Positions 1 to 63,332 of a stretch of 63,332 nt of DNA are shown here, one piece after another. Location: positions 1-63,332 of the forward strand of contig JBDRLT010000026.1 in the NCBI GenBank assembly GCA_043812815.1, given 5' to 3'. The stretch is from Candidatus Woesearchaeota archaeon (lineage in GTDB: Archaea > Nanobdellota > Nanobdellia > Woesearchaeales > JAGVZT01). Numbering within the stretch: position 1 is the first letter of the stretch; each line of letters starts with the position of its first letter. Position numbers and translations under genes: made by a program. The notes beneath the pieces were generated by a model. That model was not told the DNA's origin and searched no databases. It was given only the letters and a program-made list of their open reading frames with translations.

Positions 1-42
1 GTTTGTTATTTAAAAGTTATGACAAATGTCATTGTTTATCCG

Positions 43-58
43 AAAAGTTATTTAAACC
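43..58 (+). promoter_or_regulatory. Archaeal BRE/TATA promoter of the tRNA-Ala gene
   Basis: AAAAGTTATTTAAACC about 25 nt upstream of the tRNA 5' end at 81. Confidence 0.6.
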
Positions 59-80
59 TTTGAGAAAACACTGTTGATAT

Positions 81-224
81 GGGCTCGTGGTCAAACGGTA
101 AGATGTCTCCCTCGCACGGAGAAGACAGCGGGTTCAATTCCACCTTTTGTCAGCCAAAAGCTGGACCAAAAGAAGGAGTTTCGACTTCGTCGAAGCCTCG
201 TGGTTGAAAATCCCGCCGAGTCCA
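81..224 (+). tRNA. tRNA-Ala (anticodon CGC) with an intron in the T-loop (~139-210)
   Basis: Acceptor stem GGGCTCG/CGAGTCC with the G3:U70 Ala identity pair and discriminator A; anticodon arm TCTCC-CT CGC AC-GGAGA; T-stem GCGGG/CCCGC interrupted after TTCAAT by 72 nt forming a BHB-like junction. Confidence 0.92.
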
Positions 225-368
225 TGAAATTTTTTCTTAATTTTTTGGTGTTCCATTTACATATGGGTCTAAGCTTTCACTAGCTTCCACACCTTTATAA
301 CAGACTTTGACACTTGGAAGTGGTAAAAAATAGAAAGATTTATATATTGGAAAAACCTACATTACCTC

Positions 369-938
369 ATGGTAAAAAAACATACGCCAAAAGCCAAAAT
401 TGATGATATTGTTAGAGGTATGAAGCCAGTATACCATGCAGCTTACCCAGATGCACGTCATGATTACCTTAAATTATGCTATAATGGAAAATCTATGAAT
501 CCATTGACTAACGCCAGCTAGTATTGCCGGGAAATCGTGGAACATTTGGAAGCAAAGGGTCTTCGTCTGGATTTGGAAATCGAAGGTTCAATTGAAGAGC
601 TCGTGTATAATGTTGCACAACACTTAGACAAATGCCCAACCAAAGTAGCAATATACGCACCTGAGGATCGCACTTCAATTATTGTTGTTCTATGTAGTGA
701 AATGAATCCTGAGCAGCTAAGAAATTGGAAAGCAGAGATCAGAAAAGTGGAGAGAGTACTTGGTTTGAACAAGGGGGATAATCCTCGTAAGCTTAATCAT
801 GTAAGACGTAAACAACCACTTGGTTTATTAATGATACTTAGCAATGCTAAAGAAGGCAACTACGGATTCTTAGACGGGGATAGTCAGACTGCCTTTTATG
901 TACAATACAGTGCGAATCCAATAGAACCAAAAGTATAA
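369..938 (+). pseudogene. Orphan gene with a single in-frame TAG (519-521); the distal part is ORF 537..938
   Basis: BRE/TATA GAAAGATTTATATA at ~333-346; ATG at 369 is in frame with ORF 537..938, with only one stop between them. Confidence 0.55.
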
Positions 939-962
939 ATATTATAGCATCCAATTCTGAGT

Positions 963-1496
963 ATGCCAGCAGAAATCGAAGTCAAAATTCTTAACATTGA
1001 TGTCAAAGATGCCCTGACAAAACTGGAGAGAATTGGCGCTAAAAGAGTAGCACAAAAAAACTACACTAGAATAATCTTCTCACTGCCTAACTCCCCTGTG
1101 CCCTTTGACAAATGGATAAGGCTAAGGACAGACGGCAAGAAAACGACAATAGCATACAAATGCATTCAAAGCAAAGCTATAGACGGCATAAAAGAGCTTG
1201 AAATTACTGTAAGTGACTTTGAGATTGCACGAAAGCTACTCAATAGTATTGGCATGGAAGAGAGATTACTCCAAAAGAACAAAAGAATCCAATACCAGCT
1301 TGGCAAAACAGAGTTCTGCATTGACTTCTGGCCAAAACTTGAGCCCTATCTTGAGATAGAATCTGACAGCAAGGAAAACTTAAAAAAAGCAGTGGCGTTA
1401 CTCGGCTTCTCTATGGAGCATACAACAACACTCACAACCGAGCAAATTTACAGGCAAAAAGGAATTGATATCAATAAAATTAAACGCCTTGTTTAG
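963..1496 (+). CDS. CYTH-domain protein (class IV adenylate cyclase / triphosphate tunnel family)
   Basis: N-terminal EIEVK motif; WIRLR, ELEI and YLEIE motifs. Confidence 0.88.
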   Translation: MPAEIEVKILNIDVKDALTKLERIGAKRVAQKNYTRIIFSLPNSPVPFDKWIRLRTDGKKTTIAYKCIQSKAIDGIKELEITVSDFEIARKLLNSIGMEERLLQKNKRIQYQLGKTEFCIDFWPKLEPYLEIESDSKENLKKAVALLGFSMEHTTTLTTEQIYRQKGIDINKIKRLV

Positions 1497-2649
1497 ACTC
1501 GGACTTTCTCATTAGCCATAATGCCAATATCATAACAGCTGCAGCCACCAATGCAAAACTTCCTGGGAAAAAATAGTTAATCATAAAACCGCCAATCAGC
1601 GGAGCCGCAATCTGCGCTAAACTCCCAATTGAATTGGTAACACCCAGCACAGCACCCTGCTCCTTATCTGAGACACTCCTTGATATCGCTCCCGTCATCA
1701 CCGGCCGTGCAACACCCGTGCCAAAAGAGAAAAAAGTGATAAACAAGAACAAATGCCAATACTCAGAAACAAACAGCACACCAACCATTGCAATAAGAAT
1801 CGATGTAATCCCAGCAAACTGCAATCGCTTCTCCCCAAACCTGTCAATCAATTTTGGCAGCATAATACCTCTAAGCACAATACTCAAAAACCCAACATAG
1901 GTGTACAAAATTCCCACATTGCTGGAACCGAGCCCGAGCTGCCTCTCTGCATACATCGCAAGAGAGCTAACTAAAAGCACATGCGCAAGACTGTAAGCTG
2001 AGAACTCCCAAAGCTTTGGAGCCACACTCTTCTCCCTGAAATATTTGGCAAAATCGCCAAACCCAAATACCTTCATACTTAGTGTCAACTTTCTCTTCTT
2101 TTTGATGGTCTCAGGCAGCAAAACCATTGTGATAAAAATACTAATCAGGGATACTCCTGCAGCCATAAATGAGGGCACCGAATATCCCCACTGTGCCAGA
2201 AACCCACCAATAGCAGGCCCAAACAAAAATCCAAAACCAAATGCAGCACCAGAAATCCCAAAAGCCTTGCTCCTGTTCTCCTTTGTTGAGATATCACTCA
2301 GATAAGCCATAGCAATTGTGAAATTGGCTCCCAACATTCCATCAACGATCCTGCTCAAGAATATCATTGGCAGCGACTTTGCCAATCCCAAAATCAGAAA
2401 ACCCAAAAATGTGGAAAATTGGGCAAAAACAAGCAGAGGTTTCCTACCATAATGGTCGCTAAGCTTACCCATAATCGGTGCTGAGATAAACTGGCATATG
2501 GAAAAAATTGCCAGTATCATCCCTACCATAAATGGAGTCGCTCCTAACTCCTGAGCGTAAAAAGGCAGAAATGGCAAAATCAATGAAAAACCAAACACCT
2601 CAGTAACCAAAAGAATAAAAATAATGATATACTCTTTTTTATGATCCAT
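1480..2649 (-). CDS. MFS transporter, TetA/DHA1-like (likely start MDHKK at 2649)
   Basis: About 12 TM segments; motif A GKLSDHYGRKP; GFLFGPAIGG motif C; TATA at ~2671-2681. Confidence 0.92.
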   Translation of the reverse strand: MDHKKEYIIIFILLVTEVFGFSLILPFLPFYAQELGATPFMVGMILAIFSICQFISAPIMGKLSDHYGRKPLLVFAQFSTFLGFLILGLAKSLPMIFLSRIVDGMLGANFTIAMAYLSDISTKENRSKAFGISGAAFGFGFLFGPAIGGFLAQWGYSVPSFMAAGVSLISIFITMVLLPETIKKKRKLTLSMKVFGFGDFAKYFREKSVAPKLWEFSAYSLAHVLLVSSLAMYAERQLGLGSSNVGILYTYVGFLSIVLRGIMLPKLIDRFGEKRLQFAGITSILIAMVGVLFVSEYWHLFLFITFFSFGTGVARPVMTGAISRSVSDKEQGAVLGVTNSIGSLAQIAAPLIGGFMINYFFPGSFALVAAAVMILALWLMRKSESKQGV

Positions 2650-2728
2650 TCTGGCTGCAAATCCGTTTAGCTTTTTATAAATATCGCTTTGGGTTAAATT
2701 TAAAACTGTAAACCTATTCCTAGCCAAA

Positions 2729-3151
2729 ATGCAATATCAAAAATTCAACGACCACTTCATCATTAGAATAGACAAGGGAGAAGAGATTGTCGAAACGCTT
2801 ACTAAATTCTGCAAACAACACTCCGTAAAACTTGGCAAGATTACTGGTGTAGGTGCAACCAACAAGATAAAGATCGGATTGTTTGAGACTGCACCTAAAA
2901 AGTATCATGCGTCAGAACTAACCGGTGATTTTGAAATCTGCTCCCTGACAGGCAATATCTCAACAATGGATAAAGAGCCGTATTTGCATTTACATTGCAC
3001 AATAGCAGATAAAAACCACAACTCATTTGGTGGGCATCTCACCTCTGCCTATGTTAGCGCAACATTTGAGGTGATATTGGAAAAAATTGATGGTGAGATT
3101 GACAGAAAGTTTAGCGAAGAAATCGGCCTAAACCTAATCTATTTTAGGTAA
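2729..3151 (+). CDS. PPC/DUF296 domain protein
   Basis: RIDKGEEI, GVGA, EICSLTGNIS, HLHCT and GGHL motifs. Confidence 0.9.
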   Translation: MQYQKFNDHFIIRIDKGEEIVETLTKFCKQHSVKLGKITGVGATNKIKIGLFETAPKKYHASELTGDFEICSLTGNISTMDKEPYLHLHCTIADKNHNSFGGHLTSAYVSATFEVILEKIDGEIDRKFSEEIGLNLIYFR

Positions 3152-3820
3152 GGAATTTAATCTAGAAACAACTTCTATCTCATCAAGGTCATTTTGCACC
3201 CTGGCATAATCCCTGTCATCAAGCAGCAGAGCTTTACTTAACGCTCTTGCATCCGAAAGTAGCTTTCTAGCATCATCATTCTGTTCAATCCTTAAATACA
3301 ACTGAGCTTTCCCAATTAATTCATGCAGATGCCCAACCATGTCAATTTGCCTTGGTTTCTTAATAGTAACTGGTGGGGCAGTTGGCACATATCCTTCTTC
3401 CTCAATTGAGTTCCTAATCTCCTTATATACATCATCCTGCATGGCTGGTTCCCCCAAATCAGGTAGTGCGTGAGGAACCATCTCGGTTATTGGCTCCTTC
3501 CAATTGTCCAGTACAATCCTCAAAATATCTTCACTCTGATCCTGCGGCATTGGCACAGTTATCGACTCCTGCTCAAGTATCTCTTCTTCCAGCAAAGCCA
3601 TCATATCCTTCCTTGTCCGGACAGCCATCAACCTTTCTGCCAATTCTGTGCGGCCAAAAACATCACCCACCCATTTGGCAAAATCATTCTTGTGCTCATT
3701 CACATGGTAGCTGAAAGATTCATCAGCTATTGAATTTAAAACCCCAACTACCTCCCCCATATATCTAATAACAGAACCATCACAAACATAGAAGTATTTC
3801 TCAGGGCTTAACATAGTCAT
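3134..3820 (-). CDS. Protein with an N-terminal DUF5752-like domain
   Basis: FYVCDG...FSYHVNEHKNDFAKWVGDVFG; paralogous to 47229..47570. Confidence 0.7.
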   Translation of the reverse strand: MTMLSPEKYFYVCDGSVIRYMGEVVGVLNSIADESFSYHVNEHKNDFAKWVGDVFGRTELAERLMAVRTRKDMMALLEEEILEQESITVPMPQDQSEDILRIVLDNWKEPITEMVPHALPDLGEPAMQDDVYKEIRNSIEEEGYVPTAPPVTIKKPRQIDMVGHLHELIGKAQLYLRIEQNDDARKLLSDARALSKALLLDDRDYARVQNDLDEIEVVSRLNSLPKID

Positions 3821-4051
3821 AGCGTGTCAGTAGCAATCTGACTATAAATAAATGTACTTTTATCCATAAGTGGTAACAGAAAATGAGCAGTTGTCTCGAT
3901 CGGTGAAAATCTGATCAAAATCCTGGACACGCTATCTGATGATGACCCCGCGAAAGTAACAAAACATAAAGTAGCCCACATCAAACAACCTGACACACAG
4001 GAATACTTAGCAAAAAACCAGACAATGCCATCCCAAACAAAATGCTAAGAG

Positions 4052-5776
4052 TCACCTTAGTTCATGCACTAGTTCAATATACATCCCTACGCTCCATGCC
4101 TGGCACAAACACCCTCTGCTCTGCTCTGCAAAAGCTGAACTTATTTCTGCATGATGCCCTACTGCACCCATCCACAGTATCTCATTTGTCGATGCTCTAA
4201 GGATTTTCTGGATATGATCCCAATATCTATACTTATCCAGCCTGTACATACAGATTGCTGCCAGATTATTAAGCCAAAACCAAGAATCCCCCCTATGATA
4301 GCTATGATTGTCTTCACCCGTGTGCATTGGATGAAAAAGGTTTGACTCCTTGTCAATACTAGCTAAACCCCCCCACTCCAGCCACAATCTTTTCAAAGCA
4401 TTATCAAAAACAGCTATCCACTCAGGCTTTGAAAGCAAATCAGGATAGGCATAGAAGGCAATAAAAAGATTAGGCCTAACAGTGAAATCGCCCAAACCAT
4501 CTGCAAGCATCTCCCCATTGAAGAATTCGTGCTTTACTCTAGCCTTAAGGTTTTTCGCCAATTCTACAAACCTATCTTGTTTACTTATGGAGTACAGCAG
4601 TTTGTAAAAGCAAAGCTGCAGCGCCTGTATCTCGATTCTTGCTCCTTCTCTATTGTCACCATTCTCCACAGTATCCATCCATGTCTCTTGAGGACTGTTG
4701 AAAACCAGATACTGCTCTACAAAATTCAAATCAATCCTGCTAAAAATATACTCAAGCTTCGCCATCAGGAATTTGCTCTCAGTGCTGTCCAACTCCTTCT
4801 TGTCAACCAACTGCTGCATCCGCAACACGCACCACCCATTGGTATCAGCAGCATCCAAACCGCTTGCAGGCATCCTATTAGGTATTCTTCCATTTAACTG
4901 AATGTTCCCAAGCTCACTGAAGAGAATCCCCTTTGCCTGCTTATCTTTCTGCTTAAGCAATGCACCGACAGCAATTGCCTCATCCCTTGCCCAGAACTGA
5001 AAAAACCAGGGCAGGCCAGCAAGAATCCTATTATCCACAACAAGATTATCCAGAGATTGTTTTGCACACAAATAGGCAAAATTGACTTCCTCCTCTTTTG
5101 CCATCTTTTTCAAAGCACCCTTTGCTGAACTCTGAGCGAAAACTTCATTAACCAATTGTTTGGCCAGCTGCAGATCTTTGGCTACGCAAACAGCCACCCG
5201 CTCTGCATCAATCTTCAAAGCCTGGAACACATATCTCTCAAACGGAGCAGAATTGCGTTGGCGATCATATTCGTAATGCTTCTGGATCCAAGCCCCAATC
5301 TTCTCATGTTTGCCATTATGCTTAATGGCAATATATCTTTCATACTCAACAACCCCATTTGTTTTGTCCTCACGGTAATCTGTTCTCTTTGTGAATTTGA
5401 CTATAATGCATTCATCGTCAATGATCTCATAATCTCTGCCCCATTGCCTCAGATCATAACTCTTTCTGCAATCCAGGTTAACAGACACGGGCATTTTAGT
5501 ATCGATACGCAGTCCCTTTTCTGAGAGCACAAACCTTGAATTCCCAATCTCAGCTCCATCAAAAGTGTTCACAATCTTATCAACAGGCAAACCCAAATCT
5601 TCCACAACCTTGTACATCTCCATCTCGTCCTTGTCAAAAAAGAAATAACCATCATACCTAGACAAGTTACCAGAACCCAGCATAAAATAACTGCCCTGAC
5701 AACTCAGAAGCAGTCTTGCATCACCAACCTCTTTGGAAATAGCATGTTTGCCATGCCTGTGCTCCACCCCAACCAT
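4052..5776 (-). CDS. Amylo-alpha-1,6-glucosidase (glycogen debranching enzyme, GH133-like); likely start MVGVEH at 5776
   Basis: AGLPWFFQFWARD, TWMD, YHRGDSW and QAWS motifs; TATA at ~5798-5810. Confidence 0.88.
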   Translation of the reverse strand: MVGVEHRHGKHAISKEVGDARLLLSCQGSYFMLGSGNLSRYDGYFFFDKDEMEMYKVVEDLGLPVDKIVNTFDGAEIGNSRFVLSEKGLRIDTKMPVSVNLDCRKSYDLRQWGRDYEIIDDECIIVKFTKRTDYREDKTNGVVEYERYIAIKHNGKHEKIGAWIQKHYEYDRQRNSAPFERYVFQALKIDAERVAVCVAKDLQLAKQLVNEVFAQSSAKGALKKMAKEEEVNFAYLCAKQSLDNLVVDNRILAGLPWFFQFWARDEAIAVGALLKQKDKQAKGILFSELGNIQLNGRIPNRMPASGLDAADTNGWCVLRMQQLVDKKELDSTESKFLMAKLEYIFSRIDLNFVEQYLVFNSPQETWMDTVENGDNREGARIEIQALQLCFYKLLYSISKQDRFVELAKNLKARVKHEFFNGEMLADGLGDFTVRPNLFIAFYAYPDLLSKPEWIAVFDNALKRLWLEWGGLASIDKESNLFHPMHTGEDNHSYHRGDSWFWLNNLAAICMYRLDKYRYWDHIQKILRASTNEILWMGAVGHHAEISSAFAEQSRGCLCQAWSVGMYIELVHELR

Positions 5777-5850
5777 GCATAAAATACACAAGGAGGCGGT
5801 ATTTAAATTTATTGTTTTTATTCTTCTTCCATTTGCATCATCCACATATT

Positions 5851-7005
5851 TCAATGCATATTGCCATATTCCTCAATATTCCCTGAAGCAAAAACCCAGT
5901 ATTGGCCTTTGTCCACAACCACAGCTGCAATTGTACCTTTTGACAGATCAGACATTGAAGCAGCAGCCAGCTTTCTGGCATCATCAATCCTAGCCAGAAC
6001 CTGCCGCTCCAATCCATTAGAAGATACGCGCCTCACAAACAGCCTGGAACCAACTGGACCAATATCTCTGCCAATCGGACTAAAATACTGGGCACCATCA
6101 TAAACACACACTTCTTTTAGAGCCATCGCAAACTCTTCGCTTCCTACTTCAGGCACTACACTGTAATGATCATGCCAATAATTTCCGTTAAGTGGAACTG
6201 TAACCATATCCATTAAATCCAAAGGACCTGCAAGCAGCAATCCATGAGCCTCCTGATCCTGTGCCAATGTCTTGGCTGCAGCGATGACTGGGTCAACCAA
6301 GTCTCTATCAGCTAAAGGATACTTGGAAAAATCAACTTCTGGAAAACCCTGAACATACCTCAAAACCTCAGTACCTTGGTAATTAGCTTGTAATCTGGCG
6401 GCAAGCTCATCAATTGTTATTCCTGGCTCTGCTGCCTGTGTTCTCTCATATTTGGGCTCAGCCAAATGCCTTATATCCACTTGGCTGGAGGAAACTAGAA
6501 CCTTGCCGCTCCCAAACAACGCTACACCATTTGTTCCAGCCTTAATCCATACACCGCCAAACAAAGAGCCAAAGCCAGCAGCAGCCATTCCTGCCCCTCT
6601 CCCCACAACCTGCTCACACATTAAAGGGTCAACATACTCAACTAGCCTTGTATCTAAAAATTTCCCTTCAGGAGTAATAATATGCACGCCTGGTTTCTGA
6701 GAATAATATCTGATATATTCCTCAAGGTCACCGCCTGGAAACGGAGCAGCTGCCCAATGGAAATTACTCGCTACCCTGTCTGCTGTGGGTTCGTCAACAA
6801 CAGCAAAAAATGCGCTGTAACTCTCATCATTCAAGGCATTAACATCTTTTGGCTCATAGCTTGCCCACTCTGCAGCCAGAATTTCCCATACTTCATGGGC
6901 AATCTGAAGTCCGTTTCTCTGTTCAGCATCGATTTTCGCTTTTTGAACCATTTTGGCATCAACCAGGCAGATATTATGATTTTTTAAGCTCAATTTAGGC
7001 TTCAA
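5851..7005 (-). CDS. Protein with two degenerate DisA_N/DAC-like domains (start uncertain)
   Basis: C-terminal half DGAQYF...DARKLAAASMSDLSKGTIAAVVVDKGQYWVFASGNI; N-terminal half PGVHIITPEG...GAGMAAAG...GVALFGSGKV. Confidence 0.55.
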   Translation of the reverse strand: MKPKLSLKNHNICLVDAKMVQKAKIDAEQRNGLQIAHEVWEILAAEWASYEPKDVNALNDESYSAFFAVVDEPTADRVASNFHWAAAPFPGGDLEEYIRYYSQKPGVHIITPEGKFLDTRLVEYVDPLMCEQVVGRGAGMAAAGFGSLFGGVWIKAGTNGVALFGSGKVLVSSSQVDIRHLAEPKYERTQAAEPGITIDELAARLQANYQGTEVLRYVQGFPEVDFSKYPLADRDLVDPVIAAAKTLAQDQEAHGLLLAGPLDLMDMVTVPLNGNYWHDHYSVVPEVGSEEFAMALKEVCVYDGAQYFSPIGRDIGPVGSRLFVRRVSSNGLERQVLARIDDARKLAAASMSDLSKGTIAAVVVDKGQYWVFASGNIEEYGNMH

Positions 7006-7280
7006 TATAATATAATATTTGCTTTAAACCAATCAAATTACCTTATCTATATATAAATGTTTCTTTAATTTAGAATAAGTACGGTAAAACAACTACAAAA
7101 ATAGTTTAGAGAATAATAAATAAAACAAAAAGCAGTTTTATCTATGTGAAAATGCTAATAATCTGTTAGAAAGGTCTAAAAACTAGCAGATAGGGAAAAC
7201 AAGTCATATCTGAGCTTTTCATTTTCCGCAATCTCTATAAAAACCTTTAAATATTCGAAGTTGCCAGTCCAGTAGGTCAA

Positions 7281-8495
7281 ATGGAAGCCCTTGTTATTAT
7301 TCTGGTGTGTCTTACTGCTTCCTATCTTTTGGGCGAGTTTTTTGAAGGGCTCCAGCTACCAAGAGTCTTGGGAAGCCTCCTTGTCGGAGTATTCCTTGGC
7401 TTACCACTAATACAGCTGCAATTCTTTGATCCATTCTCAGAGAACTTATTGCTTGCTTTTGCTGATCTAGGCGTTATTTTTATTATGTTCTATGTCGGCA
7501 TTAGGCTTGATTTGACTGAAATAAAAAACAGTTCCAAATCAGCTGGGTACATTGCCCTCTTTAACGCAGTTGTTCCATTTGTTTTTGGCTTCTTAGCAGT
7601 AAAACTCCTTGCACTCCTCGGATTAATCCATGTGGCAAACCCAAATATTGTTGGGCTGATAGTCGGGGGAATAATTGCAGTAACTGCAGAGACTGAATCC
7701 ATAGATCTGCTATCCAATTTCAGATTGCTCAAATCAAAAATTGGTAAAACAATAATCGCTGCAGATCTCTTTGACAATATTGTGGAGGCATTATTGGTGT
7801 CTTTTATTGTTACCTTTATCCATTATCTCCAAACCCCTGTGTATGGAATATTAATTATTGTGTTTGATGCAATACTCTTTTTCATCCTGGTCTACCTCTC
7901 AGGTTATATTATTGTGCCATTCCTTATGAAATTTATTAGCAGAAGACAGCCAAAAATTGACCTGTTCATCGTATCACTCATACTAAGCCTATTTATGGCA
8001 GTCATCTCGGAATACATGGGACTTGGGTCAATAATCGGCGCATTGCTGGCTGGTATGATCATGAATTATGCCATTCTGAAGGATGGCAAAAAAGACAAGT
8101 ATGAGCGTCAGATTATCGAGGCAATAGAACTCACAACATTTGGCTTTATGGCCCCTTTCTTCTTTATTTGGGTCGGAATGCATGCCAACTTTTCCTTCCT
8201 AATTACCAACCCCTGGCTGGGGATCATAATAATAGTAGCAGCTCTTGGAGGCAAACTCATTGGCAGTATTATTGGCACAGCCCTAAGCAAAGGTACGCTG
8301 GTTGAAGCCCTAACAATCGGTTGGGCAATGAACACCAGAGGCGCAGTTGAATTGGTGGTAGCAGAGATAGCCAGACAAAACAATATTATCACCACAGAGA
8401 TTTTCTCTGCACTTGTATTAATGGCGTTTTTCACAACTATCATTAGCCCATTATTTTTTAAGTTTTACATCAAGCGTTACCATATCAAGGCATAG
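7281..8495 (+). CDS. Cation:proton antiporter (CPA2 / Na+/H+ exchanger family)
   Basis: About 12 TM; LGVIFIMFYVG, AADLFDN, PFFFIWVG and MNTRGAVELVVA motifs. Confidence 0.9.
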   Translation: MEALVIILVCLTASYLLGEFFEGLQLPRVLGSLLVGVFLGLPLIQLQFFDPFSENLLLAFADLGVIFIMFYVGIRLDLTEIKNSSKSAGYIALFNAVVPFVFGFLAVKLLALLGLIHVANPNIVGLIVGGIIAVTAETESIDLLSNFRLLKSKIGKTIIAADLFDNIVEALLVSFIVTFIHYLQTPVYGILIIVFDAILFFILVYLSGYIIVPFLMKFISRRQPKIDLFIVSLILSLFMAVISEYMGLGSIIGALLAGMIMNYAILKDGKKDKYERQIIEAIELTTFGFMAPFFFIWVGMHANFSFLITNPWLGIIIIVAALGGKLIGSIIGTALSKGTLVEALTIGWAMNTRGAVELVVAEIARQNNIITTEIFSALVLMAFFTTIISPLFFKFYIKRYHIKA

Positions 8496-8496
8496 C

Positions 8497-9000
8497 ATGG
8501 AAATTATCCAACTTATCAAAAACCTAGAAGCTTCAGACTGCTTCAAAGCGTGGAAAAAGCAGCACAAGGATGCAATATTGATGTACTTGTACAACATGGT
8601 AGAAGACCATAAATTCCGGGATTGGAATATTGGCTATTACAGCAACACTTCTCGAAAAATAACAGTGTTTGAAAAAAAGGTTGCCAAATTTGGAATAATT
8701 GAAGAGTGTGACCCTGCAGAGTCAGCAGAACCAATCAAAGCCATTGACACACCCAAAATAGCAGTTGACACAATGCAAGCCATGGAAACTGCCTTCAAGT
8801 TGGCAAAAGAAGAATATCCTAACAATAGTTCACAAAAAATCGTGGTAATACTGCAAAATCTGGCAATGGGTCAGTTATGGAACCTCACCCTTGTTGGAAA
8901 AAGCTTTGATATTCTCAACATCAAGATTGATGCCAACTCCGGAAAGATACTTGAGCACAGTAGCAAGCCATTCATCCAGTTTTCTGGACAAGCCTCATAG
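8497..9000 (+). CDS. Conserved-looking hypothetical protein with a PepSY-like C-terminus
   Basis: Coupled to the antiporter; W(N)LT...NIKIDANSGKIL PepSY-type strand pattern. Confidence 0.6.
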   Translation: MEIIQLIKNLEASDCFKAWKKQHKDAILMYLYNMVEDHKFRDWNIGYYSNTSRKITVFEKKVAKFGIIEECDPAESAEPIKAIDTPKIAVDTMQAMETAFKLAKEEYPNNSSQKIVVILQNLAMGQLWNLTLVGKSFDILNIKIDANSGKILEHSSKPFIQFSGQAS

Positions 9001-9153
9001 GAGAGCCCAAACCAATTAATACTGTTTTCCCGACGTAATAATAACTCTTTTCATCATATCTTTTCTAGCGCCACATTACTTATATACCTGTTATACATCT
9101 TAAAATATATCTAATTTTCCAGGAAAAAAGGCGATAGCAAAAGAGGTGCGATT

Positions 9154-9237
9154 ATGACTAATGGTATTAGTTACAAAACTATTGTTAACAACAAGACTAT
9201 CACAGAATTTTGCCAAGAAAAAATCGAGGAAGATTAA
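9154..9237 (+). CDS. Small ORF (27 aa) or gene remnant
   Basis: GAGGTG SD before the ATG; MTNGISYKTIVNNKTITEFCQEKIEED; the stop abuts the convergent tmk stop. Confidence 0.3.
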   Translation: MTNGISYKTIVNNKTITEFCQEKIEED

Positions 9238-9948
9238 CTATTTCTTAAAATCCTGCCAGAGCTGGAGTACTTCACTCTTGGTTTGCTCAATTGATTTCGG
9301 CGGGTTGGTATCCAAATAAACCACCTTTGTTTTAAACCTTTCAAAAAGCTGTTTGAGCCACCCACTGGCATACCGCTGATCTACTTTCCGCTGGAAGCTG
9401 AGCCTTCTGAAAACCCCCTCCTGCAACTCGCCTTTCTCCTTCATTCTCTCTACTACAAGCTGCGGTTCCACTCTTGTGATTATCAGCAAATTGGGAGCAT
9501 GCTTTAAGGCCAGTCTGTTGCCAGGCATCTGTATCAGTTCCTTGAACGAAATCCTGCCCTGCACTGGCTGATAAACCAGAGAGCTGGACACTCCCCTCTC
9601 CTGAAATACATATTTCCCCTGCTTAAGCGCAGTTATGATCACCTTATTATACAATACCTCTCTGTCCAGCGCAAATGCCCAGGCAACAGATACCACTGAA
9701 TAATCATTAGCATTCTTAAGCATCTCTTCTGAAATAGCCCGACCCATGCATCCATAACTAGGTTCAGAACTGAATATGGCATCGCACTCACCCAAAGCCT
9801 CCTCACTTGGAAAACAGCCATTTTCACTATAAAAATCCCTAAGATTAATAACCCTTAGTTTATTGGCTTCGCACCACTCTCTGAACGCATCTATCACTAC
9901 CCCCTTTCCAGAACCATCTATCCCGTCCACTACCACAAAAGCACCCAT
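9238..9948 (-). CDS. tmk: Thymidylate kinase (dTMP kinase), copy 1
   Basis: P-loop DGIDGSGKG; EP, FALDR and ERGVSSSLVYQ motifs. Confidence 0.85.
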   Translation of the reverse strand: MGAFVVVDGIDGSGKGVVIDAFREWCEANKLRVINLRDFYSENGCFPSEEALGECDAIFSSEPSYGCMGRAISEEMLKNANDYSVVSVAWAFALDREVLYNKVIITALKQGKYVFQERGVSSSLVYQPVQGRISFKELIQMPGNRLALKHAPNLLIITRVEPQLVVERMKEKGELQEGVFRRLSFQRKVDQRYASGWLKQLFERFKTKVVYLDTNPPKSIEQTKSEVLQLWQDFKK

Positions 9949-10057
9949 TGGTTCATCATACAGATTGCCTCTATATATATTTTACTCCCTTGAAAAACAA
10001 AAAGTATATATACTAGTATAGCCATAAAAAGAGTTTAAAATATACATATTAATCCAA

Positions 10058-10198
10058 ATGGTAAAAATCCAATTTATCAACAACAAACAATACAAAATCA
10101 CCCTACCCAAACAGATTGTAGATGCAAAAGGCTGGAAAAAGGGAGATACACTAGTTGTGAAAATAAATGAGAAAGGTGAAATAGTATTAACGAGGTGA
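10058..10198 (+). CDS. AbrB/MazE/SpoVT-family DNA-binding protein (46 aa; absent from the ORF track)
   Basis: MVKIQFINNKQYKITLPKQIVDAKGWKKGDTLVVKINEKGEIVLTR; TATA upstream. Confidence 0.85.
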   Translation: MVKIQFINNKQYKITLPKQIVDAKGWKKGDTLVVKINEKGEIVLTR

Positions 10199-10202
10199 GG
10201 CA

Positions 10203-10295
10203 ATGCTCAGAGAAACAACCCTGATAGATTACGAAGAGTTTAAACCAATCGTAATCAACTATCTGCAGTCAGTTAGAGCAAAAATCCACATATGA
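10203..10295 (+). CDS. Small ORF (30 aa), possibly a truncated partner of the AbrB gene
   Basis: GAGGTGA SD; the stop overlaps the ATG of the next gene (ATGA). Confidence 0.4.
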   Translation: MLRETTLIDYEEFKPIVINYLQSVRAKIHI

Positions 10296-11125
10296 ACTAC
10301 ATCCAAAAATCTCAAATCAGATTAAAACCAAATAGCCCAAACAGTCACAAAGGTCAGAATGGCCGGCTGCTTTTGGTGGGTGGCTCTGACAACTATGTGG
10401 GGGCAGTCATACTTGCAGGCATGGCTGCATTCTCAACAGGCATTGATATGGTAACCATAGTTGCCCCTGAAAAAGTAGCCTGGGCAATCAACTGTCAGAA
10501 TCCCAACTTCATCACCCCAAAATTTAGGGGTAATCATCTCACTTCTAGACAAATAAAAGAGATCACCCGGCTTGCCCAAAAAAATGACGCAATCCTTATC
10601 GGTAATGGGATTGGCACAAAATCTTCCACTAATAAGCTTGTGAACAACCTTGTTGCACTTCCAACCCCAAAAGTGATTGATGCCGATGCAATCAAAGCAA
10701 CTCAGATTCAAAAAATTAGCAATGCAATCATTACACCGCACCAAACAGAATATTCAATTCTTCTAAAGAATTCAAAATTAACAGATGAAAATATGCAACA
10801 ACACCTGCGTGAAAATGTCCTGCTATTAAAGGGCAGAATAGACACCATTGTAACTCGTACCAAACGAGTATACAACAGGACAGGCAACCAGGGCATGACA
10901 GTTGGAGGAACAGGAGACTGCCTTGCAGGACTATGCGCAGGTTTTGTTGCCAAAGGCTATTCTCTCTTTGATGCAGCTTGCTATGCTGCATATCTCAATG
11001 GCTATGCTGGCGACATACTCTTCAAGCTAAAAGGAGATGCCTTGCTGGCAACAGACATAGTCGATATTCTGCCATATATCCTAAAAAAGTTTTACCCAAA
11101 CAACAAATTATTTAAAGTTAAATAA
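10292..11125 (+). CDS. nnrD: ADP/ATP-dependent NAD(P)H-hydrate dehydratase (YjeF C-terminal domain)
   Basis: SHKGQNGR, VIDADA, ITPH and GGTGDCLAG motifs. Confidence 0.92.
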   Translation: MNYIQKSQIRLKPNSPNSHKGQNGRLLLVGGSDNYVGAVILAGMAAFSTGIDMVTIVAPEKVAWAINCQNPNFITPKFRGNHLTSRQIKEITRLAQKNDAILIGNGIGTKSSTNKLVNNLVALPTPKVIDADAIKATQIQKISNAIITPHQTEYSILLKNSKLTDENMQQHLRENVLLLKGRIDTIVTRTKRVYNRTGNQGMTVGGTGDCLAGLCAGFVAKGYSLFDAACYAAYLNGYAGDILFKLKGDALLATDIVDILPYILKKFYPNNKLFKVK

Positions 11126-11141
11126 GAACAGGCGATTACAG

Positions 11142-12710
11142 ATGGATAAACCCCTGCCAAACAGAAAAGAGGAATTCCTTGCAGACAAGCAATCGTTTGC
11201 AGAGTACTTGAAACAGCAGAAGGTAGAGCCAGAGTACACTGAAGTACAGCTTGATATGTGGGATTATGAGCCTTATCCAACCCCCCTTAGTAAATTCCGG
11301 TGGGTTATGGTCGCTCACGATGAAAGCCTTGAGGCGATGTACTATTGGATTATTACTTCTTATAGAAGAGATTATGGATTCCCAACATTCTACAAGATTA
11401 CTGACATCTTTGCAGCCTCTGAGCTTTCAGCAATGTTTGGCGTATCGCAGCAGCGACTGGGCTTGTGGCAGGACAAAGTGTCCCAATTTTTGGCAGCTGC
11501 CGGCAAGATGGTAAAAGAACTCTTCCAGTTTGTGCGCGAGCTCCGTATAATAGATGAGAGACTTAGCCTCTATAAAGATAGCTATATCCCCCAGAAGCAT
11601 AAAGCAGATTCTGCAGACATCGCTTTGAAAGGGATTTGGATAGATCTGGTTGAAGGTGGTGGTAAGAACCCTGCTTCGGTCTATGGCCTGGCAAGAGAAG
11701 TGGGCTTCACAATACTGCCTGACCTTTTCTTTCGAGTACGGCCATTGCACAGCAAAAAGATAAAAAGCAACCTCAGCGAGGTTACCGCTGATGATGTGAA
11801 AACCTTATGCGATGCAGAGATTGATGCACTTGATAAAACAGTAGACAATTTACCCTATAACAAAAAGATGCTTGAGGTGCTCAAGCGCAAGCTGCGCACC
11901 TACCTAGAATGGAAAAAGCATACCTTCATGGAGCTGCTCACCAGAAGAAGATTTACTCTGCAATATTTCCGGCAGCATTATGACATTATTAGGTTGTACA
12001 TGAGTTGGATCAAACCATATTTGAGGCTCATAAGAAGGGTTCAAGCCCCTGAAAGCATGCAAGACTCAGCTACACTGATAGGAGCTTTTGAAGGCTCTAT
12101 GATTGAAATAGAAGTGCTTGCCAGGCAGAAAAAACCTACCTATGGGCCATATAATGCAATAGGGCTGCTCCACTTCGAGTATACCACCACTCCCACAATG
12201 TCCTACCAGCAGGAAGGCTTCCAGAGAGGCCCTAAACACGAGGGTAAAGCAGTGATTACTGTACGCTCTTATGTCTGGGATGACAAGCAAATCCAGGCGT
12301 ATCTCGATATGAAGAAAAAAGAGGATATTGAGCTTCTGTCTACTATCGATGAGTCTCTTAAAGAGGCTATGAATTCACTCGGTGATGATATTAAAACATA
12401 TCTTGTCGAGGCAGGGGACATCGTCTATAAAAAAGAGTTGGCAGAGAAAGAAGGCAGGAAAACAAAAGAAGGTGAAGAAAAAAGGAAAAGAGAAGGTAAT
12501 CCAGGAGCATTTTCACCGCTCTTTTCAGTCTTTGATGGGTTTAAAGACATCTTCCAGGCCTTTGCTGGCACCCCTGGTGAAAAACCCAAAGTTGAGTTTA
12601 GTTATGAAGAAAAAAAGGCAGCAAAGTCCCGCGCAGAGAGGCATGCAAATGACGCCTGCTGGCGTGCATTCAAAAATTACAGGAAAGGTCATAAAATGCT
12701 AACATGGTAA
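11142..12710 (+). CDS. Hypothetical protein, mostly helical (522 aa)
   Basis: Long ORF with host-like codon use; overlaps the next gene by 7 nt. Confidence 0.8.
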   Translation: MDKPLPNRKEEFLADKQSFAEYLKQQKVEPEYTEVQLDMWDYEPYPTPLSKFRWVMVAHDESLEAMYYWIITSYRRDYGFPTFYKITDIFAASELSAMFGVSQQRLGLWQDKVSQFLAAAGKMVKELFQFVRELRIIDERLSLYKDSYIPQKHKADSADIALKGIWIDLVEGGGKNPASVYGLAREVGFTILPDLFFRVRPLHSKKIKSNLSEVTADDVKTLCDAEIDALDKTVDNLPYNKKMLEVLKRKLRTYLEWKKHTFMELLTRRRFTLQYFRQHYDIIRLYMSWIKPYLRLIRRVQAPESMQDSATLIGAFEGSMIEIEVLARQKKPTYGPYNAIGLLHFEYTTTPTMSYQQEGFQRGPKHEGKAVITVRSYVWDDKQIQAYLDMKKKEDIELLSTIDESLKEAMNSLGDDIKTYLVEAGDIVYKKELAEKEGRKTKEGEEKRKREGNPGAFSPLFSVFDGFKDIFQAFAGTPGEKPKVEFSYEEKKAAKSRAERHANDACWRAFKNYRKGHKMLTW

Positions 12711-13336
12711 ATGAACTTGATGAAATCAAAAAGCTTGGCCCGGAGCAGAGGATTGCTAGCCTCAGAAAGCTCGAAACCAAGAGGAAACAGGAGATTGAAG
12801 AAGCAAGGAAACTAATCTCCAGTTCACAAGAAGAAATCAAGCTTCAGGAAGAACTCAAAGATATTCCTATTCCACAAGTCAAAGCCGTTAATATTGATGC
12901 GCTGTTTAGCAGCGAAGAGAAAGAGGTATTCAAAACAAAAAGGTTCATCTCTGAACAGCCAAAGGCAGAAGAGCCTGGAAAAGTAGAAAGCTCACTCGAT
13001 ACAATTGCAGCTGAACAACCAGCAAGAGTGCCAAAACAGGCAGCTGTTCAGTACGCTGATCAGCTTGAAGAGGCTCTTAATAAGGCCACAGTGATTCAGC
13101 AAAATTATAACACAATTATCGAGCTTGCCCAAGATGCAGCGCAGGGCAACCTGCCAGAATACCAGATGCAAAGGCTGCAGAACTACCAACAAGCTCTCCA
13201 TGAAGTCTATGCAACAATGAAGGCGCAAGAAGAGCGCTTCCAGAGGCTTGATGAGCGTTTGGAAAAAATTCAGAATGTTATAACTGCGGCAGACAAGGCA
13301 GTTTATGAGGCGCTAGGAAGGAGGGCAATGTGGTAG
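12704..13336 (+). CDS. Coiled-coil hypothetical protein
   Basis: E/K/Q-rich heptads; overlaps both neighbours. Confidence 0.75.
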   Translation: MVNELDEIKKLGPEQRIASLRKLETKRKQEIEEARKLISSSQEEIKLQEELKDIPIPQVKAVNIDALFSSEEKEVFKTKRFISEQPKAEEPGKVESSLDTIAAEQPARVPKQAAVQYADQLEEALNKATVIQQNYNTIIELAQDAAQGNLPEYQMQRLQNYQQALHEVYATMKAQEERFQRLDERLEKIQNVITAADKAVYEALGRRAMW

Positions 13337-15204
13337 TTTTTGACATTCCCACATATTCCCATGCTATGGATTCTTACACTGCTACGGACAAGAAGCCTCT
13401 TGCAGAATTGGAGATAAGCCAAATCGGCGTAAGTGCTAACCCCACAGGAGACCAGCTTGAAGGCCTAAAAGCCAAAATATTCCAGGGCGCTTCCAGAGTA
13501 GAGCTTGGTTTCGCAGGAGCAGGCAAAGGCAGCATGCAAGGGAGACAAACAACCCCCGGGATGTATGGTGCAGATGAGAGGCAAGACATCCGCGAATTGG
13601 CTCAGCTTAACGAGGTAAAACTCTCAACGCATGCCAGCTATGCTGCTGGCCCGCTTTCAGGCATGGCACGGGGCGGCTTTGACGAGTCTCAGAGAGAGCA
13701 CACTTTGCATGAAATCCAAAGGGCAATAGATTTTGCATCTGACACTGCCAAGGGTGGAGCAGTTGTCGTACACGCAGGGGAATTCCCAAGGGCAATAAGC
13801 GAAGATTTTGGCAGCCAGGGTTTCAAGGGTTTTCAAAATGAGCCAAATGAGGCAGTCATGTATCTTGTTGACAAGCAAAATGGCAAGATAATTGAGGGAG
13901 TAAGAAAAGACCAGAAAGTATTCTGGCCTGTCTGGGAGAAAAATGAAAAAGGGAATTATGTTAAAGACGAATGGGGGCAGTTTGTTCCTGAATGGGATAA
14001 AGCAAATAAAACATTCAAAGTTGAGCAGCAAACTTGGGAGGATTTTGAAAAGTTTGCCAAATGGCATAATGAGCATGAAGCAACCAATGGGGAAAAAATC
14101 ACCCCTGCTCAGGCATTTTACAGGGCCAGTTTAGAAGCTAAAAGGCAATATGCCTACGCGTGGGGCATTCAGCATGCGCACCAGTTTGAGGAGGTTCAAG
14201 AGGAACTTGGCAAATATAAAAAAGCCCTTGAATTCTACCAAAATTTGGAAAAAAACATTCCTGAAGATGAGAAATGGAAGCTACTTCACGAAGGTGGGAG
14301 AAGATATGTTGCAGATATTTTTGTACCGGCTGATGTTAAAATGCCTTCAGAATGGCTGCAAAAGCAAATAAAAGATTTGGAAGTGTCGGCAAAATACGCA
14401 AAAGAGGTTTCAGTGAGCCAGCTCCAACAATCAATGGAAATGAAGGATATGGGCGAAAGAGCTGTCCCCATCCAAGACTATGCATTAGAAAGATCTGCAG
14501 ACACCATAGCCAGAGCTGCAGAATTCGCATTAGGCAAGTCGGAAACACTCAAGAAAAGAGGAGAACTCAAAGAGCCAATATTCGTTGCAGTTGAAAACAT
14601 AGAACCTGAGATGTATGGTTCTCATCCAGAAGAGCTGAAGGCACTGATAGGAAATGCAAGGGATGAGTTTGTCAAAAGAAACAAGGGCAAATATGGAGAG
14701 GATAAAGCCAGGGAGCTGGCACAGGACTATATAAAAGCCACATTCGACATCGGGCATGCAAATATGTGGAGGAAATATTTCGAAGGCGATCCTAATAAAA
14801 GCTGGGAAGAGAATACATCCACTTTCCAAAACTGGCTATTGAATCAGGTGCAAGACTTAAATAAGAATAAGATGATAGGGCACGTTCACGTTTCAGACAA
14901 CTTCGGCTGGAATGATGAGCATGTCACTCCGGGCCAAGGCACGGCCCCCATCAAAGAGTTCGTTGATAAGATGAAGAAGGCCGGGATGCAAGACCTTATA
15001 GTTGAGCCAGGCCACCAAGATTTTAAAGCCATGCTTGGGGGCTGGAGAGAGTTTGGAGCCCCTATTTATGGTAGTCCGCCAACAGAAAGATGGGAGAATA
15101 TTGAGCACTCTTACTTTGGAAGGGTACGCCGGCCTTACTTCATCTTTGGAGATTACGCCCCAAGCCAGGATTTCACATTATGGACAGGTGTAGGGTTAGA
15201 ATAA
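13330..15204 (+). CDS. Xylose isomerase/AP endonuclease 2-like TIM-barrel metalloprotein with a large insertion
   Basis: STHAS, VVVHAGEFPR, AVEN, FDIGH, HVHVSDN, DEH and IVE metal-ligand motifs. Confidence 0.82.
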   Translation: MVVFDIPTYSHAMDSYTATDKKPLAELEISQIGVSANPTGDQLEGLKAKIFQGASRVELGFAGAGKGSMQGRQTTPGMYGADERQDIRELAQLNEVKLSTHASYAAGPLSGMARGGFDESQREHTLHEIQRAIDFASDTAKGGAVVVHAGEFPRAISEDFGSQGFKGFQNEPNEAVMYLVDKQNGKIIEGVRKDQKVFWPVWEKNEKGNYVKDEWGQFVPEWDKANKTFKVEQQTWEDFEKFAKWHNEHEATNGEKITPAQAFYRASLEAKRQYAYAWGIQHAHQFEEVQEELGKYKKALEFYQNLEKNIPEDEKWKLLHEGGRRYVADIFVPADVKMPSEWLQKQIKDLEVSAKYAKEVSVSQLQQSMEMKDMGERAVPIQDYALERSADTIARAAEFALGKSETLKKRGELKEPIFVAVENIEPEMYGSHPEELKALIGNARDEFVKRNKGKYGEDKARELAQDYIKATFDIGHANMWRKYFEGDPNKSWEENTSTFQNWLLNQVQDLNKNKMIGHVHVSDNFGWNDEHVTPGQGTAPIKEFVDKMKKAGMQDLIVEPGHQDFKAMLGGWREFGAPIYGSPPTERWENIEHSYFGRVRRPYFIFGDYAPSQDFTLWTGVGLE

Positions 15205-15371
15205 AATTATGACCTGGTTCTTGCAACCATATGCTTGCAGTTTGTACAAACAAGAATATCGTATACACTATTACTCACTGTTTGTTCTCTCTTCTTTACC
15301 AAACTTCCTTTTCCACAAAAACTACATTTTTCAGGCATTAATAATAAAATAAATTCTCAAGCTTAAAAATC

Positions 15372-15551
15372 TTATCCTGTAAACCAGGTGTGCCACATCA
15401 TCTTGGCTCCTCCCAGTAAAAATACAACTGTCCACCAGCTTATGCCCCAGCCGCTAATATACCCTAAATCCTGCAGCAGGAACCAAAAACCAAGCAGCAA
15501 AACCAAAACAGAAAACCATTTTTTACATCCGCACTCGCATTTTTTTTCCAT
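15372..15551 (-). CDS. Small two-TM membrane protein (DUF5668/LiaF-like hairpin)
   Basis: GAGGTGA SD; LLLGFWFLLQDLGYI...W pattern. Confidence 0.7.
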   Translation of the reverse strand: MEKKCECGCKKWFSVLVLLLGFWFLLQDLGYISGWGISWWTVVFLLGGAKMMWHTWFTG

Positions 15552-15675
15552 CAAATCACCTCTTTGTATTTTCCTAATTCACTCACACCCATTTTTATTT
15601 ATAAATCTTTCTATCGCTGTATTATTTTAGAATAGACTTATTGCTCCTATGAAGATTTCTCATAAGAGAGATGAA

Positions 15676-18123
15676 TCATAAATCTGTTAAGCTAAGCTGC
15701 TTAACATCCCTCTTTGCTTTCAGTGTTTTCGCCAATCTGTCTTCCTCTTCTAAGCTTTTCTGGATCTCCTTAGCTCTCTCAACAATCTCAGCCGGCATCC
15801 CGGCAATCTTGGCCACATGTATCCCATAACTCCTGTCTGTACCGCCCTTAACAATCCTCCTCAGGAAAACCACATCACCTTCATCTTCTTTAACTGCAAA
15901 ATTGTAATTCTTGATATTCTCATAACTGTCAGCAAGCTTGTTAAGCACATGATAGTGCGTAGCAAACATAGTCTTGCACTTCAGTCTTTTATAAACATAC
16001 TCGACAACACTCCATGCAATACTAACCCCATCATATGTTGATGTACCTCTACCTATTTCATCCAGAATTACCAGGGACTGAGCTGTGGCATTATTCATAA
16101 TATTGGCTGTCTGGGTCATCTCAACCATAAAAGTTGATTGCCCACGTGCCAAATCATCAGAAGCCCCAACCCGAGTGAAGATCCTATCAACCACCCCTAT
16201 CGCTGCCTTATTTGCAGGAACAAAACTTCCAAGCTGCGCCATAACCACAGTCAAAGCGACTTGCCGCATATATGTAGATTTGCCGGCCATATTTGGACCA
16301 GTTATTATCATTATTTCCCCCTTGTTAAGCATGCAATCATTTGGAACAAAATCAGTAGCTAACTCAAGCACAGGATGCCGGCCTGCCCCAATAGTTATAC
16401 TACCCCCATTATCCAAACAGGGTTTGTGATACGAATTATTGACTGCAACATGAGCAAGGGAACACAAAACATCCACATGTGCCAATCTCTTTGAAGTGTC
16501 CTGTACCTGTTTTGTATACTCTGAAACCTGCCTGACAACTTCCATAAACAGTCTTTTCTCCAGCTCCCATATCCTCTCTTCAGCATTGACAATCATCTCT
16601 TCTCTCTCTTTCAAATCAGGAGTGACATAACGTTCACAGTTCACAAGGGTTTGTTTTCTGATGTAATCAGAAGGCACAAACCCTAAATTGGCTTTTGTTA
16701 TCTCAATATAATATCCAAAAACCTTGTTATACCTTACCCTAAGATTCTTAATACCCGTACGCCCAATTTCTCTTTGTTCAAGCGATTTAATATACTCCTT
16801 GCTGTTCGACCGTATCTCATGCAGTTCATCCACTTCAGCATTAAACCCTTTCATAATCATATTTCCTTCAGTAATTATCGCAGAGGGTTCACTCTTAATT
16901 GACTTTTCAAGCAACGCTACCACTTCCTTAACATCGTCCATCTTTTGTAACAACCTAAGAAGCTTTGTCGAGCATTTGGCCAACTCCTTTTTAATCAAAG
17001 GTACATACCTCAATGAATCCTTCAATCCCACAAGGTCAATAGCAGTGCATTTGCCATAAGCTACCCTAGATATTATCCTTTCAATATCCCCTGTTTTTGC
17101 CAATACTGCCTGAAGGTCTTTTCTAACAATTGTCTTATTTATCAATTCGTCTACAGAATCCAATCTAGCATTGATCAGCTTCAGATCAATTAATGGCTGC
17201 TGGATCCAGCGCTTAATCAGCCTAGCACCCATTGCAGATTTGGTTTTGTCAAGAACCCACAGTAAAGAGTATTCAATTGCTGAATCTCTGGAATTTTTCA
17301 ACAGCTCAAGGTTTTGCACAGTTGCCAAATCCATTTGCAGATGGGTATGGGTTCCAACAACCCTGATTTTGTTAATAAATTCAAGGGAATTTTTCTGCGT
17401 GCTCTTAAGATAAAGTAACAGACTCCCTGCCGCGCTCACCATCAGTTTGTCAACAAGTCCAAACCCTTCCAAACTTTGAGTCTTAAAATGCCCTTTTAAT
17501 ATTTCTTCTCCCTTCTGATATTCAAAATAGCAATCTTCTAATAAGTTTACATAAGCTTTGGATTCTAATTTCTTAATAAGTTGAGAATTGACTGCCAATG
17601 AATATGGCACCAGAATCTCAGACGGGGAATAAGAGGCAAGAAAGCCGTCAATCTCTCCCAACGACACAATGAATTCGCCTGTGGACAAATCAACCACAGC
17701 AACCCCATTGTTTTCTCCTATTTGATAAATACTCATAATATAATTATTGGATCTTTCGTCAAGCACACCACTGTCAATAACCGTCCCCGGCGTAACCACC
17801 CTAACCACATCTCTTTTTACAACACCCTTAGCTAGCTTAGGGTCTTCCATCTGCTCGCAGATTGCCAGCTTATGCCCTTTCTTAACAAACTTGGCAATAT
17901 ATGGATCAACTGCATGGTAAGGAACTCCCGCCAAAGGTACTTTGATGCCCCGGATGGTTCTGCTTGTCAGAGTGATACCTAAAACCTCTGAAGCCACTTT
18001 TGCATCATCGTAAAACATCTCATAGAAATCACCCATCCTGAACATCAGAATACAATCTTTATAATCCTTTTTAATCCGATTATACTGCTGCATAGCGGGT
18101 GTTAGGCTTTCCATTTCCCACAT
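15676..18123 (-). CDS. mutS: DNA mismatch repair protein MutS (MutS1)
   Basis: TPAMQQY, FRMGDFYEMF, TGPNMAGKSTYMRQ, STFMVEM, DEIGRGTS and ATHYH motifs. Confidence 0.97.
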   Translation of the reverse strand: MWEMESLTPAMQQYNRIKKDYKDCILMFRMGDFYEMFYDDAKVASEVLGITLTSRTIRGIKVPLAGVPYHAVDPYIAKFVKKGHKLAICEQMEDPKLAKGVVKRDVVRVVTPGTVIDSGVLDERSNNYIMSIYQIGENNGVAVVDLSTGEFIVSLGEIDGFLASYSPSEILVPYSLAVNSQLIKKLESKAYVNLLEDCYFEYQKGEEILKGHFKTQSLEGFGLVDKLMVSAAGSLLLYLKSTQKNSLEFINKIRVVGTHTHLQMDLATVQNLELLKNSRDSAIEYSLLWVLDKTKSAMGARLIKRWIQQPLIDLKLINARLDSVDELINKTIVRKDLQAVLAKTGDIERIISRVAYGKCTAIDLVGLKDSLRYVPLIKKELAKCSTKLLRLLQKMDDVKEVVALLEKSIKSEPSAIITEGNMIMKGFNAEVDELHEIRSNSKEYIKSLEQREIGRTGIKNLRVRYNKVFGYYIEITKANLGFVPSDYIRKQTLVNCERYVTPDLKEREEMIVNAEERIWELEKRLFMEVVRQVSEYTKQVQDTSKRLAHVDVLCSLAHVAVNNSYHKPCLDNGGSITIGAGRHPVLELATDFVPNDCMLNKGEIMIITGPNMAGKSTYMRQVALTVVMAQLGSFVPANKAAIGVVDRIFTRVGASDDLARGQSTFMVEMTQTANIMNNATAQSLVILDEIGRGTSTYDGVSIAWSVVEYVYKRLKCKTMFATHYHVLNKLADSYENIKNYNFAVKEDEGDVVFLRRIVKGGTDRSYGIHVAKIAGMPAEIVERAKEIQKSLEEEDRLAKTLKAKRDVKQLSLTDL

Positions 18124-18164
18124 TCTAAACTTGTTAAATTCTATAAATATGTTTTGATTACCAA

Positions 18165-19406
18165 TTACTGAATGATACCGTAACCAATCAGTCTAAACCT
18201 TGAAGCCACTCTGCGAGAAATAGTAACCCTTGAGGAAAGGTCTGCACACACAGGCCTTTTTAGTTTGCATTCCACTACCTTTTTAGCTAAATCCATCACA
18301 ATGCCTGCGGTTGAGCACGAATTGATATTCAACAAAAGGATCTCCCCCTTTTTAATAGGCTCCACCTTTAGATCTTCTTTCGACCCAACAACCCTATCCA
18401 GAAGATGCACTTCCAGCTTGAGGTTGTACCAAACAGGCGGCAACTTTCCTATATTACCAACAACAGATCCTGCCAGCTGATCAGATTTTACAATGGATGG
18501 ATCTAGTAATGTCTGTACCCCTAGGTTCCCCCCTGGTGTAACATTCTTGACAACACAGCCCCCAGTGATAATACTAACAATCTTAGTTGTCAATGGTTCG
18601 AAGAATGTTTTCCCCTCTTTTTCAACTTTTACGCCGGGCTTAATCTCAATCTCCTGGCCTGAAGTTAACTGCCCCTGCACCAAAATACCCCCAAAAACCC
18701 CGCCTTTCATCTTCAAGGGATCCTCACCAGGTTTGTTAATATCAAAAGTTCTGGCCACAAGCATCTGTGGCTCTTTGGTCGGATCCCGCTGAGGTGTCGG
18801 GAATTCCTTTTCTATAGCCTCAATCAAAACATCAATATTTATAAGATGCTGCGCTGATATCGGGATAACCGGTGCATTCTCAAATTTGGTTCCTTTGAGA
18901 AACTCCTTTATTTGCGCATAACTCTTTAATGCCTGGTTCTCATCAACAATGTCTATCTTGTTTTGCACCACAATAATCTTGTCAATCCCTGAGATCTGCA
19001 ATGCCACCAGATGCTCTCTTGTTTGGGGCTGGGGACATTCCTCATTGGCAGCAACAAGCAAAATTGCATAATCCATAATCCTTGCCCCTGACAGCATTGT
19101 GGCCATTAAGCTCTCATGGCCAGGGGCATCAACAAAACTCACTTTTCTGAGCACTTCGGTTTTTACCTTGTGTTCAGGGCAAGTTTCCTGGGTGGTGTAG
19201 GCCTTTGATCCATCGCACTTTGGGCATTTCCGGAAAACTGCATCAGCATACCCTAGTCTAATAGTAATACCCCGCTTAATCTCCTCAGAATGAGTGTCAG
19301 CCCACTTACCAGTTAGCGCCTGCACCAGAGTGGTTTTTCCATGGTCAACATGGCCAATGGTCCCAATATTTATCACTGGTTGTACAGGCTGCTCTGACTT
19401 AACCAT
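18165..19406 (-). CDS. eif2g: Translation initiation factor aIF2 gamma subunit
   Basis: GHVDHGKTT, RGITIRLGY, DAPGHE and NKID motifs; RFRLIGYG C-terminus. Confidence 0.97.
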   Translation of the reverse strand: MVKSEQPVQPVINIGTIGHVDHGKTTLVQALTGKWADTHSEEIKRGITIRLGYADAVFRKCPKCDGSKAYTTQETCPEHKVKTEVLRKVSFVDAPGHESLMATMLSGARIMDYAILLVAANEECPQPQTREHLVALQISGIDKIIVVQNKIDIVDENQALKSYAQIKEFLKGTKFENAPVIPISAQHLINIDVLIEAIEKEFPTPQRDPTKEPQMLVARTFDINKPGEDPLKMKGGVFGGILVQGQLTSGQEIEIKPGVKVEKEGKTFFEPLTTKIVSIITGGCVVKNVTPGGNLGVQTLLDPSIVKSDQLAGSVVGNIGKLPPVWYNLKLEVHLLDRVVGSKEDLKVEPIKKGEILLLNINSCSTAGIVMDLAKKVVECKLKRPVCADLSSRVTISRRVASRFRLIGYGIIQ

Positions 19407-20017
19407 TATTTATTCTCTCCTTGAGCAGACTCCTTGCTATTTTTCGGTTTTTCTGCTGCACCGCCTTCCTTCCTATCAACCTTTTTCGGCTTTTCTGTGC
19501 CGCTATCCTCTTTCTTTTCAGTCTTTTTAGTTTTTTCTGCTGCACTGTCTTCTTTCTTTTCAGTCTTCTTAGTTTTGTCTGTCTTACTCTCTTCCTTCTT
19601 GTCAGCCTTCTTGGATTCCTCTGCTGCACCCTCTTTCTTCTCTTCAGCTGCTTCTTCCACAAGCTTCATTTTGCCTTCTTTGAGCACTTTGAGATTAATT
19701 TGCGAAATCTTGGCATGGATTGCGTTTCCGCAAACTGTTTTCCTCTTCCTCAGTCCAGCTCCCTTTTGGTTCATACCAACCCCACGAGTAATCAGCACAC
19801 GCTTTCTCCCACTTCCAGGCAAATCCTTTCTCATAGGAAAACCGCAATAATCAGAACCCCCACAGATCTCAAATTCATAGCCTGCTAGGCCTATCTTGTC
19901 ACCACTAATCTTATCACCCAACTTTAACCCAAGAAATGCTTTAGCCTCTTCATCCTTAACAACGCGCTGCGCGCATTTACCATTTTTTAACCCGAGTACA
20001 AGTTTGAACTCAGCCAT
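19406..20017 (-). CDS. rps6e: 30S ribosomal protein S6e with a long K/E-rich repetitive C-terminal tail
   Basis: GGSDYCGFPMRKD and RKRKTVCGN motifs; conserved rps6e-eif2g adjacency. Confidence 0.95.
   Translation of the reverse strand: MAEFKLVLGLKNGKCAQRVVKDEEAKAFLGLKLGDKISGDKIGLAGYEFEICGGSDYCGFPMRKDLPGSGRKRVLITRGVGMNQKGAGLRKRKTVCGNAIHAKISQINLKVLKEGKMKLVEEAAEEKKEGAAEESKKADKKEESKTDKTKKTEKKEDSAAEKTKKTEKKEDSGTEKPKKVDRKEGGAAEKPKNSKESAQGENK
19440..19610 (-). repeat. About four degenerate 42-nt (14-aa) tandem repeats in the rpS6e tail
   Basis: ADKKEESKTDKTKK / TEKKEDSAAEKTKK / TEKKEDSGTEKPKK / VDRKEGGAAEKPKN. Confidence 0.75.
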
Positions 20018-20057
20018 ATAACCACCTCACTATTATTACCTAGGATTCCAATCGTAT

Positions 20058-20666
20058 TTAAAAGGGTTTTGGTACATCCTCAAACAAGTGCCTGTTAAAC
20101 CTTACTTTCATTAAATAAGATGCTCCCTCTGGCACAACTGTGATTTTAACAAGCTCTTTCACCTGGGATCCCCCATAACTATCTGGAATAGAAATGCGCA
20201 CTTCAATACCACTACGTGGCCCAGCGATATATGCCTTTGCACCATAATTTGCTCGGTTTGTAACGATAACAGGAGATTCACATTGCACAAGATCAAGAGC
20301 ATCGAATGTCAGACTGTAGGTGCTTGCAACAATAACCCTTTTTATACGCTCACCTCGAAGCTCCAAACTATTGAAAAAGTGTAAATTGACTCTATACTCT
20401 GTATTTTCAAGGTCACAGTCTACTGCATCGAGGAGCCCATACAGAGTCCTCAATAAATCAAAATATGATAAGCCCAATTTAGACTGGTAACATCTCAACC
20501 GATTAGCTACATATATTGGCTGTAGACCAAGATTGTCAACCATTGCCTGCAAATTAGCAAGCCCATTAAAATCAAAACCATCATGACCGTTGTTTCTTGC
20601 TGCTTCCTCAAGCTCAGATCCAACACCATCAGAAGAGATTACCTCTGTCAATGAACTATTAGCCAT
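20058..20666 (-). CDS. Orphan hypothetical protein (likely start MANSS at 20666)
   Basis: Open frame; TATA at ~20690-20697. Confidence 0.6.
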   Translation of the reverse strand: MANSSLTEVISSDGVGSELEEAARNNGHDGFDFNGLANLQAMVDNLGLQPIYVANRLRCYQSKLGLSYFDLLRTLYGLLDAVDCDLENTEYRVNLHFFNSLELRGERIKRVIVASTYSLTFDALDLVQCESPVIVTNRANYGAKAYIAGPRSGIEVRISIPDSYGGSQVKELVKITVVPEGASYLMKVRFNRHLFEDVPKPF

Positions 20667-20703
20667 ACTGTGGGTTTTTATACTAGACATATAAATGTTT
20701 CTA

Positions 20704-21285
20704 TCATTTAGTAGCAATTATTCCAGAAATGAATTCTTCAACTTTCTCCCTCAACTTCTCCACATTGTCCTCATTAATAATGGTATAATCAGCCATAGCT
20801 ATCGGTCCGGTCTTATGCGAATTCACAATCTCAGCATAGTCTCTTGACTTCGCTTCCTCCAAAGAATAAGCCCTATAAATTGCTTTTTTATCCTTCTTAG
20901 GGTCATACTTCCTATTAGCCAACCTATTGTATCTAATAGCTGGTTTTGCATAAATGGCTAGCACCACCAACTCATCTCCGAACTTTTCCTTAAGCAGAGT
21001 ATACTCCTCCCAACTGTATAACCCATCAGCAACAACATTTGCCTTGGTTATCAGCTGCTCAAATTTGGGAATAAGAAATTTTGCCATAACAGCCATGCCA
21101 TGCTGCTTGCGCATGTCTTCTCTTACAAACCGCTCATTCTTCTCATTAACCTCTAAACAGCGCCTCTTAACCTCATCCAAAACAGCCTGCCCAAACCTCA
21201 AATACTCAAAACCCTGCTCAACAAAGACTTTTGCTGCCTCGGTCTTGCCACTCCCTGTCATCCCAACAATTGCCACAATCTTCAT
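20704..21285 (-). CDS. UPF0200 nucleotide kinase (dephospho-CoA kinase-like P-loop kinase)
   Basis: IVGMTGSGKT, DGLYSWEE, SRDYAEI and PIAMADYTIIN motifs. Confidence 0.85.
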   Translation of the reverse strand: MKIVAIVGMTGSGKTEAAKVFVEQGFEYLRFGQAVLDEVKRRCLEVNEKNERFVREDMRKQHGMAVMAKFLIPKFEQLITKANVVADGLYSWEEYTLLKEKFGDELVVLAIYAKPAIRYNRLANRKYDPKKDKKAIYRAYSLEEAKSRDYAEIVNSHKTGPIAMADYTIINEDNVEKLREKVEEFISGIIATK

Positions 21286-21419
21286 TTACTTAGCTCCAAA
21301 TGACAATACTTAAATAATTTGTGATTACAAAAAACATGTAATCCCAACTACATTATCAACAACAAATAAATATAAAAACCCGAGTCAATCTATAAATTTC
21401 CTGATTCTACGGTGATAAA

Positions 21420-22121
21420 TTGGTTAAAACCATAATTCTGGGATTTGACGGGAACATTGGTGTTGGTAAAAGTACACTGGTTACTGAGGCTGCCGAATGC
21501 TTACCAGCGATGTTAGATTTCCCGGCATATTCGGTTCCAATAATGGAGGAGGTTGAGAGAAGCAAATATTGGAGACCATATTGCAGGTTTATGAATGCAG
21601 AGTGGAAGCATAACGGCAATTTGGAAAACCGCTTTGTAGTGTATCAATTCCAAACATGGGTTCTTTTTGACCAAAGAAAAAGAATCCAAGAAGCTGTCGA
21701 GAGTGCAAGATCAAGTGATGCACTTGAAGACAAAGTTATGCTTTTATTATTAGACAGAAGCCCGCGCGGTCACAGAGCCATGGCCGATAATTTATTGAAG
21801 CTTGGAATTTTTATTCCAGGGATGTGGGCCCCTTACTTACATGAAGCAGGGATGTCAAGTGGCTATTTGCCGCAGGAAACATTTCTGCTTGATGCAACTG
21901 AAGAAGAACTCATTGATAGAATGCATTCTAGGGATAGACAGGGTGAAGCTGGAATCCCTACTGCTTATTTGGCTGGCATAAGAACAGCGCATAACAGCGT
22001 CTTTGAAGCAGATAAGGTTAAGGTACATACTCTTGATTACCATACATTCGCTCCTTTTCAAGGTGTTTTAGCCCAGATTGCCCCAGTGGTCAATTCCATA
22101 GAACCAATAGAACTATTATGA
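21420..22121 (+). CDS. Divergent deoxynucleoside kinase
   Basis: DGNIGVGKST P-loop; FQ, LLDRS, lid RMHSRDRQGE and YL motifs. Confidence 0.8.
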   Translation: MVKTIILGFDGNIGVGKSTLVTEAAECLPAMLDFPAYSVPIMEEVERSKYWRPYCRFMNAEWKHNGNLENRFVVYQFQTWVLFDQRKRIQEAVESARSSDALEDKVMLLLLDRSPRGHRAMADNLLKLGIFIPGMWAPYLHEAGMSSGYLPQETFLLDATEEELIDRMHSRDRQGEAGIPTAYLAGIRTAHNSVFEADKVKVHTLDYHTFAPFQGVLAQIAPVVNSIEPIELL

Positions 22122-23482
22122 AAGATTTCAAAGTAATAAAAATAGGTGAAGATCCTTACTTAAAAAAGGATATTAATAAGATAATCTTCAAAGAACCGCC
22201 ACAAACCCAGCTGTTTACTGCATCTGATGTTATAATGGGAAATCCAAGTTCTAATATTGCGGTTGCCTTTGTTTACACCTGGAAAGATGATGAACCTCCG
22301 CAAAATATCAAAGAGTTCATGCAAAACCTGTCAAATTATGCATATCTTACCGGGCTGTGGAAGACAACCAACGGAGCAAGATATGTTTTCAGCAATCTCC
22401 TGGCAAATCCGAATGTAAATAAACTTTTTCTACTGGTTTTTGGTCAAAAAGACAATGGTCATCTTCTGGTAGATGCCCTCGAAAACTTCTGGAAAAATGG
22501 AACCAATACTGCAGGAATAATTATCGGTTCCAAAGCCCAAAACCCAAAATTCGAGCAGCTTCCAAGAGAAGCGCTTGAAAGAATAAGACAGCAATGTGAT
22601 TTAGTAATTGTAAGAAATATCAGGGAATTTCCAGAAGTTGAGAAGCTAATTCGGCTAAGTGTTGATGAACCCAGTAGAGGAGCTAACCTGGCTGATTTCT
22701 CCCAGAATATTGAGTTCCTTTCATTGTCAATCAAGAACAACTTGCTTTACGATGACGGTGCAAGATTCAATAACCCAATGCTAGTAGATTTGGCAAAATC
22801 AGCAGGCGATGTCAGCTTTGCAAAGAAACATTATTCAGAAACACTTGGCCAAAGTATCCAAGCCAAGAATCTCGATGATGCACTGCACTCAATTGCAGCT
22901 TTTGTATTCTCACATGGCTCACACCTTCCTGATGAAAGGAATATCCACTTGGTAGAGTGCAGAAGTTTTACAATTACCATCATGGACCCATTGGAAAAAA
23001 TCCCAGAAGGGTTTAGTCAGCAATACATAAACGATTACATAGATGAGTTTATGCATGGCTTAAAACACAAAGAAGACCTTGAATATACATACCATGACAG
23101 AATCTTTGTAAAATGGGGCAACCAACCAGAGAGGGTAATCAAGATGCTCACCAGATCTCCGACAGCTAACAGAAGCAGGAGAATGGTAATATCACTATGG
23201 GATCCGGCATCAGATCTGGAAAACCCTTGTGCACCCTGCCTGGATTTTATTTGGGTTGTGGTTAGAGATGGCAAGTTGGAGTTTCATGTGGTCTTCAGGA
23301 GCCAGCATTTGGCGACCATAACAGAAAATGGCAAATTGATGCAGGGAGAGGGTGCCTTTGTCCCAAATATATTTGGGATAGCCACCTTGCAGGAATTTAT
23401 GGCCAGGCAACTAAAACTTGAAAGAGGCCCATTAGTACTGACAGACTTCTCAGGACATCTTTACATGAGTGGGATTAAATGA
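22118..23482 (+). CDS. Fusion of an MtrA-like corrinoid-binding domain and a thymidylate synthase-like domain
   Basis: N-terminal NLLANPNV...NGHLL...NG...IIGSKAQNP...LPREALERIRQQ (MtrA pattern); C-terminal YTYHDR, SRR..ISLWDP, PC, FRSQH, PN and SGHLY (ThyA pattern). Confidence 0.85.
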   Translation: MKDFKVIKIGEDPYLKKDINKIIFKEPPQTQLFTASDVIMGNPSSNIAVAFVYTWKDDEPPQNIKEFMQNLSNYAYLTGLWKTTNGARYVFSNLLANPNVNKLFLLVFGQKDNGHLLVDALENFWKNGTNTAGIIIGSKAQNPKFEQLPREALERIRQQCDLVIVRNIREFPEVEKLIRLSVDEPSRGANLADFSQNIEFLSLSIKNNLLYDDGARFNNPMLVDLAKSAGDVSFAKKHYSETLGQSIQAKNLDDALHSIAAFVFSHGSHLPDERNIHLVECRSFTITIMDPLEKIPEGFSQQYINDYIDEFMHGLKHKEDLEYTYHDRIFVKWGNQPERVIKMLTRSPTANRSRRMVISLWDPASDLENPCAPCLDFIWVVVRDGKLEFHVVFRSQHLATITENGKLMQGEGAFVPNIFGIATLQEFMARQLKLERGPLVLTDFSGHLYMSGIK

Positions 23483-24156
23483 AAGGTAAACTTATTGTTA
23501 TTGATGGTTTGGATGGCTCAGGGAAATATACCCAATTCAAATTATTGTCAAAAAGACTAGAAGAAGAAGGCTACTCTGCATCAACATTTGACTTCCCTCA
23601 ATACGACAAACCATTTGGTGCCATGGTCGGCCGATATCTCAAAGGAGAGTTCGGTGATATAGACCAAGTTGAAATTGAAGTGGCAACAATGCTGTATGCA
23701 CTCGACAGGTACTCTGTTAAACAAGAAATAAAAAAGGAGCTGGTTGATGGTAAAATTGTGGTTCTCAATAGATATACTCCCTCAAATCTGGGATTTCAAG
23801 GAGCTAAGTTCAGAGGTAAGGAGCGCCAGAAATTCCTTAAGTGGATTGACGCTATGGAATCCAGACTACCTCAGCCTGACCTAATAATCTTTCTAGATGT
23901 CCCACGAAAGTTCACCAGACTATTAATGGGAAACAAAGACCTAAGAGAATATCTAGATGGCAAGAAAGAGGATATCCATGAAAAAAATGATCCTTATCAG
24001 CTCGAAGTGGAAGGCTTGTACAGAAAATTATCAGAAGAAAGAAAAAACTGGAGAAGGGTTGATTGTGTCAGCGCTGATAGTCTCCTTAGTATAGATGAAG
24101 TCCACAATAAAGTTTGGGAAGTTGTAGAACAACATTTAAACAACCATGGAGAGTAA
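23479..24156 (+). CDS. tmk: Thymidylate kinase, copy 2
   Basis: IDGLDGSGK, FPQY, LYALDR, NRYTPSN, PDLIIFLDVP and DIHE motifs. Confidence 0.9.
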   Translation: MKGKLIVIDGLDGSGKYTQFKLLSKRLEEEGYSASTFDFPQYDKPFGAMVGRYLKGEFGDIDQVEIEVATMLYALDRYSVKQEIKKELVDGKIVVLNRYTPSNLGFQGAKFRGKERQKFLKWIDAMESRLPQPDLIIFLDVPRKFTRLLMGNKDLREYLDGKKEDIHEKNDPYQLEVEGLYRKLSEERKNWRRVDCVSADSLLSIDEVHNKVWEVVEQHLNNHGE

Positions 24157-24203
24157 GTTAGTGTTGTGAGGGGATGAATTCGTGAAGAATTCCTTACTCT
24201 CCA
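24147..24203. terminator. Stem-loop between convergent genes
   Basis: TGGAGAGTAAG (24147-57) pairs with CTTACTCTCCA (24193-203); inner GAATTC-GTGAA-GAATTC hairpin. Confidence 0.45.
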
Positions 24204-24212
24204 CAGTTGTGA

Positions 24213-25226
24213 TCATGAAACAGCTATAATATACATAGCTGTAGCCCACCCAAGAGGGGAATTCTCATTGTGAGTATTTGTGTCAGCATAGTAAAGCTCA
24301 GGCAACTCAAATTTACCATTCATCGCAGCGTGCGTCCTATCAATGTAAAATCTGTACTTCTCCAGATTACCCATATCCTTGTAGATCTTAGCCAGCCAAG
24401 GAAAACCAAAGCACCACTCAGCTTCCCTTCCATTGCTGTAGTAAGAATCTCCAAAATACCTCACCACACCTTTGTCCCTAACAAGGTTCTTCTCAACATT
24501 CCACAATATCTGAGACTTTTGGCTTTCATTCACAATATTAAATGGAAAAATCAGGCTAAGCAAAGCCAGATCCACATCTCTTGAAGCTGACTCTTTCGGC
24601 AAGAGGACGCTAAGGGCTTTTTCTCCGTATTCGACCATTACTGGTGGTACAAATACAATAGGTGAGATCGCTTTCAGGCCAGCAACACAAGCACCGATGC
24701 TGCTTGCGTGGAGCTCTTCTTCATTCTCCCAAATACCGTTGTCTGGATCCTGCCAGTATTCAATACTCGCCAAGTAGTACACAAGCTTCTGCAAAATCCT
24801 AACATCATCATCATTCCTGAACACTCTTATACCTTGCTTAAACAGATCACCGACCTTAAACAAAAATGCGCCTATAGCATCATTCTGCTTATTACCCCAA
24901 GGCTCCTTAAATTCACTAAGTGACTCAGGATCATATCTAGCATGTATGTACTCAAAATCAAATTGCGGTTTGTTCTTTAGGGCTAGCTCTATCTTCCACT
25001 CATATTTCAGAAAAACATCAAAAAGAGCAGCATAAGTCCTTTTTACAGCTTCAATATCCTTAACCTGTTCAAGGCCTAACGCCTCGTAGATATTATCCCT
25101 AATCCAAGCCACATTGTAACCTGTCCTTACCGTTTTGTTTGAGGCTGCAAATAATCCAGAACGGTACTGAAGCCTCTTTAGCTTGTTTGCACATATCCTT
25201 TTGAAAAGTTTCTTAATCATCATCAT
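24213..25226 (-). CDS. Glycoside hydrolase family 15 (glucoamylase/phosphorylase-kinase-like) protein
   Basis: WIRD, QNDAIG, DNGIWEE-like, HASSIGAC, RYFGDSY, PELY and PLGW motifs. Confidence 0.88.
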   Translation of the reverse strand: MMMIKKLFKRICANKLKRLQYRSGLFAASNKTVRTGYNVAWIRDNIYEALGLEQVKDIEAVKRTYAALFDVFLKYEWKIELALKNKPQFDFEYIHARYDPESLSEFKEPWGNKQNDAIGAFLFKVGDLFKQGIRVFRNDDDVRILQKLVYYLASIEYWQDPDNGIWENEEELHASSIGACVAGLKAISPIVFVPPVMVEYGEKALSVLLPKESASRDVDLALLSLIFPFNIVNESQKSQILWNVEKNLVRDKGVVRYFGDSYYSNGREAEWCFGFPWLAKIYKDMGNLEKYRFYIDRTHAAMNGKFELPELYYADTNTHNENSPLGWATAMYIIAVS

Positions 25227-25375
25227 CCCCCGAGATGTTATTACTTAGTAGTAATCATTGCTAATATAAATAACTTTCGGTGAATTTATTACCAGATAAT
25301 GGTAAACGTCTACAGAATAAGGAGATTCATATACGTATATATAGCTTAATATACAAAAAGCTATACTAGAAATAA

Positions 25376-26542
25376 TTAAAACCTTCTAAATAGCTCCAGA
25401 ATATCTGTTTCCAGCATAAGAAAAGTATCCTTCAGATTGCTGTTAATGGTAATATACTTTTCAATCAGTTCGTGAAGCTCTTGCTCAAAATTGCTGCATG
25501 AAACCATATCTGCTTCGACAATCTCCACATCTTCTGTCATAGTTTCTTCAGCTTCTGGCTCAGTCTCTTCTTCAACTTCCTCGCCTGATTCCTCCATCAT
25601 CTCAACCTGCAAAATAAACACCCTGCCTTTCTCTACAGCAAACTCAACCTCAACAGGCTCGCTAAAATGCTCTTCTATCCTCTTTGTAATCTCTGCAATC
25701 TTAAGAATTTCATCATCCTTTAGAACCTTAATATTCTGCTCTTCTTCCGGAATCATCTTTTTACTCATATCCCCTGTTTTGCTATCAACAATATACACAT
25801 ATTTCTGCGGTTCTACCTTTTTCTCTTTAATTGACAACCCAGCTTTATCGAGAATATAAAAATTTGGTTCGCATTCGTCACACATAAAATAATCTGCCAA
25901 TCCCCAGCATGCCTCTATAGCAATTTCATTACTCTCTCCTGTATCCGGATTGACTGAATATGCAATCCCTGCTTTGTGAGCCTGCACTAACTCCTGTACC
26001 AACACAGCCACTTTGACCTCCGCAATATCAACTCCCTCAGCATTCAAAAATTCAACAGTATCAGCTGAAAACAACCCCTTCCAGCTGCTCTTAATAGCTT
26101 TCAACAATGCCTCAGTACCTTTAACTGGCAACTCTGAATTAGATGCAAACGCCTCATCTCCCACAAATAGCTCAGTTCTTACCACAACCTCTTGCTCTTT
26201 CTGACTTTTCACTAAGTCAAATGCACTCTTGACTGTATGATAATCCATGCCAAATCCAGCATATGCCCTAAATATATCATTTGCCATATCATTTGGCAGC
26301 TGCAGCGAACTAAACAGATCCTGGATCTGCAACGACTTATCCTCATCCTCTAGTGAATCTGCCAAAATCTTTCTCAGTTTCTCCACGTGCATTCCCACAA
26401 AATGGTCAAACGCAACACTCTTAATAACAAAGCCATTGGGAATTGGCGCAATACTGTAAATATCTGCCAGCAAACCAGCTTTCACTCCAACAAAGCCCTT
26501 CTCATTTTCATTGATATCCTTGAGCCAAGCAATATTTGTCAT
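25376..26542 (-). CDS. Stand-alone, degenerate PEP synthase N-terminal (ATP-grasp) domain protein
   Basis: PIPNGFVI, AVLVQELV, AGIAYSVNP, IEACWGL and VEFAVE...FILQ motifs; no His or PEP-binding domain; acidic tail. Confidence 0.8.
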   Translation of the reverse strand: MTNIAWLKDINENEKGFVGVKAGLLADIYSIAPIPNGFVIKSVAFDHFVGMHVEKLRKILADSLEDEDKSLQIQDLFSSLQLPNDMANDIFRAYAGFGMDYHTVKSAFDLVKSQKEQEVVVRTELFVGDEAFASNSELPVKGTEALLKAIKSSWKGLFSADTVEFLNAEGVDIAEVKVAVLVQELVQAHKAGIAYSVNPDTGESNEIAIEACWGLADYFMCDECEPNFYILDKAGLSIKEKKVEPQKYVYIVDSKTGDMSKKMIPEEEQNIKVLKDDEILKIAEITKRIEEHFSEPVEVEFAVEKGRVFILQVEMMEESGEEVEEETEPEAEETMTEDVEIVEADMVSCSNFEQELHELIEKYITINSNLKDTFLMLETDILELFRRF

Positions 26543-26639
26543 ATTCCCACCAATATGCAGACTAGTTATAAAGATTTGTATTTATTTTTAAGTGGTGAGA
26601 AACCAAAACTTTTATATATTTAGATAGGAATTCTGTTTA

Positions 26640-27410
26640 ATGCACATGATACTTAATCGGTTACAAATACTGGATGTTTCTTTGTTGGCTCCAGTCAGTG
26701 GCTTGGAAGATATGGTAATTCTTGTAGGCTGGAGAGATTTGGATAGGCATCCAAATTTAATGACATTAGCCGTGCCCATAGTCAGATTCCCTACTCAAGT
26801 CGTTGCATCAGCAGTAGGGGAATATTTCACAACCACAATTATGTCAGAACCTGTAGTAGATAAGCAAGACTATGTAAAACTATTATACGGCTCTTGGGCT
26901 ATAAGGCTTTCTGCAATTGCAGACTCCACTGGTTTGGAAACACCAATTACACTGCCAGATGGGTTGGAATCAGCGCAGATTATTCCATTAGCTAAACAAC
27001 AAATGACCTGGGAATGGTATTCAAAGCTAGTCAGACAGCACTTCTATGTTTGGGATTCTGCAAAAAATCCAGTAAGATGGTTAATCGGCCAACAGCCGTA
27101 CAATGCTAGAATTCTTGGATATGCCAGTATCAAGGATGGAGTTACAATAAATACCCATGTCTATGCTTTGGAGCTGGGATGCCAATTTGGGATACCTTTA
27201 CAAGTAAATTACGTAGGTGCTCAGGCTTCTGAGGATTATTTCCAAGTAAGAACGGAAGAATATATAGATATTCCATTCTTCAGCAGGTGTCCCTGGCCTG
27301 TGAATTTAGAAGAAAGCCTGGCACAAGAAAGAATAGCAGCTATGTTACCAAGGGATCTACCTCTAAGAATAGAAAGTGCACTAATGCAAAGAGTTATTTC
27401 TTCAGACTAA
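26640..27410 (+). CDS. Orphan hypothetical protein
   Basis: Open frame of 256 aa with its own TATA (TTTATATA at ~26611). Confidence 0.6.
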   Translation: MHMILNRLQILDVSLLAPVSGLEDMVILVGWRDLDRHPNLMTLAVPIVRFPTQVVASAVGEYFTTTIMSEPVVDKQDYVKLLYGSWAIRLSAIADSTGLETPITLPDGLESAQIIPLAKQQMTWEWYSKLVRQHFYVWDSAKNPVRWLIGQQPYNARILGYASIKDGVTINTHVYALELGCQFGIPLQVNYVGAQASEDYFQVRTEEYIDIPFFSRCPWPVNLEESLAQERIAAMLPRDLPLRIESALMQRVISSD

Positions 27411-29982
27411 TCTTTGCCAAAACCATCTGATGCATCCGTCGCAGAAACTCAAGCCGCTCTTCCATCTTCATAATATCAGCATAGCCCTGGGTAATAAGAT
27501 TAAAAGCAAACGGCGAAGGTATCTTTGTATCAATCACAACCACCCTAATAGCCTTGCTGTCAATAGCCTCCAGCACCTTTTTAGCATTGGTGATATCCAT
27601 CAGATCCTCTAGCACCTCTCTTCTGGCTTCCTTTAAAATCGAAAAGTCAGGATTGATTCTCTTAACAGCGCTCATTAGTATCATTGAGCTAACCTGCTGC
27701 CTGCCAACCCTTTTGGCATGCCCCCTGTATATCCTGAGAATCATCAAAGCACGCGCCGCACAATGTCTAAACCTTCTCTTCAGAACCTCTGTTTTCTCAA
27801 TAGCCACCTTCATGATTAGACCAATCTTTTCAGCCTTTACCACATTAACCGCATTCAAAATACTTAATTTCTTTGGCGGACAAATATAGAAGCCATTGTC
27901 ATTAATACCAATCTCCACATCCTTGTGCAAAACCTTTGAAACAGCCAATCCGTAAGCTCTGCTTAAACAATCATTCACTCTTCTCCCATAGAGGCTGTGA
28001 AATACATAGTATATACCCCTCTCATCTTGGTAATGCTCTATCACCAGTTTTTTATCGTGCGGAATCTCAGCATACAAAAACTGCTCTCGGAAATACTCAT
28101 AAATGGATAAAGCCCCATTCTGGTCCACATACAAATAGCTTAGAATAAATTCGATTATTTCCTCCTTCTTCAGTTTGTTGGCAAATTTATCTTCCATTAA
28201 CCTCCTGAACCTACCAATCTCCAGAGCAAGATCAAAACTCAATGGAAGCATCTCAGAAAACCACCTTGGAACAGTCGGAGGCCTAAAGCTGCTCGCTTTC
28301 ACTTGAGCAACCATCCCCCTTGTGAACAGAAACTCGTACGTGTCTCCCCCCAAAACAAAAACATCTCCTCTTTTCAATTTCTCTAAGAATGCCTCATCTA
28401 TTGTGCCAATTAGCTGGTCACCAATCTTCACTGTAACCTTAGTTTCGTCAGGAATAGTGCCAATATTGGTCATATAAAGCACCCGGGCCAACTTACCCCT
28501 CCGTCCTATCATTCCAGTAGCTTCGTCGAACCATATTTTTGCGTAAATATTCCTGTCTTCCAAAGAGGCAAACCTGCCAGCCAAATAATTTATAATCTCA
28601 AGAAAATCTGCTCTCTCAAGGGTATGATAACAATAGCTCTGTTTCACCAAGCCAAAGAGATCATCAATACTAATTTTTTCAGATATCGCAATGCCAAAAA
28701 TCTGCTGGCTCAGCACATCCAAAGCATTTAATGGGATATGGATCTTGTCAATCTTTTTCTCAATGGCACTTTTCAACAGCACAGAACACTCAACAAGGTC
28801 ATCCCTGTCAAGCACAATAATTCTGCCTTTGGTTGTATCATGCAACTGATGGCCACTCCTCCCAATACGCTGCAAAGCTCTGGCCACTGACTTGGGCGAT
28901 CCAAGCAGCAGCACTAAATCAATAAAACCAATATCTATCCCCAGCTCAAGACTTGTTGAACACACAACAACCTTGACTGTTCCATCACGCAGCCTGCTCT
29001 CAATTGAATGCCTGTGCTCTTTGCTTAATGAACCGTGGTGCGCTCCGATATTCAAATTAGTGTAGTGTTTGGGAAACTTCTCTTTCAGATGGTGGACCAC
29101 TCTCTCTGTTGCAGCTCGCGTATTCGTAAAGATTAGTGTAGTCTTATGCTCCTGGATAAGGTTATCCATAAGCACATACATCGCATGATGCATCTGCTCA
29201 TGCCCTGTGTTAATTAAATCATGCACAGGACTCAACACCTTCAAATCCATTTTCTTAATAAATTGCACATCAATTATCTTGCAGGGTCTAACCTCGCCAT
29301 TCTCGTATCCTGTCAAAAATTTCGCCACCTCCAGCAATGGGGCCACAGTTGCGCTGAGCCCAACACGGCATATATGATTGCTAAGCCTCTGCAGCCTCTC
29401 AAGACTCAATGATAGGTGCACCCCCCTCTTGCTATCAGCAAGTGCGTGAATCTCATCCACCACACACCACTCTACACCTGTAAGCAATCCACTAAATCTG
29501 GAACTGCTCAGAATAATCCCCAAGGACTCGGGTGTTGTTATCAAAATATGCGGAGGATTCTTTAACATCTTAGACTTCTCGTATGCAGTGGTATCACCAG
29601 TCCTCACAGCTACTCTAATCCCTAGCTTTTTGCCAGCAAGCGCCTCAATCTCCTTTAACGGCTCTTCAAGATTAACCTCAATATCATAATTTAGCGCTTT
29701 GAGCGGAGAAATATACACACAATATACTTTGTCTTGCAAAATCCCCTTCTCTGCAGTATCCACCAACTCATTTAGAATGGATAAAAAAGCAGTAAGAGTC
29801 TTCGTAGCGCCAGTTGGAGCAGAGATCAGCACATTCTGCCTTGCATGGATCTCTATAACCCCATAAAGCTGAGGAAGGGACAACTCACTGAAACGAGTAA
29901 AAAACCATTTTTTAACCACCGAGTGTAATATTCTCTCAATAGCTTCTGCAGAGTCAGGCACTTCCTTGAACACCACCATCAT
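27394..29982 (-). CDS. lhr: Lhr-family ATP-dependent SF2 helicase
   Basis: APTGATKT, SPLKAL, TTPESL, DEIH, LSAT, HHGSL, LELGID and QRIGRSGH motifs. Confidence 0.95.
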   Translation of the reverse strand: MMVVFKEVPDSAEAIERILHSVVKKWFFTRFSELSLPQLYGVIEIHARQNVLISAPTGATKTLTAFLSILNELVDTAEKGILQDKVYCVYISPLKALNYDIEVNLEEPLKEIEALAGKKLGIRVAVRTGDTTAYEKSKMLKNPPHILITTPESLGIILSSSRFSGLLTGVEWCVVDEIHALADSKRGVHLSLSLERLQRLSNHICRVGLSATVAPLLEVAKFLTGYENGEVRPCKIIDVQFIKKMDLKVLSPVHDLINTGHEQMHHAMYVLMDNLIQEHKTTLIFTNTRAATERVVHHLKEKFPKHYTNLNIGAHHGSLSKEHRHSIESRLRDGTVKVVVCSTSLELGIDIGFIDLVLLLGSPKSVARALQRIGRSGHQLHDTTKGRIIVLDRDDLVECSVLLKSAIEKKIDKIHIPLNALDVLSQQIFGIAISEKISIDDLFGLVKQSYCYHTLERADFLEIINYLAGRFASLEDRNIYAKIWFDEATGMIGRRGKLARVLYMTNIGTIPDETKVTVKIGDQLIGTIDEAFLEKLKRGDVFVLGGDTYEFLFTRGMVAQVKASSFRPPTVPRWFSEMLPLSFDLALEIGRFRRLMEDKFANKLKKEEIIEFILSYLYVDQNGALSIYEYFREQFLYAEIPHDKKLVIEHYQDERGIYYVFHSLYGRRVNDCLSRAYGLAVSKVLHKDVEIGINDNGFYICPPKKLSILNAVNVVKAEKIGLIMKVAIEKTEVLKRRFRHCAARALMILRIYRGHAKRVGRQQVSSMILMSAVKRINPDFSILKEARREVLEDLMDITNAKKVLEAIDSKAIRVVVIDTKIPSPFAFNLITQGYADIMKMEERLEFLRRMHQMVLAKISLKK

Positions 29983-30080
29983 AAAAAATAGCCACTATTT
30001 CTTTAAAAGTTTATGTGTAAGAGTAATGTGGTGGCCAGCATCACCGCAAAGATTTAAGTAGTTGAATTCACCACTCCAAA

Positions 30081-31134
30081 ATGCATAATCCTGAAGTAAA
30101 CCGTATGTTAGGCAAAAATGGTAATAACACATATTTTTTGGGGGTTTTCTATAATAATCTAGACCCATGACTGCTTAGTGATTTTACAGGGCAACATAGG
30201 TGGATTGATATGGAAAAACCAGAGCACCAAGCTACAGCATGCGGTCTACTTGTTAGAAGATCAATAGAAGCAAGAGGTGACAGAAACCTAACTGGATTGG
30301 AGATGCAAAAAAAGACACCCTGGCCTGAATTGATGGCAGTAGATCCAGCTCTTTTGGGATATATTCTGCTTGGGCGTGACCTTAGGGTTATTGCGCCTAC
30401 TGATCCCAGAATAGGGACTAACCAGCCAAATTTGGTGCAAGAAGCACTTGAGCCTGGCGTAAAGGATGGGCTTGGTCTCTGCAATAGGGGCGCCACTACA
30501 AGCTAATCGTCCTATAGGTTATAACTCACCAGAGATTAGTTAATTGGCAATTGAACAACGCTTGGCTGGTTCAGATAAAAGAGTTCTCCCTGGACTTCCA
30601 GAGAAATATGAAAATACACTGATGCCCTACTTAACCCAGGGCCATTCTATTTGGACATCGTTAAGAGAAAATACTAGGCCTAGCGAACGAGGTGTTATCT
30701 CAATGGTATTAGAAGGCTCTAGTTTTGTAATATTGAAAATAATTGATGAAATCGTAAACAAGGAATACGAAATAAGGGCTTATGGTATTGAAGAGACAAC
30801 TGGTTGCTTTCATATGCTCCAAAAGGACACTGCAACAGAAAAACTGATTATTGTAGCAACTGCGGGTGGGGAGCCTGTCGAATTGGGATAGTGTTCCGCA
30901 GCTAGTCCAGCAGCAGGCTGCTTTTATCTACTGACTACGGTACTATCAAAAAGTGCACCAAATGAACCAGTTAGCTTCACATACTCATTTCACTTACCTA
31001 CTGGCTCGGATGTGATTAAACAAAGTGCAGGTTCAAGGGTAGAGAATTTGGTCAGAGCCTTCCAACACCTTGGTCTGCACCAATTCGGAAGGTCCCTTAC
31101 CAGAACTGACCTCAAAAGTGCTCTTAAACCCTAA
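30081..31134 (+). pseudogene. Disrupted orphan gene (~350 codons) spanning ORFs 30210..30506 and 30544..30891
   Basis: TATA at ~30051-30060 and ATG at 30081; TGA 30168, frameshift at ~30465, TAA 30541, TAG 30889; the frame then stays open to TAA 31132-34, which overlaps the convergent lemA stop. Confidence 0.65.
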
Positions 31135-31679
31135 AATTCAACCTTCACTGGCTTTTTCTCCTTCTCATCCATCTCAAAGAAAGGCTTTTCCTTGAAATTA
31201 AACAGATTTCCTATAATATTCCCTGGAAATCGTTCGACCGAGTTATTGTAATTTAACACCGAATCATTGAAAAACTGCCTTGCATACGCAATCTTACTCT
31301 CAATTCCAGACAATTCTTCTTGCAGCATCAGGAAATTTTCATTGGCTTTTAACTGAGGGTAGGCTTCAGCTACAGCAAACAATCTGCCTAACGCAGAAGT
31401 CATAGCAGCATTGGCTTTTGACTTAGCCAAGATATCCCCTGCTTTAACCAAAGCATTTCTTGCCTGCGAAACTTCTGTGAAAACCCCTTTCTCATGCTTT
31501 GCATACCCTTTCACAGTCTCCACAAGATTGGGCACCAAATCAAACCTTTTCTTCAACTGCACATCTATCTGGCTCTCTGCATTACCCATACGGTTCTGCA
31601 AGACAATAAAATTGTTGTAAGTGCTAATCAACCAAAGGGCAATAATCACAACCAATCCTATTAATATATATCCAATCAT
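31131..31679 (-). CDS. lemA: LemA family protein
   Basis: IDVQLKKRFDLVPNLV, AEAYPQLKANENF and ARQFFN motifs. Confidence 0.97.
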   Translation of the reverse strand: MIGYILIGLVVIIALWLISTYNNFIVLQNRMGNAESQIDVQLKKRFDLVPNLVETVKGYAKHEKGVFTEVSQARNALVKAGDILAKSKANAAMTSALGRLFAVAEAYPQLKANENFLMLQEELSGIESKIAYARQFFNDSVLNYNNSVERFPGNIIGNLFNFKEKPFFEMDEKEKKPVKVEF

Positions 31680-31796
31680 ACAACCACCTCAACACCAACA
31701 AAACTAAGCAAGTATATAAAATTTACTCTTACTAAGCAAATATGCCTAACTTTGATTTCAAAACCCTTAAATATTCATTCTGAATATGACACTAAA

Positions 31797-33542
31797 ATGA
31801 AAAAAGAGGTAGCCTTTATTCTTCTTGTATTACTAATTACCCCTATAGTGAATGCCAAAAAGGGGCATATGCAACTTTTGGCTATTAGTCAGACTAAAGA
31901 GGGTCTGAGGGGGGCTGGCGCAGACCTTGACCTTGAGATTAAACCGGGAATTGGCAGAGTATTTATCTCCACTTTTCCTCTAACTAAAGTAGACACTCAA
32001 CTGTCATTTAGGATTGCCAAGGAGTATGCCTGTGACTTTCTTAGCCTGGAATGCAACAATTATGATTTTTTCTATGAGGTTCGCTCAGATGCGCCAATAG
32101 TGGGAGGACCATCAGCCGGTGCAGCTGCCACAGCTTTGACAATAATTGTATTAGAAGACTTGACAGCAGATCCCTCTGCAACCGTGACAGGCACTATTGA
32201 ATCCGGTGGAATGATAGGTCCGGTAGCAGGCATTAAGGAAAAGATTGAAGCAGCCCAAAGATTGGGGCTCAGAACAGTGCTCATCCCGGAAGGCAAAAGA
32301 TATCAAAAAGATAACAACTCAAACTCAACAATTGATCTTGTTGAGTATGGTGCTGAGCTTGAGATTTCAGTTGCAGAAGTAATTGAAATCAGAGATGTGA
32401 TTTTACTGTTAACCGGGTTCGAGTTTGCAGCTGAAAGTGACATAATAAATATTGACTCGCAATACACAGCAACAATGATGCAAATTGCAAATGGGCTGTG
32501 TGAACGCTCAAAAACATTGCTTATGGATATTAACATCAGTTACATCAAACCGAACAATTTGCAGTTGGAAGAAGCAGCAAACCTAACAAGCAGTGCAACA
32601 AATGCGCTGGAAAATGGAGAGTACTACGCAGCAGCATCATACTGTTTTGGTGCTAATGTTAAATACCAATATTTGAGGCTGGCTTCCAAGGATCTGTCAA
32701 TAGGAAGAATAGAGGAGATGATTGCGGAGACCCAAGAGTTTATTCTAACATCAAAGCAGGGCATTACTGGGTTTCAATATGCCACAATTACAGATCTCCA
32801 AACCTATCTTATAGTAAGTGAAAGGCTTAAAGAGGCGCAGCAATACTTGGAAGAGTCCAGTGACGAGCTGGAGTACAATAACACTGACAATGCTGTCTAT
32901 AATCTTGCTTTTGCAGTTGAGCGCTGGAACTCAGCAGTATCCTGGTCCCAATTTTTCGGTATGGATGGTAGACAATTTGCAATCAATGACAAAAGTCTCA
33001 GGCAGCTGTGCATTCAAAAAGTCTCAGAAGCAACAGAGAGATTGGAATACACCAAATCTTTTATCTCGGTTAACATGGATGAGTTATCAAAAGATCTGGA
33101 CGTGGCTGAACAAGACATGATGCTTGGGAATAATGAGCTATGCATTTTTCGAGCCTCAAAAGTTAAGGCAAGGGCCAGCCTAATCCTGAGCTCTATAAGC
33201 ATTAGTAAAGATGAAGTGGAAGAATTTCTCCAAAAGAAACTGACCTTAGCCAGAAGGACCATTGTCAAAGAAACCAGAAGAGATATCTTCCCTATTTTGG
33301 GTTACAGCTACTATGAGTATGCAGAGAGCCTAAGCCATTCAGATCCGTTTTCTTCCTTGCTTTATGCAGAATTGGCGCTTGAGCTCAGCAGTTTTGACAT
33401 GTATTTCAAAAACACAAGACTCTTTAGCTGGAGCTTTGATTTGGGCACATTTACCTTAATTCTCGGGAGTATGCTTGTAGGGTATGCACTGGCTGTGGTG
33501 ATCTTCAGATGGGAATTGCAAAAGAAAAAGCGGAAAAAATGA
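31797..33542 (+). CDS. Secreted, membrane-anchored S16 (Lon-C-like) serine protease
   Basis: Signal peptide; GGPSAG Ser and GIKEK Lys dyad; C-terminal TM followed by a basic tail. Confidence 0.88.
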   Translation: MKKEVAFILLVLLITPIVNAKKGHMQLLAISQTKEGLRGAGADLDLEIKPGIGRVFISTFPLTKVDTQLSFRIAKEYACDFLSLECNNYDFFYEVRSDAPIVGGPSAGAAATALTIIVLEDLTADPSATVTGTIESGGMIGPVAGIKEKIEAAQRLGLRTVLIPEGKRYQKDNNSNSTIDLVEYGAELEISVAEVIEIRDVILLLTGFEFAAESDIINIDSQYTATMMQIANGLCERSKTLLMDINISYIKPNNLQLEEAANLTSSATNALENGEYYAAASYCFGANVKYQYLRLASKDLSIGRIEEMIAETQEFILTSKQGITGFQYATITDLQTYLIVSERLKEAQQYLEESSDELEYNNTDNAVYNLAFAVERWNSAVSWSQFFGMDGRQFAINDKSLRQLCIQKVSEATERLEYTKSFISVNMDELSKDLDVAEQDMMLGNNELCIFRASKVKARASLILSSISISKDEVEEFLQKKLTLARRTIVKETRRDIFPILGYSYYEYAESLSHSDPFSSLLYAELALELSSFDMYFKNTRLFSWSFDLGTFTLILGSMLVGYALAVVIFRWELQKKKRKK

Positions 33543-33868
33543 TCCTGTGGGATGATTTTGAAAAAATTGAAATGCGCGTTGGCACAATCCTGAAAGCCGA
33601 AAAATTCCCTGAAGCAAAAAAGCCAGTATACAAATTGGAAATAGACTTTGGAGAATATGGCATAAAGAAATCCAGCGCGCAAATAACAGATTTGTATTCA
33701 ACCGCAGAGCTGGTAAACAGGCAAGTGATTGCGGTAACTAACTTTCCAAGTAAGCAAATTGCCCATTTCTCAAGTGAATGCCTAGTTCTCGGTGTGATCC
33801 TCGCAGATAGAACAGTGGTTCTGCTTCAACCCGAGCAAATAGTGGGCAATGGATTGAGAATCGCTTGA
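33539..33868 (+). CDS. csaA: CsaA-like tRNA-binding/secretion chaperone (OB fold)
   Basis: MRVGTI, KSSAQIT, VTNFPSKQI and SECLVLG motifs; ATGA coupling. Confidence 0.9.
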   Translation: MILWDDFEKIEMRVGTILKAEKFPEAKKPVYKLEIDFGEYGIKKSSAQITDLYSTAELVNRQVIAVTNFPSKQIAHFSSECLVLGVILADRTVVLLQPEQIVGNGLRIA

Positions 33869-33935
33869 CTCTCCAAAACAATAATCTTTATAAAACACTC
33901 TTTACCTCTAAAAACCGAGAAAGAAGGAGGCGATA

Positions 33936-36563
33936 GTGAACATGAAAAAATGGGTATACGATTTTACAGAAGGCAGTAAGGAATTAGTGAATCTCTTGGG
34001 CGGAAAAGGGGCCCATCTAGCCGAGATGACAAAGTTGGGCATAAATGTCCCGTTCGGTTTCACTCTCACAACTGAAGCATGTCAGGAATTCTACAACCTT
34101 GGGCAAAAATATACTGAAGAGATGAAGCAGCAGGTAAATGATAAATTGAAACTGCTCGAAAATAAAATGGGGAAGAAACTGGGTGATCCCTCAAATCCAT
34201 TGCTTGTTTCAGTAAGATCTGGAGCAGCAATTTCAATGCCAGGAATGATGGACACAGTGTTGAATCTAGGGCTAAATGATATTGTGGTGGAAGGACTTTC
34301 CCATAAGACTAATAATCCGAGATTTGCATGGGATGCCTATCGAAGGTTTATTCAAATGTTTGGCAATGTGGTAATGGGTGTTCCTCCCCATGAATTTGAA
34401 AAAAATCTAGAGAAAGCCAAGCAAACTAAAGGGGTTGAGTATGACACAGAACTTGATGCAAACGATCTGAAAAAATTGGCGGGCCAAAATAAGGAAATTG
34501 TGACAAAGATTACAGGTAAGCAATTTCCGCAAGAGCCTTCTCAGCAGTTGTGGATGGCTGTAGATGCAGTGTTCGGGTCGTGGAACAACGAACGTGCAAT
34601 TTTATATAGAAAGCTGAATGATTTAAAGGGGGTTAGTGGCACAGGGGTTAATGTGCAGGCAATGGTCTTTGGCAATATGGGTGAAAACTCAGGAACAGGT
34701 GTGGCTTTCACCAGAGATCCAGCTACAGGCGAAAATATTTTTTACGGTGAATACCTGATGAATGCCCAAGGTGAGGATGTAGTGGCAGGTATCAGGACTC
34801 CCAAAACCATTGATCAACTCAATAAGGAAATACCGAAAATTTATGCTGAACTCCTGGCGATTAGAGACAAGCTGGAAAAGCATTACAAAGACATGCAAGA
34901 TATTGAATTCACTATTCAGGAAGGAGTTCTATATGTGCTTCAAACTCGCTCTGGTAAACGCACAGCTGCTGCCGCTGTAAGGGTTGCAGTAGAAATGATG
35001 CATGAAGGCTTAATTGACAAGAGGACAGCCATTCTGCAGGTAAACCCTGCCTCGCTGGATCAGCTATTACACAAGCAAATTGATCAGTTGGCCAAAAAGA
35101 AAAACAAACCAATAGCAAAGGGACTGCCGGCATCTCCTGGGGCAGCTGTTGGTGAGATAGTATTTGATGCAGAAAAAGCTCATGAAGAGGCGCAAAAAGG
35201 CAGGAAAGTGATACTTGTTAGAACCGAAACATCACCCGAAGATCTGATCGGTATGAATGCAGCACAAGGAATACTTACCTCGAGAGGAGGCATGACAAGC
35301 CACGCAGCTGTTGTTGCCAGAGGTATGGGCAAATGCTGTGTTGTAGGCTGCGGAGAGGTTAATGTGAAGGAAGAGGAAGGGTATTGTCTATTCGGTGGCC
35401 AAAAAATAAAAGAGGGTGAATACATTACCTTAGATGGCTCAACTGGTGAGGTGTTTCTTGGACAAATGCCAACAGTAGATCCAGAGTTGTCTGGCAGCTT
35501 TGCTGAGTTGATGAAATGGGCAGACGAAGCCAAAATTTTAGGAGTGAGGACCAATGCAGACATTCCTCGGGATGCAAAGGTTGCAATTAAATTTGGCGCA
35601 GAGGGCATTGGGCTATGCAGGACAGAGCATATGTTCTTTGAAGGCGAGAGAATTAGGGCCATGCGGGAGATGATTCTAGCCCACACTCTGGAAGGAAGGA
35701 AAAAGGCATTGAACAAACTTTATCCCTTCCAAAAGGCAGATTTCAAGGGCCTTTTTGAGACCATGGGCGAGCTTCCAGTGACCATTAGACTCTTAGATCC
35801 ACCCCTGCATGAGTTTCTCCCAAAAGCAGAAGAGGAGATAGAAGCAATCGCAAAGGAGTTAAATGTAACTAAAGAACAGCTAAAAGACAAAATAAAAGAG
35901 CTACACGAGCAAAACCCAATGTTGGGCCATAGGGGTTGCAGGTTGGGTATTACCTATCCGGAAATTACCGAGATGCAGACAAGGGCGATAATTGATGCTG
36001 CCTTGGAGGTTTCAAACCAAAGGGGAACCCAAATAATTCCTGAGATAATGATCCCCCTTGTAGGCAATGTAAATGAACTTAGAAACCAAAAAGAGGTGGT
36101 TGTAAGAACAGCAGATGCTCAGATCAAAAAGGCAGGATCCAAATTGAGATATCTTGTTGGAACAATGATAGAGGTGCCAAGAGGTGCCCTAACTGCTGAC
36201 AAAGTGGCTGCGGAGGCAGATTTCTTCAGCTTTGGTACAAATGATCTCACTCAGATGACTCTTGGCTTTTCAAGAGATGATATTGCCAGATTCGTTCCAT
36301 ACTATATTGAAAAAGGCATAATCGAGAAAGACCCATTCCAGGTGCTGGACCAGGAAGGTGTTGGCCAGCTAATAGAAATGGCTGTTAAAAAGGGAAGAAC
36401 AACCAAGCCAAAACTCAAGGTGGGCATATGCGGAGAGCATGGTGGAGAGCCAAGCAGTGTTGAATTCTGCCACAAAACTGGTCTGAATTATGTGAGTTGT
36501 TCACCATACCGGGTCCCTATTGCCAGGTTGGCAGCTGCACATGCAGCATTGAAAAACAATTAA
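33936..36563 (+). CDS. ppdK: Pyruvate, phosphate dikinase
   Basis: LLGGKG, VSVRSGA..SMPGMMDT, GGMTSHAAVVAR, FSFGTNDLTQ and GICGEHGG motifs. Confidence 0.98.
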   Translation: MNMKKWVYDFTEGSKELVNLLGGKGAHLAEMTKLGINVPFGFTLTTEACQEFYNLGQKYTEEMKQQVNDKLKLLENKMGKKLGDPSNPLLVSVRSGAAISMPGMMDTVLNLGLNDIVVEGLSHKTNNPRFAWDAYRRFIQMFGNVVMGVPPHEFEKNLEKAKQTKGVEYDTELDANDLKKLAGQNKEIVTKITGKQFPQEPSQQLWMAVDAVFGSWNNERAILYRKLNDLKGVSGTGVNVQAMVFGNMGENSGTGVAFTRDPATGENIFYGEYLMNAQGEDVVAGIRTPKTIDQLNKEIPKIYAELLAIRDKLEKHYKDMQDIEFTIQEGVLYVLQTRSGKRTAAAAVRVAVEMMHEGLIDKRTAILQVNPASLDQLLHKQIDQLAKKKNKPIAKGLPASPGAAVGEIVFDAEKAHEEAQKGRKVILVRTETSPEDLIGMNAAQGILTSRGGMTSHAAVVARGMGKCCVVGCGEVNVKEEEGYCLFGGQKIKEGEYITLDGSTGEVFLGQMPTVDPELSGSFAELMKWADEAKILGVRTNADIPRDAKVAIKFGAEGIGLCRTEHMFFEGERIRAMREMILAHTLEGRKKALNKLYPFQKADFKGLFETMGELPVTIRLLDPPLHEFLPKAEEEIEAIAKELNVTKEQLKDKIKELHEQNPMLGHRGCRLGITYPEITEMQTRAIIDAALEVSNQRGTQIIPEIMIPLVGNVNELRNQKEVVVRTADAQIKKAGSKLRYLVGTMIEVPRGALTADKVAAEADFFSFGTNDLTQMTLGFSRDDIARFVPYYIEKGIIEKDPFQVLDQEGVGQLIEMAVKKGRTTKPKLKVGICGEHGGEPSSVEFCHKTGLNYVSCSPYRVPIARLAAAHAALKNN

Positions 36564-37573
36564 TCAAGGTTGCAGAAAGTATTCCAGTACGTCCGGGCAT
36601 AAGTAAGCATATTGGTAAAATATTCTTTGATAAATCCACTGGTTTCTCTATTAATTCCACACATTGCACCGGCGGGAGTAATAAGCATATCTCCCAAAGT
36701 ATCCCATGTTATGGGTACGCCGATAGCGACTTCAAAGGATTCCCAAGAGTTTGACATCAAAAGTACAAAATTCAGCGCGTTCATGTTTTTCTCAAAAGCA
36801 GATGCACTAGTATCACTGGCACCAAGATAATTTAATGCAATTCTTGAAGCTGTGAAACCAGCTAAGAAATGTTGTGGAGAGGTGATATTCACTAGTCCCT
36901 TAAGACGGATGTCACCACCCCCTTTTTGTCTATGAAATGAATACAATGCAGTCAAACCTTCCAGTATCCAAACGCACCCAAAAGCAGCCATTTGTTCTTT
37001 ATTTTGGCAAATTGCATTAATTCCGAGAGTAAATCTCTCTCCTAACGACAATTCTGTTTTTTGCTGTAGATCATTAAGATACTCTGCAAAACCCCACCTC
37101 TCTTCCAATAATTCCCAATATGTGGGCAGGCAGACCATAGCATAGGTTATCATGTCAACAATTGTGCGGCTACTAAATTCAATCGGGCGTTTTCTAACAA
37201 CAGTAGTTAATGCCCAGTCCACTATATACCCTACCTTAACCAAGTCAAGCAGTATATCTCCTTTAGAATATGACTCACGTGTGCCTTGCAACGAAGATAG
37301 CAATTTACTAAACGGAACTATAGATTTTACAGCGTCAGTTACTAATAAAGTAGCGCATTTATCCCACCTAAACACATCATATAAAATATAACTTAGAGGG
37401 ATATCTTGTCCAGCTTCCCTTAACCTAAGTACTGCCTTAGTGAAAGGGAACACTGCGCTTGCAGAGTAAGACAAACTCCTCGTTAACCTTGCTAAAATTC
37501 CCGATTCTGTAGGTTCTTCCACCACATCTGATAAATTACCAGGGTTACACTGGCCGCCAAATATAGACATCAC
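36560..37573 (-). CDS. Orphan membrane protein with a C-terminal H..WE..E..DT..D (YjdF/DUF2238-like) motif
   Basis: QHFLAGF...NSWESFE...WDTLGDML; N-terminal internal duplication (VFPFTK.. / IVPFSK..). Confidence 0.55.
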   Translation of the reverse strand: MMSIFGGQCNPGNLSDVVEEPTESGILARLTRSLSYSASAVFPFTKAVLRLREAGQDIPLSYILYDVFRWDKCATLLVTDAVKSIVPFSKLLSSLQGTRESYSKGDILLDLVKVGYIVDWALTTVVRKRPIEFSSRTIVDMITYAMVCLPTYWELLEERWGFAEYLNDLQQKTELSLGERFTLGINAICQNKEQMAAFGCVWILEGLTALYSFHRQKGGGDIRLKGLVNITSPQHFLAGFTASRIALNYLGASDTSASAFEKNMNALNFVLLMSNSWESFEVAIGVPITWDTLGDMLITPAGAMCGINRETSGFIKEYFTNMLTYARTYWNTFCNLD

Positions 37574-37655
37574 TTTAGAGTGGCAAGCATACTATATATT
37601 CTTTGCGTTACAGTATTATAAAACCCTTGAAGGCTCCCTTGCGAGAACCTTCGCG

Positions 37656-37721
37656 GGAAAAAGAGGTGATCAAAAACCCAGGAAAAACTCCGAAGAGTTT
37701 TTCCCAGGAAAAAGAGGTGAT
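37656..37721. repeat. 15-bp direct repeat flanking a perfect hairpin
   Basis: GGAAAAAGAGGTGAT at 37656-70 and 37707-21; GGAAAAACTC-CGAA-GAGTTTTTCC at 37681-704. Confidence 0.85.
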
Positions 37722-37874
37722 AGATTATTAAGCTGTTCCACCCCCAACTTTAACCACTTGATAATTAATCGCTTGATATCTACTATTTAGTAAATATAAC
37801 CTATATAAATACTTTTCGCTTTTAGTTTTCTGCGAGTGGTAACACACCCTTTAAATAACTGATAAGCCCACCCC

Positions 37875-38465
37875 CATATGATGAAATGCAGCAAATGCAA
37901 CAAAAATGGTGTTGACCTTAGTAAAGCCTTTCTGGCAGGAGCACTATGTAATGGCTGCTTTCAAAAGCAGGTCGAAAAAAGGGTTAGGAAATTTGCCAGG
38001 GTAAACAGAATATTCCAAAAAAATCAAAAAATATTGATCTTAGATGATGGTAGTGTCAATGCTGCTATTACAGCCTGCATCATGAGAAAATTGCTAATCT
38101 ATATACCCCATACAAGCACTGTCAGGAAAACTGGCTTTGAGAAAATCAAATTCAAAGGAAAACCTTACCCACAATTTGACAGGATTGTGGTTCCTTGGAG
38201 TCTGGATAAAGAAATTGAAATGTTTCTTAAAGGTTTATTCTGTGATTCCACACACATATATAGTGATAAACGTATTGTCAAGTTGCTCTGCAATGTCACT
38301 CAAGAAGAAATTAGCTTGCTTAGTAACATAAATAATCTAAAGCAGAGAAAGACCATTCCATACGATCGTGAGATTTGCAGGATGGTAGATACCTTGCAAA
38401 AAAGGAATCCAGAAGTCCGCTTTTGTTTATTAAAAAGTCTGCAATACTGCCAAAAATCCATATAA
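37875..38465 (+). CDS. Degenerate TtuA/Ncs6-like protein (Zn-finger N-terminus, PP-loop lost)
   Basis: CxxC...LCxxCF..QVEKRVRK..R...F....KIL start; no SGGKDS. Confidence 0.6.
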   Translation, partial: HMMKCSKCNKNGVDLSKAFLAGALCNGCFQKQVEKRVRKFARVNRIFQKNQKILILDDGSVNAAITACIMRKLLIYIPHTSTVRKTGFEKIKFKGKPYPQFDRIVVPWSLDKEIEMFLKGLFCDSTHIYSDKRIVKLLCNVTQEEISLLSNINNLKQRKTIPYDREICRMVDTLQKRNPEVRFCLLKSLQYCQKSI

Positions 38466-38556
38466 TACTGAGTCAGGATGTTCCCATTGCCAAAATAGAG
38501 TATGTTATTGGTTTCGACCAATAACCTTAAATATTACTGTATATTGGTATACAGAT

Positions 38557-39288
38557 ATGGAGCAAAGAATCTTCAAACTTCTATTTGAGAATGATGAGGT
38601 TACCTGGCAGAGTATTATTTACCGCCTGGTAAAAGAGGAAGGGATGGATCCATGGGATATAGATATCACCCTACTATCGCACAGATATATTAGAATGCTC
38701 AAAAAGCTCAAAGAGATGGATTTCAGAATAAGTGGAAAAGTGGTTCTGGCAGCTGCTATTTTGCTAAGGTTAAAGTCAACTAAACTAGTGGAAGATGACC
38801 TTACTGCCTTAGACAGGCTTATAGCGAGTACACAGGAGTCGAATGAAGACTTCTCAGATGAATTTTACTCTGAACTGGAATCAGAATTTGAGGGTTTGCA
38901 CGAAACCCAAAAAGAGAGTATACCCTGGCTTGTTCCCAAAACACCCCAGCCAAGAACCAGGAAAGTTAGCATCTATGACTTGATGGATGCGTTGGAAGAA
39001 GCACTTGAAGTTAGTAGAAAAAGAGTCCTTAGGACCATGCCTGAACGGAAAATTGAGATACCTGAGATGGAAATCGACATAACTCAGCTGATTTCGAGCG
39101 TCTATACAAAAATCCAGGCATTTTTTAATAAGAGTAAGGAAAAACTCTTCTTTAATCAGCTGGTTGACTCTGATGATAAAGAAGACAAGATTATGACTTT
39201 CATACCATTACTTCATTTGGTTAACGAGAGAAAGGTTGATGTTGAACAATTGGTGCATTTTGGACCAATAGAAGTAAAAATAAAATAA
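38557..39288 (+). CDS. scpA: Segregation and condensation protein A (kleisin)
   Basis: MDPWDIDI, SGKVVLAAAILLRLKS and TFIPLLHL...Q..HFG motifs. Confidence 0.92.
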   Translation: MEQRIFKLLFENDEVTWQSIIYRLVKEEGMDPWDIDITLLSHRYIRMLKKLKEMDFRISGKVVLAAAILLRLKSTKLVEDDLTALDRLIASTQESNEDFSDEFYSELESEFEGLHETQKESIPWLVPKTPQPRTRKVSIYDLMDALEEALEVSRKRVLRTMPERKIEIPEMEIDITQLISSVYTKIQAFFNKSKEKLFFNQLVDSDDKEDKIMTFIPLLHLVNERKVDVEQLVHFGPIEVKIK

Positions 39289-39295
39289 AAAAACC

Positions 39296-39637
39296 TTAAT
39301 CTTTTGAAATGTAGTATAAGGCCATTATAGAAACAACAGCTGCTGCCGGTCCTACAAATGTTACAACATTACTCAAAAATGCCTCTAAGTACATTCCCAT
39401 CACAGGCAATGTTCCCAAGATTGCTCCTAGGTTGTTCCCTGCAACCATCCAAGCCAGACTAGCAATTAAGAATGTAGTGGCCTCTTTCTGAGATATATTC
39501 AAAAATCCTACCACAAGTCCCATAACTGCCAACACCAAAACAGCCCAGCTTGCCTGCACAAATGCCAAAATTACTGCCATAAACAATGCAAGATAGAATG
39601 CCCATGGTCCGTACTTTCTTAGCTCTTTCTTAGCCAT
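39296..39637 (-). CDS. Small four-TM membrane protein
   Basis: GLVVGFLNI...FLIA; GGGGTGA SD. Confidence 0.75.
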   Translation of the reverse strand: MAKKELRKYGPWAFYLALFMAVILAFVQASWAVLVLAVMGLVVGFLNISQKEATTFLIASLAWMVAGNNLGAILGTLPVMGMYLEAFLSNVVTFVGPAAAVVSIMALYYISKD

Positions 39638-39905
39638 ATATTGTCACCCCCCTTTTTAGTAATTGTTTAATATAAACCTTTAATTGATGTACTAACATAT
39701 AAACTTATCGCTTTTATTTTTAAACAGTACGGCCTATTCTAGTTTGTCATACACCCCCTTGCAATGACTGCATGGCATTTTATTCAGCGAACACCTATTT
39801 ATGCAGCAGCCAAGATGTACAAAACCACCTTTAAATTCGCATAGTACTATTGAATCCTGAGAATTTAGAAACTCACCACAACAGATATTGCATTTATCCA
39901 TCTAT

Positions 39906-40424
39906 TCACCTCGCGTCCACATATATTTTATGAATACTCCCATAGTCATCTTGTGACCCGTTTTGCACACCAACATTGAAAACATACTTACAAACAGGTG
40001 CATTTTTAGGGATTAAAATACCAAGTGTAAATACCTCAGGTTTTTGGACATTGGCGGTTACATTTCTTGGATTTCTTGGAATGGAGATAAGCCAATCTGC
40101 ATCAGAACTGCAACCACCAACAGTTTTTGGTTCAACCGTAACATTAAACTCCTGATTAGTATCTAAGATGTTCCTTACACCAACTCCGAACACCACAATT
40201 TCACCTCTTTTAACCAGCTTACTACTAATTGGCACAACGACGCTCTCTCCTGTATCCCCCATCTCCCAAACCTGTTTCTCAGCTTCATACTCAAGTTTAG
40301 TATCAATGCTCACAACTTTGCCAAACATATTCCTGGCCAACATAATTCCCATACTGAGCACAACTATGGCTATAATTATAACAACTAGGAAATTTGCAGA
40401 CAACTCCACTGCAGCTCGTTTCAT
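39906..40424 (-). CDS. Archaeal type IV pilin-like protein
   Basis: Class III signal peptide KRA/AVELSANFLVVIIIAIVVL. Confidence 0.75.
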   Translation of the reverse strand: MKRAAVELSANFLVVIIIAIVVLSMGIMLARNMFGKVVSIDTKLEYEAEKQVWEMGDTGESVVVPISSKLVKRGEIVVFGVGVRNILDTNQEFNVTVEPKTVGGCSSDADWLISIPRNPRNVTANVQKPEVFTLGILIPKNAPVCKYVFNVGVQNGSQDDYGSIHKIYVDAR

Positions 40425-40654
40425 TTCAGGAATTCATACTCTCTGACCATCAGCCACATAAAGAGCAGTAGCAGTACACTTCCTATAACAATCCATGAAA
40501 AGCCCCAAAAAAAGTCAGTGTCCACCATTAGTTTGTATAGTCCAAACACCATCACTCCTGTCCCTAACCATAGGTATTTATCCAAAACCAACTTCAGAAT
40601 CTCAAATTCCTCCTGTCTAGATAATCTCTTTTTCATAATATCACCTCTATTCAA
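40421..40654 (-). CDS. Small two-TM membrane protein
   Basis: EFEILKLVLDKYLWLG; coupled to its neighbours. Confidence 0.7.
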   Translation of the reverse strand: MNRGDIMKKRLSRQEEFEILKLVLDKYLWLGTGVMVFGLYKLMVDTDFFWGFSWIVIGSVLLLLFMWLMVREYEFLK

Positions 40655-41198
40655 CCGTTATGTATAAATCTTCATAAAGCAATTCGTCCTCTGCAGGTAC
40701 CCCAGGTATTCTCGCAATAACCTTAAATGTACACACGTGTGTCCCTGCCTGCGCTACTTCCTTTTGGGGGGTAATTGCCAAATCGGCTTTATCATTGGCA
40801 ATAATATTGATAGAAAATGCTATGTCTTCATTAATCTTAATTAATCTCGGTCCAGGGATGGTAAATTCAAACTGATTTAATGTATCTTCGCTGCGCATAG
40901 TACAGCTACTAGGCGTTAAATTTATCAACCTATCTTCGTTATATTTATTATAAGCTCCAACCATCAGCTTTATCTCTTTGCCAATCCTCACCTTAACAAT
41001 AGATTTTGACAAAGTCATAGGATCCTCAAAAGAGGGTGGATTCTCAAGCATTGATGAAGCACCGATATCACTAACATGCTCTCCCAATGTGCCGAATATA
41101 TTTCTTGTAAAAGCCAATGCTAATCCCAAAATAGTAATGGCTATTATCAAAACAACAATCGCATTTGTAGAAAGTGACAAACTAGCTTTTTTAACCAT
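40647..41198 (-). CDS. Archaeal type IV pilin-like protein
   Basis: Class III signal peptide KKA/SLSLSTNAIVVLIIAITILG; GAGGTG SD. Confidence 0.75.
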   Translation of the reverse strand: MVKKASLSLSTNAIVVLIIAITILGLALAFTRNIFGTLGEHVSDIGASSMLENPPSFEDPMTLSKSIVKVRIGKEIKLMVGAYNKYNEDRLINLTPSSCTMRSEDTLNQFEFTIPGPRLIKINEDIAFSINIIANDKADLAITPQKEVAQAGTHVCTFKVIARIPGVPAEDELLYEDLYITVE

Positions 41199-41430
41199 TG
41201 TTACACCTCTTTTTTGTTATTAAACGTAATATGTATATCCCTTATTTAAATGTTTAAATACTTTTCGTTTATTCAGTGTTAAATTGCAGGATATTCTAAA
41301 AAAATAATTTATGCATACAATAGTTGTAACCGCTATATTGAGATATAGCTAATTTAAAGTATATATCGATCAAATCATTAAAACATTTCATTAAAAACTA
41401 CAATTTTTAATAAATAAAATATTAAATAAA

Positions 41431-41548
41431 TTAGTCAAAGACTAATTAATATAGTTAAAATAGAAATTGAATTATTTAGTCAATGAGTGGATAATATAGT
41501 TTATTTGGTACATAAACATTTTAGTCGTAAAGCAAATATATTTAGCAA
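41431..41548. repeat. Degenerate 45-bp tandem repeat (~2.6 units) downstream of xerA
   Basis: Units start TTAGTC at 41431, 41476 and 41521; the first two share TAATATAGTT. Confidence 0.5.
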
Positions 41549-42385
41549 TTACAACCCATCAAGAGGGCTTTTAATCTTTCTTAATTCATCCGTTGAAACC
41601 TTTGTATATATCTGGGTTGTCTGCAGATTTGAATGTCCAAGAAGCTCCTGAATATACCTTATACTAACTCCAGATTCCAGCAAATGCGTGGCAAAGCTAT
41701 GTCTTAAGGTGTGCGGTGTTACCCTTTTTTTTATACCCGCCTTCTTAGCCGTTTTGCTAACTATCTTTTGGACGTTCCTAGGTGAAATTGGTTCATCCAA
41801 AGCATTAGAAAAAATATACGGCCCCGAATTATCTTTTGAATATCTATTTAACTCCTTAACAAGCCTATCATTCAATAAAAACATTCTATCTTTGCCGCCT
41901 TTTCCTAACCTTACCCAGCCAAAATTATCATCAGGTTCTAGATCTCCATATTTTAGGCTTACAGCTTCTGAAACCCGCAACCCAGAGGCATACAAAAGCA
42001 TCAAAATCAACCTTGTTTTTTTTGTTGACGCAGAGTCAATTAGTCTTTTAACCTCTTCTTTAGTCAGTATTACTGGCAACTTTTTAAACATCTTTGGAGT
42101 CTTAATATTCACAATATTTTTTTTTAATACTTCATAAAAATAAAACTTCAATGCAGCCTTTGCCAAAGCAACGCTGCTCGGAGCCATACCTCTATCTGAG
42201 ATAAGAAAAGCCATATATGCCTTTATGTCTTCTTCAGCAACGTTTCTAGGCTCTTTTTTAATATATTCTAGGAATTTTGAATTTTGATAAATATAACTCT
42301 TTATAGTTCTAGGACTAAAACCTCTCAACTTAAGCTCTACTAGTAAAGCCTCTTTTACATTCATCTCTCCTCTCTTAATAACCAC
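41549..42385 (-). CDS. xerA: Site-specific tyrosine recombinase XerA
   Basis: SGLRVSE, GKGGKDR, HTLRHSFATHLLE, LLGHSNLQTTQIY; no IntI-specific insertion. Confidence 0.93.
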   Translation of the reverse strand: MVIKRGEMNVKEALLVELKLRGFSPRTIKSYIYQNSKFLEYIKKEPRNVAEEDIKAYMAFLISDRGMAPSSVALAKAALKFYFYEVLKKNIVNIKTPKMFKKLPVILTKEEVKRLIDSASTKKTRLILMLLYASGLRVSEAVSLKYGDLEPDDNFGWVRLGKGGKDRMFLLNDRLVKELNRYSKDNSGPYIFSNALDEPISPRNVQKIVSKTAKKAGIKKRVTPHTLRHSFATHLLESGVSIRYIQELLGHSNLQTTQIYTKVSTDELRKIKSPLDGL

Positions 42386-43392
42386 TGAATTCTTGGATTC
42401 TCTTTATATAAACCTTTTGGGCCAGTAAGCATTTGCACTCCTTCACGGATTCTCAGAGTACAGGAATACGCATCATTAGGAATTAGTAGTCTTTTACCCT
42501 TCTCTCTAAGTGAACTATCACCAGATTTCTGCACTTCCCAAGTAACATCTTCCCCTCCTAAAAAATACCATTGTGCCCTAATGGCATTTTCAACATCTTC
42601 GCATAACCGACATCCGCACTCTTCAGTAGGCTGGTCAAATAGAATATAAACCACATCTGGCCCAACCTTGACTGCTTCACACACAGTCATTACTTCTAAC
42701 CATGTATCTAGTAATTGTCCCAGCTTGATTTCGCACCAATGATTTTTGGCTACCCATTGCGTAATATTCCTTATGTACGTGGGGAATCTTACAGGAGATC
42801 TCGGTTTTAGTTGTGATTCGTGCCCTACTCTACTTGCGCATCTTGCTATTGCAGCACCAAGATGATCTGACATCCATATACAGTTTTTTACTGGATTATA
42901 GTCTGAAGGTATATTACCAAGTTTTTCATCTAAAGCTGATAATGCGAAATTACCAAATAGAAGTGGGCTTGTTTCAGGGCAACTACTAACAGAGTTTGGC
43001 ACTACCCACTCCACCCTTCTACTTTCCTCATGCCAGCCGGCAAAATATAAAAAAGCATCAGCTACCAAAAAGGGCATTGTCCAGCCGGACCCGTAGTACC
43101 AAGGGAAAATATGCTGCTTTGCCCTTTGTTCAGGAGTCATAAAAGCATTTTCTAGCTCATGTAATCCCCATATGCTTATTGGCCTTTGGCCATGATTTTT
43201 CCAATCAGATATAGTATCTTCGGTGGGCATTTCAAATACTGGATAAGGTTGACCACTTTCCAGCAACTCCTCCAAAATTCCAAAATGATCCGCATAAGAC
43301 AAACCATAGTCATAGGCATCTTGACCATATTGCCCATGGAAGTCTAAATAAGAGATTAACAACTCTTGCGCATGTTCATTTGGTCTAGGCAT
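42361..43392 (-). CDS. Orphan hypothetical protein
   Basis: Open frame of 343 aa between xerA and the dif-like site. Confidence 0.6.
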   Translation of the reverse strand: MPRPNEHAQELLISYLDFHGQYGQDAYDYGLSYADHFGILEELLESGQPYPVFEMPTEDTISDWKNHGQRPISIWGLHELENAFMTPEQRAKQHIFPWYYGSGWTMPFLVADAFLYFAGWHEESRRVEWVVPNSVSSCPETSPLLFGNFALSALDEKLGNIPSDYNPVKNCIWMSDHLGAAIARCASRVGHESQLKPRSPVRFPTYIRNITQWVAKNHWCEIKLGQLLDTWLEVMTVCEAVKVGPDVVYILFDQPTEECGCRLCEDVENAIRAQWYFLGGEDVTWEVQKSGDSSLREKGKRLLIPNDAYSCTLRIREGVQMLTGPKGLYKENPRIQWLLREER

Positions 43393-43492
43393 TTTATATC
43401 ACCATCAGAAATCACATCTTTTAATCAAAAAGGTCAGGTTATGACCCAAAATTATTACACTTTGCACCAGATAATCAATTCATATATAAAAA

Positions 43493-43520
43493 TGTTCGTA
43501 TAATGTATCTTATACGAACT
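43493..43520. other. dif-like XerA recombination site (11-6-11), strongly loxP-like
   Basis: TGTTCGTATAA-TGTATC-TTATACGAACT; arms 10/11 palindromic; ~1.1 kb from xerA. Confidence 0.85.
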
Positions 43521-43567
43521 AATAGCCTTAATACCAAAATCCAAGGCTTCCGCCCCGAAATTCTGGA

Positions 43568-44476
43568 CTAAACATGTGGATAAGCCTCTAATGGGACCGG
43601 AATGTTACCGGCTCCACAATCATTACATATCGGGATTGGCGATAACAAGTATGCTCTACCAACACGGTCACCTAGACTTGGTGGGAAATTCGCCTTTTTA
43701 ATAGCATACATCACTGCAGCCGCATCCAATAAAGCGCTTCCGCAACCACAGTCAAGTAATTCCAATACGGCTGTTTCCGGCTGCCAAATAGTTGTTGCTC
43801 TACCTTCAGCCAAATCAAACACCCTAGCGTCTGGTAGTTTATCAGCACCAAAATATACCACAACTTGAGCCTGTCTAACCATTTCTTTAAATGGTCCATG
43901 GGTTGAATCACCCAATAGTTGAACAACAGTATCTAATCCAACCTTACCTGCCAAACTAGCAATGCCCGGTGTTACCATGGCTCTTACCCCAAGCAAGGTA
44001 CATTGACCGACATGCTGACCATATAGAGCAAAAACAAAGTCACGGATCAGCTCTGCATCGGAATACGCTAGATTGAATGGTAAAGATATGCTGCCTTGGT
44101 CATCAGTTTGAAGGCTAACCTGTAATATCTGGCTTTCAAAAATAGCCCTCCTGGCAGCTTGAATATTAAAAGCAGTTTCATTGATGCCAATTACTTGACC
44201 CTCTAACCCCTTGTTACAGTATATAATAGTATGTTGTTTCCCATCTATTATTTGCATCGATTCTTGTCCATTCTCATAATACGCAAGCAATCTTGTACCG
44301 GCGGTCGCTAATAAGGGATTTGCCAGCTGTTGGTTTGCAACAACTGTTGCAAATCCATTTCGATGCCTTAGCTGGTCAAATTGAGCCTGTGACAGGCTTT
44401 CTGCATCAATAAAATCGCCACCAGACTTCCACACAAGGGGTAAGAACAAATTATGAAATATCGGACCTGTTCTCAT
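43568..44476 (-). CDS. Orphan hypothetical protein
   Basis: Open frame of 302 aa with TATA at ~44500; ends ~50 bp from the dif-like site. Confidence 0.6.
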   Translation of the reverse strand: MRTGPIFHNLFLPLVWKSGGDFIDAESLSQAQFDQLRHRNGFATVVANQQLANPLLATAGTRLLAYYENGQESMQIIDGKQHTIIYCNKGLEGQVIGINETAFNIQAARRAIFESQILQVSLQTDDQGSISLPFNLAYSDAELIRDFVFALYGQHVGQCTLLGVRAMVTPGIASLAGKVGLDTVVQLLGDSTHGPFKEMVRQAQVVVYFGADKLPDARVFDLAEGRATTIWQPETAVLELLDCGCGSALLDAAAVMYAIKKANFPPSLGDRVGRAYLLSPIPICNDCGAGNIPVPLEAYPHV

Positions 44477-44797
44477 GGCTGGTGGAGGTTTTGTTTAATA
44501 TTTAAATATTGTGTTGTGTTTATTATCATACAGTTACAAAAAAATTGTAATTTAATCAGTATTATGTATGTTTTGCTTAAATATTATGATCAAATTACTG
44601 CTTAAAATGATTAAGCTTAAGCCGTATGTTTTAGTTTTATAAAAAGCTAAAAATATTAAGCGATTATTAATAACTTTAGTAATGTTATTGCAATATTTAA
44701 AAAACAATGCAAAGTGTATGTTATAATACATTCTTTGTAAGCTACAATTCCCAAAAAATAATAACCTTTATATATAAATGACCATACACTTTTTTAT

Positions 44798-44929
44798 ATG
44801 CCAAAAGCCTATAAATTGTTCAGGTTGTGTAAGGGGTGCGGGCAGAAGTTTGTGGTGAAACATAAGCTGAGGCTGTATTGCGACAAATGCAGACAAAGGG
44901 CCAAGGAAGCCAAAAGCAAGAAAAAATGA
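44798..44929 (+). CDS. Small basic zinc-finger protein (43 aa; absent from the ORF track)
   Basis: MPKAYKLFRLCKGCGQKFVVKHKLRLYCDKCRQRAKEAKSKKK; TATA at ~44768; ATGA overlap with the next gene. Confidence 0.75.
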   Translation: MPKAYKLFRLCKGCGQKFVVKHKLRLYCDKCRQRAKEAKSKKK

Positions 44930-45234
44930 TTATAACTGTTGTTAGGGGATGTCCTCTGTGTAATGGAGACGTCAAGGGCAACAGAGAAGCCAAATTCTAT
45001 TGTAAATTATGTAATATATTGTTTATAGAAATTGAGCTGAATAGAAAGGGTAAGTTTGTTGGAAGGCTGGTCCCTGGCTCACCTTTTTTGGCCAGCTATG
45101 AGTCTAAGGTCTATCATACTGGGAAATGCCATTTAGTCAAAAACATAAGCAAGAACAACCTGATCTATTTTTGTGACAAAAAAGAGACTAGACAGTATGG
45201 TTACCGTAAATGTAAGCTGTGTCAACCTAAGTAA
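44926..45234 (+). CDS. Zn-ribbon plus Ada metal-binding-like domain protein
   Basis: CPLC...CKLC; ASYESKVYHTGKC...YRKCKLCQP. Confidence 0.75.
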   Translation: MIITVVRGCPLCNGDVKGNREAKFYCKLCNILFIEIELNRKGKFVGRLVPGSPFLASYESKVYHTGKCHLVKNISKNNLIYFCDKKETRQYGYRKCKLCQPK

Positions 45235-45935
45235 CTAAGCTGCTTGGCATCACGCAATTGGCTCGCCTGATTTCCAGAAGTGATAATTTTCTTGAGCTTA
45301 TCCTCAAACTTCTTAGCAGTATCCAGCAAAGGTTTTGGATCTACTTTTAGGTCTAGATAACCGTCAAGGATTTCAATAATCTTTGCAGCAGCCTTACTGT
45401 CTGGCAGCTGGGTGTGGGTTTCAGCAAAAACGCAGCTGATAGGCACATTTTTAAGCTTTAAAAGCAAAGCTGAAGTGACCCCCATTATTATGCCCTCCTT
45501 TAAAGGGGCAACCCCAAGTTGCTTAAATTTATGTATACATTCCGCATTATTTGCAAAGTAGAAAGTTCTTGATGTATCTGGGGACTCTGTAGAACCCACT
45601 CCTTCAACGCTTATAACCTCTTTGGCTTTTAGTTCATCCACCAAACTCACAATATAGTCAGCAAGCCTCCATTCCTGACCATGTGGTGTGTTCAATGCAT
45701 GCACAATTACTAAGTTATGCTTTTTGTTATAAAAAATGCCCAGAGGTTCTACAAGCTTGTTTTCGTGAATGGCTACCATTGCTGGTGTTTCTTCCAGCAA
45801 AACCCTGCCAATCTGCTCAGTCTCAAGGTGTTCTAGCAAGAATTCAGTTGTAATAGTCCCCACAAGCCCAAAACCAGGGAAGCCCTGCAAAATTGTAGGG
45901 TTCTTCGGCCTCTTTTTTAACTCGATATCCACCAT
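45222..45935 (-). CDS. PAC2-family proteasome assembly chaperone
   Basis: GFPGFGLVG and PDSKAAA motifs; C-terminal YLG. Confidence 0.88.
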   Translation of the reverse strand: MVDIELKKRPKNPTILQGFPGFGLVGTITTEFLLEHLETEQIGRVLLEETPAMVAIHENKLVEPLGIFYNKKHNLVIVHALNTPHGQEWRLADYIVSLVDELKAKEVISVEGVGSTESPDTSRTFYFANNAECIHKFKQLGVAPLKEGIIMGVTSALLLKLKNVPISCVFAETHTQLPDSKAAAKIIEILDGYLDLKVDPKPLLDTAKKFEDKLKKIITSGNQASQLRDAKQLSYLG

Positions 45936-46057
45936 CTTTTGTTTTTAATAAATCGCTCATATAAAAAGGTTGCTAATTTCAGCAGTGATTATATTGGCCA
46001 GCTGTTCAAGGCTTATGCACCAGAAACCTATGAAAAAAGCCCTGTTTACCAGCATTT

Positions 46058-46516
46058 CTAGCTGCGGATTTTCTTTGCCAAGGCTGCAAGCTTCTTAGCA
46101 TCAGCTCTGAGCGAATCATGACTTGATATGTAGCCTTCATAGTTTTTAAAGTACCTGTTCATATCAACAGAATGCACTGGTCTCCACTCTTTCAGATCCT
46201 TAGTGCCATGCAAAGGAAATAGTTTTGTGTGAAGATGGTTCACACCCATTCCTTCAAAAATCAGTCCTGTCCTGCCAACATCACTGAGCTTGCTATCAAG
46301 TAGCTTAGCCACCTTTTTTGATGCAATCACAAGATCTGATATTACCTTATCATCCTGGTCGAACGCATAACTTGGATAATGCTTCTTTGTGGCCACTACA
46401 GAAAAACCTTCAGTGTTTGGAAATATTGACAGAAAGGCAATATGCTTGTCATCTTCCCATATTTTGTGGCATGGCAAATCCCCTGCAACGATCTTGCAGA
46501 AGACACAGTCATTCAT
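46058..46516 (-). CDS. HIT family hydrolase
   Basis: DCVFCKIV; VNHLHTKL (variant HxHxK). Confidence 0.9.
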   Translation of the reverse strand: MNDCVFCKIVAGDLPCHKIWEDDKHIAFLSIFPNTEGFSVVATKKHYPSYAFDQDDKVISDLVIASKKVAKLLDSKLSDVGRTGLIFEGMGVNHLHTKLFPLHGTKDLKEWRPVHSVDMNRYFKNYEGYISSHDSLRADAKKLAALAKKIRS

Positions 46517-47153
46517 TCAATGCCTCTTCTAGTTGCTTTAAGTTCATTATCTTTGGAGTAAACTCGCGCCTAGCTGTGCGATCAATCAATATAGCGCTAA
46601 TCCCTGCGTTCTTTGCACCAGTCATATCTGATTCAATACTGTCACCTACCATCACCACATCAGAAGCTGAAAGCTTCAGTTTCTCCAAGGCAATATTAAA
46701 CATTTCTGGCTTTGATTTCAACATCCCAACCTCAAAAGATAGGACCATTTCTTTAAAATACTTGGCCATATCATATTTTTCTAAAACCGCCTGCACTGAG
46801 AAGCAGTCTGTGTTGGATATTAGCACAAGTTCATACTTTTTTTGGAGTTTTTCTAGGATTTCAATTGTCTCTGGAAATGGTTTAGCCAGGAGCTTATTCT
46901 TGTTCCACATACCCACTAGACTGTCAAGGATGTACTTATTTGGAGTAATTTTAAATTCCTCGCACACACTCTCAAAAGCCTTATATAAATCATCATAATG
47001 CTTAATCATAAAGGCTCTCTCAAATTGGATTATAAATAGAGGAAACGGCAACTTTTGGAGTCTTAGGATCTGTTTAGCCTGCCTTACAGGACTGGGAAAC
47101 ACACCATTCTCTACTAATGTACCCCAAAAATCAAAGAAGATTGCTTTTACCAT
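46509..47153 (-). CDS. HAD-superfamily hydrolase
   Basis: FDFWGTL, SN, K and VGDSIESD motifs. Confidence 0.9.
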   Translation of the reverse strand: MVKAIFFDFWGTLVENGVFPSPVRQAKQILRLQKLPFPLFIIQFERAFMIKHYDDLYKAFESVCEEFKITPNKYILDSLVGMWNKNKLLAKPFPETIEILEKLQKKYELVLISNTDCFSVQAVLEKYDMAKYFKEMVLSFEVGMLKSKPEMFNIALEKLKLSASDVVMVGDSIESDMTGAKNAGISAILIDRTARREFTPKIMNLKQLEEALNE

Positions 47154-47228
47154 CCCCGTCTTCAGGGGTGTTAGACTATTATATAAATGTTTGGCTACGC
47201 AAGGTTTTTATACTGGTAATTTTTTACT

Positions 47229-47570
47229 ATGGTGATGGAAAAGGAGCAATGCTTTTTTACGAATGATGGAAAAGTGCTGAGTAACCTTCAGGAGCTGCAT
47301 GAGGCATTGAAGGGCATGGATGAAGGTACTTTTAGGCATCATGTGAATCCTAATAAGAATGATTTTGCCAACTGGATAAGAGATGTAATATGTAAGAAAG
47401 CCTTGGCAAATAAGGTGGCTAAAACTAATAGCATGGCTGAGATGCAGGAAGTGTTGGTAGCAAGTTTAAAAACTAAAGGAAAAGGATATTTCTCACAGCT
47501 AGAAAAAGCTGTAATGGCTAATAAGCTCCCTGAGAACTTGTTACAAGAGATGAGGGATCACTGGCTATAA
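47229..47570 (+). CDS. DUF5752-like domain protein
   Basis: FFTNDG...FRHHVNPNKNDFANWIRDV. Confidence 0.7.
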   Translation: MVMEKEQCFFTNDGKVLSNLQELHEALKGMDEGTFRHHVNPNKNDFANWIRDVICKKALANKVAKTNSMAEMQEVLVASLKTKGKGYFSQLEKAVMANKLPENLLQEMRDHWL

Positions 47571-48596
47571 CCAGAGGCTTAATTGGTCTGGATGACGGGG
47601 AGTTAATTTAGGCTGTGGTTTTTTCAACCCTGTTTTTGCAGCAATCAATTCTGCAAGCTCAACACCTTCAAGAGAAGCCCAATTTAGTGGCATACCTTGT
47701 GACTGCTCATCCCGGTAAACAATTCTTCCAGAGCCGTTTAAGCCAGTGTAATGCGGGCAGGGCACCTGATACTCACACCATTGGCATCTATTTTGATATG
47801 GATGAGGCGGCCATCTTTCCTGGCCTTGCCAAAAAGCAATGCTCTCCGCAGCTTCTAATACTTCTTTCTGCAAAACCGAGAGATTTAGCTCTCGAGCATC
47901 AAGTTGGATATATTGATAGCCTTTGGGCTGCCTAGGATTATAAATTGCAAGTTTAAGTACACCCACATAATCTCTTAATGCAAAGGTATACATCCTGAAC
48001 TGAGCAGAATTTCTTATGTCGCTTTCTGCTGGCGGCCTGGAGCCTGTCTTGTAGTCCACTACAAGTATTTGTGAGAGGTTTGGACTCAACGCCATTTGGT
48101 CACCTTGCACCCAGTCCAAGCCTTGTGTTACAAAGATGGCATCAACTCTGGCTGACAGTTCCAATCCATTCATTTCTGAAAGCAGTGGATGCTCTAAAGC
48201 CCATGGCCTTTTCTGGCTTTTCCTTCTAGCCTCAAAAAATTGGCGCATGGCAATTTTTGCCAAAGCTTCATTCTCCCGAATACTAAAAGGAGAGTATTCT
48301 CGCTGTAACATTTCAGAATCACCATAAAGAGCCAGCCAGGGGTTGATATGCAATTTCAAGGCTTCCTCTACTCTTCGTCTAAGAAACCAGGTGAAAGCAA
48401 CTACAAAGGTACTTGCATCAGTCCACCTTTTGGTATAATAATCATGCATCTGCCGATGCATTACCGCACCTGTAACTGGTTCAATGCTTTGGGGTATGTT
48501 TAATTCATGCTGCCAGACATTCCCGAGAAAATACCTAAAAGGGCACTTTATCTCTGTGAGTAATGTCGGTGTTATTGGCGGCGCCACTGCACTCAT
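47565..48596 (-). CDS. Divergent PD-(D/E)XK nuclease (RecB/AddB/Cas4-like) with a 4-Cys Fe-S staple
   Basis: CPFRY...G..MH, E, RVD, VVDYKTG, Q..MY and CQWCEYQVPC motifs. Confidence 0.8.
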   Translation of the reverse strand: MSAVAPPITPTLLTEIKCPFRYFLGNVWQHELNIPQSIEPVTGAVMHRQMHDYYTKRWTDASTFVVAFTWFLRRRVEEALKLHINPWLALYGDSEMLQREYSPFSIRENEALAKIAMRQFFEARRKSQKRPWALEHPLLSEMNGLELSARVDAIFVTQGLDWVQGDQMALSPNLSQILVVDYKTGSRPPAESDIRNSAQFRMYTFALRDYVGVLKLAIYNPRQPKGYQYIQLDARELNLSVLQKEVLEAAESIAFWQGQERWPPHPYQNRCQWCEYQVPCPHYTGLNGSGRIVYRDEQSQGMPLNWASLEGVELAELIAAKTGLKKPQPKLTPRHPDQLSLWL

Positions 48597-48655
48597 AGAG
48601 ATCAGTTTTTAAAAAACTCTCGAGTTTAAAATATTTCATATTCAATGGGGAGTGA

Positions 48656-49960
48656 TTACAACTTAAGAAAGCGCGTTTTGCGTTTTGCATACTGGACAGG
48701 GTTTTTTATTTTACTGCAAAGATTATCTGGTTTGCAGATGCCTATATCGAGATAATACATTAGGTTTTGGCAGTTTGGAGGCATAATCACTTGCTTCCTC
48801 TGTTTGCTATACCTTAACTGGCCCTTGGTTATTGTTTCTCTTAAAGGCTCATTGTTTTTTTGGTTCCATTCTGAAACAAGCTCTTCAATTTGGTCGGTGC
48901 TCCAGCCAACACATCCAAGAAAATTCTGAAGGCTGAATAAGAACCTCTTTCTGCCGTCAATTAGGCCTTGCAGGCCAATTTTGATGCATGGAGGGAAGAA
49001 TTGCTCAGGGATAGCCACTTCAGGGATTTCTACTGGCTTTGTCTCTGTTGCTACATACCTTTTGATGTTGTAATCAAGAGCTTGCACAAGGAGCTGCTTG
49101 CCCTCGCCTGCATTAATATTCTTCTGGTCAAGGAACTTGTATTTTGACACCTTGACATTTTCTGGCTTGGCCACCAGCTTGTTGAATTGCAGGACCCTGT
49201 CCGGGTTTATTGGAATAGACACTAGTTGTGATTTTTCATGGAGCGAGTAAGGCATTCTGTACATGTGCCTGCTGGAAATTAGGATGGTGTCAATCTGTAG
49301 AAAAGAGTCTAGGTTCAGAGTCTGAACACTTAAGCCTTGGCGGCTCTTTGTACTTACAATTTCCTGGGGAGTCTTCCCTGTTTTTTTGGCGATAATTGCA
49401 AAGTCATTTTTTTCAAATTGCAGAATCTGGTTTGCCAACTCTTGCTTGATCATATCTCTTAGATACAGAGCAATGGCTCTAGCACCTTCAGGAAAAAGCC
49501 CGACTATGCTTTTGCCATTCACTTCAGAAGGAAAGGCCTCAAATGGCACCCCTATGTGAAACCCTTTGTTTCCTGAATATTTGCAGCTTACAGCCATAAT
49601 GTTGTAGAATTTTAGGGCTTTAACCAACAAGTCGGCAGCTATCTGCGAGTATTCTAAAACCGCACAATCAATATCAAGGACTAAGTCCCACCCGCTCCTT
49701 AGAGTATCAAGATCTTTTTTGCTCATAGACACATCTAATTGCAGTGGGTTCTGCCAGAGTTCTTCTGAGCAATGAAATGAGCTTGCCCCCTGTTTTGCTG
49801 CTTCCAGCACATCAGCTGGGTATTTCAGGCTGTCTGGCCTTTTGCCAAAGCCTTTGTCCCCATATCTTATAGCGATTTCCCGCTCTTTGCTGTGTTCCAG
49901 GATCGCTTTCTGGATTTCAGGGCGTTTGTAGTGTTTTAATGCCTTACTAAGCAGGATCAT
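48656..49960 (-). CDS. Fused archaeal DNA primase (PriS catalytic domain plus PriL Fe-S C-terminal domain)
   Basis: WDLVLDID, SGNKGFHI, HMYRMPYSLHEKS; PPCI...PPNC...C...C..KNP. Confidence 0.92.
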   Translation of the reverse strand: MILLSKALKHYKRPEIQKAILEHSKEREIAIRYGDKGFGKRPDSLKYPADVLEAAKQGASSFHCSEELWQNPLQLDVSMSKKDLDTLRSGWDLVLDIDCAVLEYSQIAADLLVKALKFYNIMAVSCKYSGNKGFHIGVPFEAFPSEVNGKSIVGLFPEGARAIALYLRDMIKQELANQILQFEKNDFAIIAKKTGKTPQEIVSTKSRQGLSVQTLNLDSFLQIDTILISSRHMYRMPYSLHEKSQLVSIPINPDRVLQFNKLVAKPENVKVSKYKFLDQKNINAGEGKQLLVQALDYNIKRYVATETKPVEIPEVAIPEQFFPPCIKIGLQGLIDGRKRFLFSLQNFLGCVGWSTDQIEELVSEWNQKNNEPLRETITKGQLRYSKQRKQVIMPPNCQNLMYYLDIGICKPDNLCSKIKNPVQYAKRKTRFLKL

Positions 49961-50016
49961 AACGATAAGGTGCGCTCCTTTAGTTTTTATATTTTGTTAA
50001 ACGAAAACTTGAAATA

Positions 50017-50373
50017 ATGGAATGCTTATGCACTAGTATGCTTATTGAGGAATGGGTTGACCTTCTGAGAAATTACAAAGGGACTATTGTAGTTGAAGGA
50101 ATTAAGGATCAGCAGGCATTAAGAGAGTTAGGCATTGACTCATTAAGCTTGAAAGGCCCGCTATTTGAATTAGTAGAAAATGTAGCTACTCAAGGCACTA
50201 AGGTTTTGATTCTGACTGACTTGGACAAAGAGGGAAGGAAACTTTATGGCAAATTGAAAAAAGATTTTGTTAGGCATGGAGTGGTTATTGACAGCTTTTT
50301 TAGAGAGTGGTTATTTAAAAATACTAAACTGAGACAGATTGAGGGGCTTGTAACCTATTTGGGGTCACATTGA
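50017..50373 (+). CDS. Small Toprim-domain protein
   Basis: IVVEGIKD and ILTDLDKEG motifs. Confidence 0.88.
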   Translation: MECLCTSMLIEEWVDLLRNYKGTIVVEGIKDQQALRELGIDSLSLKGPLFELVENVATQGTKVLILTDLDKEGRKLYGKLKKDFVRHGVVIDSFFREWLFKNTKLRQIEGLVTYLGSH

Positions 50374-51252
50374 TTCTAAAGCTTTAATCCTTTCCTGAAT
50401 AGGCGGGTGGGTGCTGAAAAGACCTACCAACCATCCTTTTTTCTTAAAGGGGTTAGAGATGTATAGATGGGCTGTTGCATTTGTTGCAGTTGAGAGCTGG
50501 TTATGGTCATTTTCTATTTTTTTCAGGGCGTTTGCCAATCCCTGTGGATAACGGGTAATGAGCGCACCGCTTGCGTCTGCCAGATACTCTCTTTTTCTGG
50601 ATATTGTAAGTTTAATGAGATTGGCTATTATTGGTGCGAGTAGTGCAAGCACAAAGCCGATCACTATTACCACAATCTGCAGATTCCCACGCTCGTCCCT
50701 GTCTTTTGATCTTCTGCCCCATAAAAAGCTTCTTAACATGAAATCGCTCATTAAAGCAACTACTCCTACAAGCACTGCTGCCAGCATCATTGTCCGGATA
50801 TCCAAGTTTTTAATGTGGCTCATCTCATGTGCCACTACACCCTCCAGCTCCTGTCTGTTTAGTTTTTCCACAGCACCTTTAGTTACAGTAATAGAAGCAT
50901 GGTTTGGATCACGGCCAGTGGCAAAAGCATTAATGGCATTATCATTGATAATATATAATGCTGGTTTAGGAATGCCTGCTGCTATTGCTAATCCTTCAAC
51001 TGTGTTAAATAAGTGCGGGTAATCTCTTTTGTCAACAGGTTTTGCTCCAGAGGTCCAAAGGACTATCTTGTCCCCATTGTAATACCCCACAAGTATCCAG
51101 ATGATTGTAAAAACAAAGGCCAATGTCAAACCAATATACCCCAAACCAAATACCAAATCAAAAACCAGGCTTAAAGCCATTATGAGCAGGATAAATAGGA
51201 AAAAGAGCAAATATGTTTTTCTTTTGTTGCTGTCTATCTGTTCATATATCAT
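50365..51252 (-). CDS. htpX: M48 zinc metalloprotease HtpX
   Basis: NAFATG, HEMSH, SRKREYLAD and STHPP motifs. Confidence 0.95.
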   Translation of the reverse strand: MIYEQIDSNKRKTYLLFFLFILLIMALSLVFDLVFGLGYIGLTLAFVFTIIWILVGYYNGDKIVLWTSGAKPVDKRDYPHLFNTVEGLAIAAGIPKPALYIINDNAINAFATGRDPNHASITVTKGAVEKLNRQELEGVVAHEMSHIKNLDIRTMMLAAVLVGVVALMSDFMLRSFLWGRRSKDRDERGNLQIVVIVIGFVLALLAPIIANLIKLTISRKREYLADASGALITRYPQGLANALKKIENDHNQLSTATNATAHLYISNPFKKKGWLVGLFSTHPPIQERIKALESM

Positions 51253-51284
51253 TTTGGCTTATTAATCTGCTTAGGTTTATAAAA

Positions 51285-51416
51285 TTAACTAGCAAAATGC
51301 AAAAATTCGCCACGCACCCTAATGTGGAGATAAAGGCAATTTAGAGCAATCAATCTATTGAGATCTTCCATTCTGTCAAGCTTTTCAGGATTGAAGTTGA
51401 TAAGGTTTTCAATCAT
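51285..51416 (-). CDS. Small ORF (43 aa) or truncated gene
   Basis: ATGA-coupled to the upstream gene; MIENLINFNPEKLDRMEDL... Confidence 0.3.
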   Translation of the reverse strand: MIENLINFNPEKLDRMEDLNRLIALNCLYLHIRVRGEFLHFAS

Positions 51417-51952
51417 TTGGCAGGCTCACTCCACAGTGTTATCAGGCCAGGAAATCTCCTATAAACCATGAAAAAAGGGGTTTCAGGAATCACAACAATT
51501 AAGCTTTCTTTGATATTCTTGTAAACAAAACCTGGGCCTTCAGCATTAACTGCATCACTGAATTCATCTGTTATGGGCCGGCTACCGAAGAGTGCAGCAT
51601 CTGCTATGAATATTTTATAATTACCCACGAGGTTGGCTGCAAGGCTTCCAGCTTGATAATCTGTGTTGATAAGATCAATCTTTTCTTGGTCAATTTCCAG
51701 GAAATCATTAAAACTCAGACCATTGAGGTGCAGTCCATCAATGATAACACCATCTTTTTGCCTGAGGAAAAGGCTTGAAGAATTGCTGTAGTGCCTTTGG
51801 AGATCCTGCAAATCCAGATACGAGAATAAAAGTATCAAGGAAGCGACAATCAGAACAATAAAGATTAATGTTGCTACGGCCTTAAGCAGCCTTTTTATTA
51901 GTAAGATTACTACAACAATTACCAACAATATAATTAATGGCGCAATGCTCAT
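51413..51952 (-). CDS. Membrane-anchored hypothetical protein
   Basis: Two N-terminal TM helices; coupled operon. Confidence 0.7.
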   Translation of the reverse strand: MSIAPLIILLVIVVVILLIKRLLKAVATLIFIVLIVASLILLFSYLDLQDLQRHYSNSSSLFLRQKDGVIIDGLHLNGLSFNDFLEIDQEKIDLINTDYQAGSLAANLVGNYKIFIADAALFGSRPITDEFSDAVNAEGPGFVYKNIKESLIVVIPETPFFMVYRRFPGLITLWSEPAK

Positions 51953-52626
51953 ATTATCTCTAAAGCTGCTGGCAAACTCACTTCACTCTCTAAAACTGTC
52001 CGTACAACCAAATTCGCGTAATCTATTGTCTTTGTTACACCATTTTCAACATACTGCTTTCTAAGTGGTAAACCATAATACTCCCAGAGCCAAAGCTTGG
52101 TTGGCATATTATCCCAAACATAGCTTACAACTGCTGTGGCTCTGTTGTCAATTTGGGTTCTTTCAGTTATTTCTCCAACAGTAAGTTTTTCGATAATCCC
52201 AAGGGGTGTTTCTGTTGTTTTGTATTTATTGTAGCTTGCTTCCATAGCTGTTTTCTTGCCATCGCAGTCAGTATCCTTGGCACATGCCAAGTATGCTATC
52301 TGTTTTTCGTCATCCAAATAAATGTCAAAATACCAATAGTCATTGTGTTTTTGCCTTTGGGAAAATGAGATCTTGGTTTTTGCACCGCTCACTTTGTAGA
52401 AAGCTACCTGCTCTGTACTTTTGAGATTGTACTCCATGCCCTTCACTTTGTCAGCTTTGGCTATTAATGCTTTGAGCTCGGAGTTCATTTGGGGTTGAAC
52501 AAGCACAGGCTCGGTAATATTCACCAGGGGTTCTGGCTCAGGTTCAGTTTCAACTATTGGGATGTCAGCCTGTTCAGTACAACTTACGAGAATCATTGCT
52601 ACTATGATTAACAAAAAAACCTTCAT
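51949..52626 (-). CDS. Putative lipoprotein (LolA-like beta-rich pattern)
   Basis: Signal peptide with LVSC lipobox; LWLWEYYGLPLR. Confidence 0.7.
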   Translation of the reverse strand: MKVFLLIIVAMILVSCTEQADIPIVETEPEPEPLVNITEPVLVQPQMNSELKALIAKADKVKGMEYNLKSTEQVAFYKVSGAKTKISFSQRQKHNDYWYFDIYLDDEKQIAYLACAKDTDCDGKKTAMEASYNKYKTTETPLGIIEKLTVGEITERTQIDNRATAVVSYVWDNMPTKLWLWEYYGLPLRKQYVENGVTKTIDYANLVVRTVLESEVSLPAALEII

Positions 52627-52662
52627 TTAACCACCCCGGGTTAAGTTATAAACAGAGGATAT

Positions 52663-53352
52663 TTAAATGTTTCTACAGACGACAGGGCATGCTGTACAGC
52701 TGGGGTTTTTGGTACAGTAGGTTTTGGAAAGCTGAATAATTAGTGCGTGGTATTCGTTGAAGAGGCTATGGCTGAGCGGCAGTCTCATGAAAAGGCTCTG
52801 CACTGTGGCATAATCAGCATTTTCCTTAGTAAAGCCTACTCTACTGGCTACTCTTTTGGTATAAGCATCTACTACAAATATGGGCTGTTTGTAGGCATAC
52901 AACAGTATTGAATCAGCTGTTTCAGGCCCTATGCCCCATACTTCCAAGAGTTCTTGTCTTGGAGGGATTCTGCCTTCTAGTCTGAGATAAAACCTGGAAA
53001 ATTCCTTTAACTTCCTGGTCTTCTGGCGAAAGTAGCCTGCAGGTTTGATAACATTATGCAGTTTCTCTTCCTTTGTCATGAGGATTTTCCTGGGGCTGAG
53101 CAGTTTGTTTTTTTGCAGTTCAAGAAGGGCTTTGGAAGCCTGGTTCCAGGAGGTGTTTTGGGTGAGGATGGCTCCAGCACAGATTTCAAATTGCTGAGCA
53201 GAGTTTTTTGGGAAAGAGTAATCAGCTGGATGGTAGCCGTCATAGTGGCTGTTCCCTGGCTTAAAAGTGACATCGCCTAGCTCAAGAAGAGGCCACCAGC
53301 CCTGATGGCCGAATTTGATTAACAACTTATTGTATAATTCAAGTAAGTCCAT
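52663..53352 (-). CDS. Endonuclease III-related HhH-GPD DNA glycosylase
   Basis: GAILTQNTSW, GIGPETADSILLYA, VVDAYT and YC..NPSC..CP motifs. Confidence 0.9.
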   Translation of the reverse strand: MDLLELYNKLLIKFGHQGWWPLLELGDVTFKPGNSHYDGYHPADYSFPKNSAQQFEICAGAILTQNTSWNQASKALLELQKNKLLSPRKILMTKEEKLHNVIKPAGYFRQKTRKLKEFSRFYLRLEGRIPPRQELLEVWGIGPETADSILLYAYKQPIFVVDAYTKRVASRVGFTKENADYATVQSLFMRLPLSHSLFNEYHALIIQLSKTYCTKNPSCTACPVVCRNI

Positions 53353-53353
53353 T

Positions 53354-53989
53354 TTAGGGTACTTCGACAATTGTGGCACGGGCTAGCCAGCTTTTCCATG
53401 GGATCTCGCCAAAAGCGCAATCCTTGCATGTCCAATCCAGGTAGATATAATTATTGTTCTGATATTTCTTTGGAGCATCAAGCTTTATTCTTATATAAGC
53501 GTGATTCTGGATTAAGACGAGCTGGGCATCAATGCCAATTGCCTCCTCAAGGGAAGCCAGTAGAATAGAGCCAGATTCGCAATCTGCAGCGCCTGAAGCC
53601 AGGACCTCTGCAGGCGGTTCAATATATTCCTGTTCCAGTGGATCTGCCACGTATTGGATATTGTCACGCACAAAATAATAAAGCGCCTTAGCATAACAGA
53701 GAGGGTTTGGACTGCAACTTAATGTAACAATCTTATTGGCTGCAAATTTGATTTGCGGGTCTGAGGGCATCACAAATTGGCTGATATGCGTAATATCTTG
53801 AGAATGGTTACCTTCTAAAGAGATATTGAACGCCAGCGCTGTCAGTACAGGGATGTTTCGTGGTTCAGGATCCAGCCTGACTGAATAATAAGGAATAACT
53901 GTGGCTATTATCAATACCAATAATATAACAGCGATAATAATTCTAATAGGAGTCCAGAGTGGATTTGGCAATTCTTCTTCCATAAACAA
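53354..53989 (-). CDS. Membrane-anchored transglutaminase-like protein
   Basis: N-terminal TM; DCE...HAY...LD catalytic triad pattern. Confidence 0.85.
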   Translation of the reverse strand: MFMEEELPNPLWTPIRIIIAVILLVLIIATVIPYYSVRLDPEPRNIPVLTALAFNISLEGNHSQDITHISQFVMPSDPQIKFAANKIVTLSCSPNPLCYAKALYYFVRDNIQYVADPLEQEYIEPPAEVLASGAADCESGSILLASLEEAIGIDAQLVLIQNHAYIRIKLDAPKKYQNNNYIYLDWTCKDCAFGEIPWKSWLARATIVEVP

Positions 53990-54018
53990 AATATAATATA
54001 AGAAATTAATAAGCTTTC

Positions 54019-55512
54019 CTACTTGATTTCTTGATAGTGCTTGTTCAGGTGGTGCTCTACAATAATCTCATCCCAGCCGTGCTTAAGAAGTTTGCTCCGG
54101 ACTATATGCCGTTTATGGCCTTTGGCTTTAACATGCCTGATATACTGATCCAATGGATGTTCCTTCTTTTTTGCTGGCATGTATTTGACTGTCATAAAGA
54201 CAATCAATCCTATTACTATGCCTATCATTACAATCAACATAAAAAGGCTACTGCCTGATTTTTTTGCTGGTGTACTTGGCGTAGTGACTGTCTGCGCTGC
54301 GGGCTGTTTTGCTGCTGGTTCAGGAGTTATCTCTTCTTCCACCGCAGGGGTTTCAACAACAGAGCCAGTCGGAGTATACGCGCCTTTCTTAGCAGTCATT
54401 GCGAACACTGAGAACCATGGACTGGTTGCCTCAAATTCATAGAAAGCTGTCTTCTCAGTACCCATTGAGGTGGATAGCTCTTCCCATTTGCCATCTACAT
54501 ACCTTTTCAATACTACTGATGCTGGATTGAGACCATTGGCTTCAAACCATGATTTTGGAATCTGGAAATTGAAGGTCACTTCGCTCACATCTGCTATGGT
54601 GAAACCGCTTGGCTCAATTGACAAGTATTTGTATACTAAACCATCGGCTGTTGAAATGGCTAGCGAGGCTCCAAATGGCTTGACTGTCTCATACACATTA
54701 ATCCTAGCATTACTGATATCATTGAGGGCATTGATCATGATTTGCTGTATGCCCAATTTGGTGTCTGTAAAGCCGAAAATCCCTTTTGATCCGCGTGGTA
54801 CAGAGGAAAGTTTAACAAGCTGTGTTGGAACAGTTGTTTTAATCCCGCCTCCTCCTGAACTTGTTCTGACATACTGCACAGTAAAGAAAGATGATTGGGT
54901 CTTTGAATAAGTGTGGCTGGTGCTGCCTTGTTTCGCATTAACATCCAATTTCACACTGTATTCTGTATTAGCTGCTACATCTGGGGTTGTCCACGTTACA
55001 TTGTAGTCCAGCTCGTAACCCCAGGCTGAGGCATTATTTGTAAAACCATAGCCATAGCCAAATTCCACATATTCATACTCATTGCTGGTGTTTGTGCCAT
55101 TGCCTGACAGGAAGCCGTAGCCATAGCCAGCAGGGACATTTCTGTTCTTGGTGATTGTTACCGAGTTGCAGAGTGTTCCGCTAATCTCTGTGCCGTTGGT
55201 GTAAAAGGTGCAGCTGCTTGATCCCACATACAATGTTAAATTTGTTACAGGAATGCGTTCTGCTGAAATCATGTCTGCATATATCCTAAAAGTGACATCT
55301 GTTTGCTCATTTGGAGTTGTGTCGCTCCTGTCAGTGAAGCCAATGGTTATTGCTTCTGCGCTTCCAGAAAATAACAATACCACTATAATAAGAGCTGTTA
55401 AGATTAAGCCAGCAAAATCCTGCTTTTTCGCTGCCCTACTGTTATTGAGTACTCTAAATACCTCTTTTTTGGTCATTTTGCTAGTATGTTTCATGTATGC
55501 GATATATATCAT
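54019..55512 (-). CDS. Cell-surface protein with a PGF-pre-PGF domain and GYGYG motifs
   Basis: Signal segment; GYGYG twice; VYKYL...F.IPKSW...SPWFSVFA; C-terminal TM. Confidence 0.75.
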   Translation of the reverse strand: MIYIAYMKHTSKMTKKEVFRVLNNSRAAKKQDFAGLILTALIIVVLLFSGSAEAITIGFTDRSDTTPNEQTDVTFRIYADMISAERIPVTNLTLYVGSSSCTFYTNGTEISGTLCNSVTITKNRNVPAGYGYGFLSGNGTNTSNEYEYVEFGYGYGFTNNASAWGYELDYNVTWTTPDVAANTEYSVKLDVNAKQGSTSHTYSKTQSSFFTVQYVRTSSGGGGIKTTVPTQLVKLSSVPRGSKGIFGFTDTKLGIQQIMINALNDISNARINVYETVKPFGASLAISTADGLVYKYLSIEPSGFTIADVSEVTFNFQIPKSWFEANGLNPASVVLKRYVDGKWEELSTSMGTEKTAFYEFEATSPWFSVFAMTAKKGAYTPTGSVVETPAVEEEITPEPAAKQPAAQTVTTPSTPAKKSGSSLFMLIVMIGIVIGLIVFMTVKYMPAKKKEHPLDQYIRHVKAKGHKRHIVRSKLLKHGWDEIIVEHHLNKHYQEIK

Positions 55513-55528
55513 ATATAAACTTTGTTTA

Positions 55529-57367
55529 TTACTTTTGAGTGGGTTTTAGTATCACTTTCGCCAAGAGATAGACAAAAGCCAATATAGAGATTATATATCC
55601 GAGGACTCTGAGTCTGAAGGGCTTGAATTCTAGTTCGGCTGCAGTGCTGTTGTAAATGTCTATTGGATAGCCTGGAAGTGGTTTATTATTGCCTAGCTCC
55701 CAACCAGGATTATAGGGTTCAGTGAAGATTAGGTATCTTTTGTTTGAGTTTATGGTGTATTTAATGGGTGAGTGCATGGTGTAGTTGAGAGGCGTATATG
55801 TCTGCAAATTGGCTGATTGGTAGAATTTTGACACATTATGCAGATTCATGAAGAGGTAAAGGTTCTGGGTTTCATTGATTAGGATTAGATCAGATTGGTT
55901 GAAGAGCAGTGCGTACTGTTTGTAATCGACTTCTTTGGCTAAGATGACATATTTTATATTGAATAATTTTAAGGATTTTCCTAATGTGGTGGCGTTTGAT
56001 CTTATTGCTTCTTCTATGGATTTTGAAAGGGGATTTGCTGATTGAGAGTAGATATTGCCTAGCTCTACATTGTCTCCTTGGATTATTGGCCTGTCGAAGA
56101 AGTTTTTAGCTGGATTAGCCATTCTTTTGTCCTGGTTGGGGTTGAATTTGAAGTCCATGTACATGTGCCAGGGCAGGAAGAGCACATTGAAGTCTTGCTT
56201 GTCTTGGTTTAACTGAGCATTGATTGCATACCAGTCAGCCGGATAATTTCCTGGCTTGAGCTGCCCCCAGAATGAGAAGAACATAGTTGGTGTGTAAAGG
56301 ATGGGTAAGGCTAGTATTAATAATGTGACTACTCTTACTTTATTGGTGTTTACGCGTTTTAATATGCTGTCAACACCATATCCTCCGAAATAGGCATAGG
56401 CAAACGCTATCAAGGCGACAAATTTCTGGGGTTCTCTGAAGACTTTCATGAGGATTATGTTGTTAAAGAGGAAAAGGTAGAAGTCTTGCAAGGGAGTGTA
56501 GGTTATGCCAATTCCAAGGAGAATGGCTAGTAATGCTGCCAGTGCTATTGGTGCCTTGTATTTGTTTTTGCATGCTAAGTAGCCTCTTATTGCCAAATAT
56601 AGAATAACTGCGAAAAGTAGGAAATATGGTACGAAGGGAATAATATTTCTTGGCTGGAGGTAGGCAGGGTTCCGCCAGAAGCCGTAGAGCATGGCGCTGT
56701 TGGTTATGACGTTTATATTCCCTATCTGGGTTGAGTATGCCCGAAGGTCGTCTACGGTTATCTGGCTTACTGCTGTCCTTGTTGTTAGTGCCGGCAATAT
56801 CCAATAGCTGCTTGCTAACAGAAAGATGATGGCCATGGCTGGCTTGTTGAAGCCTTTGAATCTGGTGCAGAGTAGAATTATGGCGAATAATGATAGAATT
56901 AAAATTAGGAAGTGCAAGCTGAAGATACCTATAATTAAGACCAATAAGCAGAATTTTTCTGGTTTTTTGTCAAAGATGGCTTTGACTGCAAATGGGAAGA
57001 CTGAGTATGCCAATAGATGACCGATGTGGCCTGCCATGAATCTTGAGTAGACCCATGGGTTGAGCATGTAGAGCAAACCTGCGTAGATGCTTGATGTTTT
57101 TTTACCTGTTAGACAGTACATTGAGTAGCCTGAGAGAAAGAAGATGCTGAAGAAGATTAGTTTTTGGATGAGGTTGGTGGAGAGGAAAATGTTAAGGATT
57201 CTGATTACAAAGGAGAAGATTATGCTTGGTGTTGGTGCTGTGAAACCATAGAAGATGTTTTCTATTTTTATATTGGGCGTTATCACATAGTCCAAAAGGA
57301 AAACATAATTGGCTAGTAATGGCGCTATTATTATAAACGAGATCAGTGCGAAGATTAATGGCCGCAT
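55529..57367 (-). CDS. Multi-pass GT-C/YfhO-like membrane protein (probable glycosyltransferase)
   Basis: Many TMs; YMLNPWVYSRF.AGH, FREPQKF and TEPYNPGW motifs; C-terminal TM. Confidence 0.65.
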   Translation of the reverse strand: MRPLIFALISFIIIAPLLANYVFLLDYVITPNIKIENIFYGFTAPTPSIIFSFVIRILNIFLSTNLIQKLIFFSIFFLSGYSMYCLTGKKTSSIYAGLLYMLNPWVYSRFMAGHIGHLLAYSVFPFAVKAIFDKKPEKFCLLVLIIGIFSLHFLILILSLFAIILLCTRFKGFNKPAMAIIFLLASSYWILPALTTRTAVSQITVDDLRAYSTQIGNINVITNSAMLYGFWRNPAYLQPRNIIPFVPYFLLFAVILYLAIRGYLACKNKYKAPIALAALLAILLGIGITYTPLQDFYLFLFNNIILMKVFREPQKFVALIAFAYAYFGGYGVDSILKRVNTNKVRVVTLLILALPILYTPTMFFSFWGQLKPGNYPADWYAINAQLNQDKQDFNVLFLPWHMYMDFKFNPNQDKRMANPAKNFFDRPIIQGDNVELGNIYSQSANPLSKSIEEAIRSNATTLGKSLKLFNIKYVILAKEVDYKQYALLFNQSDLILINETQNLYLFMNLHNVSKFYQSANLQTYTPLNYTMHSPIKYTINSNKRYLIFTEPYNPGWELGNNKPLPGYPIDIYNSTAAELEFKPFRLRVLGYIISILAFVYLLAKVILKPTQK

Positions 57368-57440
57368 ATGGTTAAAATGGCTCTGAGTATTTTAAACCTT
57401 GTGGGAAAGGTTTTTATATGGCTTTTAAAGCTCTGGAGCT

Positions 57441-57983
57441 ATGGCTGATAAAAGCTTGAAGCAGTATAGCGTGCTTTTGTTTATGTATGTATTTTTGATA
57501 ATTGTGATGGCTCTTTGTGAAATGGGGAAATATAGTATTGAGGCTGCTTCTGTTGGGTTTTTGATAGCTGGGCTGGTATTCCTGTTTCTAAAGATTGATG
57601 CACGTTTTTTGGTTATGTGTGCGTTGCTTTGCCTGGGGTATTGCCCGTTTCTGATTGCTGCTGGCTTGTCAGCTGAGAATATTGCAATTTATGCCTATTA
57701 TTTTCTTGTTGTGAGTGTCTTAGTGCAGATTGGTGAGTTTGTCAAGAAGTATAAGGTTGCTTTGGATTTTGAGGAGGTTATGAAGAAGGTGTTGTTGAAG
57801 GATATGTTTTGGGAGGCGAACAAGCTGCTGCTTGCGGTTACAGTTGTGCTTTGGATTGTTAATTACAAGAATCCTTTTGTTGCTATGATCTGGAAGTATC
57901 AGGCATTGTATTTGCTTGTTGTTGTTTCTTTGTTTAATGGGTTGTCTAAGTGGTTGAAGAAGGACCAGAAGCTGTTAGGGTGA
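57441..57983 (+). CDS. Membrane protein
   Basis: About six TM; AENIAIYAYYFLVV. Confidence 0.7.
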   Translation: MADKSLKQYSVLLFMYVFLIIVMALCEMGKYSIEAASVGFLIAGLVFLFLKIDARFLVMCALLCLGYCPFLIAAGLSAENIAIYAYYFLVVSVLVQIGEFVKKYKVALDFEEVMKKVLLKDMFWEANKLLLAVTVVLWIVNYKNPFVAMIWKYQALYLLVVVSLFNGLSKWLKKDQKLLG

Positions 57984-58149
57984 ATATTGCTTAGTTCAAG
58001 GAATTTTGGAAGTCCTCAGAAAATTGATGTGGACTCTTACCTCGAAAATAGTGGGATGTGGCTTGTGAACATTTGGCTAAAAATAATATCAATTATTTCA
58101 GGCAAAAAGTATCTGGACAAAAATAGAGATTGTTACCTCGCGTATTTTC

Positions 58150-58608
58150 TTATAGAATTGCAAAAATATGCTTGAAGAATGTCCTTGCGTGTTCCATACT
58201 CTCTTTTGCTGGTTCTTTGTTTGCTTGGGGCATTGTCCTGTAAGTAAATTCTCCTCGCTTTTTCTTCTCCTCTTTGAAAAGTCCAAGCAGGTATTCTGCT
58301 CTAACTAATGCTTCTCGGTATATTTTGAGGAGTTCAACATCCAGTTCTCCACTTTCAACAAAATTTCTGAATTCTGCAAATACCTTTTTATGTTCTTCTG
58401 GAGCAGAAACATCAATTCCTTTCTTTGCAAGATATGCTTTTGCGCCATAGAATATACTGTAATAGCTATGTGCAATAACTGCACTGTAATATGTCTCAGG
58501 ATCATTGACTCTGAATGTCTCTTTTTGTATGGTTGGGTCTTCACTAATTGCCAAAATTATGCCTGCTATCTCGTTTTCTGCCCTATGAATATACAATTTT
58601 GAATCCAT
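58150..58608 (-). CDS. HEPN-domain protein (toxin of an MNT-HEPN module)
   Basis: HSYYSIFYGAKAYL, EEHK and RGEFTY motifs; overlaps the MNT gene. Confidence 0.88.
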   Translation of the reverse strand: MDSKLYIHRAENEIAGIILAISEDPTIQKETFRVNDPETYYSAVIAHSYYSIFYGAKAYLAKKGIDVSAPEEHKKVFAEFRNFVESGELDVELLKIYREALVRAEYLLGLFKEEKKKRGEFTYRTMPQANKEPAKESMEHARTFFKHIFAIL

Positions 58609-59209
58609 TATTTATCCCCTCCTGAAGTATTGAATAAAATATCATTGGATTATGAACTGCAAGATGCTTATATGCTATCTGTTTTCCTAAATTTTCGTGT
58701 TTATCTTTTAACATCTGAAGCATTTCATCTTTTGTAATGACATGAGCATCAATCTTTAAGATAGATTTTAGTTCAGCGGACTTCATAGATAACTCACAAT
58801 TCTTTTTATCTTCTGCGGAATTTACAAGGATTGCAATATCTAAATCTGATTTTTCTTTTTGCCTTCCCTCAGCATATGAGCCAAAGATAACAAGAGATAT
58901 GAATTCAGTATTTGATAATTCTTCTCTGATAATTTTCAGACTGCTTTTAACAAGAGCAGATATTTTCTCTTTTATCAATATATCAAAATAAGAAAAAACA
59001 ACGCTATTCTCCAAATTTAGGGAATACAGCAGGATATTCCCGACTTTTCTTTTTTTAATAAGAGTTTCTGCGAGAAATTTCACCACTGCTTTTTGAATGA
59101 TTGAATTTGATTTTTCTTTTGAATAGTCTTTTATCTCTTTGTAGGTAAGTTCTTTGTAGGGTTTTCTTAAAAATGCTTCAAATATCCTAATCTGTTTTGG
59201 GGTTAACAT
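58583..59209 (-). CDS. wHTH plus minimal nucleotidyltransferase (MNT antitoxin)
   Basis: FGSYAEG...SDLDI motif; N-terminal wHTH. Confidence 0.9.
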   Translation of the reverse strand: MLTPKQIRIFEAFLRKPYKELTYKEIKDYSKEKSNSIIQKAVVKFLAETLIKKRKVGNILLYSLNLENSVVFSYFDILIKEKISALVKSSLKIIREELSNTEFISLVIFGSYAEGRQKEKSDLDIAILVNSAEDKKNCELSMKSAELKSILKIDAHVITKDEMLQMLKDKHENLGKQIAYKHLAVHNPMIFYSILQEGINNGFKIVYS

Positions 59210-59236
59210 CTAAAATACCTTTTTTATAGTATAATC

Positions 59237-59254
59237 ATACCTAAATTAAGGTAT
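59237..59254. promoter_or_regulatory. Palindromic operator in the MNT-HEPN promoter
   Basis: ATACCT-AAATTA-AGGTAT next to BRE/TATA GAAAGATTTATATA on the minus strand. Confidence 0.5.
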
Positions 59255-59335
59255 TATATAAATCTTTCGATGTTTTGAGCAAATACTGGTTTTTGTTACA
59301 TCTCCTGTTTGAAAATAGTAATCAAACCGAATCAT
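59246..59335 (-). pseudogene. Probable truncated HEPN N-terminus
   Basis: ATGA-coupled to the upstream MNT; MIRFDYYFQTGDVTKTS then runs into the promoter of the next module. Confidence 0.55.
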
Positions 59336-59850
59336 ACTGCTAATACTCCGTAGAGGACTATGCCGTTTATGAGGTTGTTGAAGAATTCTTCACTTAGTTT
59401 TTCTCTAGAGGTTAGGGTCAAATGGATCTTTCTATGCAATTGTTTCTCAAATTTTTCCAAATTAATAAGCTGCTGGTTTTTATTGAAGATCACTAGGTCT
59501 ATATCTGATTTTTCTATATCTTCTCCTCTTCCATAGCTGCCAATAAGGGATATTAGTTGTGGGTTGTATTTTTCAGTCAGAAACTCAATTAATCCTGTGC
59601 TGTATATCATTTCAATATTATGCAGTTTTTTGCTTATTAAGGTTTTACCTTCAAGATTCAGCGTAATTTCGGTGACAAAGCCTTTTTTTTCAAGCTTGAC
59701 AGTATTATTTTTAGATAGTTCACTGATTATTGTTAAGATGGTATTTGGATTCAGCTTAGTTCTTCTTGCTAGCTCCCTGACATGGAATCTGTAGGTTGGG
59801 GCCTTGTATAGTTCATGGAGTACCTTATTGGTGTTCTGGAGATGAGGCAT
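59332..59850 (-). CDS. wHTH plus minimal nucleotidyltransferase (MNT)
   Basis: HVRELARR HTH; GSYGRGED...SDIDL motif; TGTATAA-TTAG-TTATACA palindrome at the start. Confidence 0.9.
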   Translation of the reverse strand: MPHLQNTNKVLHELYKAPTYRFHVRELARRTKLNPNTILTIISELSKNNTVKLEKKGFVTEITLNLEGKTLISKKLHNIEMIYSTGLIEFLTEKYNPQLISLIGSYGRGEDIEKSDIDLVIFNKNQQLINLEKFEKQLHRKIHLTLTSREKLSEEFFNNLINGIVLYGVLAV

Positions 59851-59876
59851 GTATAATTAGTTATACAGTTGTATAT

Positions 59877-60077
59877 TTAAATCTTGTGCTTCCAGTAATA
59901 GATTAAGTAACCAATACAAGAGAAAAGGGTTATTAATGAGATTATTCCACCAAGATAGAAGTAGGATTGTGGTCTGAAATATAATGTTATTGTACATTCA
60001 GTGCAGTTTTCTATTTTGTAGCCGTTTGCCCAGCCGTTGATTTTGAATGGTTCTGTTCTTCTTTCATTAATTGAAGA
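59877..60077 (-). pseudogene. Orphaned C-terminal fragment of a YfhO-like membrane protein
   Basis: No start codon; ...FKINGWANGYKI...LYFRPQSYFYLGGIISLITLFSCIGYLIYYWKHKI*. Confidence 0.6.
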
Positions 60078-60830
60078 CTATTTTATTGCAACCCTGCAAC
60101 CATAATCAATCCTATTTAGCAATATATTAACACCTTTATTCATAAGATATTCGTCAACTGCTTTTCTAGCCCCTTCCCAATGACCATAGTCATCAATAAT
60201 CAAGACACCTTTCTTTTCCAGTATTGGGAATAAATATTTCAACTCGTGTAATGTAGATTGATACCAGTCAGTGTCTAATCTTAGTAATGCAATATTTTGC
60301 GGTATGTTCAGAGGTATAGTATTTTCTACCCTACCTTTTACAAATACCAGATTCTCCCTTGGATATCCTGTTGAAAATAAGTTTCTCTTTACTTCTTCCA
60401 ATGGAGAAAAACACCAAGTATTGTAATTTCTCTTCTTTTCCTTTTTCCACCGATTAATAGCTTTTAAATTTCCATATATTAGTTTATCTTCCTGCGTTGG
60501 TTGAGCCATCCCTGTGTATGTATCATAAAGGAAAATCTTTCGATTTGTACTGCAGAGTTGTTGCAATGCTAATGCTATCACCATCGCGCTTCCGCCTTTC
60601 CAGACCCCGCATTCCACAAAATCCCCAGGTATTCCTGCTTTTTCAACATATTTCACAGATTCATACAGGGAATACATCCTCTCAATCGGTGTCATTGTTA
60701 AGTGCTTGCATTGGTCATAAATGTTTCTAAACTCCCTGTCCATATCCGGATGCAGCTTTGGGTGAATTGGCAAAATCTTGTAACCAAATAATTTCGCCAC
60801 ACTCTGAAAAAGACCGATTCTCAATGCCAT
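60078..60830 (-). CDS. TylF/MycF/NovP-family O-methyltransferase
   Basis: GDFVECGVWKGG, LRLDTDWYQST and IIDDYG motifs. Confidence 0.93.
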   Translation of the reverse strand: MALRIGLFQSVAKLFGYKILPIHPKLHPDMDREFRNIYDQCKHLTMTPIERMYSLYESVKYVEKAGIPGDFVECGVWKGGSAMVIALALQQLCSTNRKIFLYDTYTGMAQPTQEDKLIYGNLKAINRWKKEKKRNYNTWCFSPLEEVKRNLFSTGYPRENLVFVKGRVENTIPLNIPQNIALLRLDTDWYQSTLHELKYLFPILEKKGVLIIDDYGHWEGARKAVDEYLMNKGVNILLNRIDYGCRVAIK

Positions 60831-60868
60831 GTTTTACCGATGTCAACTGATACTAAATCAGTAGACGT

Positions 60869-63332
60869 TTAAATTTTTCTATTTCTGTGCAAGATACTAA
60901 CTGTAATAACAAAAATAAACATCATTCCAAGATAAATTAATTCTAGCCGAGCAATAAACATATTCTTAGGGTTATAGAGTTTACAAGTAGTATTAATCGG
61001 TGTATCCGACTTGATTATTGCAGCCGTTAGTACATTAAGGTATGTAAAGACATCCCCCGTAATATTTTGATTGTAGGATAGTGTCCATAAACCATCATTG
61101 ATCATTGGTGTTGGAAGAATACCTGTCCCAACTCCTTCAGCCCTGAAGTTATACTCAATGGGAAGCTTATTCTCATATTTTAATCCGATTTGTAAAATTT
61201 TAAGTTGATGAGTGGTGCCTCCTTTCTTTAATTCAATAAGGGGTGTTTCTGCTACAATATTTCTATACAAATGGATGCTGTCAATGCAAAGCTCCGAAAA
61301 ATTATCAGGAACACGACGCATACCTGAGTTCATTATCAGTTGAATATTCGATATACTAGAGAGATTAAAATTCAGGATCACTTTTCTATTCGATTTTATG
61401 GCAGGAATATCATACACGAATACTCTCTTTTTAAATTCGATATCTTCGATAAGTAAATGGGAATTCTTTAGATCTTTATTATTAATTGAGATAACTAAGG
61501 AATAATTACCTTCACCTAGTCGCATTTTGTTAAATCTAGTCCAGCTCCATTGGTTGCGATTGGTATTATCTTGAGGTACAATGCAGAAAGCGTTGTCAGT
61601 ATTAGCAATCCGATATTTGCTACTCGTTACACTAATAGACTTATTAATTTCCTCAAAACCAATGTACTCTTGTATTAACTGTTTGTATTTTGGGAAATAG
61701 ATTTTTTTACGGGTCAGATTACTATAGAATGATTCTTGAGGTTCTGGGGCCCCATCTAACTGTAGATACAAGTCATGATCTATGAAGATATTTTGTATTA
61801 TTGCCAGTTTTTTCCTGTAAATAACATCAGGCACCAACACTAAATTATTAAATGCATTAACACCTTTAACATTTTTGACAGTTATTCCATAACTGTTATC
61901 CCTAAGTTGGTAGTTCCCCAAATCTTGCCATTCATAGTAAGAGATTAATGAGTCGGATTCTGCATTTATTGTTTTATTAATCAGACCATTAATCATAATT
62001 TGGAAAGTACCTGCCGTTGGTGACCTTAACACCCGAATGAATAGCCTGTACTTTTTTTCAGAATCACTACTTGGATTGACAAATGTACCATTAACTGAGC
62101 CATCGCTACCCACAGTATAGATAAAAGCATTTGTAGAGCTATATGGAAATTGCCATCTATAATTAGGAAGATGAGGTAAGATATATAGATAAATCCCACC
62201 AATATTCTCATAAATATATCCAGGAACCCACTCTTTCTGATATTGTGTGTTTGAGAATTCAAAATTCTTACTTGTAATCACAATGCTCTCATTACCATGA
62301 ATTAATTCTGTAACTGCTAATTCTACATCACTTGTGTAATCAGAAAGTATAATATCATATGGGTACTTTTCAAATTTGGAAATGTCAGTTCCACTATCAC
62401 CAAAAATGGGAATCATTGTTGTAGTTTTATTCCACATTTCAAGCGATTTTCTAAAACTTTCCATTCCACCGAAATAATATACCAGTGAATAGTTCTGCGA
62501 CTCTGTGGTTTTCACTTGATAAAGAAACAGGCCTCCACTCTTACCCATAAGTGTAAATCTGTTAGATACATTTAATGTGGTTAGGATTTTCTCACTTTTG
62601 GAAATATCACTGATTTTTTCAGTATCCACAATAAAATATCTTACATTAAAAAGGGACAAGAAATAAGACAATTGCTCTAATTTTGCCTCTCTAAAGAACT
62701 CACCATAATTTGAGTCAAATATATAACGAACTAGAAACTGTTTGTTGGCTGCCTCAATACCATGGGTCATATAAATATTTGGCACTCCTCCCGCCCATTG
62801 ATGAACCGCAATAATATTGCCCATATCCGTTACATTTGTCAACAATGTGTGCATCAGACTTGAATAATCCAAGGAACGATTAGACATTTCAAATGTAACA
62901 CCCCCATAATTTGCTGGCCCATTCCCATTACTTAGCCAGGTCAAACCGCTGTAAAATGCCAAGAAGCCTGCCAATATCATAATAGCATATATCAATAGCT
63001 TAAGTTTGCAATTGTTTCTTACTTCATTTACAAGATTAGAAAAGAAAATTGTAAAAAAGGTCGGGATAAAAATAAGCAAGGCCAGGTTTACGAATCTTAG
63101 AGTTCTAAACATTAATAATACCTGCTGAAGGATTACACCCACCTTCATATTAATAGCTATCTTTAACCAATAGGGTACCCCCTCTGACGATAAGACGATA
63201 GCGGAAAATATGGCTATAAAGATTGAAGCAATGGTCAATAGATTTACTTTATTATAAGCCTCGTTTTTTGATTTAAACAACAATGCAGCGCAAATCAATA
63301 TTAAAATGGAAATAGAAAAGATTTGTGTGATA
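60869..63332 (-). CDS. Large membrane glycoprotein (GT-C/YfhO-like); 5' end lies beyond the window
   Basis: TM-rich N-terminal part, LSLFNVRYFIV, large N-x-S/T-rich extracellular region, C-terminal TM; visibly AT-rich. Confidence 0.65.
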   Translation of the reverse strand, partial: ITQIFSISILILICAALLFKSKNEAYNKVNLLTIASIFIAIFSAIVLSSEGVPYWLKIAINMKVGVILQQVLLMFRTLRFVNLALLIFIPTFFTIFFSNLVNEVRNNCKLKLLIYAIMILAGFLAFYSGLTWLSNGNGPANYGGVTFEMSNRSLDYSSLMHTLLTNVTDMGNIIAVHQWAGGVPNIYMTHGIEAANKQFLVRYIFDSNYGEFFREAKLEQLSYFLSLFNVRYFIVDTEKISDISKSEKILTTLNVSNRFTLMGKSGGLFLYQVKTTESQNYSLVYYFGGMESFRKSLEMWNKTTTMIPIFGDSGTDISKFEKYPYDIILSDYTSDVELAVTELIHGNESIVITSKNFEFSNTQYQKEWVPGYIYENIGGIYLYILPHLPNYRWQFPYSSTNAFIYTVGSDGSVNGTFVNPSSDSEKKYRLFIRVLRSPTAGTFQIMINGLINKTINAESDSLISYYEWQDLGNYQLRDNSYGITVKNVKGVNAFNNLVLVPDVIYRKKLAIIQNIFIDHDLYLQLDGAPEPQESFYSNLTRKKIYFPKYKQLIQEYIGFEEINKSISVTSSKYRIANTDNAFCIVPQDNTNRNQWSWTRFNKMRLGEGNYSLVISINNKDLKNSHLLIEDIEFKKRVFVYDIPAIKSNRKVILNFNLSSISNIQLIMNSGMRRVPDNFSELCIDSIHLYRNIVAETPLIELKKGGTTHQLKILQIGLKYENKLPIEYNFRAEGVGTGILPTPMINDGLWTLSYNQNITGDVFTYLNVLTAAIIKSDTPINTTCKLYNPKNMFIARLELIYLGMMFIFVITVSILHRNRKI

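What the first reader, a model, noticed from the sequence alone, without database searches (positions are those of the whole stretch)
21420..24156. dNK - MtrA::ThyA fusion - TMK operon: candidate cobamide-linked thymidylate or modified-pyrimidine pathway
Seen: three ATGA-coupled genes. The middle protein's first ~190 aa follow the MtrA pattern (NLLANPNV...GH...NG...IIGS...P...LPREALERIRQQ), including the GH histidine. Its C-terminus is a ThyA fold with the catalytic PC, the RR phosphate arginines, the dUMP-selecting Asn (VPN) and HxY. Established: in methanogen MtrA that His is the axial cobamide ligand of a methyl carrier, while ThyA uses methylene-THF. Inference: a DPANN archaeon with no other mtr genes in view may have repurposed the corrinoid domain to deliver a methyl group to dUMP, or to make a modified pyrimidine. 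The dNK would supply the monophosphate and a dedicated TMK would process the product. Related domain pairings may already be annotated elsewhere; I could not check this.
Basis: partly seen in the sequence, partly recalled or inferred. Interest (0 to 1): 0.9.

Follow-up and report, generated by a model that had tools for sequence, protein, structure and literature searches.

The report
MtrA-like domain fused to thymidylate synthase
A small-genome archaeon encodes a thymidylate synthase carrying an extra domain of the kind that holds vitamin B12 in methanogens, which hints at an undescribed, untested way of making the DNA base thymine.

Summary
Three genes overlap by ATGA: a deoxynucleoside-kinase-like gene, a 454-aa fusion and a dTMP kinase. 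The fusion's N-terminal half matches and models as MtrA, the corrinoid-binding methyl carrier. Its C-terminal half is a short archaeal ThyA with every dUMP-binding and catalytic residue.

About 120 relatives share this architecture. In 44 of 44 aligned, the MtrA cobalt-ligand His and most cobalamin-contact residues are invariant. MtrA Glu54 is always Thr. The ThyA cofactor pocket is rebuilt: E. coli Asp169 becomes His, a second His is new, and 12 residues are inserted.

The three carriers of the window's own family lack SHMT and DHFR, and the window's genome also lacks FolD. There the fusion is the only cellular thymidylate synthase candidate with a catalytic Cys. The five other carriers also hold ThyX, or a thyA-folA-glyA set, together with SHMT.

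Against a corrinoid role, the genome shows no other B12 enzyme, importer or methyl-loading enzyme among those searched. Sister subfamilies lack the His.

Best reading (0.4): a thymidylate synthase that receives its one-carbon unit as a methyl group from a domain-bound corrinoid. Nothing biochemical is shown. Nine literature searches found no description.

The parts
20704..21285 (-). 193-aa P-loop kinase (AAA_18), divergently transcribed from the operon. Homologues sit next to the fusion in other genomes.
   Evidence: Pfam AAA_18, E 1.6e-11. NCBIfam gives only weak hits, to PRK08356 and to archaeal (d)CMP kinase. By tblastn, homologues lie beside the fusion in L005, L009, L012 and L028 and in L123 (62% identity) and L114 (54%).
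21286..21419 (.). A/T-rich divergent intergenic region, presumed to be the promoter region of the operon.
   Evidence: Sequence read. The promoter role is inferred and was not tested.
21420..22121 (+). Deoxynucleoside-kinase-like gene (233 aa, TTG start). It overlaps the next gene by ATGA.
   Evidence: (PF01712, E 4e-11). No NCBIfam hit. The positional homologue in G060 has 25.5% identity, E 5.6e-11.
22118..23482 (+). 454-aa MtrA-like::ThyA fusion, called 'type A' in this report.
   Evidence: AF2 model: pLDDT 91.7, pTM 0.87.
22118..22690 (+). N-terminal MtrA-fold domain (residues 1-191).
   Evidence: PDB sequence hits: 5LAA at E 6.2e-14 and 4.4e-19 with the family profile. Domain model pLDDT 86.2. 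The top 7 Foldseek PDB hits are all MtrA, TM 0.76-0.79 by target for six of them.
22460..22462 (+). Codon of His115, equivalent to the cobalt ligand His84 of MtrA.
   Evidence: Alignment to 5LAA. The role of His84 is taken from PMC4915002. Invariant in 44 of 44 sequences.
22748..22768 (+). Invariant linker motif Y-D-D-G-x-R-F (residues 211-217). It resembles the D-P-G-A-F segment at the end of the MtrA soluble domain.
   Evidence: Invariant columns Y211, D212, G214 and R216. The MtrA segment is visible in the 5LAA alignment. Type D fusions carry Y-D-P-G-A-Y/F. The homology of these motifs is inferred.
22853..23479 (+). ThyA-type domain (residues 246-454).
   Evidence: TIGR03283, E 5e-27, residues 246-450. 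Foldseek hits to ThyA and MilA, TM 0.53-0.58 by target. hhalign to canonical ThyA gives probability 96.7.
23237..23239 (+). Codon of the catalytic Cys374 (E. coli Cys146).
   Evidence: invariant in 44 of 44.
23306..23308 (+). Codon of His397, which stands where ThyA has the pterin-binding Asp169.
   Evidence: Invariant in 44 of 44. All other subfamilies compared have Asp, or Glu in one case.
23315..23350 (+). Approximate position of a 12-residue insertion, with invariant G-E-G-A, in the loop that lines the folate site of ThyA.
   Evidence: 19 residues lie between H397 and N417 in 44 of 44 sequences, against 7 in E. coli and in the other subfamilies.
23479..24156 (+). dTMP kinase (225 aa), whose start overlaps the end of the fusion by ATGA.
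   Evidence: PF02223, E 2e-23. NF005923 119.7 bits and TIGR00041 81.4 bits, both below their cut-offs. Homologues lie directly downstream of the fusion in G060 (63% identity), G200 (61%) and G084 (37%).

Best explanation
The operon supplies and processes thymidylate: deoxynucleoside kinase, then the fusion (dUMP to dTMP), then dTMP kinase.

The fusion is the cell's own thymidylate synthase. Its ThyA half binds dUMP and activates it through Cys374 in the classical way. That part follows from conserved residues.

The one-carbon unit does not come from free methylene-tetrahydrofolate recycled by SHMT and DHFR. The N-terminal MtrA-type domain holds a corrinoid with His115 as the lower ligand. It swings a methyl-Co(III) group into the remodelled cofactor pocket. 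There the C5 carbanion of the Cys-dUMP adduct takes the methyl group, leaving Co(I). No hydride step is needed and no dihydrofolate is formed. All of this paragraph is inferred.

How Co(I) is re-methylated is unknown. It is the largest gap in the model.
For: **N-domain is MtrA-like and keeps the corrinoid-binding residues**
- Pfam, PDB sequence search and fold search all assign it to MtrA.
- The cobalamin contacts listed for 5LAA in PMC4915002 map as follows in 44 of 44 family members: His84 to H115, Asp17 to D37, Thr53 to T83, Asn55 to N85, Gly57 to G86 and Asn64 to N93, all invariant. Lys52 maps to K or R, and Val61 to V, A or I.
- In a scan of 1.84 billion cluster representatives with the N-domain, 83 of 96 aligned rows (the 95 hits plus the query itself) carry His at that column.
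- On a quick tree, type A groups with the His-bearing MtrA-like proteins and not with the His-less ThyA fusions (98% SH-aLRT).

**ThyA half is intact for dUMP but altered at the pterin site**
- R126', R127', C146, R166, S167, N177 and H207 equivalents are invariant; the Y209 equivalent is Tyr in 43 of 44.
- D169 becomes His, the Gly after the Y94-type Tyr becomes His326, and there is a 12-residue insertion. These changes occur only in type A and its two outliers among the 33 sequences compared.

**Genome context**
- The genome has class III RNR and dCMP deaminase, so a thymidylate synthase is needed.
- PF00303 matches only this gene.
- The only ThyX lies beside a phage-type DNA polymerase gene (phrog_405, E 5.9e-75).
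- SHMT, DHFR, FolD and Pterin_bind were not found.

**Comparison of the 8 full-length type A carriers among 301 sampled genomes**
- G000, G060 and G200 have no SHMT and no DHFR. Besides the phage-side ThyX in G000, they have no other thymidylate synthase with a catalytic Cys.
- The other 5 all hold SHMT together with a canonical ThyA or ThyX.
- G073, a family member without the fusion, has ThyX plus SHMT.

**The pairing recurs elsewhere**
- Other His-bearing MtrA::ThyA fusions (type D) have MtrA scores of 132-146 bits.
- Full-length relatives occur in records titled Ca. Methanoperedens, Saccharibacteria and Aenigmarchaeota. Matches cut by a contig end occur in Desulfurococcaceae and Archaeoglobaceae records.
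Against: **No sign of corrinoid use elsewhere in the genome** (stated completeness 100%). Not found:
- B12-binding PF02310
- class I/II RNR
- PduO adenosyltransferase
- FecCD/BtuC permease
- MtrH
- MttB
- Pterin_bind/MeTr

So no importer and no enzyme to load the methyl group is in view. ECF-type B12 transporters and SAM-dependent loading were not tested.

**The His network is incomplete.** MtrA Glu54, the partner of the His in the H-bond relay, is Thr in 44 of 44. Tyr18 is Val or Ile, and Ile111 is Asn.

**Sister subfamilies lack the His.**
- Type B has Ser at the His position in 10 of 10 sequences read.
- Type C also has no His there.
- So an MtrA-like domain can sit on ThyA without a His ligand.

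**The N-domain may have a role of its own.** Truncated or degenerate relatives keep the N-domain and the linker motif but have lost the ThyA catalytic residues (L020, L022, P0122-P0128).

**Weak independence of the key comparison.** The three carriers without SHMT and DHFR belong to one family, so they count as roughly one independent observation. Four other carriers hold a complete thyA-folA-glyA set, adjacent to the fusion in G202.

**No geometry.** I had no model coordinates, so the position of His115 relative to Cys374 is unknown.
Confidence: 0.4

Rival explanations
1. It is an ordinary pterin-dependent thymidylate synthase that uses methylene-H4folate or another pterin taken from a host. 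The MtrA-like domain no longer binds a corrinoid. It serves another purpose: structure or oligomerisation, regulation, or recycling of the oxidised pterin in place of the missing DHFR, in analogy with protozoan DHFR-TS.
For: - Types B and C share the architecture but lack the His. They carry PF14251, a domain otherwise found at the C-terminus of dihydropteroate-synthase-like proteins (TIGR00284 match). That links the module to pterin enzymes.
- 8 of 10 type B carriers lack DHFR. Of those eight, G199 and G070 have no second ThyA match and no ThyX yet do have SHMT. So a DHFR substitute is needed there.
- The window's genome has no B12-handling gene among those searched.
- Glu54 is replaced by Thr.
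Against: - The cobalamin-contact residues are under strict conservation in type A. That is hard to explain if the pocket is empty.
- The pterin-binding Asp169 is lost and the folate loop is rebuilt, and this happens precisely in type A.
- The window's genome has no source of methylene-folate among those tested: SHMT, FolD and Pterin_bind are absent.
- The N-domain has no DHFR similarity. It gives no PF00186 hit, and the fold hits are MtrA only.
Confidence: 0.28
2. The N-domain does bind a corrinoid, but not as a methyl donor. It acts either as a B12 sensor that switches the enzyme, or as a redox centre supplying the two electrons for reduction of the exocyclic methylene intermediate. In the second case the carbon comes from a methylene donor or formaldehyde and no dihydropterin is made, following the logic of ThyX.
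For: - The conservation of the corrinoid site is the same as for the main reading.
- DHFR is absent in carriers that lack a canonical ThyA.
- ThyX was reported to use formaldehyde directly. I saw only the search listing and the start of the abstract of PMC8316439.
Against: - MtrA-family proteins are known only as methyl carriers (PMC4915002).
- No low-potential reductase partner is evident, and none was searched for.
- The reading does not explain the loss of the pterin-binding Asp.
Confidence: 0.12
3. The enzyme makes a modified pyrimidine nucleotide, such as 5-hydroxymethyl-dUMP, rather than dTMP. The neighbouring kinases then process that product.
For: - ThyA paralogues do this in phages (recalled knowledge).
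- The CMP hydroxymethylase MilA is among the best fold matches.
- The cofactor pocket is atypical.
- Five of 8 carriers also hold a conventional thymidylate synthase.
- The genome has a second TMK-like gene.
Against: - Asn177 is kept, so a cytosine substrate is unlikely.
- The conserved neighbour is a typical dTMP kinase.
- In G060 and G200 no other Cys-bearing thymidylate synthase was found.
- Where a canonical thyA-folA-glyA operon is present, the ThyA half can decay, as in G084. That looks like redundancy, not a separate function.
- No relative was found in viral contigs.
Confidence: 0.1
4. The gene is an inactive relic or pseudoenzyme.
For: - Degenerate relatives exist.
- TIGR03283 scores below its equivalog cut-off.
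Against: - 77 invariant columns across sequences only 45-63% identical, including every catalytic residue.
- The frame is intact, and the gene sits in a conserved operon with translational coupling.
Confidence: 0.03

Closest known systems
Cytoplasmic MtrA homologue / soluble domain of MtrA (PDB 5LAA, 5L8X; Wagner et al. 2016, PMC4915002)
   Same: - Same Rossmann-type fold (TM 0.77, rmsd 2.9 A, 28% identity).
- His84 and most of the nucleotide-tail contacts are conserved.
- There is no transmembrane helix, as in the cytoplasmic homologues.
   Different: - It is fused to ThyA.
- Glu54 becomes Thr, Tyr18 becomes Val or Ile, and Ile111 becomes Asn.
- It has an extra N-terminal beta-hairpin.
- No MtrH is found in the genome; the other Mtr subunits were not searched for.
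- Cobalamin binding is untested.
Methanogen-type short ThyA (NCBIfam TIGR03283; nearest solved chains by profile are 9IQC and 9IQU)
   Same: - The same roughly 200-residue core, covered end to end (model positions 2-195 of 201).
- The same catalytic Cys, Arg pair, Arg-Ser, Asn and His-x-Tyr.
   Different: - It scores 94.7 bits against a cut-off of 174.55.
- Asp169 becomes His, a new His326 appears, and 12 residues are inserted in the folate loop.
- It is fused to an MtrA-like domain.
- I do not know the source organism of 9IQC.
Sister fusions: type B/C (MtrA-like + ThyA + PF14251 DUF4346) and type D (His-bearing MtrA + canonical-pocket ThyA)
   Same: - The same N-to-C order of an MtrA-like domain and ThyA.
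- The neighbours are often TMK or the AAA_18 kinase.
   Different: - Types B and C lack the His and add DUF4346.
- Type D keeps the His but has Ala at the Glu54 position, and keeps Asp169 with the normal loop length.
- On the quick N-domain tree types A and D are not sisters.
Protozoan bifunctional DHFR-TS
   Same: An N-terminal accessory domain and a C-terminal thymidylate synthase in one chain. Both deal with the cofactor side of the reaction.
   Different: - The N-domain is not a DHFR (no PF00186 hit; MtrA fold).
- Whole-chain superpositions have rmsd above 20 A.
Cobalamin-dependent methyl transfer (MetH, the Mtr complex) and flavin-dependent ThyX as the known alternative thymidylate synthase
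   Same: - The proposed chemistry uses methyl-Co(III)/Co(I) cycling, as in MetH and Mtr.
- Like ThyX, it would avoid dihydrofolate and DHFR.
   Different: - The acceptor would be a carbon nucleophile on dUMP, not a thiolate.
- No loading module is present.
- There is no homology to ThyX.
- The comparison to MetH chemistry rests on recalled knowledge.

Membership tests
ThyA thymidylate synthase (PF00303 / TIGR03283) | Profile score over the curated cut-off | tested here: inconclusive
   PF00303 scores 27.9 bits against a cut-off of 24.3, which is met. The TIGR03283 equivalog scores 94.7 against 174.55, which is not met.
ThyA thymidylate synthase (PF00303 / TIGR03283) | Catalytic Cys (E. coli C146) and the dUMP phosphate and uracil binders R126', R127', R166, S167, N177, H207, Y209 | tested here: met
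   Alignment to E. coli ThyA. The Cys, Arg, Ser, Asn and His equivalents are invariant in 44 of 44; Y449 is Tyr in 43 of 44.
ThyA thymidylate synthase (PF00303 / TIGR03283) | Pterin-binding Asp169 and a normal-length 170-176 loop | tested here: not met
   His397 stands at that position and 12 residues are inserted. The role of Asp169 is recalled from the ThyA literature.
ThyA thymidylate synthase (PF00303 / TIGR03283) | Converts dUMP to dTMP | not testable with these tools
   Only context is available. It is the sole PF00303 gene in the genome, it is operonic with dTMP kinase, and dCMP deaminase and NrdD are present.
MtrA (PF04208), corrinoid-binding methyl carrier | Profile score and fold | tested here: met
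   PF04208 scores 52 bits against a cut-off of 25. The top 7 Foldseek PDB hits are all MtrA. The TIGR01111 equivalog is not met, at 49.1 against 249.15.
MtrA (PF04208), corrinoid-binding methyl carrier | Cobalt-ligating His84 | tested here: met
   H115 aligns with it and is invariant in 44 of 44.
MtrA (PF04208), corrinoid-binding methyl carrier | Glu54 of the His-Glu-backbone hydrogen-bond relay | tested here: not met
   Thr84 in 44 of 44. The relay is described in PMC4915002.
MtrA (PF04208), corrinoid-binding methyl carrier | Membrane anchor and partnership with the other Mtr subunits | tested here: not met
   A ThyA domain stands where the C-terminal helix would be. MtrH is not found in the genome. 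The other Mtr subunits were not searched for.
MtrA (PF04208), corrinoid-binding methyl carrier | Binds cobalamin | not testable with these tools
   No cobalamin ligand is offered by the folding tools, and no model coordinates were available.
Bifunctional DHFR-TS | N-terminal DHFR domain (PF00186) | tested here: not met
   Pfam gives no DHFR hit on the protein and none in the genome. The N-domain fold is MtrA.
dCMP hydroxymethylase-type ThyA paralogues | Asp in place of Asn177, which gives cytosine specificity | tested here: not met
   Asn417 is invariant. The specificity rule is recalled. A dUMP hydroxymethylase cannot be excluded from sequence alone.
dTMP kinase (PF02223) | Profile score | tested here: met
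   PF02223 scores 83.5 bits against a cut-off of 27. The equivalog models fall just below or below their cut-offs.
Deoxynucleoside kinase (PF01712) | Profile score | tested here: met
   43.5 bits against a cut-off of 27. There is no NCBIfam match, and substrate specificity is unknown.

The most novel reading that the evidence does not exclude
This would be a third mechanistic class of thymidylate synthesis. A ThyA-type active site would methylate dUMP with an intact methyl group handed over by a covalently fused, MtrA-type corrinoid domain. No methylene-folate, no hydride transfer and no DHFR or SHMT would be needed.

Related fusions in records titled Methanoperedens, Saccharibacteria and Aenigmarchaeota, with contig-cut matches in Archaeoglobaceae and Desulfurococcaceae records, could then be variations of the same B12-dependent route.
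Probability: 0.33. Interest if true: 0.9.

Novelty: new variant of a known kind. Interest (0 to 1): 0.7.

Why it matters
Only two ways of making thymidylate are known, ThyA and ThyX, and both draw on methylene-folate. What many archaea use as the C1 donor for thymidylate is still unsettled. PMC9012536 calls ThyA cofactor use in methanogens hard to predict (passages seen).

A widespread, uncharacterised fusion of ThyA with the only known non-canonical B12-binding fold gives that question a concrete candidate that can be expressed.
- If the corrinoid reading is right, it adds a new reaction type for cobalamin: C-methylation of a nucleotide by a polar route.
- It would also explain how folate-poor symbionts make DNA.
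- If it is wrong, the His-less sister forms with DUF4346 still point to an unknown solution for ThyA without DHFR.

Tried and rejected
- RNA evidence: no RNA holder was listed for window 21300-24300.
- Viral origin: a scan of viral contigs with alignment A1 gave 13 pattern matches, none confirmed as a relative.
- Complex prediction was not used, because no protein-protein binding is claimed.

**Analyses that did not deliver**
- Whole-chain fold search: the matches to protozoan DHFR-TS have rmsd of 21-22 A and reflect only the TS half. I rejected them as evidence for a DHFR-like N-domain.
- hhalign of the type A ThyA domain against canonical ThyA aligned only the C-terminal half. So equivalents of E. 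coli E58, W80 and W83 were not established. The MAFFT placement for that part is not reliable.
- A ThyA-domain tree was prepared but never built, because my motif-based cutting failed for several rows. Only the N-domain tree exists. It is the quick method with 44 rows that I chose; C_L027 was dropped for lack of an HMM hit. It leaves the relation of types A and D unresolved.

**An idea I dropped**
I first read [quoted passage not shown]. I dropped it after reading the sequences:
- The short ThyA-like proteins of G060 and G200 lack the catalytic Cys and the Asn.
- The ThyX of G000 lies beside a phage-type polymerase gene.

**Literature**
Nine searches found no paper on an MtrA-ThyA fusion or on DUF4346. 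About 1.7 million PMC articles and the subscription journals are not searched.

What I saw of each paper:
- PMC4915002: abstract and outline, found passages, and the whole of section 6.
- PMC13473441: one passage.
- PMC9931769 and PMC9012536: found passages only.
- PMC8316439: search listing and the start of the abstract only.

Supplements were closed. The supplementary alignments of non-methanogen MtrA homologues in PMC4915002 might list these fusions.

**Recalled, from no call**
- The roles of the E. coli ThyA residues.
- The Asn/Asp specificity rule.
- MetH chemistry.
- Polar C-methylation by a cobalamin enzyme.
- Corrinoid proteins without a protein axial ligand.

**Unpublished genomes**
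- The tallies include G242.
- Those include G243.
- Those include G302.
- No named claim rests on any of them.

**Subsets handed to calls**
- 44 of the 120 listed proteins.
- 10 of 95 hits.
- 10 proteins.
- 33 sequences of my choice.

**Limits of the neighbour comparison**
Loci L004-L015 have only 1.5 kb flanks, so a missing neighbour there means nothing.

Full report
**What is there**

The window holds three co-directional genes at 21420-22121, 22118-23482 and 23479-24156. Each junction is a 4-base ATGA overlap.

Pfam assigns them as follows:
- Gene 1: deoxynucleoside kinase (PF01712, E 4e-11).
- Gene 2: two domains, MtrA (PF04208, E 8.6e-14, residues 71-178) and thymidylate synthase (PF00303, E 1.6e-6, residues 335-451).
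- Gene 3: dTMP kinase (PF02223, E 2e-23).

NCBIfam's methanogen-type ThyA model covers residues 246-450 end to end but scores below its equivalog cut-off. A P-loop kinase of the AAA_18 type is transcribed divergently upstream.

**The N-terminal half is an MtrA domain**

- By sequence it matches the cobalamin-bound cytoplasmic MtrA homologue 5LAA at E 6.2e-14 as a single sequence and 4.4e-19 with the family profile.
- A model of residues 1-239 has pLDDT 86.2.
- Its seven best PDB fold matches are all MtrA chains. 5LAA gives TM 0.77, rmsd 2.9 A and 28% identity. The eighth hit has E 2e-3 and TM 0.31.
- The full-length model is confident: pLDDT 91.7 and pTM 0.87. I had no coordinates, so the mutual position of the two active sites is unknown.

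**The corrinoid site**

Wagner et al. (PMC4915002) describe the MtrA site as follows. I read section 6 in full and found passages elsewhere.
- His84 is the cobalt ligand.
- A His84-Glu54-Ile111 hydrogen-bond relay supports it.
- The nucleotide tail contacts Asp17, Lys52, Thr53, Gly57 and Asn64.
- Asn55 binds a propionamide.
- Tyr18 and Val61 sandwich the base.

These residues map as follows, using the alignment and a 44-sequence alignment of the family (44 of the 120 listed homologues).

| MtrA residue | Equivalent in the fusion | State in the 44 sequences |
|---|---|---|
| His84 | H115 | invariant |
| Asp17 | D37 | invariant |
| Thr53 | T83 | invariant |
| Asn55 | N85 | invariant |
| Gly57 | G86 | invariant |
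| Asn64 | N93 | invariant |
| Lys52 | K82 | K or R |
| Val61 | V90 | V, A or I |
| Glu54 | T84 | always Thr |
| Tyr18 | V38 | Val or Ile |
| Ile111 | N142 | always Asn |

An invariant Y-D-D-G-x-R-F motif in the linker resembles the D-P-G-A-F segment that ends the MtrA soluble domain. The paper suggests that the adjoining juxtamembrane segment helps to hold the cofactor. The link between the two motifs is my inference.

The pocket is therefore under strong selection and looks like a corrinoid pocket with an altered His environment. Binding itself cannot be tested with these tools.

**The C-terminal half**

Alignment to E. coli ThyA gives the residue numbers directly.

| E. coli ThyA | This protein |
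|---|---|
| R126 / R127 | R354 / R355 |
| C146 | C374 |
| R166 / S167 | R394 / S395 |
| N177 | N417 |
| H207 / Y209 | H447 / Y449 |

All are invariant in 44 of 44, except that Y449 is Tyr in 43 of 44. The domain should therefore bind and activate dUMP.

The cofactor side is different:
- Asp169 is His397.
- His147 is Leu.
- The Gly that follows the Tyr94-type tyrosine is His326.
- 19 residues instead of 7 separate position 169 from Asn177, with an invariant G-E-G-A.

I compared 33 sequences covering all subfamilies, a stand-alone short ThyA and canonical ThyA. These changes occur only in this subfamily and, in part, in two outliers.

**The wider family**

The pairing of an MtrA-like domain with ThyA is common.
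- 124 close homologues were found. Source names, where given, are Woesearchaeota, Nanoarchaeota or Nanobdellota, and the annotations read 'thymidylate synthase'.
- In a sample of 301 genomes of the phylum, 52 have a PF04208 match, one per genome.

I distinguish four forms.

| Type | Architecture | His84 position | ThyA pocket |
|---|---|---|---|
| A (this gene) | MtrA-like + ThyA | His | remodelled |
| B (10 sequences read) | MtrA-like + ThyA + PF14251 (DUF4346), about 470-490 aa | Ser in 10 of 10 | normal R-S-x-D...N |
| C | as B but longer, 551-626 aa | no His | normal Asp169 spacing, but the Arg pair reads K-A |
| D | strong MtrA domain (132-146 bits) + ThyA | His, with Ala at the Glu54 position | normal |

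- Full-length type D relatives occur in records titled Ca. Methanoperedens, Saccharibacteria and Aenigmarchaeota. Matches cut by a contig end occur in Desulfurococcaceae and Archaeoglobaceae records.
- The MtrA-like domain alone is far more widespread.
- A scan of 1.84 billion cluster representatives with the type A N-domain found 95 proteins, only 7 below E 1e-30. His stands at the ligand column in 83 of 96 aligned rows (the 95 hits plus the query itself).
- On a quick N-domain tree, types B and C fall on one side. Type A, type D and the free MtrA-like proteins fall on the other (98% SH-aLRT). A and D are not resolved as sisters.
- Truncated relatives keep the N-domain and linker motif but have lost the ThyA catalytic residues.

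**Is it the cell's thymidylate synthase?**

The genome is 1.19 Mb in 55 contigs, with stated completeness of 100%.
- It has a class III ribonucleotide reductase match and a dCMP deaminase. So dUMP is made and a thymidylate synthase is needed.
- PF00303 and PF04208 each match only this gene.
- One ThyX exists on contig C23. It lies next to a split bacterial-type polymerase gene that matches phage family phrog_405 at E 5.9e-75, and next to other phage-like ORFs. It probably belongs to a virus or provirus.

Among the 301 sampled genomes, 8 carry a full-length type A gene, at 53-57% identity to the window's N-region in the other seven. They split cleanly.

| Genome(s) | Other thymidylate synthase | DHFR | SHMT |
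|---|---|---|---|
| G072, G202, G232, G295 | canonical ThyA of about 290 aa, clustered with DHFR (and with SHMT in G072, G202 and G232); the set lies directly downstream of the fusion in G202 | yes | yes |
| G113 | ThyX, next to SHMT | no | yes |
| G060, G200 | only a 217-aa ThyA-like protein lacking the catalytic Cys and the Asn | no | no |
| G000 (the window) | only the phage-side ThyX | no | no |

G000, G060 and G200 all belong to the window's own family. G073, a member of that family without the fusion, has ThyX and SHMT.

In G084 a canonical thyA-folA-glyA operon is present, and there the ThyA half of the type A-like protein has decayed. That looks like redundancy.

The dTMP kinase follows the fusion directly in G060 (63% identity), G200 (61%) and G084 (37%). 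The AAA_18 kinase precedes it in G060 and G202.

I conclude, with about 0.8 confidence, that the fusion is a working thymidylate synthase. In this family it works without SHMT and DHFR. The three genomes are close kin, so this is roughly one independent observation.

**Mechanism**

The most economical reading joins three facts: a conserved corrinoid-type pocket, a dUMP-activating site whose pterin-binding features are replaced, and the absence of the enzymes that make methylene-folate and recycle dihydrofolate.

A methyl group held on Co(III) is already at the oxidation level of the product. Attack by C5 of the Cys-dUMP adduct would give dTMP and Co(I) without a hydride transfer and without dihydrofolate. 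This is inference, and I give it 0.4.

The weak points are real.
- The genome shows no B12-binding domain (PF02310), class I/II RNR, PduO adenosyltransferase, FecCD permease, MtrH, MttB or Pterin_bind domain. Uptake and re-methylation are therefore unexplained.
- Glu54 is lost.
- Types B and C show that the architecture can exist without the His.

Some corrinoid proteins hold the cofactor without a protein axial ligand (recalled). So the His-less forms do not exclude a corrinoid, but they do not support one either.

**Rivals**

- Pterin-dependent enzyme with a non-corrinoid accessory domain (0.28). DUF4346 is shared with dihydropteroate-synthase-like proteins (TIGR00284 match). 8 of 10 type B carriers lack DHFR, and two of them have SHMT and no other thymidylate synthase. 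That suggests the module may stand in for DHFR.
- Corrinoid used as a sensor or reductant (0.12).
- Modified-pyrimidine synthase (0.1).
- Relic (0.03).

**Novelty**

The architecture is visible in databases. JGI names it 'thymidylate synthase/tetrahydromethanopterin S-methyltransferase subunit A'. The ESM Atlas holds clusters with both families.

Nine full-text searches found no paper that describes or tests it. [quoted passage not shown]

I file it as a new variant of a known kind. If the corrinoid mechanism is right, it would be a third class of thymidylate synthesis.

Noticed in passing
G000 contig C23:30491-34549 (locus L003 covers 29054-32623): The genome's only ThyX lies beside a bacterial-type PHP/DnaE polymerase gene split into two ORFs (347 and 648 aa). 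That gene matches phage family phrog_405 at E 5.9e-75. A VRR-NUC-like small ORF follows. The contig may be a provirus or a co-binned virus.
   Followed up: partly
G000 contig C19:3089-4840: The class III ribonucleotide reductase (NrdD) match, E 2.6e-194, is read through one TGA and one TAG. This could be a frameshift, an intein or insertion, a recoding event or a broken gene. A dCMP deaminase lies next to it at C19:1530-1889.
   Followed up: no
G000 contig C49:14158-15402: A second TMK-like gene (26% identity to the operon's TMK) is fused to a C-terminal domain carrying a HAD-type D-x-D-x-T motif (414 aa).
   Followed up: no
L121 (G060), L111 (G200), L122 (G113), L110 (G202): A family of ThyA-like proteins of about 217-223 aa. 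In G060 and G200 they lack the catalytic Cys, and in G113 and G202 the Cys is shifted. Ser or Thr replaces the uracil-binding Asn in the two aligned (G060, G113). In G060 and G113 a conserved 165-193-aa ORF precedes them. They are probably not thymidylate synthases.
   Followed up: partly
L016, L017, L018 (G103, G287, G003): Proteins of about 800 aa, of which I name only the recognisable parts. They have a His-less MtrA-like N-domain. A PF14251 (DUF4346) region lies in the middle in two of the three. A weak ThyA-type region follows, and then a long C-terminal part with no family match.
   Followed up: no
L025-L027 (type C fusions): In these MtrA-like + ThyA + DUF4346 proteins the Arg-Arg pair that binds the dUMP phosphate reads K-A in my alignment. 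The substrate or the dimer contact may therefore differ.
   Followed up: no
L032:4321-5451 (Saccharibacteria record): A 376-aa ORF that I judged by eye to look like a dCTP-deaminase-type protein lies directly upstream of a 552-aa type D fusion. The assignment was not checked with any family search.
   Followed up: no
window 19406-20017 (-): A 203-aa ORF with a long Lys/Glu-rich repetitive C-terminal tail lies directly downstream of a translation-GTPase-like gene (18165-19406). ORFs on the opposite strand over the repeat are probably spurious.
   Followed up: no
window 58001-62000: G+C drops to 0.33-0.35, against about 0.40-0.43 in the rest of the window.
   Followed up: no
ESM Atlas clusters: MtrA-like domains also occur fused to the PF04060 Fe-S domain in Chloroflexota, and in a cluster half of whose placed members are viruses (Uroviricota). 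The scores are below 0.9, so these are leads only.
   Followed up: no
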